Part shown: positions 1-64,000 of the stretch, in pieces
How the letters are laid out: each line of letters starts with the position of its first letter
How positions within the stretch are numbered: the first letter of the stretch is position 1
Source of the DNA: Actinomycetes bacterium
GTDB lineage: Bacteria; Actinomycetota; Acidimicrobiia; Acidimicrobiales; Acidimicrobilacustridaceae
Length of the DNA: 64,000 nt
Reading direction: 5' to 3'
Assembly: GCA_031415655.1 (NCBI GenBank)
Contig: JANOSD010000170.1
Span: forward strand, 49,946-113,945
Notes under the pieces: model-generated
What the model was told of the DNA's origin: nothing
What the model saw: only the letters and a program-made list of their open reading frames with translations
Database searches by the model: none
Program-made: the position numbers and the translations under genes

Positions 1-1487
1 TGGCCCAGGTGAAGATCGGCGATGTTCACGCCTTCATCGCCCAGGATCGAACCCACCGTGCCGATCACGCCGGGCACGTCTTCGTTGCGCACTACGAGCA
101 TGTGGTTCGACGGGGGAACATCCACCTTGTGGTCGTCGACCATCACGATCCGGGCCTCACCATTGAGCCCCACGAGGGTGGCGGCCAACGCGTGTTCCGG
201 GCCGCGCACCGTGATCAAGTTCACGAATCGGTGTGACGTGGTGGTCGCGGTCTCGGTGACCTCGACCCCTTGTTCGGCAGCGAGTTGTTGGGCATTCACG
301 AACGAGACGGGATCCTCGGAGATGTGCCCCATGAATCCTTTGAGGAAGCTGAGCGTGAGGATGCGAGTGTCGTACCCGGCGATCTGGCCCTCGTAGCTCA
401 CCTGCACGGTTCCGCCCACGCCGCCACCACCACCAACACCATCGCCGCCGCCCACGGCCGACCCGCCAGCGAGCGAGGCGTACATCGAACCAAGGCGCTC
501 GGCGAGGAAAAGGAACGGTCGCACCGTCTCGGCCGCTTCCGCCGCGGACACGTTCACCGCGAACGGAACGAACTCGCCGGCGAGCGCCAGTTCCACCATC
601 TCGGCGATGGTGTCGCCGGCTTTGTCCTGGGCTTCCACGGTGGACGCACCGAGGTGGGGGGTGACCACCACCTGATCGAGTTCGAACAACGGCGACTCGG
701 TGGTGGGCTCCTTTTCGAACACATCGAGGGCGGCGCCGGCCACGTGGCCGTTGCGGATCGCCTCGGCGAGATCGGCCTCATTGACGATGCCCCCGCGAGC
801 CACGTTGATGATCCGGATACCGGGTTTGGCGGCGGCGAGCCGTTCGGCATTCAGAAGGTTCACCGTTTCGGGGGTCTTGGCCACGTGGATGGTGACGAAG
901 TCCGACACCGCAAGGAGCTGGTCGAGATCGAGCAGCTCTACGCTGATCTGGCGTGCCCGTTCGGGCGACACGAAGGGGTCATACGCCACCAGCTTCATGC
1001 CGAAGGCGAGCGCCCGCTGGGCCACGAGTTTCCCGATGCGGCCAAGGCCGATGATGCCGAGGGTTTTGTCGGCGAGCTCCACACCTTCCCACTTGCTGCG
1101 CTCCCAACGACCGGCCTTGAGGGCGGCGTTGGCCTGCGCCACGTTGCGGGCCTGGGCCAGCAGCAACGCCATGGTCTGCTCGGCGGCTGAGAGGATGTTG
1201 CTCTGCGGCGCGTTCACCACCATCACGCCTCGGTTGGTGGCCGCTTTCACATCGACGTTGTCGAGACCGATGCCCGCCCGTCCTACCACCACGAGGTCGG
1301 TGCCCGCGGTGAGCACCTCCGCCGTGACCTGTGTGGCCGAACGAATGATGAGAGCGTGCGCGCCCACGATCAGCGACGGGAGCGTTTCAGCGGTGAAATC
1401 AAGCTGCAGATCAACCTCGTGGCCGGCTTTACGAAGCCGGTCGAGACCGTTGTCGGCAATCTTCTCGGTGACGAGGATGCGGGCCAT
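1..1487 (-). CDS. serA: D-3-phosphoglycerate dehydrogenase. C-terminal ACT region runs off the window start.
   Basis: Reverse-complement translation from ATG at 1487-1485 gives MARILVTEKIADNGLDRL...GIGLDNVDV...NAPQSN with no stop before position 1. Rossmann and catalytic motifs typical of SerA. Absent from the ORF track because it lacks a stop inside the window. Confidence 0.85.
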   Translation of the reverse strand, partial: MARILVTEKIADNGLDRLRKAGHEVDLQLDFTAETLPSLIVGAHALIIRSATQVTAEVLTAGTDLVVVGRAGIGLDNVDVKAATNRGVMVVNAPQSNILSAAEQTMALLLAQARNVAQANAALKAGRWERSKWEGVELADKTLGIIGLGRIGKLVAQRALAFGMKLVAYDPFVSPERARQISVELLDLDQLLAVSDFVTIHVAKTPETVNLLNAERLAAAKPGIRIINVARGGIVNEADLAEAIRNGHVAGAALDVFEKEPTTESPLFELDQVVVTPHLGASTVEAQDKAGDTIAEMVELALAGEFVPFAVNVSAAEAAETVRPFLFLAERLGSMYASLAGGSAVGGGDGVGGGGGVGGTVQVSYEGQIAGYDTRILTLSFLKGFMGHISEDPVSFVNAQQLAAEQGVEVTETATTTSHRFVNLITVRGPEHALAATLVGLNGEARIVMVDDHKVDVPPSNHMLVVRNEDVPGVIGTVGSILGDEGVNIADLHLG

Positions 1488-1547
1488 ACCGCCCATCCTG
1501 ACCGGCCGCACCCGAGTGCTGCCAGCCCGTGAGTAGGTGTCAGGCCT

Positions 1548-2174
1548 TCAGGACGGGTCGGCGGGACGACGAGTGTCTCGCGTAACCCGTGCCGGCACGC
1601 CTGCCGCCACGCTGTGCGGCGGCACGTCTTTGGTGACTACGGCGTTGGCGCCGATCAAGGAACCACGGCCGATGGTGACCGGCCCGACGAGCTTGGCGCC
1701 GGTGCCGATCTGCACGTTGTCGCCCACCGTGGGGCCGCGAAAGTCGCCTTCCTTCAATCCAATGGTGACCCACGGTCGGACGGTGACCCCTCGCCCCAAG
1801 GAGGTCAACCCGTCGATCACCACTTGACCATGGGGCACATAGAGGCCTGGCCCGATCACCACAGGATCGCCGATACAGATCTGGCTGTGTGTCATCGCCA
1901 GGCGATGACACATCCTCGGAAGCACCGGCACGCCGCGCCGCTGCATGGCGGCCTTGGCCCGGTAGAACACTTGGCCCAGGAAGGCGTCGCTCACCCACGC
2001 CAGGCGAAATGCCTGGCCGATCCTGTCGCGATCGGATCGGTACTCGTGGCGCTCACCGCGAAACGCCGCCGACACTCGGGCGTCTTCCAACACCGCCTCC
2101 TTGAACAACGGGTGTTGGGCTCGCAGCTCCGGGAACGGCAGCCCTTTGCGATAGCGCTCAAGTGGACCAGGCAC
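1548..2174 (-). CDS. cysE: Serine O-acetyltransferase (hexapeptide-repeat acyltransferase)
   Basis: 208 aa. Left-handed beta-helix hexapeptide repeats (VGDNVQIGTGAKLVGPVTIGRGSLIGANAVV) and CysE-like C-terminus. Adjacent to serA. Confidence 0.75.
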   Translation of the reverse strand: MPGPLERYRKGLPFPELRAQHPLFKEAVLEDARVSAAFRGERHEYRSDRDRIGQAFRLAWVSDAFLGQVFYRAKAAMQRRGVPVLPRMCHRLAMTHSQICIGDPVVIGPGLYVPHGQVVIDGLTSLGRGVTVRPWVTIGLKEGDFRGPTVGDNVQIGTGAKLVGPVTIGRGSLIGANAVVTKDVPPHSVAAGVPARVTRDTRRPADPS

Positions 2175-2188
2175 GGTGAGCCGAACGA

Positions 2189-3209
2189 TCAGAGGAGGCC
2201 GGCAGCGGCGGCGAGCTCAGACAGAGGCTGGTCGGGGCGAGCGCCGAGGTGGGCAATCACCTCGGCGGCGGCGAGACCACCGAGACGGGCGCACGTCTCA
2301 AGATCGCGGCCCGTGGTGAACCCGTAAAGGAAGCCGGCGGCGAAGAGGTCGCCGGCGCCGGTGGTGTCGATGACCTTGTCGACCGGGCTCGCTCGCACGT
2401 CGTGACGGATGCCGTCGGCGGTGATGATCGTGGAACCCTTTTCACTTCGCGTCAGGCAGGCCAACTCGCAGTGGCCGGCCACCGCAGCAGCGGCCTTGTC
2501 GAAGTCGTCGGTCTCGTAGAGCGAGCAGATCTCGCTCTCGTTGGCGAAGAGGATGTCGACATGGTGTTCGGCCAGCTCGAGGAACTCGGCACGATGCCGA
2601 TCCACGCAGAACGAGTCGCTGAGCGTGAACGCCACCTTCTTGCCCGCCGCATGGGCCGCCTCCATTGCCCCCCGCATGGCCGCCTTGGCGTCATCGGCAT
2701 CCCACAGGTAACCCTCGCAATAGAGCACCTCCGCCGCCCGCACGAGGTCGAGGTTGACGTCGGCTGGCCCGATGAGGCTGGAGATCCCGAGGAAGGTGTT
2801 GAGGGTGCGCTCGGCGTCGGGGGTGACGAGGATCAAACAACGCGCCGTGGGCAACGTGTCGGCTCCGGCGGAGGGCGCGTCGTACTCCACGCCGATGGCC
2901 CGGATGTCGTGGCTGAACACCTCGCCCAACTGATCGTCGGCCACTTTCCCGATGAATGCCACGGAGCCGCCGAACGACGCGATGCCCGCCGCCGTGTTCG
3001 ACGCCGACCCGCCGCTTGATTCCAAGCCGGTGCCCATGTCGGCGTAGAGCGAAGTGGCGGTGGGGGCATCGATGAGTTGCATGGAGCCCTTGGTCATGCC
3101 GTGGTCGGCGAGAAAGGCATCGTCGGCATGGGCGATCACATCGACGATGGCATTGCCGATACAGACGACCTTGGCGGAAGGGGTCGTGGAAGAGGACGGG
3201 GCGTCAGTC
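2189..3209 (-). CDS. pfkB-family carbohydrate/nucleoside kinase (adenosine kinase-like)
   Basis: KVVCIGNAIVDV N-terminal motif and C-terminal DTTGAGDLFAAGFLYG anion-hole motif of the ribokinase/pfkB family. Start placed at internal MTDAPSS (3209). The ORF-track start at 3319 adds a low-complexity SEG-repeat extension. Confidence 0.7.
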
Positions 3210-4502
3210 ATGGGCCGAGACCCTATCGTCTTGCCTGTGGCGCCCTCCGACCCCTCCGACCCCTCCGACCCGTCGAACCCGTCGAACGACTCGAACGACC
3301 CGTCGAACGACTCGGCCACCGACCTCCTGTGCTACGTCGTGGCGCCCGGCACCGTCGACGTGGCCTTCGACGATGGTGCGAGCCTGGTTCGACTCGACGC
3401 CGGAAGGGCGCTCGCCGTCAACCGGAGCGCCTACGTGGTGTGGTTGGCCTGCGGAGACGACGACCGTGGCAGCACCCTCGGCGAGGTAGTGGCACTCGTG
3501 GCTGACGCCTTCGCCACGGATGTATCGGCGATCGAGGCGGAGGTTGCGGTCATCATCGATCGGTTGGTGGAACTCGACCTGATTCGGGTCGTGGGCGCGC
3601 CTCCCCCGGCGGGCCATACCGGGTGTGCGCCTGACGATCCTCGTGGGCGCACCCCCGAACCGATACCGAATAAACCCGATCGGTGGTGGTTGCCGATCGA
3701 GTTGAGCCCCTGCCAGAAGAACGTCGATGAACTTCCCTGGGCGGAGACGGTGTCGGTCGGTGTGGGTCGTTTCGTGGTTGGGGTGCGATGCGACTGCTCC
3801 CCGACCGCGGTGATCCTGCGTCGATTGCTGGGTGACCATGCGGTGGACGTACCCAACACGCCGGCAAACTTCTCGCTGGTGCTGGCAGCGGATGCGGGGG
3901 ATCATGGTTTCCCCCGACAGGGTCTTTACGAGGGGCGTACCTGGCTTACGTCCGACGCACGCCCCGCCCACATTCTGGGCACGTTGCTGGCACGATTGGC
4001 GGGCCTCTTGCCCACACCCGTCGGCTCGCTTCGTTTGAGCGCGATCGGGGTGGGATCGCCGCCTCCGGCCAGTTCACCGACCCCGAGCGGGTCCATGGTC
4101 GTCCTCCCTCAGTATCGGGGAGCGAGCTTCGGCGCCGCCACGGCGTGGACCGGTGCCGGCGCCGAACTCCGACCGGCGCCGTGCCTCATCACGGTGGAAG
4201 AACATCGAGTGCTCACCGTCCACGGCACCCAGAACGCCATCGAGGTCGACCCCGCAGTGGCCGCACGGCTCGGGCTCATCTCCCCGACAAGCCGTCCGCT
4301 CCACGCCATCGTGTGGCCTGGCCCGACCGTGCCGAGCACCCTGGCGGAATGCCACGCCGGGTTGGCGCCGTTTGTGCACGCTGCCCCCGACGACGACCGG
4401 GAGGCGCTGCTCCACACCCTCGCCGTGATGGTGCGGTCGGCGGCGATCCACGGGTACCCAACCGACGATCCTGTCAACGCACTCCCCCAACTCTTTCGTT
4501 GA
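3210..4502 (+). CDS. Hypothetical protein with N-terminal PqqD-like (RRE, RiPP-recognition-element-like) domain fused to ~300-aa domain of unknown function
   Basis: Residues ~40-130 (LLCYVVAPGTVDVAFDDGASLVRLDAGRALAVNRSAYVVWLACGDDDRGSTLGEVVALVADAFATDVSAIEAEVAVIIDRLVELDLIRVV) match the PqqD-family pattern. The C-terminal part has no motif I recognise. Start taken at MGRDP (3210) to avoid overlap with the pfkB gene. An N-terminal DPS/NPS repeat is encoded by 9-bp tandem repeats. Confidence 0.45.
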   Translation: MGRDPIVLPVAPSDPSDPSDPSNPSNDSNDPSNDSATDLLCYVVAPGTVDVAFDDGASLVRLDAGRALAVNRSAYVVWLACGDDDRGSTLGEVVALVADAFATDVSAIEAEVAVIIDRLVELDLIRVVGAPPPAGHTGCAPDDPRGRTPEPIPNKPDRWWLPIELSPCQKNVDELPWAETVSVGVGRFVVGVRCDCSPTAVILRRLLGDHAVDVPNTPANFSLVLAADAGDHGFPRQGLYEGRTWLTSDARPAHILGTLLARLAGLLPTPVGSLRLSAIGVGSPPPASSPTPSGSMVVLPQYRGASFGAATAWTGAGAELRPAPCLITVEEHRVLTVHGTQNAIEVDPAVAARLGLISPTSRPLHAIVWPGPTVPSTLAECHAGLAPFVHAAPDDDREALLHTLAVMVRSAAIHGYPTDDPVNALPQLFR

Positions 4503-4719
4503 GCGAAGACCGACGGGAAGCCGCCAAATGGCGAGCCCCCTATCGGCGCCGCCTCCTAGTGGTTGTCGGGATGTCCGTCCAGACACGGGGCGGCCTGGCG
4601 CCATTAGGCAAGGACGAAGCTCCGAAGGCCCCCTTGCTGCTGGGCGGCGAGGACGAGGACGCCGCGTGGCGGGATGTCCATGGCGGATCCGGGGCGGACA
4701 TGACTTCCCGGATACCCAC

Positions 4720-6477
4720 TTATACGGGCTTCAAGAAAAGAAAGAGCACGATGGCCAAAACCAACAGGATGGCGAGTGCCGCCACGATCACCATGACCAT
4801 CTTGGAACGGCCTTTGACCGGCGCGTCCGGCACGCCGGCGAGCCGCTGATACTCCGGTACTGGCGGGGGGATCGGCACCGACATCGGTGGGCCGGAGGGC
4901 ATCGGTGGCGCCGGTAGCGGGGCGACGGGTGGGGCCGGTGGTGGTGGCGGTGGCGGTGGCGGTGGCGGTGGGGCCGGTGGCGCGGCGACCGCGAGTGGCG
5001 CTCCGGGTGGATCGGCGGGCACCGGTGGTGCTGGCGAGGGAGGAAGGAAATCGACACGAACGGTGCCATCACCTTCGGAGATAAGCCCCGCCTCCATCAT
5101 GCGAATCAACTCTTCGGCACGAGATCCGGGGGCCTGGCCCGCGGGGGCGGGGGCGACGGCGGGCGGTGCGGGCGCCGGGCCCGCGGGCGGCGGGGGGATG
5201 CCCGCAGGCAGCGGAGCCAGAACCGGGCTCGGAGAAAGCCCCACCGCCGGGCTCACCACCGGTGCCGGACCGGCCGGAGGCGGCGGGATATCGGGCCGGG
5301 CCACCGGGACCGGAGGAGGGGGTGGTGCCGGCGCGGGTGCCGGAGCGACGGACGGAGATGCGACCGCCGCGCCACTAGGCGCCACCTCGCTGATGCCAGT
5401 ACCCATGCGAGGATGAAGTGATGTGGCTCGCACCACCTGGGCAGCGTTCGGGGTGACTCTCGTATTCGAACTGGTGGCGCGTTCGGTGATGGCGACGATC
5501 GCCGCCGCGCCGTGCACATCCACGCCGCTCCCGCGCAGCCATCCTGTACCGAGCGCCATCGTGGTGGCCGACGCCAACGTGAGGCCGAAGTCGTGAGCGG
5601 AGACGTAGCGATCGGCGGGCTCGCGGGCGATGGCCCGCATCACCGCTTCGGCGATCGGGGGCGGGATATCGGACCGCACCGAATCAATCGGGACCGGTGG
5701 GTTGCGAAGTTTGGCGGTGAGCTGCTGGAGCGGCTCTTCAGAATCGGGGAACGGAAGCTGGCCGGTGAGCAGTTCGTAGAGCATCACGCCACAGGCATAG
5801 ATATCGACGCCAGGACCGAGATCCGTGCCGAGGGCCTGCTCCGGTGCCATGTACGCCGGGGTGCCAACCACTTGCCCGGCCACCGTGAGCGAGGTGGATG
5901 CCTGATCGAGCACTTTGGCGATTCCGAAGTCGCTCAGCTTCAACGCCCCAGATTGCGCGAACAGAAAGTTTTCGGGCTTGACGTCGCGATGGATGACACC
6001 GTGGCTGTGGGCATGCTCAAGCGCCGACGAGGCAACCAGCAGGATTGCGCACGCCTGCGGCAACTGGATGCCCTCACCCACAAATCGATCCCAGAGCGTG
6101 CCGGACTGCATGCGCTCCATCACGATCAGGCAGAGCCCATCGTGGTCGACGAAATCGTAGAGGGGAACGATGTGGGGGTGGTCGAGTTTGGCGACTGTGC
6201 GGGCTTCTTCCAGGAAACGTTGCCGCACCGACGGATCGGCAGCGAACGCACGCGGAAGTTGCTTGACCGCGACTTGGCGGCCGAGTTGACGGTGCGTGGC
6301 TGCGAGCACCACACCCCAACCACCACGACCGAGTTCTTCGCCGATGTCGTAGCCAGGGAGGGCAGCCGCTACCAGGTTGCGATCGAAGATCACGATGAGA
6401 GTGTAGAGCCAAGCGCGGCAACGGTCGACGACATGCCCGTCTCGCCGCCACCGAGCACCGGTCTGTCCGGCCTGCAT
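4720..6477 (-). CDS. Hanks-type Ser/Thr protein kinase, with Pro-rich linker and C-terminal transmembrane anchor
   Basis: GRGGWGVV glycine loop, VAVK, HRDVKPEN catalytic loop, DFG, TPAYMAPE activation segment. Long PPPP linker with a poly-Pro run. Terminal hydrophobic segment MVMVIVAALAILLVLAIVLFLFL. The true start may be an internal GTG (~6390). Confidence 0.85.
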   Translation of the reverse strand: MQAGQTGARWRRDGHVVDRCRAWLYTLIVIFDRNLVAAALPGYDIGEELGRGGWGVVLAATHRQLGRQVAVKQLPRAFAADPSVRQRFLEEARTVAKLDHPHIVPLYDFVDHDGLCLIVMERMQSGTLWDRFVGEGIQLPQACAILLVASSALEHAHSHGVIHRDVKPENFLFAQSGALKLSDFGIAKVLDQASTSLTVAGQVVGTPAYMAPEQALGTDLGPGVDIYACGVMLYELLTGQLPFPDSEEPLQQLTAKLRNPPVPIDSVRSDIPPPIAEAVMRAIAREPADRYVSAHDFGLTLASATTMALGTGWLRGSGVDVHGAAAIVAITERATSSNTRVTPNAAQVVRATSLHPRMGTGISEVAPSGAAVASPSVAPAPAPAPPPPPVPVARPDIPPPPAGPAPVVSPAVGLSPSPVLAPLPAGIPPPPAGPAPAPPAVAPAPAGQAPGSRAEELIRMMEAGLISEGDGTVRVDFLPPSPAPPVPADPPGAPLAVAAPPAPPPPPPPPPPPPAPPVAPLPAPPMPSGPPMSVPIPPPVPEYQRLAGVPDAPVKGRSKMVMVIVAALAILLVLAIVLFLFLKPV

Positions 6478-6527
6478 TCTCGAACACCGCGCCGCGGCGG
6501 GAACGAGCGATCTATGCTCCCCGGTTC

Positions 6528-9500
6528 GTGGCCTACAACCTCCGCATCGAGGAACCGGGTGACGAGCCGCGGATCGTCACCATCGACACTGTCGCCGAGA
6601 TCGGCCGACACGGCGACGGTGTCCGGCTCGTTGACCCCACCGTCTCCCGCCGACACGTTCGGCTCGAGGTACGCGCCGACGGGGTCGCCGTCTCCGACCT
6701 CGACAGCACCTACGGCACCTACGTGCGCGGCCATAAGGTCACCACGCCCGTCTTGCTCCAAGACGGCGAGCGGTTGATCGCCGGCGAAACCACTATTACC
6801 CTTCTCGGACCCGCCGGAGCAGACCGCCCCAGCTTTGGTGCCCCCGCCGATACCGGAGCGCCGGCGTTCCCGACGGCGTCCCCGAGCGACGCTCCGACCC
6901 CCAGCGCGCTCCACGCCACCGGTCAGTTCGCCGCACCAACGGCCACCCCCGCACCACCGGTGACCGCTCCGCCCCCACTCGGCGCCACGCCCCCACCGCC
7001 CGGTTCGACGCCCTCCATCGATCCCACGATGCTGGCATCGATCCCCTACGACTCCCCCGTCGCCCCTTCGGTTCCCTCCCAACCTTCGCCCACGGCGCCG
7101 CCCCCGGGAATGCCGCAATCGCCGACAACTCTCGGCCGCCCCACCTCCGACGGCCTGGCATCGATCGACGCCGACGGTGCCGCCATTGTGAAGTACCGAC
7201 CCGGAAGTGCCGGAGAAAAGGCGGCCAAGGCGGTCGCCGTTCGCGTCAAGAAAGCCCGTCGCCGGCTCGAAGGTTTCGGCTCCGAGGGTTGGGGCACGAT
7301 TCCCACGATTTGCCTCGTCGACCCGTTCGCTGATCCCTCCACGGGTGAACTCGTGCTCGACGGCACCATCGTTGATGCCGAACGCAACGAGATCTGGATG
7401 GTGGTCACCCCCGAATCGCCTCCCGAGCCACCCGAACGGGCACTCACCCTGCTTTTCGGTGCCGCTCTGCCCGCTGCGGGCGAACTCGATGTGCTGCTTG
7501 AGGGCTACGGGCTTTGGCTCGCCAAGACACCGCGCCCCGACGAACAACTCTCGGGGGTGGCCATCGTTCCGCCCACGATGGCCGAGGGGGAACTCCGGTC
7601 GATCCTGTCGCTTTCCCTCGTGTATTTCCTCCTCGATCGCGAGAAAGAAGACGTGCTCCGGCGCACGCTCAGCAGCGCCCAGCCGGGCCGGCTCGACCAC
7701 GCCTTCCAGGAGCACTACGGCCTTCCGATTGCGTCGCTCATGCAGGCGTGGATGGAGAAAGTCGGCGGCGACGGCCCCACCGTAAAGACCGGCCAATTCA
7801 TGAAACTGGCCTGGCGGTATCTTCGGCCCTACAAGAAGAAGCAGGCCGAAGTCTTCTTCTACATGCTCTTCTCGTTGGCCTTTGCCACCGTGTTCCCGTT
7901 CGTCACCAAGGCGCTGTTCGACACCGTCCTTCCGGAAGCAATCGCCAACCAGCAAGTCGGCGGGATCGCCTCGCTGCTCGGCGGCCTCGGCATCGCGTTC
8001 CTCGTGTCGCTCTTGGCCGGCCTCCGACAGGCCTACCAGTCGGCTTGGATCAGCGGTGCGGTGGTGCGTGATCTCCGCTCGCAGATGTTCGGGAAGCTCC
8101 AGTCGTTAGGCACCGGTTGGTATAAACGCCATCAGCAAGGCGACGTGCTCACCCGGCTTTTCAACGACGTGATGGTGCTCGAGCAGGGCCTCACCACCAC
8201 CCTTCGCGAAGGCATCTTCCAGTCACTCTCGTTGGTGGTGTCATCGATTGTGATGCTCACCCTGAACCCATTGCTGGGCATCATCGTGCTGATCGGTGCA
8301 CCGCTCGTGGCCGTCGTCTACAAGACCATGGCCACCGGTGCGCAGAGCCGTGGGCTCGCCGTTCAGCAGGACACCGGCGCCCTGATGAACATCGCCGCCG
8401 AAAACTACGACGCCGAACCGGTGGTCAAACTTTTCTCGCTGCAGAATCGAGAGGTCGGTCGATTCCAACAGTTGTCGGAACGGCTGTTTCGGTCCGAGCG
8501 ACGACTCAACCTCTACGGCGGTTTATTCGGGCTGTCGGTCAACACCATCGTCACCCTTCTCCGTTTGGTGATCCTCGGCCTCGGGGCCTACCTCATCGTG
8601 CAGGGATCGTTCACCGTGGGTGGCTTGATCGCTTTCCTGGGGGTGATGGGCGAGGTGCTCGCTCCAGTGACCACCCTCACCAGCGTGGGGCAACAAGTGC
8701 AGCAGTCAAGCGGTGCGCTCTATCGCATCGAAGAGATCCTCAACGAACAACCCGAGTTGGTGGAGCCACCGGATGCCCAGACGCTCCCGCGCCTTGCGCA
8801 AGAGATCCGTATCCAAGGGGTCGACTTCTCCTACAACGCCGAACGCCAGATCCTCACCGGCGTCGATGCCGTGATCCCGGCCGGGCAACGGGTGGCGTTC
8901 GTGGGGGCATCCGGGTCCGGTAAGAGCACGATCTTTCAACTGCTCATGCGTCTCTACGACCCCGACGAAGGTGCGGTCCTCTACGACGGCGTCGACGCGC
9001 GTGCGGTCACCGTCGACTCGCTTCGGGGACAGCTCGGGGTGGTCTTCCAGGACAACTTCCTCTTCGACACCACCCTGCGAGAGAACATCGCCATGGGCAA
9101 ACCGGGTTGCACCGACGAAGAGGTGGTCGCCGCCGCCCAAGCCGCTGAAGTACACACCTTTATCGACCAACTGCCGCGTGGCTACGACACCACCGTGGGT
9201 GAGCGAGGCGGCATGCTGTCAGGGGGTCAGCGGCAGCGAGTGGCCATCGCCCGGGCGCTCGTGCGTAACCCACAGATCTTGCTGCTCGACGAAGCCACCT
9301 CGGCCCTCGACCCCAAGACGGAGCGGGCCATCATCGGCACGCTCAACCGGGTGGGGCAGGGTCGAACAACGGTGGCGATTACCCACCGCCTCACCTCAAT
9401 CAGCGGCTACGACACGATCTTCGTCGTGCATGAAGGCCGGATTGCGGAGCAGGGCGACCATCACCAACTCATCGCCGCCGGCGGGCTCTACGCTCGTTTG

Positions 9501-10196
9501 TGGGCCGAACAAACCGGGCAGGCGATCCCGCAGGCTCAGCCCAGCTTCGATGCGCTCGACGCCATCTCGCGAGTACCGATCTTCCACGCCCTCACGCCCG
9601 ATCGGTTGGCCCCGATCGTGCAACGACTCGTCGCGCAAGAGCTTGCGGCCGGCGCCACGATGCCGGATTCCGAAGGAGCATTGGTACTGCTCGCCCGAGG
9701 CCGTGGCCGGGTGCTCACCCCCGACGGCGTGGCGGGCTGGTCAATCAATGCCGAACTCGGCCCAGGCGACACGTTCGGAGTATCGGCACTGCTCAACGGC
9801 GCCACGGGATCCTGCCTACAGGCGGTGGAGCCAACCACGGTCCTCATCCTCGACACCGACATCATCGCCGGAATCATGGCCAGCGAGCCCACGGTGGCGG
9901 CGGCGTTCGACGGCAACCGGGAACTGTCGGCGGCGCCCCGGGGCGGCACCCGACTCACCCGAGTCACCACTGCGCTTTCTCGTGATGAGCTGGTAGCGGC
10001 ACTCGCCGCTGGTGGCGGCGGCCCCGGCAGCACTCCTGATACGGGGGGCGCCGTGGTCCCCGCCGCACCCGGAGGAATCTACGTTCCTCCCTCGCAACCG
10101 GTGCTGCCCGTCACCCCGATGTCGCCGAGTCGGGCCACGCTCGGCATCGCACCGCCTTCCTCCTCCCCCGACTCCCCCGACAACGAACACTTCTGA
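6528..10196 (+). CDS. Multidomain ABC exporter: N-terminal FHA domain, uncharacterised ~200-aa domain, 6-TM type-I exporter TMD, ABC ATPase, C-terminal cyclic-nucleotide-binding-like domain
   Basis: FHA signature (GRHGDGVRLVDPTVSRRHVRLEV...STYGTYVRG). Six predicted TM helices. Walker A GASGSGKST, ABC signature LSGGQRQRVAIARAL, Walker B ILLLDEATSALD, H-loop ITHRL. C-terminal cNMP-binding-like segment (PIFHALTPDRL...GPGDTFGVSALLNG). Pro-rich tails. Divergent from the kinase gene, ~50-bp spacer. Confidence 0.85.
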   Translation: MAYNLRIEEPGDEPRIVTIDTVAEIGRHGDGVRLVDPTVSRRHVRLEVRADGVAVSDLDSTYGTYVRGHKVTTPVLLQDGERLIAGETTITLLGPAGADRPSFGAPADTGAPAFPTASPSDAPTPSALHATGQFAAPTATPAPPVTAPPPLGATPPPPGSTPSIDPTMLASIPYDSPVAPSVPSQPSPTAPPPGMPQSPTTLGRPTSDGLASIDADGAAIVKYRPGSAGEKAAKAVAVRVKKARRRLEGFGSEGWGTIPTICLVDPFADPSTGELVLDGTIVDAERNEIWMVVTPESPPEPPERALTLLFGAALPAAGELDVLLEGYGLWLAKTPRPDEQLSGVAIVPPTMAEGELRSILSLSLVYFLLDREKEDVLRRTLSSAQPGRLDHAFQEHYGLPIASLMQAWMEKVGGDGPTVKTGQFMKLAWRYLRPYKKKQAEVFFYMLFSLAFATVFPFVTKALFDTVLPEAIANQQVGGIASLLGGLGIAFLVSLLAGLRQAYQSAWISGAVVRDLRSQMFGKLQSLGTGWYKRHQQGDVLTRLFNDVMVLEQGLTTTLREGIFQSLSLVVSSIVMLTLNPLLGIIVLIGAPLVAVVYKTMATGAQSRGLAVQQDTGALMNIAAENYDAEPVVKLFSLQNREVGRFQQLSERLFRSERRLNLYGGLFGLSVNTIVTLLRLVILGLGAYLIVQGSFTVGGLIAFLGVMGEVLAPVTTLTSVGQQVQQSSGALYRIEEILNEQPELVEPPDAQTLPRLAQEIRIQGVDFSYNAERQILTGVDAVIPAGQRVAFVGASGSGKSTIFQLLMRLYDPDEGAVLYDGVDARAVTVDSLRGQLGVVFQDNFLFDTTLRENIAMGKPGCTDEEVVAAAQAAEVHTFIDQLPRGYDTTVGERGGMLSGGQRQRVAIARALVRNPQILLLDEATSALDPKTERAIIGTLNRVGQGRTTVAITHRLTSISGYDTIFVVHEGRIAEQGDHHQLIAAGGLYARLWAEQTGQAIPQAQPSFDALDAISRVPIFHALTPDRLAPIVQRLVAQELAAGATMPDSEGALVLLARGRGRVLTPDGVAGWSINAELGPGDTFGVSALLNGATGSCLQAVEPTTVLILDTDIIAGIMASEPTVAAAFDGNRELSAAPRGGTRLTRVTTALSRDELVAALAAGGGGPGSTPDTGGAVVPAAPGGIYVPPSQPVLPVTPMSPSRATLGIAPPSSSPDSPDNEHF

Positions 10197-10207
10197 GAGG
10201 TCAACTC

Positions 10208-10792
10208 ATGTCCGATCCCTCGACCGTCACCCGCCAGGCGCGGCCCACCCTCGAAGCGATTTGTGTCACGAGTCGTGAAGCCACCACGGCGTCGACGGCA
10301 TGGATGATGGCGCTCGACGACGGTGAGCTGCTCATCGTGGCTGCGGCCTGCAGCGATCCGGCCTTCGGAGCTTCGCTGGTGGGTCGACGTTTTCCGCTTT
10401 CCGATGGCACCGCCGCGATGGTGTTACAGAGTGGTCAACCGGTCGCCCTCCAACCCGGTTCGGCCTCGGTGGCGTCCGATGCCATCGCCACCGCGGTGCT
10501 CGGTCGGCAACCCGCCAGCATTGTTTGTGTGCCCTGCGCCGACGACGAGCGGGTCGTCGGGGTACTGCAACTTGTCGACCGTGCCGATGGCGGTCCCTTC
10601 GGATTCGACGACCTCGAAATGTTGTCGATGCTCGGCACCGTCGCCGGTGCGTCACTGGTCGAATCGGGAGCCGGTCTGCTCGACGTTCCGTCCCCCGAAG
10701 CGCTCGGTCGCGATCTCGCCTCACTGGCTGATGCCGATCCCACCCGGTATGCCGCGCTGGCGCGGGTCATCGAGGTCATGCTCGGACAGTGA
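10208..10792 (+). CDS. GAF-domain protein
   Basis: 194 aa. GAF-like fold signature (VGVLQLVDRADGGPFGFDDLEMLSMLGTVAGASL). Starts 12 bp after the ABC gene stop. Overlaps the next gene by 4 bp. Confidence 0.55.
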   Translation: MSDPSTVTRQARPTLEAICVTSREATTASTAWMMALDDGELLIVAAACSDPAFGASLVGRRFPLSDGTAAMVLQSGQPVALQPGSASVASDAIATAVLGRQPASIVCVPCADDERVVGVLQLVDRADGGPFGFDDLEMLSMLGTVAGASLVESGAGLLDVPSPEALGRDLASLADADPTRYAALARVIEVMLGQ

Positions 10793-11769
10793 CCGACACC
10801 GGCACCAACGACGAACCCCGCCCCGCATGGTCGCGCGAATCGCTCGTCCTTCGCCTGGAGAAGGTGGAGACGATCGAGGAGCTCTCGCGCGAGTGGGCAT
10901 GGGGCGACGCCACCGGCAAAGGGGTTCGCGTCGCCATCGTCGACAGCGGCATCGACAGCACCCACCCGGCGCTCGAAGGTTGCGTCGATGCCGATGCCGG
11001 TGTGGTGATCACCCCCTCGAAGGAAGAGGGCGGGCAGCCCGTGGTGGTGCAGGGCAACCACCCCGACAGCTTCGGCCACGGAACGGCGTGCGCCGGCATC
11101 ATCCACTCCCTCGCTCCCGCGGCGGAGATCACCAGTGTGAAGGTGCTCGGCGGCATGCTGAGCGGCACCTCCGACATCTTCGTGGCCGGCCTTCGTTGGG
11201 CCATCGAACAACGTTTCGATGTGGTCAACCTTTCGCTCGGCAGCCGCAAACGTGACTGGGCATTGGCCTTCCACGAGGTGTGCGATGAGGCCTACTTCAA
11301 AGGTTCGTTTCTCGTAACCGCAGCCAACAACGTGAGCCGGGTCACCTACCCGTCACTGTTCGCATCGGTGGCGAGTGTGGCATCACACACCGGTACCGAC
11401 CCCTGGCGTTTCCACTACAACCCGGAACCCCCAACGGAGTTCCTCGCCCGAGGCATCAACGTGGAGGTGCCGTGGCTAAACCATGGCACCATCACCACTA
11501 CCGGCAACTCCTTCGCCGCTCCCCACGTCTCGGGTCTCGCCGCGCTCATTCGTTCGAAACACCGCGACCTTCAGCCGTTTCAACTCAAGACGGTGCTGTG
11601 GGCCACCGCCAACAACGTGCAGGAAGCCCAAGCACGGGGGGGTGCCGTGCAAGCCCCCGAGGTCGCCGGGCGGTTCACCCAAGCCCTACGTCTCACCGGC
11701 GCGCTGTCCACCAGCCCTCGCTCCACCATGAGCCTGCGGTCCATCCAACAACAACTCGCCGACCCCTGA
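10789..11769 (+). CDS. Subtilisin-like serine peptidase (S8), no signal peptide (intracellular)
   Basis: Catalytic triad motifs VAIVDSGID (Asp), HGTACAG (His), GNSFAAPHVSG (Ser). No N-terminal hydrophobic signal sequence. Start overlaps the GAF gene stop (ATGA). Confidence 0.8.
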   Translation: MTDTGTNDEPRPAWSRESLVLRLEKVETIEELSREWAWGDATGKGVRVAIVDSGIDSTHPALEGCVDADAGVVITPSKEEGGQPVVVQGNHPDSFGHGTACAGIIHSLAPAAEITSVKVLGGMLSGTSDIFVAGLRWAIEQRFDVVNLSLGSRKRDWALAFHEVCDEAYFKGSFLVTAANNVSRVTYPSLFASVASVASHTGTDPWRFHYNPEPPTEFLARGINVEVPWLNHGTITTTGNSFAAPHVSGLAALIRSKHRDLQPFQLKTVLWATANNVQEAQARGGAVQAPEVAGRFTQALRLTGALSTSPRSTMSLRSIQQQLADP

Positions 11770-11795
11770 ACGCTCGCCGCTCCCAGGAGTGACGG

Positions 11796-13400
11796 TCACA
11801 TGCGGCCCAGCCATGGCCGAGTGCGTTCCGCAAAGGGGTGCGGCGAGATCGAATTGGTCCGGTCAATCACCGCTGTGATCTTGCGTTCGTCCCAGCGTTC
11901 CCACGACTGTCCGGCGAAATCGCCGGGTGTGCCGGTACGGGCGAAACAGGCCCAGGATTGCGCCATCGTTCGGTGGACCGATCGGAGCCCGACTCCCCGG
12001 TTGGCCATGAACGTCTGGAGGGACTTCCACGGTGCCAAATTGCCGAACACGTACGCCTGCTCGGCCGCGTGGACGGCACCGAGTTCGTTGCCTTCCGCGT
12101 GAAACGCAAACAGGTACACATACACCGGAGCACTTTGTTCACGCAGTGCATCCGCGAACCGCATCGCCGGTACCGTGAACTTGTGGTCCGTATTTATGGT
12201 GTCGTGCAACACGGTGGCATCGGGATCGTCTGCTGTCGCGGCCGACAGCGTCTTGCGATAGGTATCGATCACCGACGAGTGGTCGCCGCCGAAGAATCGA
12301 GTGGCCATCGATGCAAGGAGCTCAGGCGCTTGGGCGCGGCTGTGCAGACCGACGAAGTTCCACTCGTCGGTAGTTGTTCCGATGATGGTAGGAACCGGGC
12401 GAGCGGCGCCGCTTTGCATTGCCTCTATGGGCGAGGTTGTCAGTAGGTCGCCGTCCACCACCACTCCGAACGGGAGAAACGCCTCGATCGAAGGGGCGAG
12501 CGCATCACCCACGCCCACGGTGAATGTCGCGGCCCGCTGTGCCGCCATCAGGTCAGAGACAGGCACCTGTTGGAGATCAGCGATCGTTCGTGTCTGCAGT
12601 TTGTCGAGCACCAGATCGGCCACGCGCTCAGCGCGTTCCACCGGCAAGGCGAAGTGGCCGGCACCGCTTTGCAACACGGCCTGCTGGAACAGCTCGTCGG
12701 CGCGAGGAATGGCCAACATCGCGGCGATGCTCATCGCCCCGGCGGACGCTCCCACTGCGGTGACATTCGTGGGGTTGCCGCCGAACGCCGCGATGTTGTG
12801 GTGTACCCACTTGAGCGCGGCAATCTGGTCGAGCAACCCCACGTTCCCCGTGATCTGCTCTCCCCCGGGTAGGTGCGCGAGCCGAAGCCATCCGAGAGCA
12901 CCGAGCCGATAGTTGATGGTCACGACGATGACGTCGTGCGCTCCGACCAACAGCGACGGATCGAACGGCTGCCGGCTCCCGGACCCGTCCACGAAGCCGC
13001 CGCCGTGAATCCACACAAGGACCGGCCGGCCAGGCTTCGCCTCAGCAAGAACCGAGACGTTCAGATAGAGGCAGTCCTCGTGAATGACCGATCGGCGCGG
13101 GCCGAACGGCATCCAGAACGCGTTGCCCTGTTGTGGACCCTCCGGAGCGAAGCGGTGTCCATCACGAATGCCGTCCCACGACGGAGCGGGCCCCGGAGGA
13201 AGAAACCGGCGTGCTCCGATCGGGGCCTCGGCGTAGGGAATCGACCGATAGGCAACCGTCTGACCCACGCGCCAGCCGCGGACCTTGCCTTGGGCGAGGT
13301 GGACCGTATCGACGGCGCGCCGGATCGAGGTGCCGCGCTGCGCCGCATTGATGGCCGCGACAACAGTGCGCTCGCCGACCCTTTTCGCCGTACCCGCCAT
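11796..13400 (-). CDS. Carboxylesterase, type B (para-nitrobenzyl esterase-like)
   Basis: IPYAEAPIGARRF N-terminal motif, IHGGGF oxyanion motif, nucleophile elbow GASAGA. Start set at internal MAGTAKRV (13400); the longer ORF-track start adds an Arg-rich extension. Confidence 0.75.
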   Translation of the reverse strand: MAGTAKRVGERTVVAAINAAQRGTSIRRAVDTVHLAQGKVRGWRVGQTVAYRSIPYAEAPIGARRFLPPGPAPSWDGIRDGHRFAPEGPQQGNAFWMPFGPRRSVIHEDCLYLNVSVLAEAKPGRPVLVWIHGGGFVDGSGSRQPFDPSLLVGAHDVIVVTINYRLGALGWLRLAHLPGGEQITGNVGLLDQIAALKWVHHNIAAFGGNPTNVTAVGASAGAMSIAAMLAIPRADELFQQAVLQSGAGHFALPVERAERVADLVLDKLQTRTIADLQQVPVSDLMAAQRAATFTVGVGDALAPSIEAFLPFGVVVDGDLLTTSPIEAMQSGAARPVPTIIGTTTDEWNFVGLHSRAQAPELLASMATRFFGGDHSSVIDTYRKTLSAATADDPDATVLHDTINTDHKFTVPAMRFADALREQSAPVYVYLFAFHAEGNELGAVHAAEQAYVFGNLAPWKSLQTFMANRGVGLRSVHRTMAQSWACFARTGTPGDFAGQSWERWDERKITAVIDRTNSISPHPFAERTRPWLGRM

Positions 13401-13405
13401 CGCCG

Positions 13406-14310
13406 TCAATCGAGATCGTCCGGGAAATAGTCCCAGGAGCCGCTGCTGCCGCGAAACGTATAGGCCACGCTGGCGGCAATCTGCATTGGTGGTGTGGCCA
13501 ACCACGGCCCGAGGAAGTAGTTGCCCATCGGTACCCCGGTCCCGGCGCCGAACAGTCCTGGCGGTTTGCTTCCGAAGTACCGCTCCCAGTAGCGCTCGGA
13601 GAAGAACACGGCGCAATAGTCGAGCAGTACGTACTCATCGATGAACACGTACCCAAAAAGATTGACGTGGTTCCAGAGATTGATCAGCACATCGTGCATG
13701 CTCGCCTGATAGTCGACGTCGATGAACAGCATGGCAATCCGCTCCGTATGGAGCGGCAGGGTGTCGGAGAACCACCCTTTTCGGAAGGTGCACACGTCGA
13801 TGCAGCCGTACTTGGTGATGTTCGCCCGCACCACGTCGAGGCTCCCGTGGAGCCCACCTGCGCTCTCCACCACCCCGAACTTGTCGCCCTCCACGGCGTC
13901 GGGAAGGCCCTCGAACGAGTCGTACAGGATGAGCTCGCGACCCACGATCTGACACACGAGCGACAGGTTGAGGGCGGATCCCCCGAGGAACGATCCGCAC
14001 TCCACCACGGCGCCCTCCTGCTCCGGCGGAATCTCGAGAAGCTTCGCCGCCATCGCCAAGTGCGCCTTGAACGACGTGGCCGTCACCACCTGCGTGGAGT
14101 TCCGATAGATCCGCCAGCCGAGCGCAAACTTCTTCCGCCACGTCATGCCATACGAGGGATGGATACGGCGGTTGTAGAAGAGGGCGGCCACCGTCAGCGG
14201 CAACGTGACGAACTCGTGCACGATCCGGAACCCGTGGTGAACCACGACCTCGAGCGTCGACGTCTCGTGCGGCGTCAGGTCGCGAGCGCGCACGACCTTG
14301 GGGAACGACA
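13406..14310 (-). CDS. TylF/MycF-family (macrocin O-methyltransferase-like) SAM-dependent methyltransferase
   Basis: Family-like motifs VVECGSFLGGSALNLSL and LFIDVDYQAS. Start set at MSFPKVV (14310). Separated by 5 bp from the downstream esterase, likely an operon. Confidence 0.65.
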
Positions 14311-14584
14311 TGGCGGCGATCCTACGAGCTGACCGTTGCCGCGAATCGAACCGGGGCCCGCGGCACGGGATGGGGTGGCAGGTGCCAACCGTCAAGCCGA
14401 GCAAGTCAGCTTGAATCGCCGTATCCGCAACCCAGGCTTTCTGTCCTGGCCTTCGACGCGGGAGCCAACCGACCCAGGTGGGACCGATCCGCCGAACCCG
14501 GCGATCTTCACCCGGACGGCGGCAACCCAACCTCTCGACCCCGCGAAACTCTTTTTCTCGGCATTCGTCGCCCTCCCTTCGACA

Positions 14585-15109
14585 CTATTTGATTTCGCTG
14601 ATGAGGTACTTGATGACGTAACGGGATGGCTGCTTGTAGAAATTCAACTGAAAAACATGGAGGTTCCCGTTGGCCTGCTTCTTCGCCGAAATCTGAGTGC
14701 CGGTTGCGGTCATATCCGCTGTCCATCCCTTGGCCTTGAGCGCCTCCCCGAACCACACCACTACGTTGGCGGGGTCATCGACGCCGGCAACGGTGAAGCG
14801 CACGGAGAGCGTGGCTGAGTTGTCGAAGTTGTTTCCGTCGACGGTCCGCCCTGATCTCGCCGGAGTGAAGTCCCGATCTGTTTCTACGGCACCGGGATAC
14901 ATCAGATCCTTCTCGGGCCGCATGTCACCCTCCCCAGGTCCACGCGAACATGCTGACGTCAACATCAAACACGCGGCGATCGCAAAAACGCCCCGAAGCA
15001 GGCGCGGGCGCGGTGGTCGACGTACGTTAGAAGCGGACTTTGTCGACACGTCAGGCCTCGCAACTTGTTCGGGTTTCGGCAGTGCAACTATCGGTCCCGG
15101 AGCCGCCAT
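14585..15109 (-). CDS. Lipoprotein, paralog 1 of a duplicated pair
   Basis: Lipobox LTSAC after hydrophobic VFAIAACLM. ~75% identical to the downstream paralog. Start codon uncertain (ATG at 15109 or a non-ATG nearer the signal peptide). Confidence 0.6.
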
Positions 15110-15386
15110 CGGCGAGATCGGATCCGTCGCCGCCGGTAAGGCTGTCGTTGCCGGCGTCGCCGAAAAGAAGGTCTGGTCCTGGACCGCCGGAGATGGTGTC
15201 GTCGCCCGAACCACCGTTCAACAGGTCCTCACCCAGGGAACGCCTTGTCCCGAACGATTGCCAGACCATCACCGGCATCACAAGATCACGACGGCCGAAA
15301 CGAACACTGGTGCGCAGGTCGATAACCCAAGCGCTCTCGACCACTCGAAACTCTCTCTCGCGTTCGTCGTGCCCCCCTCACGGGCA

Positions 15387-15911
15387 CTATTTGATCTCGC
15401 TGATGAGGTACTTGATGACGTAACGCAATGGCCCCTCATAGGAAGTCACTTGAAAAATATGGAGGTTCCCGTTGGCCTGCTTCTCCGCCGAAATCTCCGT
15501 CCCATTCGAATTCGTATCGACCGTCCAGCCCTTGGCCTTGAGCGCGTCCCCGTACCAGCCCACCACCGACGAATCATCGTCCACGCCGTCGACGTTGATG
15601 TGGACCGAAAGCGTGGCTGAGTTATCGAAGTTGTTTCCATCGACCGTCCGACCTGATCTCGCCGGATAAAAGTACCGGCCGGTTTCTACGGCACCGGGAT
15701 ACATCAGATCCTTCTCGGGCAGCATGTCACCCTCCCCAAGTCCACGCGAACATGCTGACGTCAACATCAAACACGCGGCGATCGCAAAAACGCCCCGAAG
15801 CAGGCGCGGGCGCGGTGGTCGACCGACGTTAGAAGCGGACTTTGTCGACACGTCAGGCCTCGCAACTTGTTCGGGTTTCGGCAGTGCAACTATCGGTCCC
15901 GGAGCCGCCAT
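15387..15911 (-). CDS. Lipoprotein, paralog 2 of a duplicated pair
   Basis: Same signal/lipobox and conserved C-terminus [11 protein letters not shown]. 5' region nearly identical at the DNA level to paralog 1. Confidence 0.6.
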   Translation of the reverse strand: MAAPGPIVALPKPEQVARPDVSTKSASNVGRPPRPRLLRGVFAIAACLMLTSACSRGLGEGDMLPEKDLMYPGAVETGRYFYPARSGRTVDGNNFDNSATLSVHINVDGVDDDSSVVGWYGDALKAKGWTVDTNSNGTEISAEKQANGNLHIFQVTSYEGPLRYVIKYLISEIK

Positions 15912-15956
15912 CGGCGAGATCGGATCCGTCGCCGCCGGTGGCGAGGGGGTAGTGGG

Positions 15957-17690
15957 TCAGCGTTGGCCCGAACCGCGACCGGCATCACCGGAGGACGGTC
16001 GGCCACCGCTGTTGGATCGACCCGCCGTGGATCCACTTCGCGACCCAGCGCTGGCCGACCGGGAGCCGTTGCCGCGCGAAGACGATGGCGACCCCGTTCG
16101 CGCCGATCCCGAGGACGATCCCGAAGCTGATCGGCCTCCACCGGAAGAGGGACGACGGCCTTGACCGCCTTGACCGCCACCGTTGCCCCTCCCGGCTCCG
16201 CTGCCGCTACTCCCGGCCTTGCGGCGGGGTTGCTGCTGCTGTTCGGTTCGTTGCGGAAGTGCCAAGACGGAGATCACCTCCGCTTCGGTGAGCCGGACGC
16301 GGTCGCCGGGCGCAAGTTGAGCCAGCAGCGCGTCGTTAGGCCGAACCACCGTCGTGGTGGGACGGATACCGGCCTGACGCGCCAACTGGGTGACCTCCCG
16401 GCGTTGGTCTTCGGTGGCCAGCGTGACCACGGTGCCGTCGTTGCCGGCCCGAGCGGTGCGGCCCGAGCGATGCAGGTAGGCCTTGTGCTCCGTGGGCGGG
16501 TCGGCGTGGATCACCAGCGCCACATCGTCGACGTGAATGCCTCGCGCCGCGATGTCGGTGGCCACGAGTGCCGTCGCCCGACCGTCGGAGAACGCCGCCA
16601 GATTTCGAGTACGAGCGTTCTGGGCGAGGTTGCCGTGCATCTCCACGGCCGGTACACCGGCAGCGATGAGTTGACGGGTGAGCATCTTGGCACGGTGTTT
16701 GGTGCGGGTGAACACCATGGTGCGACCGGGGGCCGAGGTGAGATCGAGCAGAATCTCGAAACGGTCGGCGGCACTCACATGCAAGACGTGGTGCGTCATA
16801 GTGGCAACCGGCGACTGCTCCGAATCGACACTATGCGTGACGGGGTTCGACAGGTAGCGCCTCACGATCACGTCGATGCCGTTGTCGAGCGTGGCGGAGA
16901 ACAACAGCCGTTGCCCCTGCTTGGGCGTGCGATCGAGCAGCTTCTTGACCACCGGAAGGAAACCGAGGTCGGCCATGTGATCGGCTTCGTCGAGCACGGT
17001 GATCTCTACTGCGTCGAGTTTGGCGTGTCCTTGGCCGATCAGGTCTTCGAGGCGGCCGGGACAGGCGACGACGATGTCGACGCCCTTGCGCAGACCATCC
17101 ACCTGCGGCATCTGACCGACGCCGCCGTAGACCACCATGGTTCGCAAGCCCAATGGTCGGGCCAATGGTGTGATAGCAGCGTGGATCTGGCTGACCAGCT
17201 CACGGGTGGGGGCAAGGATCAGCGCTCGAGGTCGGCCAGAACGGCGCTCGGTGCCGGATTCCGACAGGCGGGTGAGCATGGGGAGTACGAACGCAAGCGT
17301 CTTTCCGGAGCCGGTTCGACCACGACCGAGCACGTCTCTCCCCGCCAGGGAATCGGGCAGGGTGGAGGTCTGGATGGGAAATGGTTCGTCGATGCCCATG
17401 CCGGCAAGGACTTTGCACAAGGTCGACGGCACGCCGAGGCTGGCGAAGGATCGGGCAATCGATGGCACCGAACTCGCGGCTGACGAAACATCAGCAGCGT
17501 GGGCGAGCGGCGCGCCGAATACGGCGTCAAGAATGGTGGCGGGGATCGGGCCGCTGGACTCGGACATGGTGTCCGAGGGGCTCGGTCGCGCCGAGGTAGC
17601 GGTGGTGGAACGGGAACGGGGGCGGTGAGCCGCCATGAGAATCTCCAAAGTTGGGTGACTGCTGGTGAACGCATCGGATCGCTCCGTCAT
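15957..17690 (-). CDS. DEAD-box ATP-dependent RNA helicase with long C-terminal Gly/Ser/Arg-rich tail
   Basis: Q-motif region, Walker A GTGSGKT, PTRELV, DEAD as DEADHMAD, SAT, HRSGRTARAG. ~130-aa RGG/GS-rich C-terminus. Start may be an internal Met (~17570). Confidence 0.85.
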   Translation of the reverse strand: MTERSDAFTSSHPTLEILMAAHRPRSRSTTATSARPSPSDTMSESSGPIPATILDAVFGAPLAHAADVSSAASSVPSIARSFASLGVPSTLCKVLAGMGIDEPFPIQTSTLPDSLAGRDVLGRGRTGSGKTLAFVLPMLTRLSESGTERRSGRPRALILAPTRELVSQIHAAITPLARPLGLRTMVVYGGVGQMPQVDGLRKGVDIVVACPGRLEDLIGQGHAKLDAVEITVLDEADHMADLGFLPVVKKLLDRTPKQGQRLLFSATLDNGIDVIVRRYLSNPVTHSVDSEQSPVATMTHHVLHVSAADRFEILLDLTSAPGRTMVFTRTKHRAKMLTRQLIAAGVPAVEMHGNLAQNARTRNLAAFSDGRATALVATDIAARGIHVDDVALVIHADPPTEHKAYLHRSGRTARAGNDGTVVTLATEDQRREVTQLARQAGIRPTTTVVRPNDALLAQLAPGDRVRLTEAEVISVLALPQRTEQQQQPRRKAGSSGSGAGRGNGGGQGGQGRRPSSGGGRSASGSSSGSARTGSPSSSRGNGSRSASAGSRSGSTAGRSNSGGRPSSGDAGRGSGQR

Positions 17691-17819
17691 TCACGACGGG
17701 GATCAAACGAGCGCCGCAGCAGTGGTGACCGACTTCGGCCACGCACCAATTGTAGTGGCACGGCAACCGTTTTCCTTGCACCCGATCTCGGCGGCGATGG
17801 TTGACCACCTCCTGTGAGG

Positions 17820-20555
17820 TCAGCCAAACAAGACCGCGGCCGGCGCCGGCCGCCCGAAAAGGTAGCCCTGCACGTACCGACAACCCAGCTCCGCAAGGCA
17901 CGCCGCCGGGGCTTCGGTTTCCACGCCTTCAGCGGTGACGCTGATCCCAAGGTCGTCGGCAAGGGTGATCACGAGCTCGACAATGCGATGACTGTCGCCG
18001 TCGCCCGGAAGCCCACTCACAAAGGAACGATCGATCTTCAGTACCTGAACGGGCAGGCGATGGAGCCAGGCCATCGACGAGTAGCCGGTGCCGAAATCGT
18101 CGAGGATCACCGCAAAACCCAACGCACGGATCTCGAGGAGCGTGGCGACGGTGAGCTCGGGATCGGCCATCGCCGCGGACTCGGTGATCTCGAATCGAAT
18201 ACGGGCGGGATCTACACGATCCGCCGCCCGGCGAAGGTCGGGCAACAGTTCGGACCCGACAAGGTGAAGGGGCGACAGATTCACCGACACCGAGAACCCC
18301 GCCGCATCGCCCGTTCGCTCTGCGAACACTCCTCGTCGTTCCCAGTCGTGGAGGTGTTCGATGCTCTGGTTGAGCACCACGAGGTCTATCTCATCGATGA
18401 GCCCGGTCTGCTCCGCCAGTGGAATGAAAAGATCGGGAGCGACCACGCCGCGTTCGGGGTGCTGCCATCGCACCAACGCCTCTGCTCCCACCACTGCACG
18501 GTCGGCAAGGCGAATGATCGGCTGGAACCATGCCTCGAGCTCATCTTCTTCACAGCCCCGACGGAGGTCGGCCACCGCCGAGCGTCGCGCCTTCACGCGC
18601 TCATCAAGCTCAGCTCCATGGCTCAGCGATCGATCACCGCCGGCGGTCTGCCCGGTGCGCGCCGCCAGCTCCGCTCTCCGGAGCAACTCCGTGGGGGCCA
18701 CATCACCCATGGCCGTACCCACCGTTGCCGTCATGTTGTAGGCGGTGGCATCGATCACGATCTCGTGACGCAGTGTCTCTACCAGCCGACTCGCCACCAT
18801 CTCCAACCGCGCCGGGTGAGCGGCGCCCCCGACCAGCGCCACCGCAAAGGCCCGCGCACCGATACGGGCCACTTCATCGACGTCGGCCATCTCCGCGGTG
18901 ATTCGCTTGGCGATCTCTACCAGCAGACGATCCATCGAGGTGTCGTCGAGTGCAGCGCTGAGAAGGTCGGCGTCGTCGACGACCACGGCCGCGATCCCCA
19001 CGGAGGGCCGGGCCGACGGTGGGGCGGCAACCACCCGCTCGTCGAGCAGTTCCACCAGGCGAGCCCGGGTGGGCAAGGCGGTGAGAAGATCGTGGCGGGC
19101 GTCACGAGCGGCCTGCTGGTGGGCCTCTTGCACTTCCGTTCGATCAGCGGTCACCACCAAGACGTCGTCGAGTGTCCCATCGGCCCGAAACAACGGGAGT
19201 GCCGTGGACGAGAACCAATGCACTCTGGAGGCGATGTCGGCGCGCCATTCGAACGACGTCGACACCCCGGACGCGACCACGGCCGGACCGAACAGGTCCC
19301 AACGTTCGCGCAAGAGGCCGGTCACCGGTCCATGGACGGGCGGCCGATGATGATCGCCGCCAACACGTACCGAGCCGTCGAGCGTGAACTCGGTGACATG
19401 GTTCGACGCGTGCTCCACCAGCCGAGCGAATCGATCCTCCCCTTCGACCAACGACGCAACGAGATCCTCATGGGTGCGCCGCACGGCACCGGCATAGAGG
19501 GCGGCAAGCGCTCCGGTAAGCAACACGATCTGCATATCGAGAAGGGCGTCGTCGGGCAGGGCCACGCGCAGCGCAAACGACGCCAATGCCGTCGACACGA
19601 GAATGCCCGATGCGGCGAAGAGGAGATCCTGCCGGAGTGCCACCCAGAGCAGGGGTACGACTGCGAACACCAACAAGGCCGCCGACGCCCCGCGCCCCAA
19701 CGCTCCCACCACCACGACCGGCACGAGAGAGACCACCGCAACCTGAAGCGCCGCTTCGGATCGGCCCGCCCGGGTGGACGGAAGATGCACCCGCTGACGC
19801 CCATACCGTCGTGCGTACGCTCCAAGCAGCATGAGGGGCACCATGGCCGCAATCGCCAGTGCGTCGCCCACCCAGAACACGCGGGCATCGACGAGCGCAT
19901 CGAGCACCGAAACGTCGTCGGCCACGTCGTCGACCACGGCGTCGACGAGCGCGACGCCGAACGCCGCCAGCAATGGCGCGCCAACTACCGCTATGCCGCC
20001 GAACCACCCGAACTCGCGGGTGTGGGCGCGTCCGATACCGAGCCGGCGGAGGATCACGGCCGCTCCTGTGTAACAACCCACGATCAAGGCCGCTCGGGCC
20101 ATCACCGCAGGCGGGCTGGCCTGCCATGCCCTCGGGATGACCCAGGCAATCGTGAGCACCCGAACCAGGAAGGCCCACGGGGCGAACTTCGGCCCAAAGA
20201 CGAGCAGCAGGCCCATCATGAAAGCAGCAGGCGGGTACCAGGGCGAGAATCCGTCGGGAGGGCTGAACGCCTTCACGGCCCAGGCCGAACCGCCGTAGAG
20301 CACCGCGAAGCTCAGCGCGACCACGATGGCGTCCCGCACGCTGGTGAGCGGGACGCCGGTAAGCCACCGGCTGCGGTCGTCCTCGATGCGACGAACCGTA
20401 CCGCCGATTCCGCATCGCTGCGCCGGAGAACCACCCAGGAGCCCGGTCCACCCAACACGTTGTTGGGGTCGTGTCACGGCGGTCACCGTCGAGCCGCATC
20501 GCCGGTAGTGTCGCCCTGTGAGCGACAACCCGCACCGACTTCCCCGCACCATCAT
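17820..20555 (-). CDS. Membrane sensor protein with degenerate GGDEF and intact EAL domain (putative c-di-GMP phosphodiesterase)
   Basis: N-terminal multi-TM region. GGDEF position reads RIGARAF (degenerate). EAL domain motifs EALVRW, DDFGTGYSS, KIDRSF. The 5' end overlaps the pepN start in the ORF track; the true start is probably an internal GTG (~20400). Confidence 0.7.
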   Translation of the reverse strand: MMVRGSRCGLSLTGRHYRRCGSTVTAVTRPQQRVGWTGLLGGSPAQRCGIGGTVRRIEDDRSRWLTGVPLTSVRDAIVVALSFAVLYGGSAWAVKAFSPPDGFSPWYPPAAFMMGLLLVFGPKFAPWAFLVRVLTIAWVIPRAWQASPPAVMARAALIVGCYTGAAVILRRLGIGRAHTREFGWFGGIAVVGAPLLAAFGVALVDAVVDDVADDVSVLDALVDARVFWVGDALAIAAMVPLMLLGAYARRYGRQRVHLPSTRAGRSEAALQVAVVSLVPVVVVGALGRGASAALLVFAVVPLLWVALRQDLLFAASGILVSTALASFALRVALPDDALLDMQIVLLTGALAALYAGAVRRTHEDLVASLVEGEDRFARLVEHASNHVTEFTLDGSVRVGGDHHRPPVHGPVTGLLRERWDLFGPAVVASGVSTSFEWRADIASRVHWFSSTALPLFRADGTLDDVLVVTADRTEVQEAHQQAARDARHDLLTALPTRARLVELLDERVVAAPPSARPSVGIAAVVVDDADLLSAALDDTSMDRLLVEIAKRITAEMADVDEVARIGARAFAVALVGGAAHPARLEMVASRLVETLRHEIVIDATAYNMTATVGTAMGDVAPTELLRRAELAARTGQTAGGDRSLSHGAELDERVKARRSAVADLRRGCEEDELEAWFQPIIRLADRAVVGAEALVRWQHPERGVVAPDLFIPLAEQTGLIDEIDLVVLNQSIEHLHDWERRGVFAERTGDAAGFSVSVNLSPLHLVGSELLPDLRRAADRVDPARIRFEITESAAMADPELTVATLLEIRALGFAVILDDFGTGYSSMAWLHRLPVQVLKIDRSFVSGLPGDGDSHRIVELVITLADDLGISVTAEGVETEAPAACLAELGCRYVQGYLFGRPAPAAVLFG

Positions 20556-23112
20556 CCCCCAGCGTTACGACATCACGCTGGAACCCGACCTTGGCGCCGC
20601 CACCTTTGCCGGAACCTGCGCCGCAGGCGTGGAGGTCGTGGAAGCCACCACCACGCTGGTGTGCAACGCCGCTGAACTTGCGGTCCACGAGGCCTGGGTC
20701 GAATCCATCGACGGTATCGTCCGGTTTGATCCAACCTCCGTCGCTCTCGACCCCGAATCCGAACGGCTCACCCTCACCTTCGCCACTCCCCTCACTCCCG
20801 GCGAGTACCGGTTTCACACCCAGTTCGACGGAGTCTTGAACGACAAACTCTGTGGCTTTTACCGGTCCACCTTCACCGACGCTGACGGCAACGAGCAGGT
20901 GCTCGCTACCACACAGATGGAAGCCACCGACTGCCGCAAGGCCTTCCCCTGCTGGGACGAGCCGGACCGCAAAGCGATCTTCGGCGTCACCCTCGTGGTT
21001 CCCAAAGATCTGCTTGCGCTCTCGAACGCCGGCGAGGTACGCCGCAGCCCAGCAACGGACGGCAAGGTCACCGTCGAGTTCGCCGACACGATGGTGATGT
21101 CCACCTACCTTGTGGCTTTTGTGGTGGGGCCACTCGAGATCACCGATGCCCTCGATGTCGACGGTGTGCCGTTGCGGGTGGCGTATCCGAAGGGTCGCGG
21201 CCATCTTTCGGGCTTCGCGCTCGAGATCGGTGCCTTCGCGCTTCGCCACTTCACCGAGTACTACGGCATCCCGTATCCCGGCGACAAGATCGACCTCGTC
21301 GCCATCCCCGACTTCGCTTTCGGAGCCATGGAGAACCTGGGCTGCGTCACCTTCCGCGAGACGGCACTACTGGTGGATCCTGACGCGGTACCGCAAGCCG
21401 AACTGCAACGAGTTACCGACGTCGTTGCCCACGAACTCGCCCACATGTGGTTCGGCGACCTCGTCACGATGAAGTGGTGGAACGGCATTTGGCTCAACGA
21501 AGCCTTCGCCACCTTCATGGAGATGCACGCCACCAACGCCTTCCGGCCGGATTGGGATCGCTGGACCGACTTCGGGCTCAGCCGTACTGCTGCGTTCGAT
21601 GTAGATGCCCTCGCCAACACCCGGCCGATCGAGTACGAGGTGGTGTCGCCGGCCGACGCCGAAGGCATGTTCGACATCCTCACGTATGAAAAGGGTGCGG
21701 CGGTGGTGCGCATGCTGGAGCAATACCTGGGCGAGGACGTCTTCCGACGTGGTATCCGCCGCTACCTCGCCACCCACGCCTACGGCAACACCGAGACCGA
21801 CGACCTCTGGGACGCCATCGAGGCCGAGGCCGAGTCCGGTGAACCCGTGCGCGAGATCATGGCGGGGTGGATCTTCCAAGGGGGGTTCCCCGTGATCGAT
21901 GTCGACCTCGTGCGCGACGACATCACGGCGCCCGAAGGCGAAACCATCGTGCGGCTCACCCAGCAACGGTTCCACTACGCCGGAGGCCCCCCAGTGGAAC
22001 CAGCGGCATGGTCAGTACCGGTACTCGTCACCCTGTGTCAACGCCCAGAACACCACGCCGACCCAGTTGTCACCGTCGAACGCCTCCTGCTCGACCGCGA
22101 CGGCACGGAGCTCCCGGTGCTCGGACAGCTCGACTGGGTCGTGGTGAACACCGAAGGAACCGGTTTTTACCGAACGAACTACTCGGCCGAGCTGCTCGAA
22201 GTGCTCGCTACCCATGCCATGGGCGAACTCTCACCCATCGAGCGCTACGGGCTCATCGACGACGCCGCGGCCGCGATGTTGGCCGATCATCGTTCGGCCG
22301 CGGAGTTGCTCCGATTCGTCGAAAGTTTCGCCGCCGAGACCGACCTCTCCGTGTGGCAACGACTCATCGGTGTGCTGGCCCAGCTCGATCGCATGGTTGA
22401 GGGTGACGCCCGAAACGCGTTGGCCGAGCGAATCGGTGCCCTGGTTCGCCCCGCCCTCGAGCGGCTCGGTCAAACGCCCATCGAGGGCGAACCCGACCGG
22501 GACCGAGAGCTGCGAGGGGTGCTGCTCCAGGCGCTTGCAACGCTGGCCAACGACCCCGTCGCTCAGCTCCGGTGCCGCGACTTTTTTGCCGCTGGTGCAA
22601 ACGCCGACCCAAGCCTGCTGGCGGCGGCCACGTGGGTCGTGGCCTCGATTGGCGACGCTGGCGATTTCGACGAATACCTCGCCCGCTACCGCAACGCGTC
22701 GTCACCCCAGGAGGAAGTGCGTTACCTCCAGGCCCTCGCCGACTTCGATCACGCCGACCTGATCGATCGGGTATGCGCTATGGCAATCACCGATGATGTG
22801 CGCACGCAGAACGCGCCCTACCTGCTGCGGCGTTGTCTTACGAACCGGTCCCATGGTCCTCGGGCCTGGGCGTTCGTGGTCGACAATTGGGACGCCATCA
22901 ACACACGTCTTCCGAATAACAGCATCTCGCGGATGCTCGATGGCATCCGGTCCCTGCATCAGCCGGAAGTGGCCGACCGCGTGTTTGAGTTCTTCACCAC
23001 CCACGAGGTGCCGCAGGGCGACAAGATCGTGGCGCAGCACCTTGAACGTCTCCAGGTGAACGTGGCGCTGCGAGCACGTGAAGCGCACCACCTCGCCTCC
23101 GCCTTGCGCTGA
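20518..23112 (+). CDS. pepN: Aminopeptidase N (M1 family)
   Basis: GAMEN, HEXXH (HELAHMWFGD) and the downstream WLNEAF glutamate motif. 864 aa. Confidence 0.9.
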   Translation: MSDNPHRLPRTIIPQRYDITLEPDLGAATFAGTCAAGVEVVEATTTLVCNAAELAVHEAWVESIDGIVRFDPTSVALDPESERLTLTFATPLTPGEYRFHTQFDGVLNDKLCGFYRSTFTDADGNEQVLATTQMEATDCRKAFPCWDEPDRKAIFGVTLVVPKDLLALSNAGEVRRSPATDGKVTVEFADTMVMSTYLVAFVVGPLEITDALDVDGVPLRVAYPKGRGHLSGFALEIGAFALRHFTEYYGIPYPGDKIDLVAIPDFAFGAMENLGCVTFRETALLVDPDAVPQAELQRVTDVVAHELAHMWFGDLVTMKWWNGIWLNEAFATFMEMHATNAFRPDWDRWTDFGLSRTAAFDVDALANTRPIEYEVVSPADAEGMFDILTYEKGAAVVRMLEQYLGEDVFRRGIRRYLATHAYGNTETDDLWDAIEAEAESGEPVREIMAGWIFQGGFPVIDVDLVRDDITAPEGETIVRLTQQRFHYAGGPPVEPAAWSVPVLVTLCQRPEHHADPVVTVERLLLDRDGTELPVLGQLDWVVVNTEGTGFYRTNYSAELLEVLATHAMGELSPIERYGLIDDAAAAMLADHRSAAELLRFVESFAAETDLSVWQRLIGVLAQLDRMVEGDARNALAERIGALVRPALERLGQTPIEGEPDRDRELRGVLLQALATLANDPVAQLRCRDFFAAGANADPSLLAAATWVVASIGDAGDFDEYLARYRNASSPQEEVRYLQALADFDHADLIDRVCAMAITDDVRTQNAPYLLRRCLTNRSHGPRAWAFVVDNWDAINTRLPNNSISRMLDGIRSLHQPEVADRVFEFFTTHEVPQGDKIVAQHLERLQVNVALRAREAHHLASALR

Positions 23113-23174
23113 CGGGTTTGGCCACCGGGGGGCGATTCCCGCGAGGGGTCTCGCTCTGCCAGACTTGCGTGCGC

Positions 23175-23939
23175 ATGACCGTTTCCCGTCGTACCTTCCT
23201 CACCGGCATCACCGCCGCGGGAGCCGTGGGTACCGCCACGCCAATGCTGTCGTCGTGCGGCCTGTTCTCCAAACACATCGATGTCCTTCTCATCGGCGAC
23301 TCGATCATGAATCAGAGCGCCACCGCCGTGAAGCAGCAACTTCGCAGCCAGCGGGGGCTCGAAGATGCGAGTACCCACTCGTCCGGGGTCAACGGCAGCG
23401 GCTTGCTCACCCCCAAGATCTACGACTGGCAGCGCGAGGCCCGAACCCTCGTAGATACCTACACCCCCAACATCTCCGTGGCGCTGTTCGTGGGCAACTA
23501 CACCGACAAGGACCTCTTCATCGGACGTGACGGCACCGAAGTGCCCACCGACTACTCGGCGAAGTTCTACGACGAGTGGGAGTGGCAGGCGGAGATTCTC
23601 ACCAAAACCCTCCAGAGCAAAGCGGGCCAGGTGTATTGGGTGTTGCCCCCACCGTTTTTCGGCGAGGAAGGCGGGCGACGCGAGAACCTGTTACGCGACG
23701 CCTACGTGCGTTTGGCCCAGAAGATCCCCGGCGTTGGTCTGATTGACGGTCGCCAAGCACTCGGTGATGCCCGAGGCGACTTCACCTGGGAACTCCCGGG
23801 CAACGATGGCAAGCCCATCACGGTTCGTCAGTCCGACAGCCTCCATCTCACGGCTGCCGGGGGCGAGCGCATGGCCAGGCAGATGGCGTTTGACGTCGGA
23901 CCGAAACTGATCGAGTTCGCCCGCCAGAACGCCCGGTGA
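23175..23939 (+). CDS. SGNH/GDSL-like hydrolase, Tat/lipoprotein-type signal
   Basis: MTVSRRTFLTGITAAGAVGTATPMLSSCG (twin-arginine-like RR plus lipobox). GDSIM block I motif. Confidence 0.6.
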   Translation: MTVSRRTFLTGITAAGAVGTATPMLSSCGLFSKHIDVLLIGDSIMNQSATAVKQQLRSQRGLEDASTHSSGVNGSGLLTPKIYDWQREARTLVDTYTPNISVALFVGNYTDKDLFIGRDGTEVPTDYSAKFYDEWEWQAEILTKTLQSKAGQVYWVLPPPFFGEEGGRRENLLRDAYVRLAQKIPGVGLIDGRQALGDARGDFTWELPGNDGKPITVRQSDSLHLTAAGGERMARQMAFDVGPKLIEFARQNAR

Positions 23940-25225
23940 AACCCGCTCCGCGCCCACGGCGTTTCGGCCCGGCGCCGGAGCTGTGGCCCTTCGCCGTGGA
24001 ACCCGATTGTGTGCAGCTCACGTGGCGAGTTTTGCCGCCGGGCGAGGTCAGGTTCACCGTGGCATCCGTCGACCACCGGAACTCGGCGCCCGTTGCAGAG
24101 CTCACCGTCGAGTCCGACGGTGGACCGGGAGCCGCCGTTGTCACCGGGTTACGTCCGGCCCATACCTACGTGGCCTCCGCGCACCTGGCCTCGGCGGCGG
24201 GCCGTCCTTCAATCCACTCCGGGGCGTTCCGTACACCACCCCATCCCCCCGGCGCCGAGCTGTGCCGGTTCGCCACGATCTCTGACCTACATCTTGGCGA
24301 GTACCGGTTCGGGTATTTCGGCTCAATGGCTGACCTGCCCGGCCACAGCGAGGTGTACCCCGTACGAGCGGTGCGTCATGCCCTCAACGCCATCGTTCGG
24401 TGGGGCGCAGAGCACGTCGCCGTTAAAGGGGACGTCACCACCGACAGTCGGCTCGAGCAATGGGAGCTGTTCGCAAAGCTCACCGCCGACCTCCCCGTAC
24501 CGATGTCGGTCATTCCGGGCAATCACGACAACCGACGACTTCGCACGGAGCCAAAGGGGGCGGTCGATGCACTGCTCTGGGTCTTACGGGGCGGTCCGAT
24601 TGCTCGAAAGCTCGGACCGGAACGTGTGGGCGTGCCGATCGATCCACGAGAGGGTCTGGCTCACATCGGCTATCCGTTCCCGGGCTTCGTGAGACAGAAC
24701 GATCTGCCTGGTGCCCGCTTGTTGCTGGTCGACACGTCGCTCCCCAACCGCCATCTCGGCAGTCTCGACCATGTGACGACGGAGGTGGCCGACCTCGCCG
24801 CCGACGCCCACCGGGCCGGATCAATGACCTGGGTGGGAGCCCACCACTTCCCGATGCGTTTTCGCGCCCCGTACTTCTGGCCTCCTGGCGTATTGCCGAA
24901 CGAGGCCAACCCCTTCTTGTCGAGGCTGGCGGCGGCGAATCCCCGGTCGTTCTACACCGCTGGGCATACGCACCGGAACCGGCGGTATCAGCGCAGCGGC
25001 ATCACCTGCACGGAACTTGGATCACCCAAGGACTATCCCGGCACGTGGGCCGGCTACGTGGTGCACGAAGGAGGCATCCGACAGGTGTCCTACCGCGTGG
25101 CCGGTTCGCCCGATGGTGACGACATCATGCCGTGGCTCGACCACAGCGCCAGCGCCGCCGTGGGAGCCTGGGGCCGATGGAGCCCCGGCATGTTGGCCGA
25201 TCGCTGCTTCAGCTTGGCCTGGTGA
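23936..25225 (+). CDS. Calcineurin-like metallophosphoesterase
   Basis: DLHLG, GDVTTD, GNHD, GHTH metallophosphatase motifs. Start overlaps the upstream stop (ATGA). Confidence 0.65.
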   Translation: MKPAPRPRRFGPAPELWPFAVEPDCVQLTWRVLPPGEVRFTVASVDHRNSAPVAELTVESDGGPGAAVVTGLRPAHTYVASAHLASAAGRPSIHSGAFRTPPHPPGAELCRFATISDLHLGEYRFGYFGSMADLPGHSEVYPVRAVRHALNAIVRWGAEHVAVKGDVTTDSRLEQWELFAKLTADLPVPMSVIPGNHDNRRLRTEPKGAVDALLWVLRGGPIARKLGPERVGVPIDPREGLAHIGYPFPGFVRQNDLPGARLLLVDTSLPNRHLGSLDHVTTEVADLAADAHRAGSMTWVGAHHFPMRFRAPYFWPPGVLPNEANPFLSRLAAANPRSFYTAGHTHRNRRYQRSGITCTELGSPKDYPGTWAGYVVHEGGIRQVSYRVAGSPDGDDIMPWLDHSASAAVGAWGRWSPGMLADRCFSLAW

Positions 25226-25232
25226 TCACGGC

Positions 25233-25796
25233 TCACCAAGGATTCACGGGACCAACGGTGTTGGCGACGAGCGTGGCCATCGCCGCGTTACCGGCATTGG
25301 TGAGATGCACCCCGTCGCCGCTCACCAGGCCGCCGTTGGACCTGGTGACTGCCGCCCAGTCGGCCACACGTACGTTGGGATGCGTAGAGGCGAGGTCCCA
25401 GATAATGGCGTTCGCGGTGCTGTAGTAGCCCCGGCTCTCATTGAGGGTGACCACCACGACCAGGCCGACATCGGCATTGTCGTCGAGAATCCCGGCCATA
25501 CGACTGCGGAACACGTTGGAATCACCGGCATCGTTGTAGCCAGACTCCACCACGACCACGTTGCTATCGGCTCGAAGCTGTCGGATGACCGATCGAACCT
25601 CGTCGGTGTTGCGACCAACCCGACCATCGGTACTCGCCTCCCAGCCGTTGTCGGTGAGGCGCTGATCAACCGACGGCCCTGCCCCGACAGTGATGGAATC
25701 ACCCACCATGAGGGCTTTGTTGCAACCGGAAAGGGCAAGGACGAGGACCGCGGCCAACAGGCCCGCAGAGATCCGTCGAGAGGTTTGCGTCTTCAT
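25233..25796 (-). CDS. SGNH-hydrolase lipoprotein
   Basis: Signal peptide plus lipobox LSGC. GDSIT block I motif, DGVH block V motif. Confidence 0.65.
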   Translation of the reverse strand: MKTQTSRRISAGLLAAVLVLALSGCNKALMVGDSITVGAGPSVDQRLTDNGWEASTDGRVGRNTDEVRSVIRQLRADSNVVVVESGYNDAGDSNVFRSRMAGILDDNADVGLVVVVTLNESRGYYSTANAIIWDLASTHPNVRVADWAAVTRSNGGLVSGDGVHLTNAGNAAMATLVANTVGPVNPW

Positions 25797-25838
25797 GAAG
25801 AAGCACCATAGATGCCCTTCCGCAACAATTGCAACCGA

Positions 25839-25862
25839 ATCGTAATACTACCCAGATGTGAT
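25839..25862 (-). terminator. Candidate intrinsic terminator hairpin downstream of the terC-usp operon
   Basis: Perfect 9-bp inverted repeat CTACCCAGA-tgtgat-TCTGGGTAG. Transcribed-strand downstream sequence is A/T-rich (TATTACGATT). Confidence 0.4.
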
Positions 25863-25885
25863 TCTGGGTAGGAGCCAGCGGTTCG

Positions 25886-26323
25886 TCAGGCGCCTTTCGG
25901 GAGGGGGACCGTCACGACGGGGGTGCCCGTTGCTGCCGCGAGCTTGGTGGCCACACGCCCGAAGATCCGATCGGACCATCCCGACACGCCGTGGCTGCCG
26001 ATAACCACCAGCCCGATGTCTGTGTTGGCGGCCTCCTTCACGAGCACCTCCACCGGCGGCCCCTCGATGACCTTCGTATCGAATGGCACACCAGCAGCCG
26101 CGAGCGGCGCCGCCCAGTCGTTTTGCAACCGCCCTCCCGCCGTGTCGCGTAACACCGCAAAGTCGACCGGGGGCCGGGCTGTCTCCATCGCCACCAACGG
26201 TTCAAACGCATGCACCAAACGAATGGAGGCACCGAGTTGGGCCGCCAGGTCGGCGGCGAATACGACGGCGAGCTGCGCGCCCGCCGAGCCGTCGGTCCCG
26301 ACCAGAACGTGGGTAATGGTCAT
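25886..26323 (-). CDS. Universal stress protein (UspA family)
   Basis: MTITHVLVGTDGSAGAQ...VIGSHGVSGWSDRIFGRVATKL: USP ATP-binding motif G-2x-G-9x-G(S/T). Start at internal Met 26323; the longer ORF is a spurious extension. Confidence 0.7.
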   Translation of the reverse strand: MTITHVLVGTDGSAGAQLAVVFAADLAAQLGASIRLVHAFEPLVAMETARPPVDFAVLRDTAGGRLQNDWAAPLAAAGVPFDTKVIEGPPVEVLVKEAANTDIGLVVIGSHGVSGWSDRIFGRVATKLAAATGTPVVTVPLPKGA

Positions 26324-27346
26324 TGTATTTGGGCCTCGGATTCGTCTTTCGGCTGCGGGCCGGCATGGGAGAGGGGCTCCTCGGGTGTAGCCCGAAGACT
26401 GATCGCGATGGTGATGCCCAGCACCGACGCAATGATGCCAAGCGAAAGCAGCGTGGGGATATGGAAGTCGAACCCGGCGGCCACCAGCATCTTCACCCCG
26501 ACGTAGGCGAGGATCACGCCAAGGCCCTTGTTGAGGTAGACGAGGCGGCTCTGCATGCCGGCCAGTAGGAAGAAGAGCGCTCGGAGCCCCAAAATGGCGA
26601 AGGCGTTCGACGTGAGCACGATGTATTGCGACCGGCTTACGGCAAGGACTGCCGGGATCGAGTCGACGGCGAAAACCACGTCGGTGAGCTCCACCATGAT
26701 CAACACCACCATCAACGGTGTGAGCCAACGTTTACCGTCGCGTTTCACGAGGAAGTGATGCCCCTCATAGTCGGCGGTCACCCGCATGCGCCGCCGAATG
26801 AGCTTGAGTACCGGGTTGCGCTCAGGGTGAACCTCTCCCTCGTCGTGGGTGGCCACCCGGTACGCCGTGAACACCAAGAACGCGCCGAACACGAACGTGA
26901 GCCATTCCAGCCGATTGAGCAACGCCACACCGGCGAACACGAAGATCGTTCGCAACGCCAGCGCGCCGAAAATCCCCCAGAACAGCACCCGATGCTGGAG
27001 ATGTTTGGGCACGGCAAAATACGAAAGCAGGACTGCCCAAACGAAAACGTTGTCGACCGACAACGACTTTTCAATGACGTACGCAGTGAGGTATTGCGTG
27101 GCTGCATCGCCGCCGAGGCGGTTCCAGATGAACATCGAAAAGGCAACCCCGATCGAGATCCAGAAGGCACTCGACCAAGCCGCCTCCTTGAACTCGATCT
27201 CATGATCATCCTTGTGGAGGACGAACAAATCGAGCAGGAGCAGACCGGCAATGATCGCCGCGAAGACGATCCAAAGCTCGGCGCCGACCACGATGTCGGC
27301 ACCCGGTACGTTCGAACTTTCGCTTCCGCCGGCAGCCAAGATCATG
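26320..27346 (-). CDS. TerC-family integral membrane protein
   Basis: Multiple TM helices with TerC-typical SVDNVFVWAV and VFAVDSIPAV motifs. Overlaps the usp start, so an operon. Confidence 0.7.
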
Positions 27347-27487
27347 CGAGCGGTATAGCACGCGCGCGGGGAGCGGCGGCGCGACAGTGCCAAACGCCTA
27401 CGCTTCCCTCACGGTGGTCGTACCCTGTGATGACATCGTCACCGTGTTCCCTGCGGAGTATCCCCGCCCGGCATCGGATCGAGTTCC

Positions 27488-28204
27488 ATGTTTGTTTCTC
27501 CCGACGGCAACGACGTCACCACCAACCTCGCCGACCTCACCCAGTCGCAGCGAGACGTCGTGCGGCAACGACTCGGCGCCGAGGGAATCGAGGCGCGATG
27601 GACCGGATTCGAGCTCACCATCGATGGAGCGTGGGAGGACCGAGCCACGTCAATCATCGGTGAGATTCGGGCGACACCCCCCCAACCCTTCGGCGGCTCT
27701 GCCGACACCGGTGCCGCGCTGCCCGGCCCTCCCGCCCCGGCTGGCCCGGCGTACGCGCCCACCGCACAAACACCTGGGTACGGCCAACCCGGCTACGGCC
27801 AAACCCCCGGCTATGGCCAACCCGCCTACGGCCAACCCGGCTATGGGCCCGGGGCCTATCCGGCATATCCGGCCGGTGGGGCGGCATACCCCCAACCCGC
27901 CTATCCCCAACCGGGGTACGGCTACGGCTATCCGCCGATGCCGGTGAACAACCAGAACGCTGTGGTGGCGTTGGTGCTGTCCATCGTGGCCTGGGTCGCA
28001 TGCCCCATCATTCCTGCCATCATCGCCATCGTGATGGGGAACAACGCCAAGCGGGAGATCGAGGCGTCCGGCGGCAGGCAAACCGGCGACGGGTTAGCCA
28101 AGGCCGCAGTCCTCATCAGTTGGATACACCTCGGCCTGTACGGCACCTTGATCCTGGTCTACCTCGTCATCATTTTTGTCGCTATCGGAACATCGAGCTT
28201 CTAG
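27488..28204 (+). CDS. Membrane protein paralog A: conserved N-terminal domain, GYGQP-repeat linker, C-terminal two-TM (DUF4190-like) module
   Basis: N-terminus TNLADLTQSQRD...WTGFELTIDGAWEDRATSIIGEIR. Repeats PGYGQPGYGQTPGYGQPAYGQPGYG. Two C-terminal TM helices. Confidence 0.6.
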   Translation: MFVSPDGNDVTTNLADLTQSQRDVVRQRLGAEGIEARWTGFELTIDGAWEDRATSIIGEIRATPPQPFGGSADTGAALPGPPAPAGPAYAPTAQTPGYGQPGYGQTPGYGQPAYGQPGYGPGAYPAYPAGGAAYPQPAYPQPGYGYGYPPMPVNNQNAVVALVLSIVAWVACPIIPAIIAIVMGNNAKREIEASGGRQTGDGLAKAAVLISWIHLGLYGTLILVYLVIIFVAIGTSSF

Positions 28205-28275
28205 TGCGTACACCAACCGCCTTTGTGGCTTCTGAGCGCCTGCACAAACGCAAGCCCGACCGGTTGGAGCGTTAG

Positions 28276-29061
28276 ATGTCGAACCCTGACGGTCACCAGA
28301 TCAGCACCAACCTCGCCGATCTCACCCAAACCCAACGTGATCAACTGACCGCTCGTCTTCGGTCCGAAACGATCAGCAACTCCTGGACTGGTTTCCAACT
28401 CACGGTCGACGAAGCGTACGAACAACGGGTCACTTCACTCATCGAACACGTCCGCACCACACCCGTCGCACCAATCGAGGGCGACCAACTCTCCATCGGG
28501 CCGCACACCGGGCCGACCTTTGCCTCCTCAGCATCCGCCGCAGGCGGGGGTTGGGCCGCTCCTCCTCCCGGCCCGAGTTCAGTCCCTCCGGGCATCTACG
28601 TCCCTCCAACGTTCTCCGGAGGCACCCCGACCGGTGGCTACGGCCAACCCGGCTACGGCCAACCCGGGTACGGACCACCCGGCTACGGGGCTCCCGGCTA
28701 CGGACCACCCGGCTACGGACCACCCGGCTACTCCGGCTACGGCCCATCCGACTACGGCTACGGGTACCCGCCGCCCTACCGCATCACCAACAAAAACGCC
28801 ACGAACTCGATGATCTTCGGCATCATTTCCGTCGCGGTGATATTCGTGTGCGCGTACCTCTCCGTGTTCATGATCCCCCTCTCCGTGCTGGCGATCGTCA
28901 AGGCTCGCCAAGCCAAACGTGAGATCGCCGCGAGCAACGGCGTAGAGGCCGGCTCGGGGCAGGCCACGGCGGGCGAGATTCTGGGGTGGATCCACGTCGG
29001 GTTGATGTCGCTCGCGCTCGTGATCATCGCCGTAGCCGTCATCGTGTCGATCACCACGTAG
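28276..29061 (+). CDS. Membrane protein paralog B of the same family
   Basis: N-terminus TNLADLTQTQRD...WTGFQLTVDEAYEQRVTSLIEHVR. GYGQPGYGQPGYGPPGYGAPGYGPPGYG repeats. Two C-terminal TM helices. Confidence 0.6.
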   Translation: MSNPDGHQISTNLADLTQTQRDQLTARLRSETISNSWTGFQLTVDEAYEQRVTSLIEHVRTTPVAPIEGDQLSIGPHTGPTFASSASAAGGGWAAPPPGPSSVPPGIYVPPTFSGGTPTGGYGQPGYGQPGYGPPGYGAPGYGPPGYGPPGYSGYGPSDYGYGYPPPYRITNKNATNSMIFGIISVAVIFVCAYLSVFMIPLSVLAIVKARQAKREIAASNGVEAGSGQATAGEILGWIHVGLMSLALVIIAVAVIVSITT

Positions 29062-29285
29062 CCCGCGGTGGCCATCGCCGAGCTCATAGTCGTCGCGAGC
29101 GCCACCAGCCCTCGATGGTCTCGTCTGCGCGTCGCCCCCGTGAGCGTTCGTGGTCCCCTGGTTCCTCGGTCAACCTCCCTGGGGTGGCGGACACGGGCAC
29201 GTCGACGAGCAGTTTCCGAGCCACGGTTCGAGGCTGGCCGGAGGCCGTCGATTGGTTCCTGTCCCCCGCTCCTAGACTCGGCGCG

Positions 29286-31433
29286 ATGCAGCTCTGGCCT
29301 GGCCAGGCGTTCCCGTTGGGCGCCACCTACGACGGGAACGGCACGAACTTCTCGGTGTTCTCCGAAGCGGCCGAGCGGGTCGAGGTCTGTCTCTTCGACG
29401 ATGCCGGGATCGAAACCCGAATCACGCTGCCCGAGATCACGGCCTACATCCACCACGGATACCTCCCGGGCGTACAGCCAGGTCAGCGGTATGGCTTCCG
29501 CGTGCACGGTCCCTGGAATCCCGAACGCGGGGTGATCGCCAACCCGGCCAAGTTGCTGGTCGATCCCTACGCCAAGGCCGTCGACGGCGAGGTCCGGTGG
29601 GATGAAGCGGTATTTCCCTATCGGTTCAGCGAAGGCCCCGATGGCGAGCCAAACGCCGACGAAAGCGCGCCCTTCGTGCCGCTGTCGGTCGTCACGAGCC
29701 CGTTTTTCGATTGGGGCGACGATCGCCATCCCCGCACGCCGTGGCACGACACGGTTGTGTACGAGACCCATGTCCGCGGCATCACCATGCGTCACCCCGA
29801 CGTACCCGAAAAGCTTCGCGGCACCTACTCCGGCCTCGCCACCCCCGCCGTCATCGATCATCTGAAACGCCTGGGCGTCACCGCCGTTGAGTTGATGCCG
29901 GTCCACCAATTCATTCACGACCATCGCCTTCACGGAATGGGTCTCCGCAACTACTGGGGCTACAACTCCATCGCGTATCTTGCGCCCCACAACGAATACG
30001 CGTCGTATGGGCAACGCGGGCAGCAGGTGCAGGAGTTCAAACAATTGGTGAAGTCCCTGCACGCCGAAGGCATTGAAGTGATCCTCGACGTGGTCTACAA
30101 CCACACTGCTGAAGGCGATCACCACGGGCCCATGCTCGGGTTCAAGGGAATCGACAACACCGCCTACTACCGACTCGCCGCCGACGACCCGCGCCGCTAC
30201 GTCGACTACACCGGCACCGGCAACAGCCTGAACATGCGTCACCCCCACGTGCTGCAACTCGTGATGGACAGCCTCCGGTATTGGGTGCTCGAAATGCACG
30301 TCGACGGGTTCCGCTTCGACCTTGCCGCCACTCTTGCCCGCGAGTTGCACGACGTCGACAAGCTCTCTGCCTTCTTCGACCTCATCCAGCAGGATCCCAT
30401 CGTCAGCCAAGTGAAACTCATCGCCGAACCTTGGGACGTGGGCGAGGGCGGCTACCAGGTCGGCAACTTCCCGCCCCTCTGGAGCGAGTGGAACGGCAAG
30501 TATCGCGACGAGGTACGCGACTTTTGGCAGGGCGCTGATCACACCGTTGCCGAGTTCGGCTATCGATTCACCGGTTCGTCTGATCTCTATCGATCCAACG
30601 GTCGAACGCCCTCGGCTTCGATCAACTTCATCACCTGCCATGACGGTTTCACCCTTACTGATCTCGTCACCTATGAGGAGAAACGCAACCAAGCCAACGG
30701 CGAGGATGGGCGAGACGGCGCCAACGACAACCGGTCGTGGAACTGCGGAGCCGAAGGCCCCACCGACGACCCATCGGTCAATGCGTTGCGGCGGCGGCAG
30801 CGCCGAAACCTGCTCACCACCATGTTCTTGTCGCAGGGCATCCCAATGTTGCTCGGAGGCGACGAGTTCGGTCGCACACAAGGCGGCAACAACAACGCCT
30901 ACAACCAGGACAACGACACGTCCTGGTATCAGTGGGACGACACCGATTCCGACCTCCTTGAGTTCGTGCGACGACTGGCCAAACTGCGGCGCCGCCATCC
31001 GGTATTTCGACGTCGCCGGTGGTTTCAGGGCCGTTCGATTGCCGGCGACCAAGCCGACATTGCGTGGTACACCCCCGAGGGTCGCCTGATGAATGAGGAT
31101 GACTGGAACGTGAGTTATGCCCGGTCGATCGCCGTGTTTCTCAACGGCGAGGCGCTTCCCACGCCGGGACCACGGGGCGAGCGCGTCGTGGACGGCAGCT
31201 TCTTCGTGATCTTCAACGCCTCGGAGGGGTCACTTCCGGTCGTACTCCCCGACGTCGACGCCCACTTGGGCCGCCGAACCGACGAGTGTTGGATTCGTGT
31301 GCTCGACACCCTCCCCGACAATCCGGACCTCGCCATTCCCCGCGAGCCCCCCGCCGCCGGTGCATTGCGCGCCGGCGATACCACCGACGTCGCCGCACGT
31401 TCTGTGCAACTCTTTCGACTCTCGCCCCCGTGA
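29286..31433 (+). CDS. glgX: Glycogen debranching enzyme
   Basis: GH13 motifs DVVYNHT, GFRFDLA, EPWD, plus the N-terminal CBM48-like region. Start at MQLWPGQAF (29286). Confidence 0.85.
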   Translation: MQLWPGQAFPLGATYDGNGTNFSVFSEAAERVEVCLFDDAGIETRITLPEITAYIHHGYLPGVQPGQRYGFRVHGPWNPERGVIANPAKLLVDPYAKAVDGEVRWDEAVFPYRFSEGPDGEPNADESAPFVPLSVVTSPFFDWGDDRHPRTPWHDTVVYETHVRGITMRHPDVPEKLRGTYSGLATPAVIDHLKRLGVTAVELMPVHQFIHDHRLHGMGLRNYWGYNSIAYLAPHNEYASYGQRGQQVQEFKQLVKSLHAEGIEVILDVVYNHTAEGDHHGPMLGFKGIDNTAYYRLAADDPRRYVDYTGTGNSLNMRHPHVLQLVMDSLRYWVLEMHVDGFRFDLAATLARELHDVDKLSAFFDLIQQDPIVSQVKLIAEPWDVGEGGYQVGNFPPLWSEWNGKYRDEVRDFWQGADHTVAEFGYRFTGSSDLYRSNGRTPSASINFITCHDGFTLTDLVTYEEKRNQANGEDGRDGANDNRSWNCGAEGPTDDPSVNALRRRQRRNLLTTMFLSQGIPMLLGGDEFGRTQGGNNNAYNQDNDTSWYQWDDTDSDLLEFVRRLAKLRRRHPVFRRRRWFQGRSIAGDQADIAWYTPEGRLMNEDDWNVSYARSIAVFLNGEALPTPGPRGERVVDGSFFVIFNASEGSLPVVLPDVDAHLGRRTDECWIRVLDTLPDNPDLAIPREPPAAGALRAGDTTDVAARSVQLFRLSPP

Positions 31434-32746
31434 CCGACCACACCCAAGTCGCTCGGCCCGAGATCGCCGATTCCGTGCCGGTCGCCACTGCCGACTCACC
31501 GTCAACGCCACCTCACCAGCAGGCGTCCGACAGTCGGTCGCGATGGACATCGGGGCGCGGGTTCCTGATGCTCGTTGCGCTGCTCGTATTGCTCCGGTTG
31601 GCCTCGTTGGCCGGTGTACTGAGCAGTGGTCAAGAGCTCGAAGGAAGCATCCTCGGCGGAGATGCCCGTCGATATGCGCAGATGGTTACCGCCACCGGCA
31701 CGCCCTACGCCGACTTCGCCGTGGAATACCCCCCACTGGTGCTCGGCTCCATCAAGCTGCTCCACCGCGACTCGGCCTTTGAGACGCTCGTACTGCTCGG
31801 ACTTTCCCAATTGTTGCTCGACGTGGGTATCGCCGGGTTCCTCTGGTGGGGTTTTGGTCGGCGGGTGGTGCTGGCCTACCTGCTGCTCAGCACTGTGTTC
31901 CTTCCTTTCCCGATGCACTACACCCGGCTCGACTTGTTGTCAGTGTTCCTCGCCACCGCGGGCTGGGCACACCTGCGTCGTGGCGGTGAGATTCGAGCCG
32001 GCGCCGCGCTGGCACTATCGGTGTTCGCCAAGCTCTGGCCCCTTGCGCTCGCCCCCCTGATGCTCATCGATGGACGCCGGCGCGGACTCGTTTCGTGGAT
32101 CGTCACCGGAGCGATCGGCGCCGGCGCGTGGTGGCTTTGGGCCGGAGTCGACGGCATGGTGCAAGTGGTGTCGTTTCGCGGCGCAACCGGTTGGCAGGTG
32201 GAAAGCCTCCCCGGCAACGTCCTCCAGATCCTCGACCATACGCGTACCAATTTTGCCCAAGGGGCGTGGCGAATTGGCACGATGCCGGCGTGGAGTCGCC
32301 CGCTTTTCACCGTCCTCTCCGTCGGGGTGACGGCCATTGGGTGGCGCTGGGCGAGGGGCAGTTCCGACACCGCTCGTTACGGCCACGCCGGCATCGTGTC
32401 GGTCACGGCTTTTCTCGTGTTCTCGGCGATCATCTCCCCGCAATACACACTCTGGTTGCTGCCGTTCTGCGCCATCTCCGCCGCCGCCCATCCGCGACGA
32501 TACGGCGTGCCGTCCGTGCTGATCTTCGGGTTATCGACGCTGGGCCTCGCCGTGATCAGTGGACAGCCCGACGGACACCTGTACGCCACTCTCCCGGTGC
32601 TGGCCCGAAACATCTGCCTGGTATGGCTGCTCGTTCTTGCCCTGCACGACCTCCACGTCGGCAGGGTGGCGCCAAGCGCCCGGAATGCGCCTCCCGTCGA
32701 GCCAGATCAACTCGTTTCCATGACCGAGGTGCGCAGCGACCGGTGA
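31430..32746 (+). CDS. Polytopic membrane protein (GT-C / DUF2029-like putative glycosyltransferase)
   Basis: ~11 hydrophobic helices. GTG start overlapping the glgX stop (GTGA). Resembles mannosyltransferase-like GT-C membrane proteins. Confidence 0.5.
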   Translation: MTDHTQVARPEIADSVPVATADSPSTPPHQQASDSRSRWTSGRGFLMLVALLVLLRLASLAGVLSSGQELEGSILGGDARRYAQMVTATGTPYADFAVEYPPLVLGSIKLLHRDSAFETLVLLGLSQLLLDVGIAGFLWWGFGRRVVLAYLLLSTVFLPFPMHYTRLDLLSVFLATAGWAHLRRGGEIRAGAALALSVFAKLWPLALAPLMLIDGRRRGLVSWIVTGAIGAGAWWLWAGVDGMVQVVSFRGATGWQVESLPGNVLQILDHTRTNFAQGAWRIGTMPAWSRPLFTVLSVGVTAIGWRWARGSSDTARYGHAGIVSVTAFLVFSAIISPQYTLWLLPFCAISAAAHPRRYGVPSVLIFGLSTLGLAVISGQPDGHLYATLPVLARNICLVWLLVLALHDLHVGRVAPSARNAPPVEPDQLVSMTEVRSDR

Positions 32747-32822
32747 GAGGTCGGGAGGTTCGGCGGTCTTGTCGCCCGTGGGCGCCCACGCGCGCATCAC
32801 GGCCCGAACCCGCCTCAGATCG

Positions 32823-34082
32823 TCAGCCGCCGCCCGTGCTCACACCAAACGCGGCGATCGCCAGGATGAGCGATAGGGACCCGACAAGGTCCATCGAAGA
32901 CGTCAGGATCGGGATGCCGTGGTTATCGGGATCGAGGCCGAGTCGGTAGGTGGCGACACTGCCGTAGTAGGCCACGAGGATGGCGATAGACACGGCCATG
33001 AAGCCGCCAAAGAGGGTGATCCCAACCATCTTTAAGGCGCCGGGTGACGCCAGACCCGTCAGCAGGGCCACGAGGTCGGCCGACAACGCGAGCAGAGTAA
33101 ACACCGGAACGGCGAGGAGCGCGATGATCATGAAGTCGGTGCGAGCGGCCCGATCGGGACGCGCTTTGGGTTCGATCACGCCGAGGTGGAGTTTTGTGGC
33201 CAGCCGGCTGGCCAGGATGGCGCCCAGCGCTCCGGTGTCCTCGAGGAAGGGGGTGACGAGCACGAGCAAGGCCGGGAGCGCAAGGAACGTTTCGAGACGT
33301 TCGGAAATGGTGACCCCCGCGACGAGCGACACCGAGCCGGCGATGACCAGGATCGGTATCGACTCGCGAACGATTCGGCGGAGGATCGGAAACTTCGCCC
33401 GCCAGGCAACAACGCCGCAACTGATGCCCGCAACGGCCAGCAACGATGCGAGAACGGGCACCACAAAGGACGGCACACCCTCCACCGTGATGAGGAGCGT
33501 GGCCAAAAGCAGCGATGGGATGGTGACGATGTCGCCGGCCGCAGTGACGATGGGCGCAGCCACGTTGTCCATGTCCCAGCCACGCCGTTCGGCGATTCGG
33601 GCCACAACCAAGGTGAGGGCGAGCACGACCGCCGACGACATCACGCCGCCGATGACGGAAATGACCACGAAATCAGCGACGCCGATACGGTCCGGCTCGA
33701 AGATCGACGCCATCACGAAGGCCAACACGGCAAGTACGAACGAAAGCACCACCGATAGGGCGGCGCTGGCGTAGATGTTCTGACCCACCAACGTGTCTCG
33801 CCGCCGGCTCAGTCGAAACTCACCAGTGTGAATCGAGGTGCCCAAGCGTGAACCGAGGGCTCCGAAAATGTTGCCTCGCATGCCGATGGCGGCGGGCACC
33901 AGCACGAGAAGTCCGGGGAGCAAACGAAGTTGCCCGGTGGCCTTGCTCAGGCTGAGCCCGGCGAGCAGGTCGCCGCCGGAGCACACCAGTAAGGCCGCGA
34001 GTGCCTGCCGGATGCCACTGGCATCCTCACCAAGCGCCGAGCGAACGCGCGCGCTGAGCCGACGGAAGGGTCGGGGGGCCAT
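32823..34082 (-). CDS. MgtE-family divalent cation transporter (tandem MgtE membrane domains, no CBS/N-domain)
   Basis: Two repeats of the MgtE TM-domain motif (GMRGNIFGALGSRLGTSIHTG and GAILASRLATKLHLG). Confidence 0.6.
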   Translation of the reverse strand: MAPRPFRRLSARVRSALGEDASGIRQALAALLVCSGGDLLAGLSLSKATGQLRLLPGLLVLVPAAIGMRGNIFGALGSRLGTSIHTGEFRLSRRRDTLVGQNIYASAALSVVLSFVLAVLAFVMASIFEPDRIGVADFVVISVIGGVMSSAVVLALTLVVARIAERRGWDMDNVAAPIVTAAGDIVTIPSLLLATLLITVEGVPSFVVPVLASLLAVAGISCGVVAWRAKFPILRRIVRESIPILVIAGSVSLVAGVTISERLETFLALPALLVLVTPFLEDTGALGAILASRLATKLHLGVIEPKARPDRAARTDFMIIALLAVPVFTLLALSADLVALLTGLASPGALKMVGITLFGGFMAVSIAILVAYYGSVATYRLGLDPDNHGIPILTSSMDLVGSLSLILAIAAFGVSTGGG

Positions 34083-34119
34083 CGGTGGTACTCGGGGGGT
34101 CCGATAGGCGGGCGCTGAT

Positions 34120-34430
34120 CACGGGCGGCAGCCTACGGGGCGCGCTGGCGAAGCCGCCAACGAGCAATTCCGACTATCCGTATGATCGAATGCCCTGTGT
34201 TTTTCGCGGCCCGGCAAAAACCACGCAGCGTGGTCAACGAACCACGCTCCGCGACCCTCCGAATCTGGCGAACATGCGATAGCATTACGGCGTGGACGGG
34301 GCCATTGGCCCCAACCGCACAAAGTCTGCGCTCGGGGGTTCGCCGCTCTCCAGCCTGTCGCCCCACGTGGGCGCGGCAGCGCAGACGTCGAGTGAGGGAC
34401 CGCACGCCGCCGGTCCCTCACCCATTTTTG
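34120..34430 (-). ncRNA. Candidate structured 5' leader upstream of the MgtE-like gene (possible M-box-like Mg2+ riboswitch, unverified)
   Basis: ~450-nt untranslated gap upstream of the transporter start. The transcribed strand contains GGUGAGGGACC...GGUCCCUCAC pairing, two copies of GCUGCCGC(G)CCC and CCAAUGG, which resemble M-box conserved blocks. Only eyeball similarity. Confidence 0.25.
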
Positions 34431-34534
34431 CCAAGATTTCCCGCCGGCCGCGAATCAGACGGCGAACCCAACCCCCGAGGTACCCACACTCGGACCCACC
34501 GGTGTCAGACCCAGCGGTGTCAGCCCCAGCGGTA

Positions 34535-36343
34535 TCAGGGTGAAAGCGTGAGCTCAGCCGACGACGTCAGGGGCGGTGAGTCGGAACCCTCGGGAACCTC
34601 CGGAGAGGCGAGGTACCGACCGTGTTTTTCCGCATGCCGCTGCGCGAGGTAACAGGCCAAACCAAAAAGAACACAGACCGCCAGCATCAGATTGCGTTGG
34701 TTCGCTAGGAGGAACGGCGGGGCTTGAATGTTGTTCGGCCACACCAGGAAGCTGGCCAGCAGGCAACCGATAAGAAAGCTGGGACGCCACTTTCCGAGGC
34801 CCGACCCGGCCAAGAGCGCGAATCCCGCCGGCAGGTACCAGGGCCAGACCACGGGCCCAAGTACCACCATGAGGATCATGCTGAGACCGATGGCGTGGGC
34901 GATCCCCACGCGGCCGGACTGGATCAGCAACTTGAAAGCCAGGCCGGCACCAGCGAGCACGCCGGCGAACCGAATCATGCTCACCAACGTGTCGGTGCGG
35001 ACCGACAAACCCACCAGGTTTGCTACATCGGCGATCGCGAACCCGCTGAGCGTGGTGATCGACATGGTGTCCATCACCTTGCCGGTGCTCGAAAGTGCTT
35101 TGATCCATCCGAGGCCGATCCCGGCCATGACGGAAGTGACTGCGATGAACACCGCAGCGAACGCCCCGACCTTGACCATCCCCAGGAGCCGGCGGCGAAA
35201 CAGCACCTTGGTGCCTTCGAACTGCCACGCCAGGATTCCCAACGCCACAATGGCCGGAAGTTTGATCGCCGTGGCCATCGTGAGCAAGGCCACCGCAAGC
35301 CATCGGCGGCCGCGTTTGTGCGCAGCCACACCACAGACCAGGAACCCCATCATGAGCGCGTCGTTGTGGGCGCCTCCGATGAGGTGGTGGATCACCAATG
35401 GGTTGGCGATCCCGACGGCAAGCGCCAACGCCACGGGTTTCCCGAACGACCGGGACATCGAAACGAGGCCGACAATGGTAAGCAGGATGCCCAAGAACGC
35501 CACGGCCCGAAACATCCACACCGAAAGCATGGGGTCGTGGCCGGCGACAACGACCGCTCCTTCGCCGACCATCACCCAGACCGGTCCGTAAGGGGCCGCA
35601 GCGTGACGCCAAAACGGATCGACTTGTTGGACGAAATCGCCCTGTCCAAGCCCGATCGCCGGCCCAACGGCAGTGGGATCGAGGCCCTGGGCCGACATCT
35701 CGCCCTGAGCGGCATAGCTATAGGAGTCGTTGGAGAGCAGCGGCGGGCCGAGCAGGATCGGCGCCACCCACAGGAACGCCACGGCGAGCACCACCCGACT
35801 GCGATGCGCGTCCGATCCGTCCATACGTTCGGAGCGGCGCACGAGTCCGAGCCATCCGACGCAGGAAAGCACCATCCCGAGGGCGAACAAGCTCATCTGC
35901 GTGAGCGAGGCCGAGTCGGTCCAGGCCATGCTCTCCAAACGTGGTGGGCGGGCGATCACCGGAACGTCGAGATGCCACGAGCTCACGGCAAAACGCCAAA
36001 CCGGGGCGGAACCGACGATGATCAGCGAGCCAAGGAGCCCGCTCAGGGCAGCGAGAAAGAGCTTTCCATCCACCCGGGGCCACGACGTTCGGGCGGCGGA
36101 ATCCCGGTGGCCCAACGGTACGGCCGGCTCGTGTGGCGATACCTCTTCGCCCACACCCGTGGCCTCAAATCGCCGGAGGAACAGCGAAAGTCGAGTGTCG
36201 GGCCGAGCGTCGGTCGACGGTGTGGACGGTTCGGATGGTTCGGCCGGTTCGGATGGCTTGACCGAGGGAACATCCGCCGGATCGGTGCGGGTGGTGGCGC
36301 GGATATCGCGCCCCGAGGGCTCGTTCCTGTCGCCGACCATCAT
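34535..36343 (-). CDS. GT-C family membrane mannosyltransferase-like protein (MptA/MptB-like, DUF2029)
   Basis: Polytopic. Conserved LSNDSYSYAAQG loop motif typical of PPM-dependent alpha-mannosyltransferases of Actinobacteria. Confidence 0.6.
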   Translation of the reverse strand: MMVGDRNEPSGRDIRATTRTDPADVPSVKPSEPAEPSEPSTPSTDARPDTRLSLFLRRFEATGVGEEVSPHEPAVPLGHRDSAARTSWPRVDGKLFLAALSGLLGSLIIVGSAPVWRFAVSSWHLDVPVIARPPRLESMAWTDSASLTQMSLFALGMVLSCVGWLGLVRRSERMDGSDAHRSRVVLAVAFLWVAPILLGPPLLSNDSYSYAAQGEMSAQGLDPTAVGPAIGLGQGDFVQQVDPFWRHAAAPYGPVWVMVGEGAVVVAGHDPMLSVWMFRAVAFLGILLTIVGLVSMSRSFGKPVALALAVGIANPLVIHHLIGGAHNDALMMGFLVCGVAAHKRGRRWLAVALLTMATAIKLPAIVALGILAWQFEGTKVLFRRRLLGMVKVGAFAAVFIAVTSVMAGIGLGWIKALSSTGKVMDTMSITTLSGFAIADVANLVGLSVRTDTLVSMIRFAGVLAGAGLAFKLLIQSGRVGIAHAIGLSMILMVVLGPVVWPWYLPAGFALLAGSGLGKWRPSFLIGCLLASFLVWPNNIQAPPFLLANQRNLMLAVCVLFGLACYLAQRHAEKHGRYLASPEVPEGSDSPPLTSSAELTLSP

Positions 36344-36431
36344 TTCTGCCTCCTACCGGACAAATCGTTACCCAACCGTAATGGATCGGCCCGGGAACTC
36401 GAGGCATCGTAACGCTCGCGAGCGTTTACCT

Positions 36432-36590
36432 CACGTCGGGAGCGAGCAGCAGCGCGGCCAGGGGAGGCAACGCGATCTCCACCGACCAGGGATGGCCGTG
36501 GGCGGGTTGGTCGCTCACGTTCAAGTGCTCGTGGGGGCCGGTCCCTGAACCGCCAAACTCCACGTCGTCGCTGTTGGCGAACCCAGTCCG
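36432..36590 (-). pseudogene. Duplicated 3' fragment of glgB (encodes the last ~50 codons including stop)
   Basis: 36429-36588 is ~95% identical to 39039-39200, the 3' end of the intact glgB. Reverse translation ends ...LLAPDVR* as in glgB. Confidence 0.8.
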
Positions 36591-36721
36591 TCCAACGAGC
36601 GGACGTGTTCGTAGTCCACTCCCGATCAGAACGACGGTGAGGCCGCCGCCATGGCCGGGACCATCGAATGCTTCCGTGCTCTGGCGAGGGATCTGGCCCG
36701 TCTGCTCAAATCAGATCGACC

Positions 36722-37420
36722 CTAAGACCCTGCCTTCGTGGCTTCTTTCGCCTTGTCGGCGATGGCCTTGCGCTCCGCCACCAGAGCCTCTATTTCCGCT
36801 TCGGTGGTGGTAACGCCAGTTTCGCTGAAAGCAGCCGAAAACGAGTCTCCGTCCTGGACGAAAATCTGGTTGGGGGTGTACATCGTTGAGCCATCGGCGT
36901 AGACGACCCCGTACCCGGAGAACGCCGAGATGTTGCTACCGACCGCCAGCTTTTCTAGCGCTTTGGAGGCATCGGATTCTGTCTTTGCCGCCCCGGAGTC
37001 TCCTCCCAGGATTCGAAGGATGACCACGTCGCCTGCAACCACTGTTCCAAAGTGACTCGTCTTTACACGAACGCTTACCGGGGTCGAGACGATGCTGAGG
37101 AGCAAAGGATCTGCGGGATTGAGCCCCGACTTCTTGATTGCCTCCGGTGAGGGTTGCGGAACGGCCGGCTTTCCAATCTCTTCAACGACTCCGCTGAATC
37201 CTTCTGAGTTTACTCGGGTGACGATCGCAGAGCGCGCGTCCTGAGGGAGCGTAAAAGTGAGAATTTTGTTCGACTCGACCACCGTATTTTCCAGCCTTGT
37301 CGTTGGCGCTACCGTCCCGGAACTCGCCGTCGTGGTGGGCGTAGACGCGCAGGAGAGGGTCCCCACTGCTGCGCCGAGGCTCGCAAGTATTGCCAGTTGG
37401 ACACGTTTTGGATTCGACAT
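36722..37420 (-). CDS. Lipoprotein (island-encoded)
   Basis: Signal peptide plus lipobox LSCAS. Ser/Thr-rich linker. Low-GC codon usage. Confidence 0.55.
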   Translation of the reverse strand: MSNPKRVQLAILASLGAAVGTLSCASTPTTTASSGTVAPTTRLENTVVESNKILTFTLPQDARSAIVTRVNSEGFSGVVEEIGKPAVPQPSPEAIKKSGLNPADPLLLSIVSTPVSVRVKTSHFGTVVAGDVVILRILGGDSGAAKTESDASKALEKLAVGSNISAFSGYGVVYADGSTMYTPNQIFVQDGDSFSAAFSETGVTTTEAEIEALVAERKAIADKAKEATKAGS

Positions 37421-37430
37421 GTTGGCTCCC

Positions 37431-38080
37431 TTAGTACATTCCGGACGAGTTCATTCCAGCGATATCATCGCTGTTTATATACCACTTCTGCGTGAAATCA
37501 ACGTTCATGACAGAGGATTGCTCAGCGGTGGTCATTGGCCCACATCCGGCGGGGTGATCGAGACCATGCGCATGGCCATATTCGTGCAACAACACCGTTC
37601 GCAACTCGGCGGGCCTTGCCGCTGCATTGAGCGTTCCGTCGGTGAACCACTTCCAAGAATTGTTGTAATACACTCCCGCAGTACTGTGAGTTGGGTTCCC
37701 GGAAACGGCCGTGACGCCCGGCGCGTCACCGAGGCCGATCGCAACGGTGTCATAGAAGCCGGTGGTAAACGCCCAGACAAGTTCGTCCCGGTTTAACTGA
37801 ACGGATCCGACATTGAGGTCGAAGCGTCCATTCCAACCAAGTGCTGCGGACGACACGGCAGCCTGATGTGGTCGGCGAGTTCCACCGGTACATTGCTTCG
37901 AACGGCGATCGAGAGGTTTGAGTAAGTCGCCCAACGAGAGGGGATCGGGCAATAGGCTTCGGCGGGGCTTGCGGACATCACCGCGATGACACCGCTGGCA
38001 CTGATCAGTGTGGTTGCCGCAGCAACAAGGTGTGTACTCCGTTTCGCTCGGGTACCTGGTGCTTGATCATTCTCGGTCAC
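37431..38080 (-). pseudogene. Secreted metzincin-type zinc metalloprotease (snapalysin/M7-like), apparently frameshifted
   Basis: Catalytic-domain frame (37431-37952) has HEYGHAHGLDH (HExxHxxGxxH) and a Met-turn SVM. A cleavable signal peptide (LVAAATTLISASGVIAVMSASPAEA) lies in a different frame (37793-38080), overlapping by ~160 nt. Confidence 0.55.
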
Positions 38081-38967
38081 GTATCGATCCCTTCATCATT
38101 CGGGGTAGGTAAGATTTGGTGCCACCAGAGGTCAGCGAGTTTCATAAATGGCTCTCGGTAAGCCGCAATGATCGCGACATCGACGTACCGGCCTTCGAAG
38201 TAGGCGTGGCCTCTCATTCGGCCTTCTTCTTGCGCGATTTCTGCTCCGTAGTCGGTAAGGAATCCAAGGTTGTACTCGGGAACCTCGAAATACAGTTTCC
38301 GGAAGGGCCACGATCGAAAGAGGTGATCGACGAAGAGACAAAGCCCTTCAGTCATGTGGCCGCCACCAGGCCCCTTGAAGTCCGCCCGATAAAACGCGAC
38401 GTACGCATATCCAGCTTCATGGTTTGCGCTATAGGCCGACACCAGCCCGACGAGTTGGTCCGATCGGCTATCGGTTACCGCCAGTTGAGTGAGCGTTCCA
38501 GCGTGGAACGAGTCACGAAAGGCTTGTGGGCTCGGGATCGTCCCCCGAAATCTCCACCTGACCGACGACTTTGGATCGATCGCCGCTCGGTAGAGGTCTT
38601 CCATATCCCGCTGTTCGACTGGCCGTAGGCGGACCTGCGTGGAGACGAGCCCCTGGCGGTCCGGAATCGGTCCGGGTGGCGTACCGCCATTGGCGACGAG
38701 CTTGGTGTGCCAGTCGAAGAGTTCACCGGCGGTCTCAATCGTGGCAAGGAGGTCGCTCGGAGCACCGGGAAGGAGCAATTCGATAGCTCGCTGCAACGCA
38801 ACACGATCAAAAGACCCGAATCCATCCAAATCCGCGATCCGGTGGGTCGGCTGAAGATCGCGGGGCAACGCACGCACGAGACCCGAGAGCCGAGCTGCGA
38901 AAATCCCCCAGTCTGCTTCAAGTCCCGACACCATTCCTAGACCCTCCCATCGGTGATCCCCCCCCAT
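38077..38967 (-). CDS. GNAT-family N-acetyltransferase-like protein with N-terminal extension (island-encoded)
   Basis: VRLRPVEQRDMEDLYRAAIDP acceptor-binding start, typical of RimL-like GNATs. Low GC. Confidence 0.45.
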   Translation of the reverse strand: MGGDHRWEGLGMVSGLEADWGIFAARLSGLVRALPRDLQPTHRIADLDGFGSFDRVALQRAIELLLPGAPSDLLATIETAGELFDWHTKLVANGGTPPGPIPDRQGLVSTQVRLRPVEQRDMEDLYRAAIDPKSSVRWRFRGTIPSPQAFRDSFHAGTLTQLAVTDSRSDQLVGLVSAYSANHEAGYAYVAFYRADFKGPGGGHMTEGLCLFVDHLFRSWPFRKLYFEVPEYNLGFLTDYGAEIAQEEGRMRGHAYFEGRYVDVAIIAAYREPFMKLADLWWHQILPTPNDEGIDT

Positions 38968-39038
38968 GGGGGCTCAAACTGATCTTAAGTGTGTGTGTGT
39001 GTGTCAAGTCATTCGCTGCTCCTTGTTGGAGAAAGTCC

Positions 39039-40964
39039 CTACCTCACGTCGGGAGCGAGCAGCAGCACGGCCAGGGGAGGCAACGCGATCTCCACCGACC
39101 AGGGATGGCCGTGGGCGGGTTGGTCGCTCACGTTCACGTGCTCGTGGGGGCCGGCCCCTGAACCCCCAAACTCCACGTCGTCGCTGTTGGCGAGCACCAC
39201 CCATGGGCCCGGTACCGGCACGCCGATCCGGTAGCCCTCGCGCACCAGCGGGGTGAGGTGCGTCACCACAAGAACTGGGCGCTTCCGCTCCGACGTGGCG
39301 GGAGTCTCGTCGACGGGGGCCTCATCAGGTGACAGACGCAGCCAGGAAAGCACGCCGGCTTCGTGGTCTGACGTATCGATCCACACGAAACCAGCGGGAT
39401 CGTTGTCGGCTCGGTGCAACGACGGCTCGGAGCGGTACACGTGGTTGAGGTGGGCAACCCAGGCTGCCACGCCGGCATGGGCGGGATCGTCGAGCAGATG
39501 CCACGGCAGCTCGAAATCGTGGTTCCACTCCCGGGGATCGGCGATCTCCGCCCCCATGAACAACAACTTCTTGCCGGGCAACCCCCACTGGTATCCGTAG
39601 AGGGCGCGGAGGTTGGCGAATTGCTGCCAACGATCGCCCGCCTGCTTCGCCAACAACGATCCCTTGCCGTGCACCACTTCGTCGTGACTCAACGGCAGCA
39701 CGTAGTTCTCCGTGAAGGCATACACCGCCCGAAAGGTGAGCTGGTCTTGATGATGGGCGCGGTGCACAGGTTCACGCTCGAAGTAGTGGAGCGTGTCGTG
39801 CATCCACCCCATGTCCCATTTGAAACCGAAGCCGAGCCCACCCACATCCGTCGGACGGCTCACCATCGGCCACGCGGTCGACTCCTCAGCGAACGACTGG
39901 GTATCGGGAAACTCCCGATACATCGCCTCGTTCAGCGACTTGAGGAAACGGAGGGCGCCGATGTTCTCGTTGCCTCCGTGTTCGTTCGGCACCCACTCGC
40001 CAGCTTTGCGGGAGTAGTCGAGGTAGAGCATGGATGCCACGGCATCGACGCGCAGGCCGTCCACGTGGAACCGCTCCAACCAGCTCACCGCCGACGACAG
40101 CAGAAAACTCCGAACCTCGTGGCGGTCGTAGTTGAAGATGAGGCTGTGCCAATCGGGGTGGAATCCGAGGCGGGGATCGCTGTGCTCAAACAGATGGGTG
40201 CCATCGAACGAGCCCAGACCAAACTCGTCGGCGGGGAAATGACTCGGTACCCAATCGAGCAGCACGCCCACCCCCGCCTGGTGGAGCACATCCACGAGGT
40301 AGGCGAAATCGTCGGGCGTGCCGAACCGGCTGGTGGGGGCGAAATAACCCGTGGTCTGGTAGCCCCAGCTCCCGTAGAACGGGTGCTCCATCACCGGAAG
40401 GAGTTCCACGTGGGTGAACCCAAGCGCCGTCATGTGGGCGGCGAGCGGCTCGGCCACCTCTCGGTAGTTGAGGCTGCGCAGCTCACCGGAAGCATGACTG
40501 TGGCGCCACGAGCCGAGGTGAAGTTCGTAGATGCTCATCGGCGCGTCGTGACGATTCACGCCATGCCGGTCGGCCATCCACGCCTGATCGTTCCACTGAT
40601 AGGAAGGACGATGCAGGATCGATGCGGTACGAGGCGGTTGCTCGGCGAACGAGGCGAAAGGATCGGCCTTGTCGACCACATGCCCGCCATGCTGCGACCG
40701 GATCCGGAACTTGTAGCGGTCGCCCACCGACGCCGAAGCAAAGGTTCCCGTCCAGATCCCGGACGAACCAACCGGCTCCAGCACGGACACTCCGTCGGTC
40801 CATTGGTTGTAGTCACCGATCACATCTACTCGCTCCGCGTTCGGTGCCCACACCGCAAAACGGGCGCCGCCATCATCGAGCACGTGACCGCCAAGCACAT
40901 GATGAAGGAAACAATGGGTGCCCTCATTGAACTGCCAGAGATCGTCGTCAGTCAGTTCACGCAT
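39039..40964 (-). CDS. glgB: 1,4-alpha-glucan branching enzyme
   Basis: GH13_9 motifs DWVPSHF, GFRFDAV, EESTA, HDEVVHGKGS. N-terminal CBM48 region. Start likely MRELTDDDLW. Confidence 0.85.
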   Translation of the reverse strand: MRELTDDDLWQFNEGTHCFLHHVLGGHVLDDGGARFAVWAPNAERVDVIGDYNQWTDGVSVLEPVGSSGIWTGTFASASVGDRYKFRIRSQHGGHVVDKADPFASFAEQPPRTASILHRPSYQWNDQAWMADRHGVNRHDAPMSIYELHLGSWRHSHASGELRSLNYREVAEPLAAHMTALGFTHVELLPVMEHPFYGSWGYQTTGYFAPTSRFGTPDDFAYLVDVLHQAGVGVLLDWVPSHFPADEFGLGSFDGTHLFEHSDPRLGFHPDWHSLIFNYDRHEVRSFLLSSAVSWLERFHVDGLRVDAVASMLYLDYSRKAGEWVPNEHGGNENIGALRFLKSLNEAMYREFPDTQSFAEESTAWPMVSRPTDVGGLGFGFKWDMGWMHDTLHYFEREPVHRAHHQDQLTFRAVYAFTENYVLPLSHDEVVHGKGSLLAKQAGDRWQQFANLRALYGYQWGLPGKKLLFMGAEIADPREWNHDFELPWHLLDDPAHAGVAAWVAHLNHVYRSEPSLHRADNDPAGFVWIDTSDHEAGVLSWLRLSPDEAPVDETPATSERKRPVLVVTHLTPLVREGYRIGVPVPGPWVVLANSDDVEFGGSGAGPHEHVNVSDQPAHGHPWSVEIALPPLAVLLLAPDVR

Positions 40965-42435
40965 CGGTCGAACTCCACGAACTCTGCGCTTCTCGACGAG
41001 CCGCATCGAGCCTTTTCAGCGGCTCGGCCACTCGCCCGTCGTCGGCCCAGTGTTCGATCGCCGTCGGGAACCGGTGCACCCAATTCGGCCTTGAGGCCGG
41101 GGTGCCGGGGATGTTCTGCGGCTCGGTCTCTCCCCACAGATCATCGAGGGACACCAGCACGACGGCGGCATCGGTGTGGCCGAGCGCCGTCACGATGTCG
41201 GCATGCACGGCAACCGGCTCCAGCGATGGATCACGTTCGCCGAGCCACGCCGCGAATGTGGGCGTATCGTGGGTATCGAGGCAGACCACCGCGCTGACCG
41301 GGGGCGTGAACGGTCGTCCGCCCCACCAGGAATCGACCTCGAACTCGGCCACCCACATGCCGAGCAGACCGTGTTCACGCATGGCGGCGCGCACTTCGTC
41401 GGGCACCGTGCCGAGATCTTCGCCCACAACCCAACAATCGTGGCGATGCGATTCGATGCACAGCACGGCGAGCAGAGCTTCGAACGGATACCGCACATAC
41501 ACCCCGTCTTGGGCGGACGCGGAACTCGGTACCCAGTAGAGCCGGTAGAGCCCCATCACGTGGTCAATGCGCAGTATTCCGGCTACGGCCATGTGGTGTC
41601 GGACCACATCCCGGAAGTGCCACACGCACGCTGGATCGAGGGGTTGTGTGGGTGGGAACCCCCAGTTCTGGCCCTGATCGAAGAACACATCGGGTGGTGC
41701 GCCGACGGCCGTGTCCGGCGCGAAGAGTGACGGTTGTTCGGTGGTGTCGATCCCGCCGGGATGCGCACCCAGCGGCAGATCGAGATACAGCCGTTGCCCG
41801 CGGGCCCGAAACGCGTCGGCCACCGCCATCAACTCATCGCTCGGGCCGCGACCCGGATCCTGTGCATACTGATCGGACCACCGAAGGCGACTCATCGGCG
41901 AATACGGGCTGGAGTCGTCCGGGGCGGTGACGAGCAATGGCAGCGTTCCCACGATCGTGCCACCGAACTCCGCCATCAACTCGCCCACCAGGTTCAAGTC
42001 CGCGTACACCGGATCGCTGCCTGCTTCATGGGTGATCGAATAGAGCGGCGCGAACACGCCCCAAACGCGCTCCCCCAGTTTCGGGCCGACCACCCGTTCC
42101 GGCGCCACGATCACCGGCTGGCGGTGGAGAACCACCGCCCCATGATCCACCACGGTGACGGTGTGATAGCCCACGACATGCGGACCATCGATGGTGACCT
42201 GCCCGGTGCCGGCCACCGGCACGTGCGCCACCTGCCCCTGTTCCGTCGTGAAGGTGACCAGTTCAGCACCATCGGGCACGGGCACAACGATCGGGCCGTC
42301 GCCCCACACCACCATGGGCATCAGTCCGGTGGAGGTCGACGCATCCAAGGCCTTTTGTACAGCGGCAACGCCATCGGCCGACGCGTCGTGCCAATGCCCT
42401 TCGACATCCCAATAGCCGGGCTCGATGACGGTCAT
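40957..42435 (-). CDS. malQ: 4-alpha-glucanotransferase (amylomaltase)
   Basis: GH77-type sequence (LYLDLPLGAH..., VVGEDLGTVPDEVR). Start at MTVIEPGYWD (42435). Confidence 0.75.
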   Translation of the reverse strand: MTVIEPGYWDVEGHWHDASADGVAAVQKALDASTSTGLMPMVVWGDGPIVVPVPDGAELVTFTTEQGQVAHVPVAGTGQVTIDGPHVVGYHTVTVVDHGAVVLHRQPVIVAPERVVGPKLGERVWGVFAPLYSITHEAGSDPVYADLNLVGELMAEFGGTIVGTLPLLVTAPDDSSPYSPMSRLRWSDQYAQDPGRGPSDELMAVADAFRARGQRLYLDLPLGAHPGGIDTTEQPSLFAPDTAVGAPPDVFFDQGQNWGFPPTQPLDPACVWHFRDVVRHHMAVAGILRIDHVMGLYRLYWVPSSASAQDGVYVRYPFEALLAVLCIESHRHDCWVVGEDLGTVPDEVRAAMREHGLLGMWVAEFEVDSWWGGRPFTPPVSAVVCLDTHDTPTFAAWLGERDPSLEPVAVHADIVTALGHTDAAVVLVSLDDLWGETEPQNIPGTPASRPNWVHRFPTAIEHWADDGRVAEPLKRLDAARREAQSSWSSTDA

Positions 42436-42439
42436 GGCA

Positions 42440-45844
<3,405 letters not shown>

Positions 45845-45968
45845 GGAGCCGTGAGTCTAGGAGCGTGGTCTGATGCAGTTCACCCCGCCACAACGGAAGC
45901 GGAACGGGCATCGACGGCGTCTGCAATGGGCGAGTACCCCGGTGAGGGTCTACCGGTAACGTGCGGGG

Positions 45969-46964
45969 ATGCCCAACGCCACAGACACCATCACCCTTGC
46001 CGGTTCCAATGTGGAGGCCACACCGCTGGGAGTTGGCACGTGGGCCTGGGGCGACAAAACCACGTGGGGTATGGGTGGCTACGACGCCGATCTCAGCGAG
46101 GGAACGATCGCCGAGGCGTGGGAGGCGTGCCTCGCCGAGGGCGTGACGTTTTTCGATACGGCGGAGGTCTACGGGAAAGGAGAGAGCGAACGCATCATCG
46201 GCCGCCTGCTTGCCGCCACCCCCGCCGACCAACGAGCGGGCGTGGTTATCGCCAGCAAGTGGTTCCCGCATCCGCTGAAGCTGAAGCCCGAGACGGCGAT
46301 CGTCGAAGCCGCTCGTGCCAGCGCCGAACGGCTCGGCATCGAACGGATTCACCTCTATCAGATCCACGGACCGATCAGTTTGCGCGGGCACGGCGCACTG
46401 GCTGACGGCCTCGCGGCGGCACACGAGGCCGGCTACATCGATGCCGTCGGGGTCTCGAACTACTCGATCAAAGAAACTCGATCGATGGCCAACGAGCTCA
46501 CCAAACGGGGACTGGCCCTAGCCACGAACCAAATCGAGTTCTCGCTTCTCCGTCGACTTCCCGAAACGTCGGGCCTGGTGGCGGCGTGCCTGGAACTCGG
46601 CGTCACGCCGCTGGCCTACTCGCCTATCGGCCAAGGTCGGCTGACCGGGAAATACTCCGCCGCCAACCCGCCCCCCGGCAAACGAAACTTCTCGGCCCAT
46701 CCCATGGAGAAAGTGGATCCGATCGTCGAAGAATTGCGGCGTATCGGCCAAGTCCACGACAACCGTACCCCGAGTCAAGTGGCACTGAATTGGCTGATGA
46801 CGAAAGGCGCCATCCCGATCCCGGGGGCCAAAAACGCTGGGCAAGCCCACGACAATGCCGGTTCGCTCGGGTGGGATCTTCGACCTGAGGATATGGCCGC
46901 CCTTGATCGGCTGGCGCTTACCGGTGCTCGCTCGTTTTTCAACCGATTCTGGCAACACGGCTGA
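45969..46964 (+). CDS. Aldo/keto reductase
   Basis: LGVGTWAWGD...FFDTAEVYG N-terminal AKR motifs. ~330 aa. Confidence 0.75.
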   Translation: MPNATDTITLAGSNVEATPLGVGTWAWGDKTTWGMGGYDADLSEGTIAEAWEACLAEGVTFFDTAEVYGKGESERIIGRLLAATPADQRAGVVIASKWFPHPLKLKPETAIVEAARASAERLGIERIHLYQIHGPISLRGHGALADGLAAAHEAGYIDAVGVSNYSIKETRSMANELTKRGLALATNQIEFSLLRRLPETSGLVAACLELGVTPLAYSPIGQGRLTGKYSAANPPPGKRNFSAHPMEKVDPIVEELRRIGQVHDNRTPSQVALNWLMTKGAIPIPGAKNAGQAHDNAGSLGWDLRPEDMAALDRLALTGARSFFNRFWQHG

Positions 46965-47033
46965 TTCTGGCCACACGGCTGATTCTGGCCACACGGCTGC
47001 ACGATCTACCTCCGGCTGCACCTCAGCCGCCGC

Positions 47034-48926
47034 TCAGGTGCCACCGCTCACCAGACCGTGCCGTTCGATGGCAGCAAGTAACTCCGCTGCCCGATGATCG
47101 AAAGTATGACCCCCGAGCACCACTGCTCTCGCGTCGGTCAGCCGTTTGTGCCACATCTGCGGATCCTCGCGAAGACTCTGGCCGAGCATTTTGAGGTCGG
47201 CTGGCCCGCGCACCTCAGCAACGGCGTCGCCAAACAGCTCATGGAGCTCGGGCATCGGGTCCGACGCCAAGGGAGTGCCACACGCCAACACGTCGAAAAC
47301 CCGGTTCGAGACGATGCCCCAGGTTCGCATGTCGTCCCAGTGATCGTTGAGTACGAGGTCGGCATTGGCATACACCTCCGCCACCCGAGCATTGTCGAGG
47401 TGATCCGTTACGAGGAGATGGGGTGGCACCAAATGTTCCCAGCCACTCCCGACAATGCTCGGCTCGAGCCCCGCTTCGACCGCATCGAGAACCACCGGCC
47501 GAGCCACGCCACGGGTCTTGGCAACGGCCCAGACCGACAGCGCCGCACCCTCGGCCCGGTACTCCCGATCGAGCGTGCGAACCCGGGGCCGAAAACGACG
47601 TTGGTCGGTGGCTTGCAGCAATACCTCGACTGGCGTGTCCGTGCGCTGCGCCAGGGAATCGGCCAAACGGGCCGAAGCAGTCAACACAAGACTGGCGGCA
47701 TGCAACTCGTGGTCCTCCACGGAATCGGGATGACTCACGATCCAAAGCACTTGCGGTCGGTGCCGGGTAGGCACGGTTGGTGCCAGCCCCCGGACCACGA
47801 CCTCCACATCGGCCACCCGCGCCGCAACGTCGTGCCGATGATCGAAGCTGAACACACGGGCCTGGTGGCCCCGTGCCGTCGTTGCCGCCGCCAGGGCTTC
47901 GGCGAGATACCAGTCGCCCCACCGATGTGCGGCTTTTTCAGACGGAACCGCGGTGGTGAACGCCAAGCGGAGTGGTTGTTCCGCCGACCGCCGCGGTCGG
48001 TCGAGTAGGAGCGAAGGACCCCGACCAACCACCAGGGGGGCAAGCCGGGACGAACCGGCAACGATCGGCGCCAACGCTCGCTTCGACCAAGGCCGCACTA
48101 CCGGCTCGACAACGGTCAGGGCGGGGACAACACCAACCGCGGCGTCGGTAGCTCGCAGGTGGGCGGCGAGGTCAAGCGCCACAACGTGAGGGTCGAGCGC
48201 CACACTCGCCAGCGATGGCGGCAGGTTCGCCAGCCATCCCAGTAGCACCTCGGGCGTGGTCACGATGCAGGCGGGCGACAAGCTGCCGGTCGGAACCATC
48301 GTGGCGGGGTGGAGCACCTGATGGCGTTGGTCGTATCCCGGAGGATGCACGAGTTGCACCACCTCAGGCACGCCCACCCCGTCGGCGGTGGGCGACATGC
48401 GAACCACCAGCCCTTCGGTCTCGACCCGGCGATCGCGCCGACCCGCAGGGTAAATCCAAGGAGCGAATGCCGAAACCACCACGGCCGGCGACACCACGAC
48501 CGGCGACACCACGACCGGCGACACCGCGGCCGGACCGTTGGCGGACACCACAAGCTCGGCCAAGACCCCGAGGATCTCGGCCGTTGGGAGCTCCATCCAG
48601 GGGGCCAACAGGCAGACAGCAGGGTTGGCCAACTGGGCAATCTGTTCGCGCAACACGGCGGGGGGAGGGGCCGATCGGCCGCCGACCACGCCGATGTGGA
48701 TGACCGCCACCGGTTCGGTGAAGTCAGCCCCGCCGGTCGCTTTGACCGCGGGATGCACCGTCCCCGAGACCCCGCGGCGATCGATTACCTGCGGCTGCCG
48801 CCCCCACCATGCCCGGTGGTGTTCCCCCGGCCCCGGTCGGCGCCGTCCGAAAGCAACCGTGAGCGATCCTGTTCGGCGACCAGCGTGAAATGCGCTCCGG
48901 ATCCGGTGGGCGATCGGATCTGCCAT
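47034..48926 (-). CDS. Two-domain protein with C-terminal CgeB-like (DUF3880) glycosyltransferase domain
   Basis: C-terminal ~330 aa resembles the CgeB/spore-maturation GT family (VLNDHWDDMRTWGIVSNRVFDVLACGTPLASD). Contains an in-frame 15-bp x3 repeat (VVSPVVVSPVVVSPA). Start set at MADPIAH (48926). Confidence 0.5.
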   Translation of the reverse strand: MADPIAHRIRSAFHAGRRTGSLTVAFGRRRPGPGEHHRAWWGRQPQVIDRRGVSGTVHPAVKATGGADFTEPVAVIHIGVVGGRSAPPPAVLREQIAQLANPAVCLLAPWMELPTAEILGVLAELVVSANGPAAVSPVVVSPVVVSPAVVVSAFAPWIYPAGRRDRRVETEGLVVRMSPTADGVGVPEVVQLVHPPGYDQRHQVLHPATMVPTGSLSPACIVTTPEVLLGWLANLPPSLASVALDPHVVALDLAAHLRATDAAVGVVPALTVVEPVVRPWSKRALAPIVAGSSRLAPLVVGRGPSLLLDRPRRSAEQPLRLAFTTAVPSEKAAHRWGDWYLAEALAAATTARGHQARVFSFDHRHDVAARVADVEVVVRGLAPTVPTRHRPQVLWIVSHPDSVEDHELHAASLVLTASARLADSLAQRTDTPVEVLLQATDQRRFRPRVRTLDREYRAEGAALSVWAVAKTRGVARPVVLDAVEAGLEPSIVGSGWEHLVPPHLLVTDHLDNARVAEVYANADLVLNDHWDDMRTWGIVSNRVFDVLACGTPLASDPMPELHELFGDAVAEVRGPADLKMLGQSLREDPQMWHKRLTDARAVVLGGHTFDHRAAELLAAIERHGLVSGGT

Positions 48927-50328
48927 GTTGCGAAGTATGCCAGCCCGACGAGGACCACGGGGTAGTCGCCGAAACCTTACGTTTCGGTCTCGCATACCCA
49001 TCAGACCTGAAGCACAGGGAAGACAACGACCGGGTGCTTTGTCGGTTTGGTTGGCTCGGATCGGCCAGAATGGCGCAGTGACCGATCGAGGAGCCGTCTT
49101 TGTGCTGCCCAGCCGCACCGCAGGCCAACAAGGCCCGGTGGCGGCGTGGGTAAGCACGGCAGGATGGGCCAGCGGTGCCCGACGGGTTCTTGGATCGTCG
49201 TGGATCGTCACGCCCATGGGCATCCACCAGCCGGAGGTCGCTCGCCGCGCCGGATCGCACATCAAGTTGGCCACCCCGATTGCACCCACATGGCGCCGCC
49301 ATGTACCAAACCTGGCCAAGACGCTCGCCAAGGACATCCGGCAGTACCAGCGGGCCCGGTCATTTCGTGTGGCTACCAGCGGCCCCTGGTCCACGACCGA
49401 CATCACGTTCGTCTGGCAACGGCACGACCTCTTTCACGACGCTGGCCTCCGTCTGGCCCAACAGTTGGGCGTGCCATCCGTGCTGTTCGTTCCCGCCACG
49501 CTGGTGTGGGAGTCGCAACAATGGTCGGTCGAACGCCCGGGTTGGGCCCCATGGATCGAACGCCACGGGGAAACGGCGAAACTCATGCAAGCCGACCTCG
49601 TTGCCTGCGGCAGCGAAATCGTGGCGGCGCAAGTCGAACGCCTCGGAGTGCCGGCCCAACGCATCTTGATCACACCCAGCGGGGTCGATCCCGACCTTTT
49701 CACCACCACTCAATCCACCGCCAACAAAACCCCGGCGGCAATGCGGCGCGACCTACGCGTCGACGACCGATTCGTGATCGGTTGGATCGGCAGCTTCCGG
49801 CGTTTCCATGCAATTGAACAAGCCGTGCTCGCCGCATCGAAGGTCGAGAACTCGCTTCTTCTGCTCGTCGGCGATGGCCCAGAGCGAGCCACGATCCGTC
49901 GCTACGCCCGTGAACTCGGTGTGCCAGTGCGATTCACGGGCACCATTCCCCATGAACGAGTGCCCGAGTACCTCGCCGCCATGGACGTGGGCCTCGTCCT
50001 CGCCGCCGAAGGCCAGCCATTTCACTACTCGCCACTGAAGCTGGCCGAATACCTCGCCGCCGGGTTGCCCGTCGTCGCTCCCGATATCGCCCAGATACGC
50101 GACCGCATCACCGATGGCGTCGACGGGGTGTTGAGCACTCCGGGCGACGCCGATGTCCTCGCCGGACACCTGAAACAACTCCGCGACGACCCCATCCTGC
50201 GCTCCCGACTTCGCGAGGGCGCCCTCGATTCGGCCCAGCGACGCTGGTCATGGGATTGCCAGATCGAACGGGTGATCACCGCACTCGGTGAGCTTCCCCA
50301 TCGAAACCGTTCATCCCGACAAAGCTGA
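48925..50328 (+). CDS. GT4/GT1-family glycosyltransferase
   Basis: C-terminal GT-B motifs (GSFRRFHAIE..., E-x7-E-like SPLKLAEYLAAGLPVVAP). The 5' end overlaps the divergent gene in the ORF track; the true start is probably downstream (~49078 GTG). Confidence 0.65.
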   Translation: MLRSMPARRGPRGSRRNLTFRSRIPIRPEAQGRQRPGALSVWLARIGQNGAVTDRGAVFVLPSRTAGQQGPVAAWVSTAGWASGARRVLGSSWIVTPMGIHQPEVARRAGSHIKLATPIAPTWRRHVPNLAKTLAKDIRQYQRARSFRVATSGPWSTTDITFVWQRHDLFHDAGLRLAQQLGVPSVLFVPATLVWESQQWSVERPGWAPWIERHGETAKLMQADLVACGSEIVAAQVERLGVPAQRILITPSGVDPDLFTTTQSTANKTPAAMRRDLRVDDRFVIGWIGSFRRFHAIEQAVLAASKVENSLLLLVGDGPERATIRRYARELGVPVRFTGTIPHERVPEYLAAMDVGLVLAAEGQPFHYSPLKLAEYLAAGLPVVAPDIAQIRDRITDGVDGVLSTPGDADVLAGHLKQLRDDPILRSRLREGALDSAQRRWSWDCQIERVITALGELPHRNRSSRQS

Positions 50329-50334
50329 ACCTGT

Positions 50335-51378
50335 ATGGCCATCACGCAAGACGACGAGGTCGACACCGACACCAAACTGCTACGACGGGCCAACCGGCTG
50401 GCCGCCAGCGGCGATGCCCGAGCGGCGATCGACCTCCTCATGTCGGCGAATCGTGAGCGTCGACGATTCGCCTTCGAGAAACGCCTCGTCCAACTTCGGC
50501 ACGAGGCGTTCGAACAGTTGCCTCGCCAATCCCCCGCAGCGGCTTGGCCCCCCACGGTCGACGATCCCTTTCCGTCGACCGGAACCATCCCCGACATTGA
50601 TGTCGGGGACCTCAGCACCGAGATGATCGCGGGGGGGATCCTGCACCACGGCTCGGTCATCGTCCGCAACCTTGTGCCCCGCACGCAGGCCCGCCGACTC
50701 GCCGCCGATATCGACCGCGCCTTCGCCGCCAGCGATGGCGCTCGATCCGGCGACGCGCCAGCGCACCAACCGCCTTGGTACTCGCCGTTCAAACGATTCG
50801 ACGGCGACCCCATTGGTTTCGGTCGCGAGTTCGCCAACGACACCGGCGGCGTCTGGGTGGCCGACACGCCGCGCATCATGTTCGACCTCATCGATCTTCT
50901 CGAAGCAATCGATCTCGGTCCGATGCTGGCGAGTTACTTCGGCGAGCCCCCCACACTCTCGGTAATGAAGTGGACGTTGCGAAAGGTGCCGGTGCTCGCC
51001 GGCGCCGACTGGCATCAAGACGGAGCGTTTCTCGGCGACGACATCCGCACGGTCAACCTCTGGCTTGCGCTCTCACGATGCGGCGACGTGGCCCCCGGCC
51101 TCGACATCGTTCCCCGGCGTCTCAACGGCATCGTGGAGACCGGCACCAACGGCGCCCACTTCCCGTGGAGTGTGGGCGATGGCACCGTCGAAGCCGTCCG
51201 CGAGGATCGGGCCGTGGAGCGTCCGATCTTTCGTCCGGGCGACGCCGTGCTGTTCGATCAGCGTTGCCTTCACCGCACGGCAGTAAGCCCGGCAATGTCC
51301 GGTGCACGTTTCGCCGTGGAGTCGTGGTTCTTCGCACCGTCTTCGTATCCCACAGATCAGGTGCCACTCGTCTTCTGA
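50335..51378 (+). CDS. PhyH-like Fe(II)/2-oxoglutarate-dependent dioxygenase
   Basis: HQDGAF (HxD) and downstream H in LHRT. Sits 7 bp after the GT4 gene. Confidence 0.5.
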   Translation: MAITQDDEVDTDTKLLRRANRLAASGDARAAIDLLMSANRERRRFAFEKRLVQLRHEAFEQLPRQSPAAAWPPTVDDPFPSTGTIPDIDVGDLSTEMIAGGILHHGSVIVRNLVPRTQARRLAADIDRAFAASDGARSGDAPAHQPPWYSPFKRFDGDPIGFGREFANDTGGVWVADTPRIMFDLIDLLEAIDLGPMLASYFGEPPTLSVMKWTLRKVPVLAGADWHQDGAFLGDDIRTVNLWLALSRCGDVAPGLDIVPRRLNGIVETGTNGAHFPWSVGDGTVEAVREDRAVERPIFRPGDAVLFDQRCLHRTAVSPAMSGARFAVESWFFAPSSYPTDQVPLVF

Positions 51379-51430
51379 GCAAGCGCCGTTTGGTCCTTGG
51401 CGCATCGCATTGCAAGGGCGACGGGCCCGT

Positions 51431-51988
51431 TCAGCATGTGGTATTCAGGATCACACTCACAGGCACGTCCGGGCCGCTTGGGCAGTCGCCTCCGAGCGCC
51501 CGCATCGTGAGCCAGAACGCCGCCCCCGGCAACACGATCAACGCGACGAGGAAAATCAGGAGTACCCGACCCCAAGGAATCTTCTCCTTCTCGACCCCGA
51601 CATCGCTCGCGGCATCCCTGCCATCACCACCCGAGGCATTGGCGCCTGACCAGTCGGCGGACTTGCCTCCGGGGCTGACGTTGCCGTGTGGCTCGGCCAG
51701 AATGACGGTCGCCCGATCGAGGTCCGAACGCAGCACCATCACCTGCCAGGCGCCCGACCCGGTCGGCCCACTATTTCCTGTGGTGCCCTCATCGGCGGGG
51801 TCATCGGTGGGGTCATCGGCGGCGACTTGCACTTCCGCTCCGATGCCGGCTTCGAGGAGGTGCACCGCAGCAAGTTTGGCGTCTGTTTCCTGAGGATGAC
51901 GCGCCGCCTCCACCATCGTCGCCGACTCGTCAGGACCGGGGACAGCCATCTTTCCGGTGGCGAAGTATCCCTTACGTTCATCAGCCAT
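51431..51988 (-). CDS. Hypothetical protein with C-terminal TM segment
   Basis: 185-aa ORF overlapping by 8 nt with the upstream S9 peptidase gene, so co-transcribed. Acidic/Gly-rich middle, then hydrophobic VLLIFLVALIVLPGAAFWL. Confidence 0.45.
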   Translation of the reverse strand: MADERKGYFATGKMAVPGPDESATMVEAARHPQETDAKLAAVHLLEAGIGAEVQVAADDPTDDPADEGTTGNSGPTGSGAWQVMVLRSDLDRATVILAEPHGNVSPGGKSADWSGANASGGDGRDAASDVGVEKEKIPWGRVLLIFLVALIVLPGAAFWLTMRALGGDCPSGPDVPVSVILNTTC

Positions 51989-54107
51989 TCGGTTGCCTCT
52001 CTAGATGACGGATGGGCACCGGTTCCACGTCCGCCGGGGGCGCGAATCCGAAGACCGTCGCGAAAAAGTAGTGCTCCGCCTCGAGTACGCGCTTGATGTT
52101 GGCCGCCTGACGGAATCCGTGCTGCTCGCCAGCGAATGCCAGGTAGGCGTGGGTCACCCCATTCCGGTCGAGGGCTTCGACGATTGCCTCCGCCTGAGCG
52201 GGCGGCACCACCGCATCTTCGAGTCCCTGGAACACGATGACGGGGTTGCGAAGCCGCGCCAAGTGATGCACCGGCGACCGCTCGACATAGGTGGCCCGAT
52301 CAGCCGGGTACGGACCCACGAGACGGTCAAGGTAACGCGACCCGAACTTGTGGGTATCGGCGGCCAACGATTCGAGATCGGCCACGCCATACAGGCTCGA
52401 CCCCGCTCGGAAGGCGTCGTGGAACGTGAGCGCACAGAGCGTGGTGAAACCGCCGGCGCTCCCGCCTTTGATCGCCATGCGATCCGGATCGACCAAACCT
52501 TGTTCGGCGAGGTAACGGGCGGCGGCGACACAGTCCTCAACATCGACAATCCCCCACTGACCATCGAGGGCATGACGATAACGACGGCCGTATCCTGTAC
52601 TTCCGCGGTAGTTGACATCGACAACCGCAAAACCCCTCGTGGTCCAGAACTGGACGGCGAGCGAGAGCATGGGCCGAGCCGCGGCGGTGGGGCCACCGTG
52701 GGAAAGCACGAGGAGCGGCGGCCGCTCCGTAGTGGGGCCGGGCGCGTAGGGGCCCGACGGCGGGTAGTACAACGCGTAGGCGACCGGAGTTTCGTCACCC
52801 GAGGGGTTCGATCTCGCGTCTCCAGCCGTGGGACGTGCCCCCGTGGGACGTGCCCCCGTGGGAAAGGCAATGTGATCGGGCACGGAAATGGTCGGACCAT
52901 CGACTTTCAACGGACGTGATGGCCGGAGCACCCGGGCGGGGCCGTCCCAGGGAAGGGCGAGCACCACCTGCTCGCTCGCAAACCCCGCCGCCAGACACAC
53001 GATGCCGCCGACGCCGTCGGAAACCACGCCGTCGATCGATGTGATACCTGCCGGCAGATCGAGGTTCGGGGCAGCGGGGCCGGCGAGATGGTCCACGCCA
53101 TCATGACGTTCCACGACGGCGACGAGACGACCGTCCGCCACCGCATACGACGACTGGCCGAACACCCATTGGGGCGCCGCGCATTCGAACGATCCGTCCC
53201 ATACCAGCTCGGCCGGATCAGGATGTACGCCGGTGAACGGCGCAAATCGCCACACGTTCCACCAGCCCGATTGCTGGTCGCTCACAAACCAGAGGAAACC
53301 ATCGGCATCCCATTGCGGTTGTGTGAGCGAGATGTCTGCTCCTCCGGCGCACGCTCGCGCCTCGGATACCAACGGCCGCTCGTCGGCGGTGGCATCGTCG
53401 AACGACGCGACCCACAACTGTGTGGCATCCCATGGCATATCGGGAAGCGCCCATTGCACCCACGAGATCCGACAACCGTCGGGCGCGAACCTCGGGTGGG
53501 ATACGAAGTCGGCACCGGACACCAAGACGGTGGGTGCAGCCGACCCGTCGAGCGGAAACGCCACTATCTCGTTGTCCGGGACCTCCGCTTGCCGGTGCGA
53601 TTCGCGTACAGCCAAAACCCAGCGGTTGTCGCCAGCCCCCGAATTGTTGCCAGCCCCCGCTTTGTCGGGCCCCACCGAAAGGTCGGCGAACCGATAGGAA
53701 ATTTCGGGGTCAAGTGGGGTGATTTCTCGTGGCACGGAACGGTTGACGTGGCGTGGGCGATCAATGCGATACACCCGCTGGTCGGCATCATTCACGAACA
53801 GCGCCACCTCCCCAAAGACCCAAAACGACTGACCCCCGTACTCGTGCACCCTCGTGCGAGCAGAGCACCCGTCGGGCAGCAGTTCGACCAACCCTTCGCC
53901 GGATTCGCTCTCTCCCGCCAGCGGTCGGCCCACCACTTGCACCCGCCCACGCTCCTCGGGCCGCAGCTCTGACCACCACACCCAGCCGTCGCTTACCACC
54001 GGGGTGCCGAGCGACACCGATGCCCGGACAACGTCGTCGGCGCCTATCGCTGATGGCCAGGCGCCAAAGGGGGGTGTCGGTTCGTCGGTAAAAGACATCG
54101 TCGGCAC
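51981..54107 (-). CDS. S9-family serine peptidase (prolyl oligopeptidase / acylaminoacyl-peptidase-like) with N-terminal beta-propeller
   Basis: Catalytic Ser elbow GGSAGG. Alpha/beta-hydrolase C-terminus with Asp and His (EQHGF). Long N-terminal propeller region. Contains an in-frame 15-bp repeat (TGARPTGARPT). Confidence 0.75.
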   Translation of the reverse strand: MPTMSFTDEPTPPFGAWPSAIGADDVVRASVSLGTPVVSDGWVWWSELRPEERGRVQVVGRPLAGESESGEGLVELLPDGCSARTRVHEYGGQSFWVFGEVALFVNDADQRVYRIDRPRHVNRSVPREITPLDPEISYRFADLSVGPDKAGAGNNSGAGDNRWVLAVRESHRQAEVPDNEIVAFPLDGSAAPTVLVSGADFVSHPRFAPDGCRISWVQWALPDMPWDATQLWVASFDDATADERPLVSEARACAGGADISLTQPQWDADGFLWFVSDQQSGWWNVWRFAPFTGVHPDPAELVWDGSFECAAPQWVFGQSSYAVADGRLVAVVERHDGVDHLAGPAAPNLDLPAGITSIDGVVSDGVGGIVCLAAGFASEQVVLALPWDGPARVLRPSRPLKVDGPTISVPDHIAFPTGARPTGARPTAGDARSNPSGDETPVAYALYYPPSGPYAPGPTTERPPLLVLSHGGPTAAARPMLSLAVQFWTTRGFAVVDVNYRGSTGYGRRYRHALDGQWGIVDVEDCVAAARYLAEQGLVDPDRMAIKGGSAGGFTTLCALTFHDAFRAGSSLYGVADLESLAADTHKFGSRYLDRLVGPYPADRATYVERSPVHHLARLRNPVIVFQGLEDAVVPPAQAEAIVEALDRNGVTHAYLAFAGEQHGFRQAANIKRVLEAEHYFFATVFGFAPPADVEPVPIRHLERQPNG

Positions 54108-54121
54108 GCTACCTCTAGGAC

Positions 54122-55513
54122 GTGTACCGGGTTGGTAGAGTTCGTGCCCCGCCGGAGCGACTCTCCTCCCGGGTGCCCAGCTACGGGAAAGGTCCCATGG
54201 ACAACGCAGACGACGACGCCACCACCACCAGTCCTTCTACCCCGGCGTCAGAATCCGAGTCTCCCCCCGTCACGCCGACGGCGCCGTCTGAACCAACGGT
54301 GGCGTCCGCTCCCTCCAACGTGAGCCTCACATGGCGCGGTCTCATCGACGACAGCGATCCGGCCGAATCGTCGCGCCGACGCCCCATTGGCGCCGCTGGA
54401 AACGTGCTCACCAGCGCGCTCATCGCGCTCGGAATCATGCGAGGCCGGAACCCTGACGGCAGCCTCGCCCCCCGCCCGGTAAAACGAATGGTGCTGCTCT
54501 TCGGTGGGGCGGCAGTGGTATTCCTCGTGGCCACCGCCGGACACATCGTGGCCGCCGGAACCGTGTCGGTGCCGGTCACGCTCGGAAAGGCGGGTGAAGC
54601 GTTCGAGCCCGGCCTGCACTTCACGCTGCCGTGGCCGCTCGCCACCACCCGCGACGTGTCCACACAGAGCCAGGCGTACACGATGTCGGCCACGGTTGGT
54701 GAAGGCCAGCAGGCAAACGTCGACGATTCGGTGTCCGTGCTTGGCTCCGATGGGGCCGCGGCAAACATCGATGCCACCGTGCTCTACAAGATCCGCCCCA
54801 GCCAGGCCAAGGAACTGCTCGAGCAGATCGGCCTCGACTACCAGAGCAAAATCGTCCGCCCCTCGGCGCGCACGTGTATCCGCCAAGAGTTCACCAAGTA
54901 CCCAATTGTGTCGGCGGCCACGAGCAAGTGGAACGACCTCCAGACCGAGATCACGAAGTGCATGAAAGAACGTGTCGAGTCTTCGGGTCTCATCGTGCAG
55001 GACTTCCAACTCCGAGAGGTGACGCTGAGCAAGGAGGTGCAGTCGGCTATCGACGGCAAGGTTGCGTCCCAGCAGGATTCCGAACGCCAGAAGTTCGAGT
55101 TGGCCGTCGCCACCCAACGGGCCGACATCGTGCGGGTGAATGCCCAAGCAACCGCCGACGCCAACCAGATCCTGGCGTGTGGCGGTGGCATCGTGGAGGT
55201 CGAGTTGTTCGGGGAGAAACGAAAGGTCATCCAACCGAACCCGATCGATCGGTGCTCCCAAGCGCAGCTCACCCCCGCGTTCTTGCAGTTCACGTACATC
55301 CAGGCATTGAAGGAGCTCGTGAACTCCAAGAACACCACCACCTTGGTGATCCCCGCCGGAACCGACCTCAACACGTTTGTGGGTCTCAACGGCGCGGCAA
55401 CCGGCGCCGCCGCCGCTGGCACCCCCACGGTGGTCACACCGCCTGCGGCCACGCCACCCGCCCCGGTGGCTCCCCCCACCACGGCTGCTCCGGGCACCGG
55501 AGCGGGCCAGTGA
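54122..55513 (+). CDS. SPFH/band-7 (prohibitin-like) domain protein with Pro-rich termini
   Basis: Central SPFH domain pattern. N-terminal TM. Pro/Thr/Ala-rich tail. Start possibly at internal Met 54197. Confidence 0.6.
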   Translation: MYRVGRVRAPPERLSSRVPSYGKGPMDNADDDATTTSPSTPASESESPPVTPTAPSEPTVASAPSNVSLTWRGLIDDSDPAESSRRRPIGAAGNVLTSALIALGIMRGRNPDGSLAPRPVKRMVLLFGGAAVVFLVATAGHIVAAGTVSVPVTLGKAGEAFEPGLHFTLPWPLATTRDVSTQSQAYTMSATVGEGQQANVDDSVSVLGSDGAAANIDATVLYKIRPSQAKELLEQIGLDYQSKIVRPSARTCIRQEFTKYPIVSAATSKWNDLQTEITKCMKERVESSGLIVQDFQLREVTLSKEVQSAIDGKVASQQDSERQKFELAVATQRADIVRVNAQATADANQILACGGGIVEVELFGEKRKVIQPNPIDRCSQAQLTPAFLQFTYIQALKELVNSKNTTTLVIPAGTDLNTFVGLNGAATGAAAAGTPTVVTPPAATPPAPVAPPTTAAPGTGAGQ

Positions 55514-56487
55514 CCCGCCTCGGCTACCAGATCCCCAACTTCACCTACCCTGAGGTCGCGTCCGCCGACGTATTCCCCCTCGTGGTGGCGCAAGCCAAGG
55601 AGGCCGACACCTCCGGGTTCGACACCGTGATGTTGATGGACCACTTCTTTCAACTTCCGATGCTCGGTCCGCCCCACCTCGACATGCTCGAGTGCTACAC
55701 AACGTTGGCGGCGCTGGCGCAACACACCTCCACCGCCCGACTCGGCGCCCTGGTCACCGGCAACACCTATCGCAACCCTGCCGTGCTCGCCAAGACCGTC
55801 ACGGCACTCGACATCGTGTCTGGCGGTCGGGCCCAGCTCGGGATCGGCGCCGGCTGGTTCGAACTCGAGCATGACGCATTTGGCATTGCATTCGGCACGT
55901 TCACCGACCGATTCGAAAAGCTTGAGGAAGCGCTGCAGATCATCCTGCCGATGTTTCGCGACGAACGGCCCACGTTGCATGGAAAGCACTACCGGGCCGC
56001 CGAAGCAATTAATCGTCCGATGCCGATCAGCACTATTCCGGTGATGATCGGGGGCAGCGGCGAGAAGAAGACCCTCCGCATGGTGGCCCAGTACGCCACC
56101 GATGCCAACCTCACCGTCGATCTGGGTGAGGTCCCGCGCAAACTTGATGCCCTCGACGCGCATTGCGAACGACTCGGCCGCGATCGCTCCGAAATCACGG
56201 TGTCCCTTCAGCGGCTGTGTTGTATCGCCCCCACCACCGACCAGGCCCTCGCCGAACTCAAAACGTTCGGCCGCACCCTGGGCTTCGACTACGACACCAT
56301 GGACGACGACGGGCGAGCGTTCATGCTCGGCCTGTTCACCTGGGGCGACGCGGATACGGTCGGTGCGCAACTCACCGATGCCCTCAGCTCTGGCGTCGAC
56401 GGGTTCACGTGCTCGCTGCCCGCCAACGGCCACATACCCGAACGAGTTGCGCTGCTCGGCGAGGTCGCCGGACGTGTGGTCGGCTGA
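55510..56487 (+). CDS. LLM-class (luciferase-like) flavin/F420-dependent oxidoreductase
   Basis: Family N-terminus LGYQIPNFTYPEV...; GTG start overlapping the upstream stop (GTGA). Confidence 0.65.
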   Translation: MTRLGYQIPNFTYPEVASADVFPLVVAQAKEADTSGFDTVMLMDHFFQLPMLGPPHLDMLECYTTLAALAQHTSTARLGALVTGNTYRNPAVLAKTVTALDIVSGGRAQLGIGAGWFELEHDAFGIAFGTFTDRFEKLEEALQIILPMFRDERPTLHGKHYRAAEAINRPMPISTIPVMIGGSGEKKTLRMVAQYATDANLTVDLGEVPRKLDALDAHCERLGRDRSEITVSLQRLCCIAPTTDQALAELKTFGRTLGFDYDTMDDDGRAFMLGLFTWGDADTVGAQLTDALSSGVDGFTCSLPANGHIPERVALLGEVAGRVVG

Positions 56488-56509
56488 GTCGCACAACGAC
56501 GAGATAGCG

Positions 56510-57103
56510 ATGCCGTCGACGCGGAACACGCCCATCCCGAAAACGATCCTGCTGCTTCGCGGCGTCAACGTGGGCGGCATCCGGCTCACCATGGCGGACT
56601 TCAAAGCCGCCCTCGAATCATTGGGCTGCACCGAGGTGGTCACCTTTATCGCCAGCGGGAACGCCGTCGCGCACACCCCGTCGTTGCGAAAACGAATCAC
56701 CGCCAGTGCATTCGCCACACACTGGGAAACCGAGATCACCGGGGCGCTGGCTGCCCGCTGCGGAATCACGGTGGCGGTGGTGGTGCGATCCTCGGCGGAG
56801 ATGAGCAATACCCTCGCTGCCGCGCCTTGGCCCGCCGATGACCATCCACCGAAGCTGCTCCAACTCGGTTTTGTTCAGGGGACGCTCAACCCGGAAGCCG
56901 AAGCCCGGCTCGGGTCCAACGACGTGAGCCCGGACAGCTACTGGGTCACACCCCGCACCATCTATCAGCGCTATGAAACGGGGATCGCACGATCAACGCT
57001 CGGGCCACTGCTTACGGAGCGCGTGTTGGGCACACCGATCACGTCAAGGAACGTGATGACCGTGCGCAAACTCATCGAACTCGCCAACGGACAGGGTTCC
57101 TAG
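56510..57103 (+). CDS. DUF1697-family protein
   Basis: KTILLLRGVNVGG motif characteristic of DUF1697. Confidence 0.5.
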   Translation: MPSTRNTPIPKTILLLRGVNVGGIRLTMADFKAALESLGCTEVVTFIASGNAVAHTPSLRKRITASAFATHWETEITGALAARCGITVAVVVRSSAEMSNTLAAAPWPADDHPPKLLQLGFVQGTLNPEAEARLGSNDVSPDSYWVTPRTIYQRYETGIARSTLGPLLTERVLGTPITSRNVMTVRKLIELANGQGS

Positions 57104-57122
57104 GAGCGCGCCTCGGATCTGA

Positions 57123-58301
<1,179 letters not shown>

Positions 58302-58311
58302 CGCCCAATCG

Positions 58312-59976
58312 TCAGTCGCTGGCGCTGCTTACCAGCTCGTCGCTCACGACCTTCCCCGCGTCGAGCCGCAACATGCGGTGGAGGGGCACCCGCGAGAGCA
58401 TGGTTCGGTCGTGGGTCACGAGAAGCAACGCGCCGCGAAACGACGTGAGGGCCAGTTCGAGCTGTTCGAGGGCCGGAAGATCGAGATGGTTGCTGGGCTC
58501 ATCGAGCACGAGGCAATTCACGCCCACCGCCATCAGGAGCGCCAGCTCGGCACGCGTTCGCTCGCCAGGGCTCAACTCGGCCGGAGGCCGTTCGATGTCG
58601 TCGCCACCCAAACCGAACTTGGCGAGGAGTGACTGGGCCTCGCTTCGCTCCAACCCGGTTTCGTCGATGAACGCGCGACGCAGGGTGGGCGCGGCGATGA
58701 ACCGATCGCGCCGCTGACCAATCACGCCGACGCGCACTCCGGGGCCCATCCGACGCACACCGCCGGTGGGCTCCACATCTCCGAGTAACACGCTGAGCAG
58801 GGTGGACTTTCCGGCGCCGTTCGATCCGGTGATGGCCACGCGGTCGCCGGATGCCACCACGAGGTCGATCGGCCCGAGCACGAACCCACCCCGATCCACC
58901 GTGACGTCGACCAGCTCAAGGGCGCGGGCACCAGCCGGTGGCGCGCTGGCCACGTCGAGATGGAGTTGCCACGCCTCGCGAGGCGACTCCACCACCGTGA
59001 GGCGCGCCATGGCCTGCTCGGTGCGTTTGGCCTTCCCGGCGAGTTGTTCGCTCGACTGGGAGCGGAAGTGTTTGACGTGTTTGTCGTTCTCCCCCGAACG
59101 TTTGACCTTCTTCACCCCCACCGTGGACCACTCTCGTTCACGTTGGCCACGATCCGTGAGGTTCTGCCGCTTCCCTTCGTACTCCCGATAGGCCTCCTCG
59201 GCGTGGCGCCGAGCAGTCGACCGTTCCTCCTGGAAGGCCACCCACCCACCCCCGTAGTGCGTGCCCGTCCGACTGAACTCGTCGAGTTCAACCACATCGG
59301 TGACTACCCGCTCGAGAAAGGCCCGATCGTGCGACACCAAAACGACGCCGGACGACACTCGTTCCACCCAGGATTCGAGCACGGCCAGTCCGGCAAAGTC
59401 GAGGTCGTTGGTGGGTTCGTCGAGCAGAAGCACATCAAAACGGGACAGCAGCAGGGCAGCGAGATCCACTCGTGCTCCCTGGCCGCCGGATAGTTGTCTG
59501 ACGCATTGGTCAAGAAGGTCGGAAGCCAGACCGATCTCGGCAAACACCGTCTCGGCCCGAGCAACCAGGTCGGCGCCCCCAAGGGCCAGGAAACGATCGA
59601 GGGCGTCGGCGTAGCGCTGGTCGTCGGCCGGAGTGGCGTCGGGCGCGGCCAGACCACTCGCTGCTGCGTTCAGTTCTTTGTCGGCGGCGGCCACGCCCGT
59701 GCGTCGCTCCAACAGCTCCCGCACGGTCTCTGGTCCCATGGGCCGCTCCTGGTCGAGCAACCCCACGGTTGCGGTGCGGGGCCTGCACTCGATGGACCCT
59801 TCGTCGGGTTGATCGTGGCCGGCGAGGAGCCGGAGCAGAGTGCTCTTCCCCACCCCGTTCGGTCCGACGATGCCGATGCGCTGCCCCGGCGAGACGCGCA
59901 GGTCGATGCCGTGGAGAACGGTGTACGCCCCGAACGAACGACCGACGCCTCGCGCCGCAAGGGTGGCTCCGGCCAT
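58312..59976 (-). CDS. ABC-F family ATPase (two NBDs, no TMD)
   Basis: Two Walker A motifs (GPNGVGKSTLL, GSNGAGKSTLL), two ABC signatures (LSGGQ, LSPGE) and an inter-domain linker. Confidence 0.8.
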   Translation of the reverse strand: MAGATLAARGVGRSFGAYTVLHGIDLRVSPGQRIGIVGPNGVGKSTLLRLLAGHDQPDEGSIECRPRTATVGLLDQERPMGPETVRELLERRTGVAAADKELNAAASGLAAPDATPADDQRYADALDRFLALGGADLVARAETVFAEIGLASDLLDQCVRQLSGGQGARVDLAALLLSRFDVLLLDEPTNDLDFAGLAVLESWVERVSSGVVLVSHDRAFLERVVTDVVELDEFSRTGTHYGGGWVAFQEERSTARRHAEEAYREYEGKRQNLTDRGQREREWSTVGVKKVKRSGENDKHVKHFRSQSSEQLAGKAKRTEQAMARLTVVESPREAWQLHLDVASAPPAGARALELVDVTVDRGGFVLGPIDLVVASGDRVAITGSNGAGKSTLLSVLLGDVEPTGGVRRMGPGVRVGVIGQRRDRFIAAPTLRRAFIDETGLERSEAQSLLAKFGLGGDDIERPPAELSPGERTRAELALLMAVGVNCLVLDEPSNHLDLPALEQLELALTSFRGALLLVTHDRTMLSRVPLHRMLRLDAGKVVSDELVSSASD

Positions 59977-59991
59977 CGTGATGGTCCGCGC

Positions 59992-61146
59992 TCAGGCGGT
60001 GAGGCGGGCCATGAGTTCGTGGCCAGGCACGGCGTCGAGGTGCGAGACCCCCGCCTCGGTGTAGGCGTGCGGTTCCGGTTCGATCCCATCGCCGACCAAC
60101 AGGTAGGGAACTGGATCCGGAGTGTGGGTCTTGAGCCGGAGGGGCGTGGCGTGATCGGGAAGCAACAACATCCGCCACGGCCCGATGGCGTCGAGCCCGG
60201 GCACGAGGTCGGCGAGAATTTCGGCGTCCCAACGTTCGAGCGACCGGACCTTCTCTTTCACATCCCCGGCGTGGCCGGCTTCGTCGGTGGCCTCAACATG
60301 AATGATGAAAAGGTCGGCCCCGGCGCCGAGCGACGCAAGAGCAGCGTCGCGTTGGGCGGCGTAGTCGGTGTCGTAGCCGGCGCTCATGCCTGCTACTTCC
60401 ACCGGCTCGATACCGGTGAGCACTCCGAGCCCGCGCACGAGATCCACGGCCGAGCACAACGCAGCATTGAGCCCATAGTGTTCGGCGAAGCTGGGCATCT
60501 GCGGTTGGAAACCTTGCCCCCACAACCAGATCTGATTGGCGTCGAGATCGAACCGGGCCAGAACCTCTTTCGACGCCTCCATGAGCCCAACCAACAACGG
60601 CGCCGCCGGCCCGCTGGGAAACACCGCCGACTTGTCGGTGAGATCGTGGGGCGGCACACACTCGGCATCGAGCCAATGCGCTGGTGCCACCATGATGTGG
60701 CGGTACTCAACCCCCGGATGGAACGACACGCCATCGCCGCCGAGCGTGGCGTCAAGCGCCCGAATCACTTCCGTGGCCAACTCGGTCGAGGGGTGCCCGC
60801 CGGCGAAGTCGACCATCGTGCCATCGGCGCCGACGGTGACCAGGTTGCAGCGGTAGGCCAACTCATCGGCGGCCAACTTGAGCCCGAGGGCCGCGGCTTC
60901 GATCGGGGCACGACCGGTGTGGAACTCCGCCGGGTCGTACCCGAAGATCGACATGTTCCCGACGTCGCTGCCGGGCGGCATCCCCAGGGGAATGACGGCG
61001 GCCCGCCCCACCTGACCGCGAGCGGCCAACGCATCGAGCACCGGCATGTGCGCCGCTTCGAGCGGGGTGCGACCACCGAGCTCATCGACCGGCTCATCGG
61101 CGCAACCGTCGGGAACACACACCACGTACTTCAAGCCAGAGGTCAT
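59992..61146 (-). CDS. Cofactor-independent phosphoglycerate-mutase-family protein (ApgM-like). The 'proposed homoserine kinase' subtype found next to thrC.
   Basis: N-terminus MTSGLKYVVCVPDGCADEP... and metal-binding Asp/His/Ser pattern of the alkaline-phosphatase-like ApgM family. Immediately downstream of thrC and hom. Confidence 0.65.
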   Translation of the reverse strand: MTSGLKYVVCVPDGCADEPVDELGGRTPLEAAHMPVLDALAARGQVGRAAVIPLGMPPGSDVGNMSIFGYDPAEFHTGRAPIEAAALGLKLAADELAYRCNLVTVGADGTMVDFAGGHPSTELATEVIRALDATLGGDGVSFHPGVEYRHIMVAPAHWLDAECVPPHDLTDKSAVFPSGPAAPLLVGLMEASKEVLARFDLDANQIWLWGQGFQPQMPSFAEHYGLNAALCSAVDLVRGLGVLTGIEPVEVAGMSAGYDTDYAAQRDAALASLGAGADLFIIHVEATDEAGHAGDVKEKVRSLERWDAEILADLVPGLDAIGPWRMLLLPDHATPLRLKTHTPDPVPYLLVGDGIEPEPHAYTEAGVSHLDAVPGHELMARLTA

Positions 61147-61248
61147 GCCGACATCATGCCAGCCCCACCTCCAAGTGCCACCGTGCAACCCATCTTTCGT
61201 TCCGGGGCGACGGTCATTCGGTCGGCTGGTCGGTCGGCTGATCGGTCG

Positions 61249-62643
61249 TCAGCGGCGATGTTCATCGATGTGGTCGCGGATCACGCCAAGGTCGTTCGGC
61301 AGCACCACAAAACGTTCTTCGCGGGTGAACAAGTCGTGCAGACGTTCCGGCAACTCCGGCCGTACCCCCGTCGCCTTCTCCACCGCATCAGGGAACTTGG
61401 CCGGATGGGCGGTAGCGAGGCTCACCAGCGGAACCGACGGGTCGCGTCGACACTGCTCCGCCGCAGCCAATCCAACCGCCGTATGGGGATCGACCAGCTC
61501 CCCGGTGCGCGCATACAGGTCGCGAATTTCAGCAAGGGTCTGATCGTCGTCGATGCGGGCGCCACTCCATTGCTCCTGGAGGAGAGCGAGGTGCTCGGCA
61601 TCGAGGGCCAGTTCTCCGTCGGCCCGGAACGCCAGCATCCGCTCGCTCACCGCGGTCCCGTCGCGCCCCGTGATCTCGAACAGCAAGCGTTCGAAGTTGC
61701 TCGACACCTGAATATCCATGCTTGGGCTGAGGCTGGGTTCCACGCCTTCGGTTCGCATCGTGCCCGTGGCGAGGAACCGAGTGAGGATGTCGTTTCGGTT
61801 CGATCCCACGATGTACTGACTGATCGGCACGCCCATCCGCTGCGCGCCGTAACCGGCAAACACGTTGCCGAAGTTTCCGGTGGGCACTGAGAACGCCACC
61901 GGTTGGCCGAGGCCACCACCGAGCTGGGCCGAGGCGACCGCGTAGTACACGATCTGGGCCATCACTCTCGCCCAGTTGATCGAGTTCACCGCCGAAAGCC
62001 GCACTCGATCGCGGAACGCCTCGTCGGCAAAGAGCAGTTTCACCAGATCCTGGCAGTCGTCGAAGGTGCCCTCCACCGCGATGTTGTGCACGTTGGGCGA
62101 CAGCACGGTGGTCATCTGGCGACGCTGCACCTCGCTCACCCGCCCCCGCGGATGGAGGATGAAAATCTCGACGGTGTCGCGATCTCGGCACGCTTCGATT
62201 GCCGCCGAGCCGGTATCGCCCGACGTGGCCCCGACAATCGTGACGGTGCTCGATCGATGCGTGAGCTCGTGGTCGAACAAACGGCCAACGAGCTGAAGGG
62301 CCACATCTTTGAACGCCAGCGTAGGTCCGTGGAACAGCTCGAGAAGGTGGGTGCCGCCACCAAGCGCTCGCAACGGGGTGACGTCGGGATGATCGAAGGT
62401 GGCGTAACTCTCTGCCACGATCGTGCGGAACGTGTCGTGGTCGATCGAACCTTCGACGAACGGCCACATGATCTCCGTCGCCACCTCGGCGTACGGCAGA
62501 TCGGCGAAACGCCGGAGGGCGTCGGCGGCGAGGGTCGGCCATGTTTCAGGCACGTACAACCCCCCGTCGCGACCCAATCCGGCCAGGAGCACATCGGCGA
62601 AATCAAGGTCGGGGGCGGCCCCCCGAGTGCTCACGTAACGCAT
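61249..62643 (-). CDS. thrC: Threonine synthase
   Basis: MRYVSTRG start. PLP lysine in LAFKDV. 464 aa. Confidence 0.9.
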   Translation of the reverse strand: MRYVSTRGAAPDLDFADVLLAGLGRDGGLYVPETWPTLAADALRRFADLPYAEVATEIMWPFVEGSIDHDTFRTIVAESYATFDHPDVTPLRALGGGTHLLELFHGPTLAFKDVALQLVGRLFDHELTHRSSTVTIVGATSGDTGSAAIEACRDRDTVEIFILHPRGRVSEVQRRQMTTVLSPNVHNIAVEGTFDDCQDLVKLLFADEAFRDRVRLSAVNSINWARVMAQIVYYAVASAQLGGGLGQPVAFSVPTGNFGNVFAGYGAQRMGVPISQYIVGSNRNDILTRFLATGTMRTEGVEPSLSPSMDIQVSSNFERLLFEITGRDGTAVSERMLAFRADGELALDAEHLALLQEQWSGARIDDDQTLAEIRDLYARTGELVDPHTAVGLAAAEQCRRDPSVPLVSLATAHPAKFPDAVEKATGVRPELPERLHDLFTREERFVVLPNDLGVIRDHIDEHRR

Positions 62644-62655
62644 CGGCTCAGGCTC

Positions 62656-64000
62656 CTAGAGGTGGGGGTCAAGCACGCGGATCACGCTGCCAACCCGCCG
62701 GACAACGTCGAGGGCGCCAAGATCGACGAGCGTGGCGCGCATGTTCTGCTCGCGGGCGGCATGGGTGAGGAACACCAGGTCGGCACCAGAACCGGTGCCG
62801 TTTTGTTCCATCGAGCTGATCGATACGCCGTGGGTACCAAACACGCCAGCCACGGCAGCCAGTACCCCCGGACGATCAGCCACATCGAGGCGGAGGTAGA
62901 AGGGAGTGAAGAGCTCGTCGGCGGATCGAAAGGCGGCCGTGCCGAGGGCACCGATTACGGCGTGGGCCCGACGGTGTCGGTTCACGGCGGCGTCGATCAC
63001 ATCACCAAGCACAGCCGAGGCAGTAGGACCGCCGCCGGCACCTCGCCCGTAGAACATGAGGTCGCCGACTGCGGCGCCCTCTACGAACACGGCGTTGAAA
63101 CTCTCCCGTACCGACGCCAATGGGTGGGTCGTGGGAACGAACGCCGGGTGCACCCGGACGGAGAGGTCGTGGGGGCTCGATCCGAGTACACCTGCGGCGG
63201 TGCCGTCGGCGACCGACGCAGGGCCTACCACCGCAGGGCCTACCGCCGGGAGGAGTTCAGCGATGGCGAGGAGCTTCACGGCATACCCGTGACGGGCGGC
63301 GAAGGCGATGTCGGTGGCAGCGATTCCAGTGATTCCTTCGCACGCCACGTCGGACGCCGTGACATCTACGCCAAATGCAATGCTGGCGATGATGGCGCAC
63401 TTGCTCGCCGCATCGTGGCCGTCTACGTCGGCCGTGGGATCGGCTTCGGCGTAACCGAGCGCCTGCGCCTCGGCCAACACATCGGCGTACGCCGCGCCCT
63501 CCTCGGCCATCTTGGTGAGGATGTAGTTCGTGGTGCCGTTCACAATCCCCATCACCCGTTGAATTGGTTCGCCGAGCAACGACTCCCGCAACGCCCGAAC
63601 CAGCGGGATTCCGCCGGCGACCGCAGCCTCGAAGAGCAGATCCACCCCGGCCGCGGCGGCGGCGGCAAACAACTCCGACCCCGCTCGGGCGAGGAGTTCC
63701 TTGTTTCCGGTGACCACTGGTTTGCCGGCAGCCAGCGCGGCAAGGACCAGCGATTTCGCGGGAGCGACCCCACCCATGACTTCAATCACGATGTCGACGT
63801 CAGGATTTTCGACCACGAGGGTCGGATCATCGGTGAAAAGCGACGCCGGTAGATCGACCTCGCGGTGTTTGGAGAGATCTCGTACCGCGACCTGCGTCAC
63901 CTCGAGCCGAACACCTGTGCGCTCGGTGATGACCGCCTCCTGCTCATGCAGCAATGCCACCAGCGCCGCGCCCACGGTGCCGCAGCCGAGCAGGCCAAGG
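62656..64000 (-). CDS. hom: Homoserine dehydrogenase (5' end beyond the window)
   Basis: Translation from the window end reads LGLLGCGTVGAAL... (NAD-binding GxGxxG). Central catalytic domain and C-terminal ACT domain. Coding continues past position 64000. Confidence 0.85.
   Translation of the reverse strand, partial: LGLLGCGTVGAALVALLHEQEAVITERTGVRLEVTQVAVRDLSKHREVDLPASLFTDDPTLVVENPDVDIVIEVMGGVAPAKSLVLAALAAGKPVVTGNKELLARAGSELFAAAAAAGVDLLFEAAVAGGIPLVRALRESLLGEPIQRVMGIVNGTTNYILTKMAEEGAAYADVLAEAQALGYAEADPTADVDGHDAASKCAIIASIAFGVDVTASDVACEGITGIAATDIAFAARHGYAVKLLAIAELLPAVGPAVVGPASVADGTAAGVLGSSPHDLSVRVHPAFVPTTHPLASVRESFNAVFVEGAAVGDLMFYGRGAGGGPTASAVLGDVIDAAVNRHRRAHAVIGALGTAAFRSADELFTPFYLRLDVADRPGVLAAVAGVFGTHGVSISSMEQNGTGSGADLVFLTHAAREQNMRATLVDLGALDVVRRVGSVIRVLDPHL

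Follow-up and report, generated by a model that had tools for sequence, protein, structure and literature searches.

A PqqD-type RRE domain fused to a putative pseudokinase related to HprK-type kinases in Actinomycetota

RiPP recognition elements (RREs), the domains of the PqqD family, are the main class-independent handle for discovering peptide natural-product pathways. In lasso-peptide B1 proteins the RRE takes up the peptide as an extra beta-strand, and in some RiPP clusters subtilases and ABC exporters act as leader peptidases and exporters. PqqD-like proteins also belong to what we take, from the descriptions of the models, to be an 'HPr-rel-A system' of PqqD_rel_X (TIGR04353), HprK_rel_B (TIGR04355) and an associated nucleotidyltransferase. 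The nearest characterised analogy to the gene described here is found among the HPr-kinase homologues of lasso-peptide biosynthesis. Their substrate is the C-terminal Ser of lasso precursors, whose phosphorylation is followed by nucleotidyltransferase-dependent glycosylation; their clusters encode a nucleotidyltransferase alongside a PqqD-like B1 protein, and sulfotransferase genes have also been recorded (PMC8498205). A literature search returned no mention of TIGR04352, TIGR04353, TIGR04355 or 'HprK-related', and no description of an RRE-pseudokinase fusion or of a TIGR04352-04355 system; kinase fusions are not mentioned in the RRE-Finder papers. Here we describe a gene of this kind from an actinobacterial contig, of which a stretch of 64 kb (hereafter the window) was analysed. 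The fusion is a real, rare and uncharacterised architecture, and its most likely role would be that of a peptide-binding adaptor or regulator.

The fusion gene occupies an open reading frame with two candidate starts (Table 1). The ATG, giving the 430-residue form, was the start chosen in an earlier sequence-only reading of the window; the GTG is the start in the public gene calls for both the identical protein (P0001) and its 76%-identical orthologue (P0002, locus L001). At 0.79 the GC3 of the gene is similar to that of its neighbours, and against the L001 orthologue dN/dS is 0.22 at a dS of 0.65, which together confirm a real coding gene under purifying selection. This orthologue provides the only usable dN/dS value, as dS against the more distant locus L018 is saturated.

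Table 1. Features of the window and, in the coordinates of that locus, of the four-gene operon L013.
Feature	Position	Strand	Remarks
Open reading frame	3054..4502	+	in-frame starts ATG 3210 (430 aa) and GTG 3237 (421 aa)
RRE-pseudokinase (putative) fusion gene	3237..4502	+	421 aa from GTG 3237
9-bp tandem repeat	3243..3314	+	in frame; DPS/NPS/NDS low-complexity tail
Conserved divergent-start block	3193..3250	.	window versus L001 DNA alignment, almost 100% conserved
PqqD-like RRE domain	3327..3590	+	residues ~31-118 of the 421-aa form
Inter-domain linker	3591..3656	+	carries conserved motif GCAPDDPRGRTP
HprK-related/PEPCK-fold domain without P-loop (putative pseudokinase)	3657..4499	+	residues ~141-421
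Walker-A-aligned position	4119..4136	+	kinases ESGKST, window GASFGA; no Lys, no Ser/Thr
PfkB kinase	2189-3211	-	divergent, upstream of the fusion
Ser/Thr kinase	4720-6477	-	convergent to the fusion
FHA-ABC exporter-cNMP fusion	6528-10196	+	
GAF protein	10208-10792	+	
S8 subtilase	10789-11769	+	
PepN (M1 aminopeptidase)	20509-23112		73% identical to L018 PepN
L013 kinase	8702-9649		separate gene, ends overlap
L013 PqqD	9646-10014		separate gene, ends overlap
L013 family domain	10007-10855		separate gene, ends overlap
L013 PqqD-thioredoxin	10764-11594		separate gene, ends overlap

The N-terminal domain was recognised as RRE-like from the sequence alone, and the PqqD profile bears this out. Pfam PqqD (PF05402) matches residues 59-125 of the 430-residue form with 29.5 bits against a curated cut-off of 23.4 (E 9.4e-7), spanning positions 4-67 of the 67 in the profile. 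An AlphaFold2 model of the fusion, built on 43 family sequences, reaches a pLDDT of 87.7 and a pTM of 0.86; its N-terminal domain is predicted to be a winged helix with a three-stranded sheet and three helices, which superposes on solved RREs. In a search of PDB sequences the family profile matches TbiB1 (E 1.5e-12). On these three grounds the assignment as a genuine PqqD/RRE domain is solid, and its nearest relatives are the lasso B1 proteins. The NCBIfam PqqD models give no match to the window protein at E<=0.01. Unlike TbiB1, TfuB1, PqqD and other RREs of PF05402, the domain is fused to an HprK-like domain of 280 residues, and the genes around it include neither a B2 protease nor a lasso cyclase, nor a PqqE-type radical-SAM enzyme or a precursor. 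The linker between the two domains is modelled with a pLDDT of only ~68; its motif GCAPDDPRGRTP is kept in P0002-P0006 and has the lowest dN/dS in the gene (0.06 against L001). Ahead of the RRE lies a tail encoded by the in-frame 9-bp repeat (DPS/NPS units) that had already been noticed from the sequence and was recovered by Tandem Repeats Finder (3.2 copies of a 9-bp period at 100% identity, with degenerate copies besides). The orthologue in L001 lacks 48 nt of it, which is most of the repeat, so its copy number varies. The model of this tail is of low confidence and disordered (pLDDT ~55); given this and the missing 48 nt, the tail is a variable, slippage-prone and disordered segment and not a functional core.

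What is the remainder of the protein? The sequence-only reading described some 300 residues of unknown nature. Pfam and NCBIfam indeed find no match there, but profile-profile comparison relates the domain to HprK-related kinases encoded next to distant family members. Aligned by hhalign with a profile of six such neighbouring kinases, the family scores a probability of 97.1% (E 6.6e-11) over 273 columns, an alignment that takes in both the C-terminal domain and the kinase from end to end; with a single neighbouring kinase the probability is 93% (E 2.8e-7). The family profile also retrieves the kinase of L009 by hmmsearch (E 7e-10). The similarity is remote: the window protein is matched at E<=0.01 neither by the curated HprK models, TIGR04352 ('HprK-related kinase A', cut-off 200 bits) among them, nor by an ordinary HMM built from the neighbouring kinases, TIGR04352 matches one of 43 family members (E 0.0023), and HMMER detects no sequence similarity between the C-terminal domain and PDB chains. 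Modelled alone, the domain reaches a pLDDT of 87.6. The best Foldseek match of this model in the PDB has a non-significant E of 0.015, and the top 13 matches are all PEPCK.

Aligned along its full length with HprK-related kinase A, the domain has nevertheless lost both nucleotide motifs. Each of the six neighbouring kinases has an intact xSGK[ST]T, with YLTDE after it. At the Walker-A-aligned site GK[ST] occurs in none of the 49 family sequences, and the position of YLTDE reads GAGAELRPAP in the window protein, so that the acidic metal-binding motif (TDE/ADD) is absent. Likewise, the domain misses the catalytic P-loop of HPr kinase/phosphorylase (HprK/P) and of the PEPCK fold. Retained are W168, G182/R184 ('GVR') and S213 ('NFS'), nearly invariant throughout the family and common to most of the kinases ('W', 'VR', 'YS'). 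Judged by these alignments, the domain appears to be a Walker-A-less paralogue of HprK-related kinases, and the simplest reading is that of a pseudokinase in which the N-lobe was kept and the phosphotransfer machinery lost. Because the Walker-A loop and the acidic motif are both gone, canonical ATP binding or phosphate transfer should not be expected of it. The family offers a natural pair of active and dead kinases for studying peptide-substrate recognition by HPr-kinase homologues. Loss of motifs is not always loss of function, as some pseudoenzymes assigned in this way stay active via other residues. The group of sequences closest to the window protein has strongly conserved residues of its own (S157, C159, D164, R227, G229, G233 and an APDDD motif). 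Such group-specific residues could form a new site.

How widespread is this domain? An exhaustive phmmer search of 1.84 billion cluster representatives with the C-terminal domain as query yielded 49 clusters at E<=1e-3; a word-indexed homology search returned the identical protein and one orthologue only. Those members that were looked up are unnamed or 'hypothetical protein'. A PqqD domain is fused at the N-terminus in 26 of the 49 clusters, and several of the stand-alone members are probably fragments. Three members also carry a thioredoxin-like domain (AhpC/TSA, WSPxCGYC), in the order PqqD-Trx-domain or domain-PqqD-Trx. The family falls into two groups. A kinase-associated clade is marked by the motifs LYRS..VVRSR and PGRYP; the window clade (the window protein with P0002-P0010, P0015, P0022, P0032 and P0041) by SPCQ..D.LPW, R.GLYEG and APDDD. 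In the species-representative genomes of GTDB, an alignment from the kinase-associated clade found seven members, all in metagenome-assembled genomes of Acidimicrobiia or unclassified Actinomycetota, and an alignment of the window clade found no relative.

In the kinase-associated clade the family gene directly follows a kinase gene of ~315 codons (L009/L011, L010, L012, L013, L015 and L017), and the stop codon of the kinase often overlaps the start codon of the family gene. These kinases match TIGR04352 with E values of 8e-27 and 4e-42, at 94-144 bits and hence below its cut-off of 200. The operons run from an intact HprK-related kinase through PqqD to the family domain as the last member, with or without a thioredoxin-like domain. 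They often include NTP_transf_5 and are placed inside polysaccharide or glycosylation loci, where discrete PqqD genes, NTP_transf_5 and many glycosyltransferase, sulfotransferase and Wzc-like genes are found. In L013 the kinase, PqqD, the family domain and a PqqD-thioredoxin protein are encoded by four separate genes (Table 1). The same parts are thus fused in some genomes and split in others, which speaks for joint action of the RRE and the dead-kinase domain; more generally, fusion and fission of RRE, dead kinase and thioredoxin-like domain reveal which components cooperate.

Like the presumed HPr-rel-A system, the kinase-associated clade places its gene beside an HprK-related kinase, PqqD and NTP_transf_5. 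The PqqD domain of P0011 passes the TIGR04353 cut-off (36.6 versus 35); TIGR04355 gives no match to the family. These partner genes are present for the distant members only (L009-L013, L015, L017) and absent beside the window gene. L009 and L010 also contain gene kinds equivalent to those that accompany lasso precursor kinases such as the paeninodin kinase. Those kinases, however, are active and separate from their RRE protein, whereas the fusion lacks the nucleotide-binding loop and has the RRE attached, and the window, unlike their clusters, has no lasso core genes. The family also gives a foothold on the unstudied systems of HprK-related kinase, PqqD and nucleotidyltransferase in Actinomycetota.

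Does an RRE with a protease and an exporter as neighbours mark a RiPP cluster? The sequence-only reading had considered a non-canonical pathway in which the fusion acts with its neighbours. The neighbours are as described (a kinase, an ABC exporter and a subtilase, with a PfkB gene additionally divergent upstream), and the physical closeness of the fusion to the Ser/Thr kinase, FHA-ABC exporter, GAF and S8 genes, together with the roles known for subtilases and ABC exporters in some RiPP clusters, would fit a maturation and export cluster; the closest relative, L001, even retains the Ser/Thr kinase beside the fusion. Synteny largely refutes it. In L018 a divergent PfkB gene (70% identical), the fusion P0008 (32%) and PepN (73%) follow each other with nothing between, and the entire ~16-kb block that separates fusion and PepN in the window (Ser/Thr kinase, FHA-ABC-cNMP exporter, GAF, S8, esterase, methyltransferase, DEAD helicase, GGDEF-EAL) is absent although these flanks are 70-73% identical. 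This makes the kinase/ABC-exporter/GAF/subtilase block specific to one lineage and places it outside the conserved neighbourhood of the fusion. Apart from L001 and L002, two short contigs that are near-identical or closely related, S8 and GAF genes are missing from all of the 19 remaining homologue loci (L003-L021), where an ABC-exporter-like gene turns up once and so does a Ser/Thr kinase, each 7-8 kb away. For the pathway idea this essentially amounts to the refutation that the sequence-only reading had itself named, homologues that never lie near peptidase or exporter genes. Within the window itself, the Ser/Thr kinase gene and the fusion converge, and the ABC, GAF and S8 genes form a separate co-directional unit. 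The missing radical-SAM, YcaO or cyclase partner, remarked on from the start, stays missing: among the 37 large ORFs scanned with Pfam across the 64 kb there is no radical-SAM, YcaO or lasso B2/C gene, and only housekeeping and signalling genes are present. No conserved precursor-like small ORF flanks the fusion, and the 217-bp spacer downstream of it holds only GC-artefact ORFs and is itself unconserved in the orthologue. The fusion gene fits none of the known types of RiPP cluster, and that it forms a non-canonical one with its neighbours is scarcely credible. An RRE match beside a protease and an exporter, then, need not indicate a RiPP cluster. RRE-based mining would flag this fusion, yet no RiPP cluster is marked by it, which makes it a useful caution; in annotation of the window the fusion gene should be kept apart from the adjacent exporter/protease block.

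Other members of the window clade are equally solitary. An HprK_rel_A-like kinase, NTP_transf_5 or a second PqqD is found neither in the 64-kb window nor within +/-10 kb of P0007, P0009, P0010 and P0015, nor on the L018 contig, which extends only ~1.5 kb to either side of P0008. The neighbours differ from case to case: an ABC1 kinase and a P450 for P0007, SOD and MscS for P0009, a GGDEF-EAL protein and a fucosidase for P0010, a SWIM/SNF2 pair for P0015. The window gene is a solitary gene, vertically inherited beside PfkB, of a clade that has left the kinase operon. A functional link to PfkB was considered and rejected. The two genes adjoin only in the window, L001 and L018 (flanks 70-90% identical) and not for P0007, P0009, P0010 or P0015, so that the adjacency looks like inherited synteny. 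Against L001 the fusion has a dN/dS of 0.22 compared with 0.07-0.10 for its neighbours, and it evolves 2-3 times faster than they do; the comparison with L018, in which the fusion has dropped to 32% identity and the flanks stand at 70-73%, points the same way.

Could such a solitary, fast-evolving gene be a functionless, decaying remnant of a lasso B1-type or HPr-rel-A cluster? The affinity of its RRE to lasso B1 proteins, its isolation from all partner genes, the elevated rate and the slippage-prone repeat might be read in this way. Yet the reading frame is intact, dN/dS of 0.22 extends across both domains in comparison with a relative at dS 0.65, the architecture persists at an unchanged chromosomal position even where identity has fallen to 32%, and the fold is confidently predicted. 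Decay is thus a very improbable explanation. An active enzyme, in which the C-terminal domain modifies an RRE-delivered peptide at a new, P-loop-independent site and the precursor is encoded elsewhere, is unlikely but deserves more weight. Such a site might be built, for instance, on the conserved Cys, Asp, Arg and Ser of the N-lobe, and the gene would then form the centre of a non-canonical, RiPP-like pathway. It would account for the residues invariant within the clade (S157, C159, D164, W168, G182, R184, S213, R227, G229, G233) and for purifying selection on both domains; thioredoxin-like CxxC fusions in some members hint at redox chemistry, a P450 gene lies immediately downstream in L004, and a small Cys-rich protein with a Tat signal is encoded beside P0011. 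The invariants shared by the whole family (W, VR, YS), however, are common to intact kinases and look inherited rather than like a new site. No conserved small ORF accompanies the gene, its spacer is unconserved, and the contexts of the solitary clade have nothing in common. As for the Cys-rich peptide, it was the one plausible candidate of a screen for Cys-rich ORFs, is confined to L010 and does not recur in other loci.

We consider it somewhat more probable than its opposite that the fusion combines an RRE with a degenerate HprK-type lobe into a non-catalytic, peptide-binding adaptor or regulator, solitary in the window clade. The RRE would capture a peptide or protein tail, and the pseudokinase lobe would hold the captured tail or dock onto a partner enzyme whose gene lies elsewhere. 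In this role the protein would be an adaptor or regulator of peptide or protein modification without catalysing it, rather than the maturase of a RiPP cluster in its surroundings. Recognition of some other peptide or protein partner by the RRE, which the sequence-only reading had kept as a fallback, is still the best reading. What this could amount to is more speculative: with a rather low probability, the RRE and the dead lobe may read a peptide or (phospho)protein tail in regulation outside RiPP biosynthesis, or may represent a new RRE-dependent peptide-modifying activity with its substrate elsewhere.

A last observation concerns the control regions of the window. Rfam and tRNA scans of the 64 kb were empty, a consensus scan for promoters and terminators gave no useful result, and the sigma-70 consensus has no promoter match in the conserved block at the divergent starts. 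This block covers the PfkB start codon (ATG 3211..3209, minus strand) as well as both candidate starts of the fusion, and TAnnnT hexamers lie 7-8 nt upstream of each divergent start. By its sequence, the block probably contains overlapping divergent leaderless promoters.

A block of about 55 nt that takes in the divergent start codons of PfkB and the fusion gene (window 3193-3250) is almost 100% identical in a DNA alignment of the window with L001, the short contig that carries an orthologue of the fusion; the coding DNA flanking the block is ~75-90% identical between the two. Within the block, one TAnnnT hexamer is found 7-8 nt upstream of each divergent start. Judged by its sequence, the block looks like a pair of overlapping divergent promoters that would give rise to leaderless transcripts.

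Features of the window and of the related locus L010
Feature	Source	Position	Strand	Remark
PfkB start codon ATG	window	3211..3209	-	inside block 3193-3250
Fusion start codons ATG / GTG	window	3210 / 3237	+	inside block 3193-3250
TAnnnT hexamer TATCGT	window	3224-3229	+	
TAnnnT hexamer TAGGGT	window	3225..3220	-	
Ser/Thr kinase	window	4720-6477	-	convergent to fusion gene
114-aa protein	L010	7405-7749	-	convergent to family member P0011

The strongest constraint within the fusion gene (dN/dS 0.06) falls on the inter-domain linker, where the motif GCAPDDPRGRTP (window 3591-3656, protein residues 119-140) is kept across the family proteins P0002-P0006. Despite this constraint, the structural model reaches no more than moderate confidence for the linker (pLDDT ~68). 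The segment could be a ligand acting in cis, or else a short linear motif.

In the related contig L018, the PepN orthologue directly follows the fusion gene, and a ~16-kb block (window ~4700-20500) is missing. This block, a lineage-specific insertion or deletion, encodes a membrane Ser/Thr kinase, a 1222-aa FHA-ABC exporter-cNMP-binding fusion, a GAF protein, an S8 subtilase, a carboxylesterase, a TylF-like methyltransferase, a DEAD helicase and a GGDEF-EAL protein. The FHA-ABC-cNMP, GAF and S8 genes form an unusual, signalling-coupled exporter module. The kinase has an extremely proline-rich linker of ~250 aa, with a run of 13 prolines, and a transmembrane anchor at its C-terminal end. GC content is reduced (~0.615) at 14531-15956, a stretch devoid of any confident gene; a 307-aa ORF at 14697-15620 has no match in Pfam and shows poor GC bias by codon position. 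Elsewhere in the window, an adjacent pair of paralogous genes (27434-28204 and 28276-29061, + strand) both end in a DUF4190 domain.

The 114-aa protein of L010, a locus of the kinase-associated clade, combines a twin-arginine signal (SRRQIIQRGALVGAVAW) with a C-terminal end very rich in cysteine, 17 of which fall within the final 60 aa, and is a possible substrate of the thioredoxin-containing family variants. A search of the other loci for this Cys-rich protein did not find it. In L017, from a Microthrixaceae MAG, two family paralogues and three HprK_rel_A-like genes lie inside 9 kb (4366-12844): a locally expanded active/dead kinase pair.

Follow-up and report, generated by a model that had tools for sequence, protein, structure and literature searches.

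A conserved actinobacterial module of a Hanks-type kinase, an FHA-bearing ABC exporter with a pseudo-zincin domain, a GAF-domain protein and a cytoplasmic subtilase

The window analyzed here, a 64 kb stretch of DNA, encompasses four genes, coding for a Hanks-type Ser/Thr protein kinase, an ABC exporter, a GAF-domain protein and an S8 subtilase, which constitute a conserved, uncharacterised unit of soil and water actinobacteria. We tentatively interpret this unit as one machine, namely, an ABC exporter that is switched by phospho-threonine and has a dedicated cytoplasmic protease as part of a GAF-subtilase partner, and attach to this interpretation slightly less than even likelihood. The most informative new part is the identity of the domain that the original prediction had left unnamed, as “X”, which is a catalytically dead zincin. 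In our best reading, the module resembles PknF-Rv1747 in its logic and a PCAT or QhpE/QhpF in its layout.

Gene layout and conservation of the module

All four open reading frames were found where the original prediction had placed them, with the domains it had named. The kinase gene (4720..6393, reverse strand; Pkinase, E = 3e-51) diverges from the gene of the ABC half-transporter exporter (6528..10196, forward strand; 1222 aa, identified from domain profiles and homologues), which is followed, on the same strand, by the genes of a stand-alone GAF-domain protein (10208..10792; 194 aa) and the subtilase (10789..11769; 326 aa). The kinase reading frame extends to an ATG at 6477 but, because the alignment to orthologues and to the fused protein P0251 begins at residue 29 of this frame, translation probably starts at the GTG at 6393. 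The divergent intergenic region, presumed to hold a shared promoter region and delimited by this revised start and the exporter start, would therefore span 134 bp (6394..6527) rather than 50 bp; a consensus scan detected no sigma-70 site in it. The exporter start agrees with the N-termini of aligned homologues. As read from the DNA, the exporter stop codon (10194-10196) is separated by an 11-nt gap containing GAGAGG from the ATG at 10208, and the stop of the GAF gene overlaps the start of the subtilase gene in GTGA at 10789-10792. The tight spacing with a 4-bp overlap that had been predicted is thus borne out, and the exporter, GAF and subtilase genes are translationally coupled.

Comparison with related loci showed that the GAF and subtilase genes lie directly behind the exporter gene in 36 of 43 cases, and 25 of 29 loci have an orthologue of the kinase gene in the vicinity. 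In the reverse test, all three subtilase homologues that were chosen blindly were encoded immediately behind an FHA-ABC gene, and the four genes are the only ones common to the window and 53 related loci. Two natural fusions were identified: P0251 is a single-chain kinase-FHA-X-ABC-CNB protein whose kinase part shares 47% identity with the window kinase, and P0276, seen on three contigs of the cultured species Smaragdicoccus niigatensis, is a single-chain FHA-X-ABC-CNB-GAF protein, with the GAF domain in frame at the end of the ABC protein and the subtilase gene following it. The parts of the module are nevertheless separable because the position and the C-terminal region of the kinase vary, and seven relatives lack the GAF and subtilase genes (four of these lack the kinase as well). 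Checks for missing domains and for lack of synteny elsewhere, the grounds on which the original prediction was to be rejected, revealed nothing that refutes the module. Co-occurrence across Actinobacteria, which it had raised as a question, holds in that the genes are syntenic in many genomes, but the module is found chiefly in Acidimicrobiia rather than in Actinobacteria at large. That chance alone brought together four independently functioning genes is barely conceivable: apart from the varying location of the kinase gene, nothing speaks for it, whereas the synteny counts (above all, the 36 of 43 loci), the blind reverse test and the two independent fusions, P0251 and P0276, stand against it, and we consider it ruled out by these comparative data.

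No cargo or substrate gene is conserved beside the module in the 53 related loci compared, no small open reading frame or RNA was found as a cargo candidate, and no phosphatase is linked to the module. The proposed substrate gene at 4500-4720 or 10196-10210 was not recovered, neither segment containing a credible small open reading frame. Upstream of the module, at 3054-4502, the window encodes a 482-aa PqqD-domain protein.

Domains of the four proteins

The exporter consists of an FHA domain, a Pro-rich linker, the pseudo-zincin domain, a transmembrane domain with six helices, a nucleotide-binding domain (NBD), a CNB-like domain and a disordered tail, an architecture common to more than 100 homologue clusters. 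The FHA domain (aa 25-83, 6600..6776) was predicted correctly, scoring 45.5 bits against a Pfam cut-off of 20.7, and its Gly-Arg and Ser-x-x-His phospho-threonine-binding residues (G26, R27, S40, H43) are invariant or nearly so among 28 aligned homologues. The low-complexity linker, rich in Pro, Thr and Ser (aa ~95-203, 6810..7136; columns 124-455 of alignment A1), differs in length between homologues and, by analogy with the Rv1747 linker (PMC8339232), appears to be a candidate phospho-acceptor region. The pseudo-zincin domain (aa 204-435, 7137..7832) has a gluzincin metalloprotease fold without the zinc-binding histidines and ends just ahead of the first transmembrane helix. The transmembrane domain (ABC_membrane, aa 443-707, 7854..8648; PF00664, E = 8e-32) precedes the NBD (aa ~760-995, 8805..9512; PF00005, E = 2e-34, with the ABC_tran match at aa 777-925), in which the Walker A (GASGSGKST), signature (LSGGQRQR), Walker B (LLLDEATSALD) and H-loop motifs are intact and invariant in the homologue alignment. 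The top NCBIfam matches of the exporter are MsbA, HlyB, TAP2, HepA and NHLP-bacteriocin exporters; because every score is below the respective family cut-off, they do not tell whether the ABC core belongs to an exporter family for peptides, lipids or drugs.

The predicted C-terminal cyclic nucleotide-binding-like domain (aa ~1013-1127, 9564..9908) stands as a fold, on the strength of a phmmer match to the cNMP domain of MloK1 (E = 6e-5) and of Pfam matches in many homologues, but not by the Pfam score of the window protein itself (cNMP_binding, aa 1051-1118; 20.7 bits, cut-off 27.5). The phosphate-binding cassette is degenerate, reading FGVSALLNGATGSC in the window protein vs FGEMALISGEPRSA in MloK1, with Glu replaced by Val and Arg by Gly at two cNMP contact positions, and both residues are absent throughout the FHA-bearing clade. 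The canonical cassette, FGEIALLxDxPRTA, is found only in FHA-less relatives. Outside the FHA-bearing clade, these uncharacterised exporters (P0309, P0314, P0319, P0338, P0361) are evolutionarily the closest and share the order of pseudo-zincin, transmembrane domain, NBD and C-terminal CNB domain, but lack both the FHA domain and the G-x-R-L-S/T-R tail described below; at the one locus seen, a neighbouring gene is of the CRP type, and the kinase, GAF and subtilase genes are all missing.

The kinase has its catalytic domain at residues 43-306 of the reading frame (5560..6351, reverse strand; Pfam and NCBIfam matches), with the VAVK, HRDVKPEN, DFG and APE motifs readable in the translation, followed by a long Pro-rich linker and a single C-terminal transmembrane helix (aa 556-574, 4756..4812, reverse strand; from the sequence and a hydropathy scan) with just 11 residues beyond it. 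The label of tail-anchored kinase accordingly fits this protein but not its orthologues, which have either one transmembrane helix and variable C-terminal domains or four helices. The GAF protein was recognized as predicted (GAF_2, E = 4e-10); in 38 aligned orthologues, the SGQP, VPC and FxFDDVE motifs are kept, and a C-terminal helical extension of ~45 aa is conserved as well. The prediction of a subtilase without a signal peptide likewise proved accurate (Peptidase_S8, E = 2e-31): the Asp52/His97/Ser241 triad is intact and, along with the oxyanion Asn, invariant in orthologues (56-84% identity in related loci), whereas the signal peptide, propeptide and transmembrane segment are all absent. 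The protein contains three conserved free cysteines (C65, C101, C165); in an AF2 model, both its tails are disordered, and the invariant segments at aa 180-194 and 214-221 are modelled with low confidence. Its top NCBIfam matches include QhpE (110.6 bits, cut-off 165).

A short motif, G-x-R-L-S/T-R, is common to the disordered C-terminal tails of the exporter and the subtilase. The exporter has GGTRLTRVT (aa 1139-1147, 9942..9968; family consensus GGxRL[S/T]RxT), conserved inside an otherwise variable tail, and the subtilase has AGRFTQALR (aa 293-301, 11665..11691; family consensus AGRL[S/T]R[V/I/M]), in which A293, G294 and R295 are invariant or nearly so. The pattern R[LF][ST]R is present in 26 of 54 exporter and 17 of 38 subtilase orthologues, compared with one to three occurrences in the kinase, GAF or sigma proteins and a background rate of 0.015 per 100 aa. 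Cryptosporangium relatives keep the exporter motif although they lack the subtilase. Because Ser is more common than Thr at the conserved S/T position and FHA domains prefer phospho-threonine, the motif may not be an FHA ligand.

Nearest known systems and proposed mechanism

The analogy with PknF-Rv1747 of Mycobacterium tuberculosis that had been drawn is apt in logic: in both systems, a Hanks kinase gene adjoins the gene of an ABC exporter with N-terminal FHA and a disordered, Thr-containing linker, and the P0251 fusion ties kinase to exporter. Rv1747 has the NBD-then-TMD order of the ABCG-like type, unlike the window exporter, which is of the TMD-then-NBD, MsbA/HlyB type; furthermore, Rv1747 contains two FHA domains rather than one and lacks zincin-like and CNB-like domains as well as GAF and subtilase partners. 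Phosphorylation regulates Rv1747 positively (PMC3138270, PMC8339232). PCATs and HlyB-type exporters share with the module a cytoplasmic peptidase-fold domain directly N-terminal to the transmembrane domain of an MsbA/HlyB-type exporter and, in one PCAT-related subgroup, the C39-like domains are catalytically dead but still bind substrate (PMC10986499). HetC of Nostoc additionally has a regulatory domain of the CNB fold, which binds ppGpp and not a cyclic nucleotide (PMC10986499), so that this fold does not predict the ligand. The window exporter differs in that its peptidase-like domain is a zincin rather than a C39 cysteine protease, its CNB-like domain lies at the C-terminus and not at the N-terminus, and any proteolysis would come from the separate subtilase; no control by an FHA domain and a kinase has been described for PCATs. 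In the QhpE/QhpF system (and in LanP/LanT), a small cytoplasmic subtilisin without a signal peptide is similarly encoded together with an efflux ABC transporter, and QhpE acts ahead of QhpF, trimming the cargo before translocation (PMC7876137); the QhpC-like precursor, radical SAM enzyme and flavoprotein are, however, not conserved at module loci, and the window subtilase scores below the QhpE cut-off.

In the machine that we tentatively propose, the membrane-anchored kinase would phosphorylate threonines in the disordered linker or tails of the exporter, which would be a homodimer, and perhaps in the subtilase too. The FHA domain would bind these sites of its own protein, giving an on/off control of transport like that of Rv1747 by PknF. 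By analogy with the C39-like domains of HlyB-type exporters, the dead zincin would retain a peptide-binding groove and could plausibly offer a docking site at the cytoplasmic gate, with the G-x-R-L-S/T-R tails of the subtilase and the exporter as likely docking or pseudo-substrate elements. The GAF protein would act at the exporter C-terminus, controlling or escorting the subtilase, which might trim a protein or peptide cargo encoded elsewhere right before export, as QhpE does before QhpF and C39 does in PCATs. The kinase, NBD, FHA domain and subtilase all retain their catalytic or binding residues. Peptide or protein processing and export, as originally predicted, is plausible, although the lack of a conserved cargo or substrate gene beside the module, and of any small open reading frame or RNA there, weighs against processing before export. 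The lack of a linked phosphatase, the separability of the parts and the ABC core that fits no exporter family likewise count against the proposed machine.

Alternative readings

The subtilase could itself be the cargo of a type-I-like, signal-peptide-independent secretion system, with the pseudo-zincin recognising its C-terminal tail, the GAF protein acting as a chaperone or inhibitor that holds the subtilase inactive in the cytoplasm before export, and the similar tail of the exporter serving as an autoinhibitory pseudo-substrate released by kinase/FHA signalling. Type I secretion signals are located at the C-terminal tail, and the subtilase, devoid of a signal peptide, does carry a conserved motif in its disordered C-terminal tail that recurs in the exporter; the fusion of GAF to the exporter immediately ahead of the subtilase gene in Smaragdicoccus and the low-confidence invariant segments, as if a partner were needed for folding, point the same way. 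Matched to ABC proteins of type I secretion, the core reaches 370 bits for the HlyB type and 255 bits for the PrtD type, but these values are below the family cut-offs and no better than for MsbA. The dead peptidase domain ahead of the transmembrane domain has a counterpart in the C39-like domain with which HlyB-type exporters bind substrate (PMC10986499). We nevertheless consider this reading unlikely given that the subtilase has no propeptide, which secreted subtilisins usually require, that its conserved free cysteines are typical of cytoplasmic proteins, and that Cryptosporangium retains the exporter motif in the absence of the subtilase. It is highly doubtful that the genes are the processing and export part, LanP/LanT-like or QhpE/QhpF-like, of a RiPP or bacteriocin cluster with the precursor and modifying enzymes nearby. 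The QhpE match, the scores of 349 and 301 bits against NHLP bacteriocin exporters, the RiPP recognition element-like PqqD domain encoded upstream, and a radical SAM gene and small open reading frames upstream in Smaragdicoccus are compatible with such a role, but all these scores miss their cut-offs, the genes for the PqqD protein, an esterase, a methyltransferase and a sugar kinase are conserved in no related locus, no precursor-like open reading frame was found, and no modifying enzyme is common to the 50+ loci.

That cAMP or cGMP gates the exporter via the C-terminal domain, the GAF protein or both, as originally proposed, is improbable. In its favour, the protein does have the CNB fold, cNMPs can be ligands of GAF domains, the FHA-less relatives reach 77-83 bits in Pfam with their canonical cassette, and genes for a CRP regulator and an adenylate/guanylate cyclase precede the orthologue in Cryptosporangium and in a Micromonosporaceae MAG, with a CRP-type neighbour in L055 as well. 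However, other residues take the place of the ribose- and phosphate-contacting Glu and Arg in the window protein and across the FHA-bearing clade, Cryptosporangium included, no cyclase is linked to the Acidimicrobiia loci, and the precedent of ppGpp binding by HetC (PMC10986499) weighs against it too. Somewhat less improbable, and still unlikely, is a signalling device for an ECF sigma factor, in which the kinase would act by phosphorylating the sigma factor or a partner and the subtilase, under GAF regulation, by removing an inhibitor, and the ABC protein would be a sensor or scaffold rather than a bulk exporter. Within 10 kb, 19 of 29 relatives have an orthologous gene for an ECF sigma factor (40-62% identity), often directly adjoining the exporter or subtilase gene, and it is also found ahead of the kinase-ABC fusion gene and in L057 and L058; many relatives have it beside the kinase with no obvious anti-sigma gene, and in gene neighbourhood they resemble the kinase-associated ECF groups without anti-sigma factors that are on record (ECF43, ECF59-62, ECF217, ECF267, ECF283; PMC7826278). 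Against this reading, no anti-sigma factor is conserved, all 64 kb of the window and the closest relatives (L002-L004, L024) lack such a sigma gene, and the fully intact and conserved NBD motifs argue for genuine ATP-driven transport.

Gene layout and conservation of the grouping

Reading of the window bore out the four genes of the original prediction at their coordinates: a kinase gene at 4720-6477 on the minus strand and, on the plus strand, the genes for a 1222-aa ABC exporter (6528-10196), a GAF protein (10208-10792, 3' of the ABC gene) and an S8 subtilase (10789-11769, 3' of the GAF gene). The domains assigned to them were recovered as Pkinase (E 3e-51), FHA (exporter aa 25-83), ABC_membrane (aa 443-707), ABC_tran (aa 777-925), GAF and S8, with a cNMP_binding match of 20.7 bits that fell under the Pfam threshold (27.5). 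The stop of GAF and the start of S8 share the expected 4-bp overlap (GTGA). At the ABC-GAF junction, GAGAGG lies between the ABC stop codon (10194-10196) and the GAF ATG at 10208, and the 11 nt of this spacer (10197-10207) include a ribosome-binding site. All kinase orthologues and the fused homologue P0251 align only from residue 29 of the window ORF; therefore, the kinase probably starts at GTG 6393, not at 6477, and the divergent region would then be 134 bp. Neither place proposed for a small substrate ORF holds one: 10196-10210 spans the spacer, and in the other (4500-4720), positions 4503-4719 have only Arg-rich ORFs, typical high-GC noise, none of them conserved among related loci. No Rfam family reached its gathering score in the whole window, and a scan for promoters and terminators gave counts not above those in shuffled sequence, with none in the kinase-ABC divergent region. 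The other genes of the window are ordinary chromosomal ones, such as those for a DEAD-box helicase, aminopeptidase N and glycogen enzymes.

Searching with the full-length ABC protein, we obtained over 100 clusters that share its FHA...ABC...CNB architecture (CNB being the C-terminal cyclic-nucleotide-binding-like domain), mostly from metagenome-assembled genomes (MAGs) of Acidimicrobiia. Using the alignment A2 of the X domain (exporter residues ~204-435), we fetched 53 loci from species-representative genomes and scored gene presence in them by tblastn of the window proteins. Of the 43 loci with enough downstream DNA, 36 have GAF and S8 genes directly 3' of the ABC gene, and a kinase orthologue (at least 45% identical) occurs in 25 of the 29 that have wide flanks. 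The predicted association with a kinase thus stands, but its divergent orientation is found in only 5 of these 25 loci; in the others the kinase gene is upstream on the same strand (13), directly after S8 (4) or downstream and convergent (3). When all ORFs were compared between the window and the other loci, only the four module genes were in common, and the flanking genes of the window (PqqD-domain protein, PfkB kinase, carboxylesterase and TylF-like methyltransferase) were absent from every related locus. Conversely, S8 homologues picked regardless of context were found directly behind an FHA-ABC gene with GAF in all three cases. These counts uphold the synteny that the original prediction had named as its check.

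Two natural fusions are independent evidence for the grouping. P0251 is one chain of 1523 aa with the order kinase-FHA-X-ABC-CNB, in which the kinase part matches the window kinase from residue 1 at 47% identity. The cultured actinomycete Smaragdicoccus niigatensis encodes P0276, a single FHA-X-ABC-CNB-GAF chain followed by S8; the ABC-GAF fusion is in frame, was found on three contigs and, with S8, is part of assembly GCA_001552795.1. An apparent ABC-GAF fusion in another locus, L057 (1309-aa gene call), was rejected as a gene-calling artefact, the GAF reading frame being separate there. Nor is the 519-aa protein P0223 a GAF-S8 fusion. It consists of an S8 orthologue, a C-terminal Ser/Thr/Arg repeat (TSMRG three times) and a fragment resembling a kinase C-lobe. 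This could be a genuine S8-pseudokinase fusion, or the gene call may have run S8 together with a kinase gene behind it; the P0223 contig also encodes an ABC homologue, P0088.

Domains of the kinase, exporter and partner proteins

The window kinase keeps all catalytic motifs of Hanks-type Ser/Thr kinases (VAVK with the VAxK lysine, HRDVKPEN, DFG and APE), followed by a Pro-rich linker, one C-terminal TM helix and 11 residues beyond it. Its description as tail-anchored is apt for the window but not for the orthologues, which have either one TM segment and 30-600 more residues or four TM segments. The FHA domain (45.5 bits, cut-off 20.7) has the residues expected for phosphothreonine binding, with G26 and R27 nearly invariant and S40 and H43 invariant among homologues; the exception in the window is the loop Asn. 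In the loop (aa 60-64; consensus STNGT), the window protein and four of the homologues closest to it (P0001, P0003, P0004 and P0006) read STYGT, and P0008 has Phe at the Asn position. This Tyr/Phe change may alter recognition of the pThr+1 position of the peptide in the window subclade.

The ABC core, with a six-helix TMD (PF00664) and an NBD containing Walker A, signature, Walker B and H-loop, is that of an MsbA/HlyB/TAP-type exporter. All named NCBIfam exporter subfamilies (MsbA, HlyB, NHLP, cyanophycin-associated and TAP) scored under their cut-offs (best, 414.5 against 880 bits), and lipid, peptide and protein exporters scored alike, so that assignment of a substrate class by this route was abandoned.

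The X domain is strongly conserved among homologues and lies on the cytoplasmic side, where only a few residues separate its end from TM1. Pfam gave no match to it in the window protein and only weak, partial Peptidase_MA_2 matches in other members; Pfam alone being insufficient, the fold was assigned via structure prediction. The model shows a gluzincin fold, that is, the thermolysin-like arrangement of beta-sheet, active-site helix and Glu-helix. None of the 12 members checked contains an HExxH or HxxEH zinc motif, and no His is invariant among 20 aligned sequences. The helix at the active-site position reads LxLLFGAALP, and the next helix keeps a conserved E-G-Y-G-L, which would correspond to the position of the third zinc ligand in gluzincins. 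Because both HExxH and a conserved His are missing, the X domain, judged by its sequence, is a pseudo-peptidase rather than an active clan MA metallopeptidase. A HMMER scan of 1.84 billion representative proteins yielded 190 X-domain matches at E<=1e-3; those examined are ABC exporters or kinase-FHA proteins, and outside this exporter family the domain appears to be all but absent. We found no published description of this pseudo-zincin domain.

The fold of the CNB domain is indicated by a phmmer match (E 6e-5) to the cNMP-binding domain of MloK1 over 115 residues, and about half of the ABC homologues carry a PF00027 annotation. In the aligned phosphate-binding cassette, FGEMALISGEPRSA of MloK1 corresponds to FGVSALLNGATGSC of the window protein, with Glu replaced by Val and Arg by Gly; these are the cNMP-contacting residues of the FGE...R[ST]A pattern. 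The consensus of the whole FHA-bearing clade of exporters, FGLxALLGxxxGxxLxA, likewise lacks both. The nearest relatives outside this clade, which have no FHA domain and the same X-ABC-CNB order, carry the textbook cassette FGEIALLxDxPRTA (Pfam, 77-83 bits), and one of them is neighboured by a CRP-type regulator. Among FHA-bearing orthologues, the FHA-X-ABC-CNB genes of three Cryptosporangium genomes and a Micromonosporaceae MAG (loci L052, 4720-8747; L036; L054; L037) are preceded by genes for a CRP-family regulator and an adenylate/guanylate cyclase-AAA_16 (STAND-like) fusion, and these loci have no GAF, S8 or close kinase gene; this layout is an alternative, cNMP-linked version of the module. 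The canonical cassettes of the FHA-less relatives, together with the CRP and cyclase neighbours, indicate that the X-ABC-CNB scaffold has a cNMP-related history.

The GAF protein scored above the Pfam thresholds (GAF_2, 40.4 against 28.6 bits; GAF, 38.8 against 22.4) and, in every case but the Smaragdicoccus fusion, is encoded as a small protein of its own. It matched no NCBIfam family, and its conserved residues point to no ligand. In the S8 subtilase, the best-conserved protein of the module (56-84% identity across related loci), the Asp52/His97/Ser241 triad and the oxyanion Asn (N181) are invariant among orthologues. As predicted, there is no signal peptide, and a propeptide and TM segment are lacking as well. 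The AF2 model has a confident core and disordered termini; residues 180-194 and 214-221 are family-invariant (including NNV..YPSLFAS and NPEPPTEFLARG) yet modelled at pLDDT <50, and these segments may fold only against a partner. S8 scored 111 bits for T7SS mycosin (cut-off 278.75) and 110.6 bits for QhpE (cut-off 165); mycosins have a TM anchor and a signal peptide, S8 neither. The partner genes of ESX, qhpABCD and lanA/lanM systems are not conserved in related loci.

The C-terminal tails of the exporter and S8 are disordered and variable, each with a conserved short motif: GGxRL[S/T]RxT and a terminal VRRxTGS in the exporter, and AGRL[S/T]R[V/I/M] and RA[S/T]xALR in S8. The core R[LF][ST]R occurs in 26 of 54 exporter and 17 of 38 S8 orthologues and in only 1-3 of the kinase, GAF or sigma factor orthologues, against a background of 0.015 per 100 residues. 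It is absent from the FHA-less relatives and kept in the Cryptosporangium exporters, which have no S8. We infer that these are short linear docking or phospho-acceptor motifs.

Possible mechanism and alternatives

The likeliest reading, although we cannot call it probable, is that the four-gene unit forms an exporter complex switched by phosphothreonine. The membrane kinase would phosphorylate disordered stretches in the exporter homodimer and perhaps also in S8; the FHA domain of the exporter would read the phospho-marks and alter transport activity, comparable to PknF-Rv1747 (PMC3138270). The dead zincin would serve as a docking platform at the cytoplasmic gate. GAF would act at the exporter C-terminus, given the ABC-GAF fusion, and S8 would trim a cargo, a protein or peptide encoded elsewhere, immediately ahead of its export, as QhpE does for QhpF (PMC7876137). 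A bolder reading, which is possible but doubtful, is a phosphorylation-gated, Sec/Tat-independent export machine, in which the dead-metalloprotease gate is shut by a tail and opened by kinase and FHA, the cargo being the subtilase or a subtilase-cut product escorted by GAF. The exporter's own G-x-R-L-S/T-R tail would then be a pseudo-substrate, and the subtilase admitted would be the signal-peptide-less one with the same motif. If true, this would be an undescribed class of protein or peptide export machine in monoderm actinobacteria.

Several other explanations have to be weighed. S8 itself might be what the exporter secretes, by a type-I-like route in which GAF is the chaperone; in favour are the HlyB-like layout, the motif in the C-terminal tail and the fact that S8 has no signal peptide. 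However, S8 lacks a propeptide and has three conserved cysteines, and the exporter motif is retained where S8 is absent, making this route unlikely. An orthologous ECF sigma factor gene lies nearby in 19 of the 29 wide-flank relatives and also adjoins the kinase-ABC fusion gene, and kinase-linked ECF groups are known (PMC7826278); that the module mainly controls such a factor is nevertheless distinctly unlikely, the sigma gene being absent from the whole 64-kb window and the closest relatives. The original prediction had the exporter gated by a cyclic nucleotide, a claim that the replaced Glu and Arg of the cassette, in the window and throughout the FHA-bearing clade, argue against. As a sub-hypothesis, cAMP or cGMP gating is very doubtful, and a CNB fold can bind another ligand, as HetC binds ppGpp (PMC10986499).

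An export cluster for a RiPP or bacteriocin is highly improbable, with no precursor or modifying enzyme conserved across related loci; a RiPP reading through the upstream PqqD-domain gene was rejected in view of the absence of that gene from every related locus. We also discarded an anti-phage defence system, for which PADLOC gave only generic kinase, ABC-ATPase and subtilase domain matches. Finally, chance adjacency of the four genes is scarcely credible against the synteny counts, the reverse S8 test and the two gene fusions.

Relation to known systems and neighbouring genes

The literature yielded no description of this architecture or module; what seems to be new about it is the pseudo-zincin domain at the gate, the CNB domain in its degenerate form, the pairing of GAF with S8 and the motifs common to the two tails. 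Rv1747 is one well-studied case of control of an ABC exporter by a Ser/Thr kinase and FHA. The PknF-Rv1747 precedent holds for the regulatory logic (the adjacent kinase in 25 of 29 loci, FHA on the exporter, the P0251 fusion), but not for family membership. Rv1747 has the NBD-TMD (ABCG-like) domain order and two FHA domains, whereas the window exporter has one FHA domain and its TMD before the NBD; because of the different ABC type, the single FHA and the extra domains, it is not a member of the Rv1747 family. The layout is similar to that of exporters in which a C39 peptidase (PCATs) or an inactive, substrate-binding C39-like domain (HlyB-type) holds the position of X (PMC10986499), but the peptidase fold differs: there is no C39 match in the ABC protein, and the domain in that place is modelled as a zincin. 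QhpE/QhpF likewise pair a cytoplasmic subtilase with an exporter; the window module, however, scores below the family thresholds and lacks the qhp partner genes.

The comparative evidence for the module is strong, whereas its function, the phosphorylation and docking partners and the cargo are inferred. Soil, freshwater, marine sediment and activated sludge all harbour abundant Acidimicrobiia, which are, to our knowledge, almost unstudied genetically. Because the module is kept across dozens of Acidimicrobiia genomes, it probably has an important envelope or signalling function. It joins three separately studied ideas, namely, a kinase/FHA-controlled exporter, a dead-peptidase substrate dock and an exporter-partnered cytoplasmic subtilase. 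The passage from relatives with a canonical cassette to an FHA/kinase clade with a degenerate one may reflect regulatory rewiring of one transporter scaffold. The fused form in cultured S. niigatensis and the cyclase-linked form in Cryptosporangium offer experimental entry points.

Other genes around the module vary. In the window, a 482-aa ORF (3054-4502, plus strand), convergent with the kinase gene, has a PqqD-like domain of the RiPP recognition element type (aa 111-177, 29.3 bits) and otherwise no recognisable domain or NCBIfam family. Convergent to the S8 gene, 11796-14530 (minus strand) encodes a 606-aa carboxylesterase (COesterase E 5e-101) and a TylF-like O-methyltransferase, which are also present on L001, the window's own short metagenome contig, and are not conserved with the module elsewhere. 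Two long ORFs have no Pfam match, one of 953 aa (17814-20675, plus strand), with an equally long antisense ORF (17820-20555, minus strand), and one of 602 aa (34535-36343, minus strand).

The ECF sigma orthologues of related loci are 40-62% identical, often directly beside the ABC or S8 gene and with no obvious anti-sigma gene; examples are those in L005 (4834-5682), L019 (4172-5329) and L057 (484-1209) on the minus strand, and in L009 (8594-9343), L056 (2652-3359) and L058 (4232-4831) on the plus strand. Between the sigma and kinase genes, loci from Microthrixaceae and Acidimicrobiaceae MAGs encode two envelope proteins of unknown family (L019, 5006-6337 and 6372-7284, plus strand; also L005, L007, L016, L018, L032, L048 and L053). 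One of the two combines a signal peptide and repeats with a Thr-rich stalk and an anchor at its C-terminus; its companion spans the membrane several times and has an acidic tail. The S. niigatensis locus L060, which has no kinase within 6 kb, differs from the other loci in having a radical SAM gene and two small ORFs (112 and 108 aa) at 3530-5559 (minus strand), divergently upstream of the ABC-GAF fusion gene.
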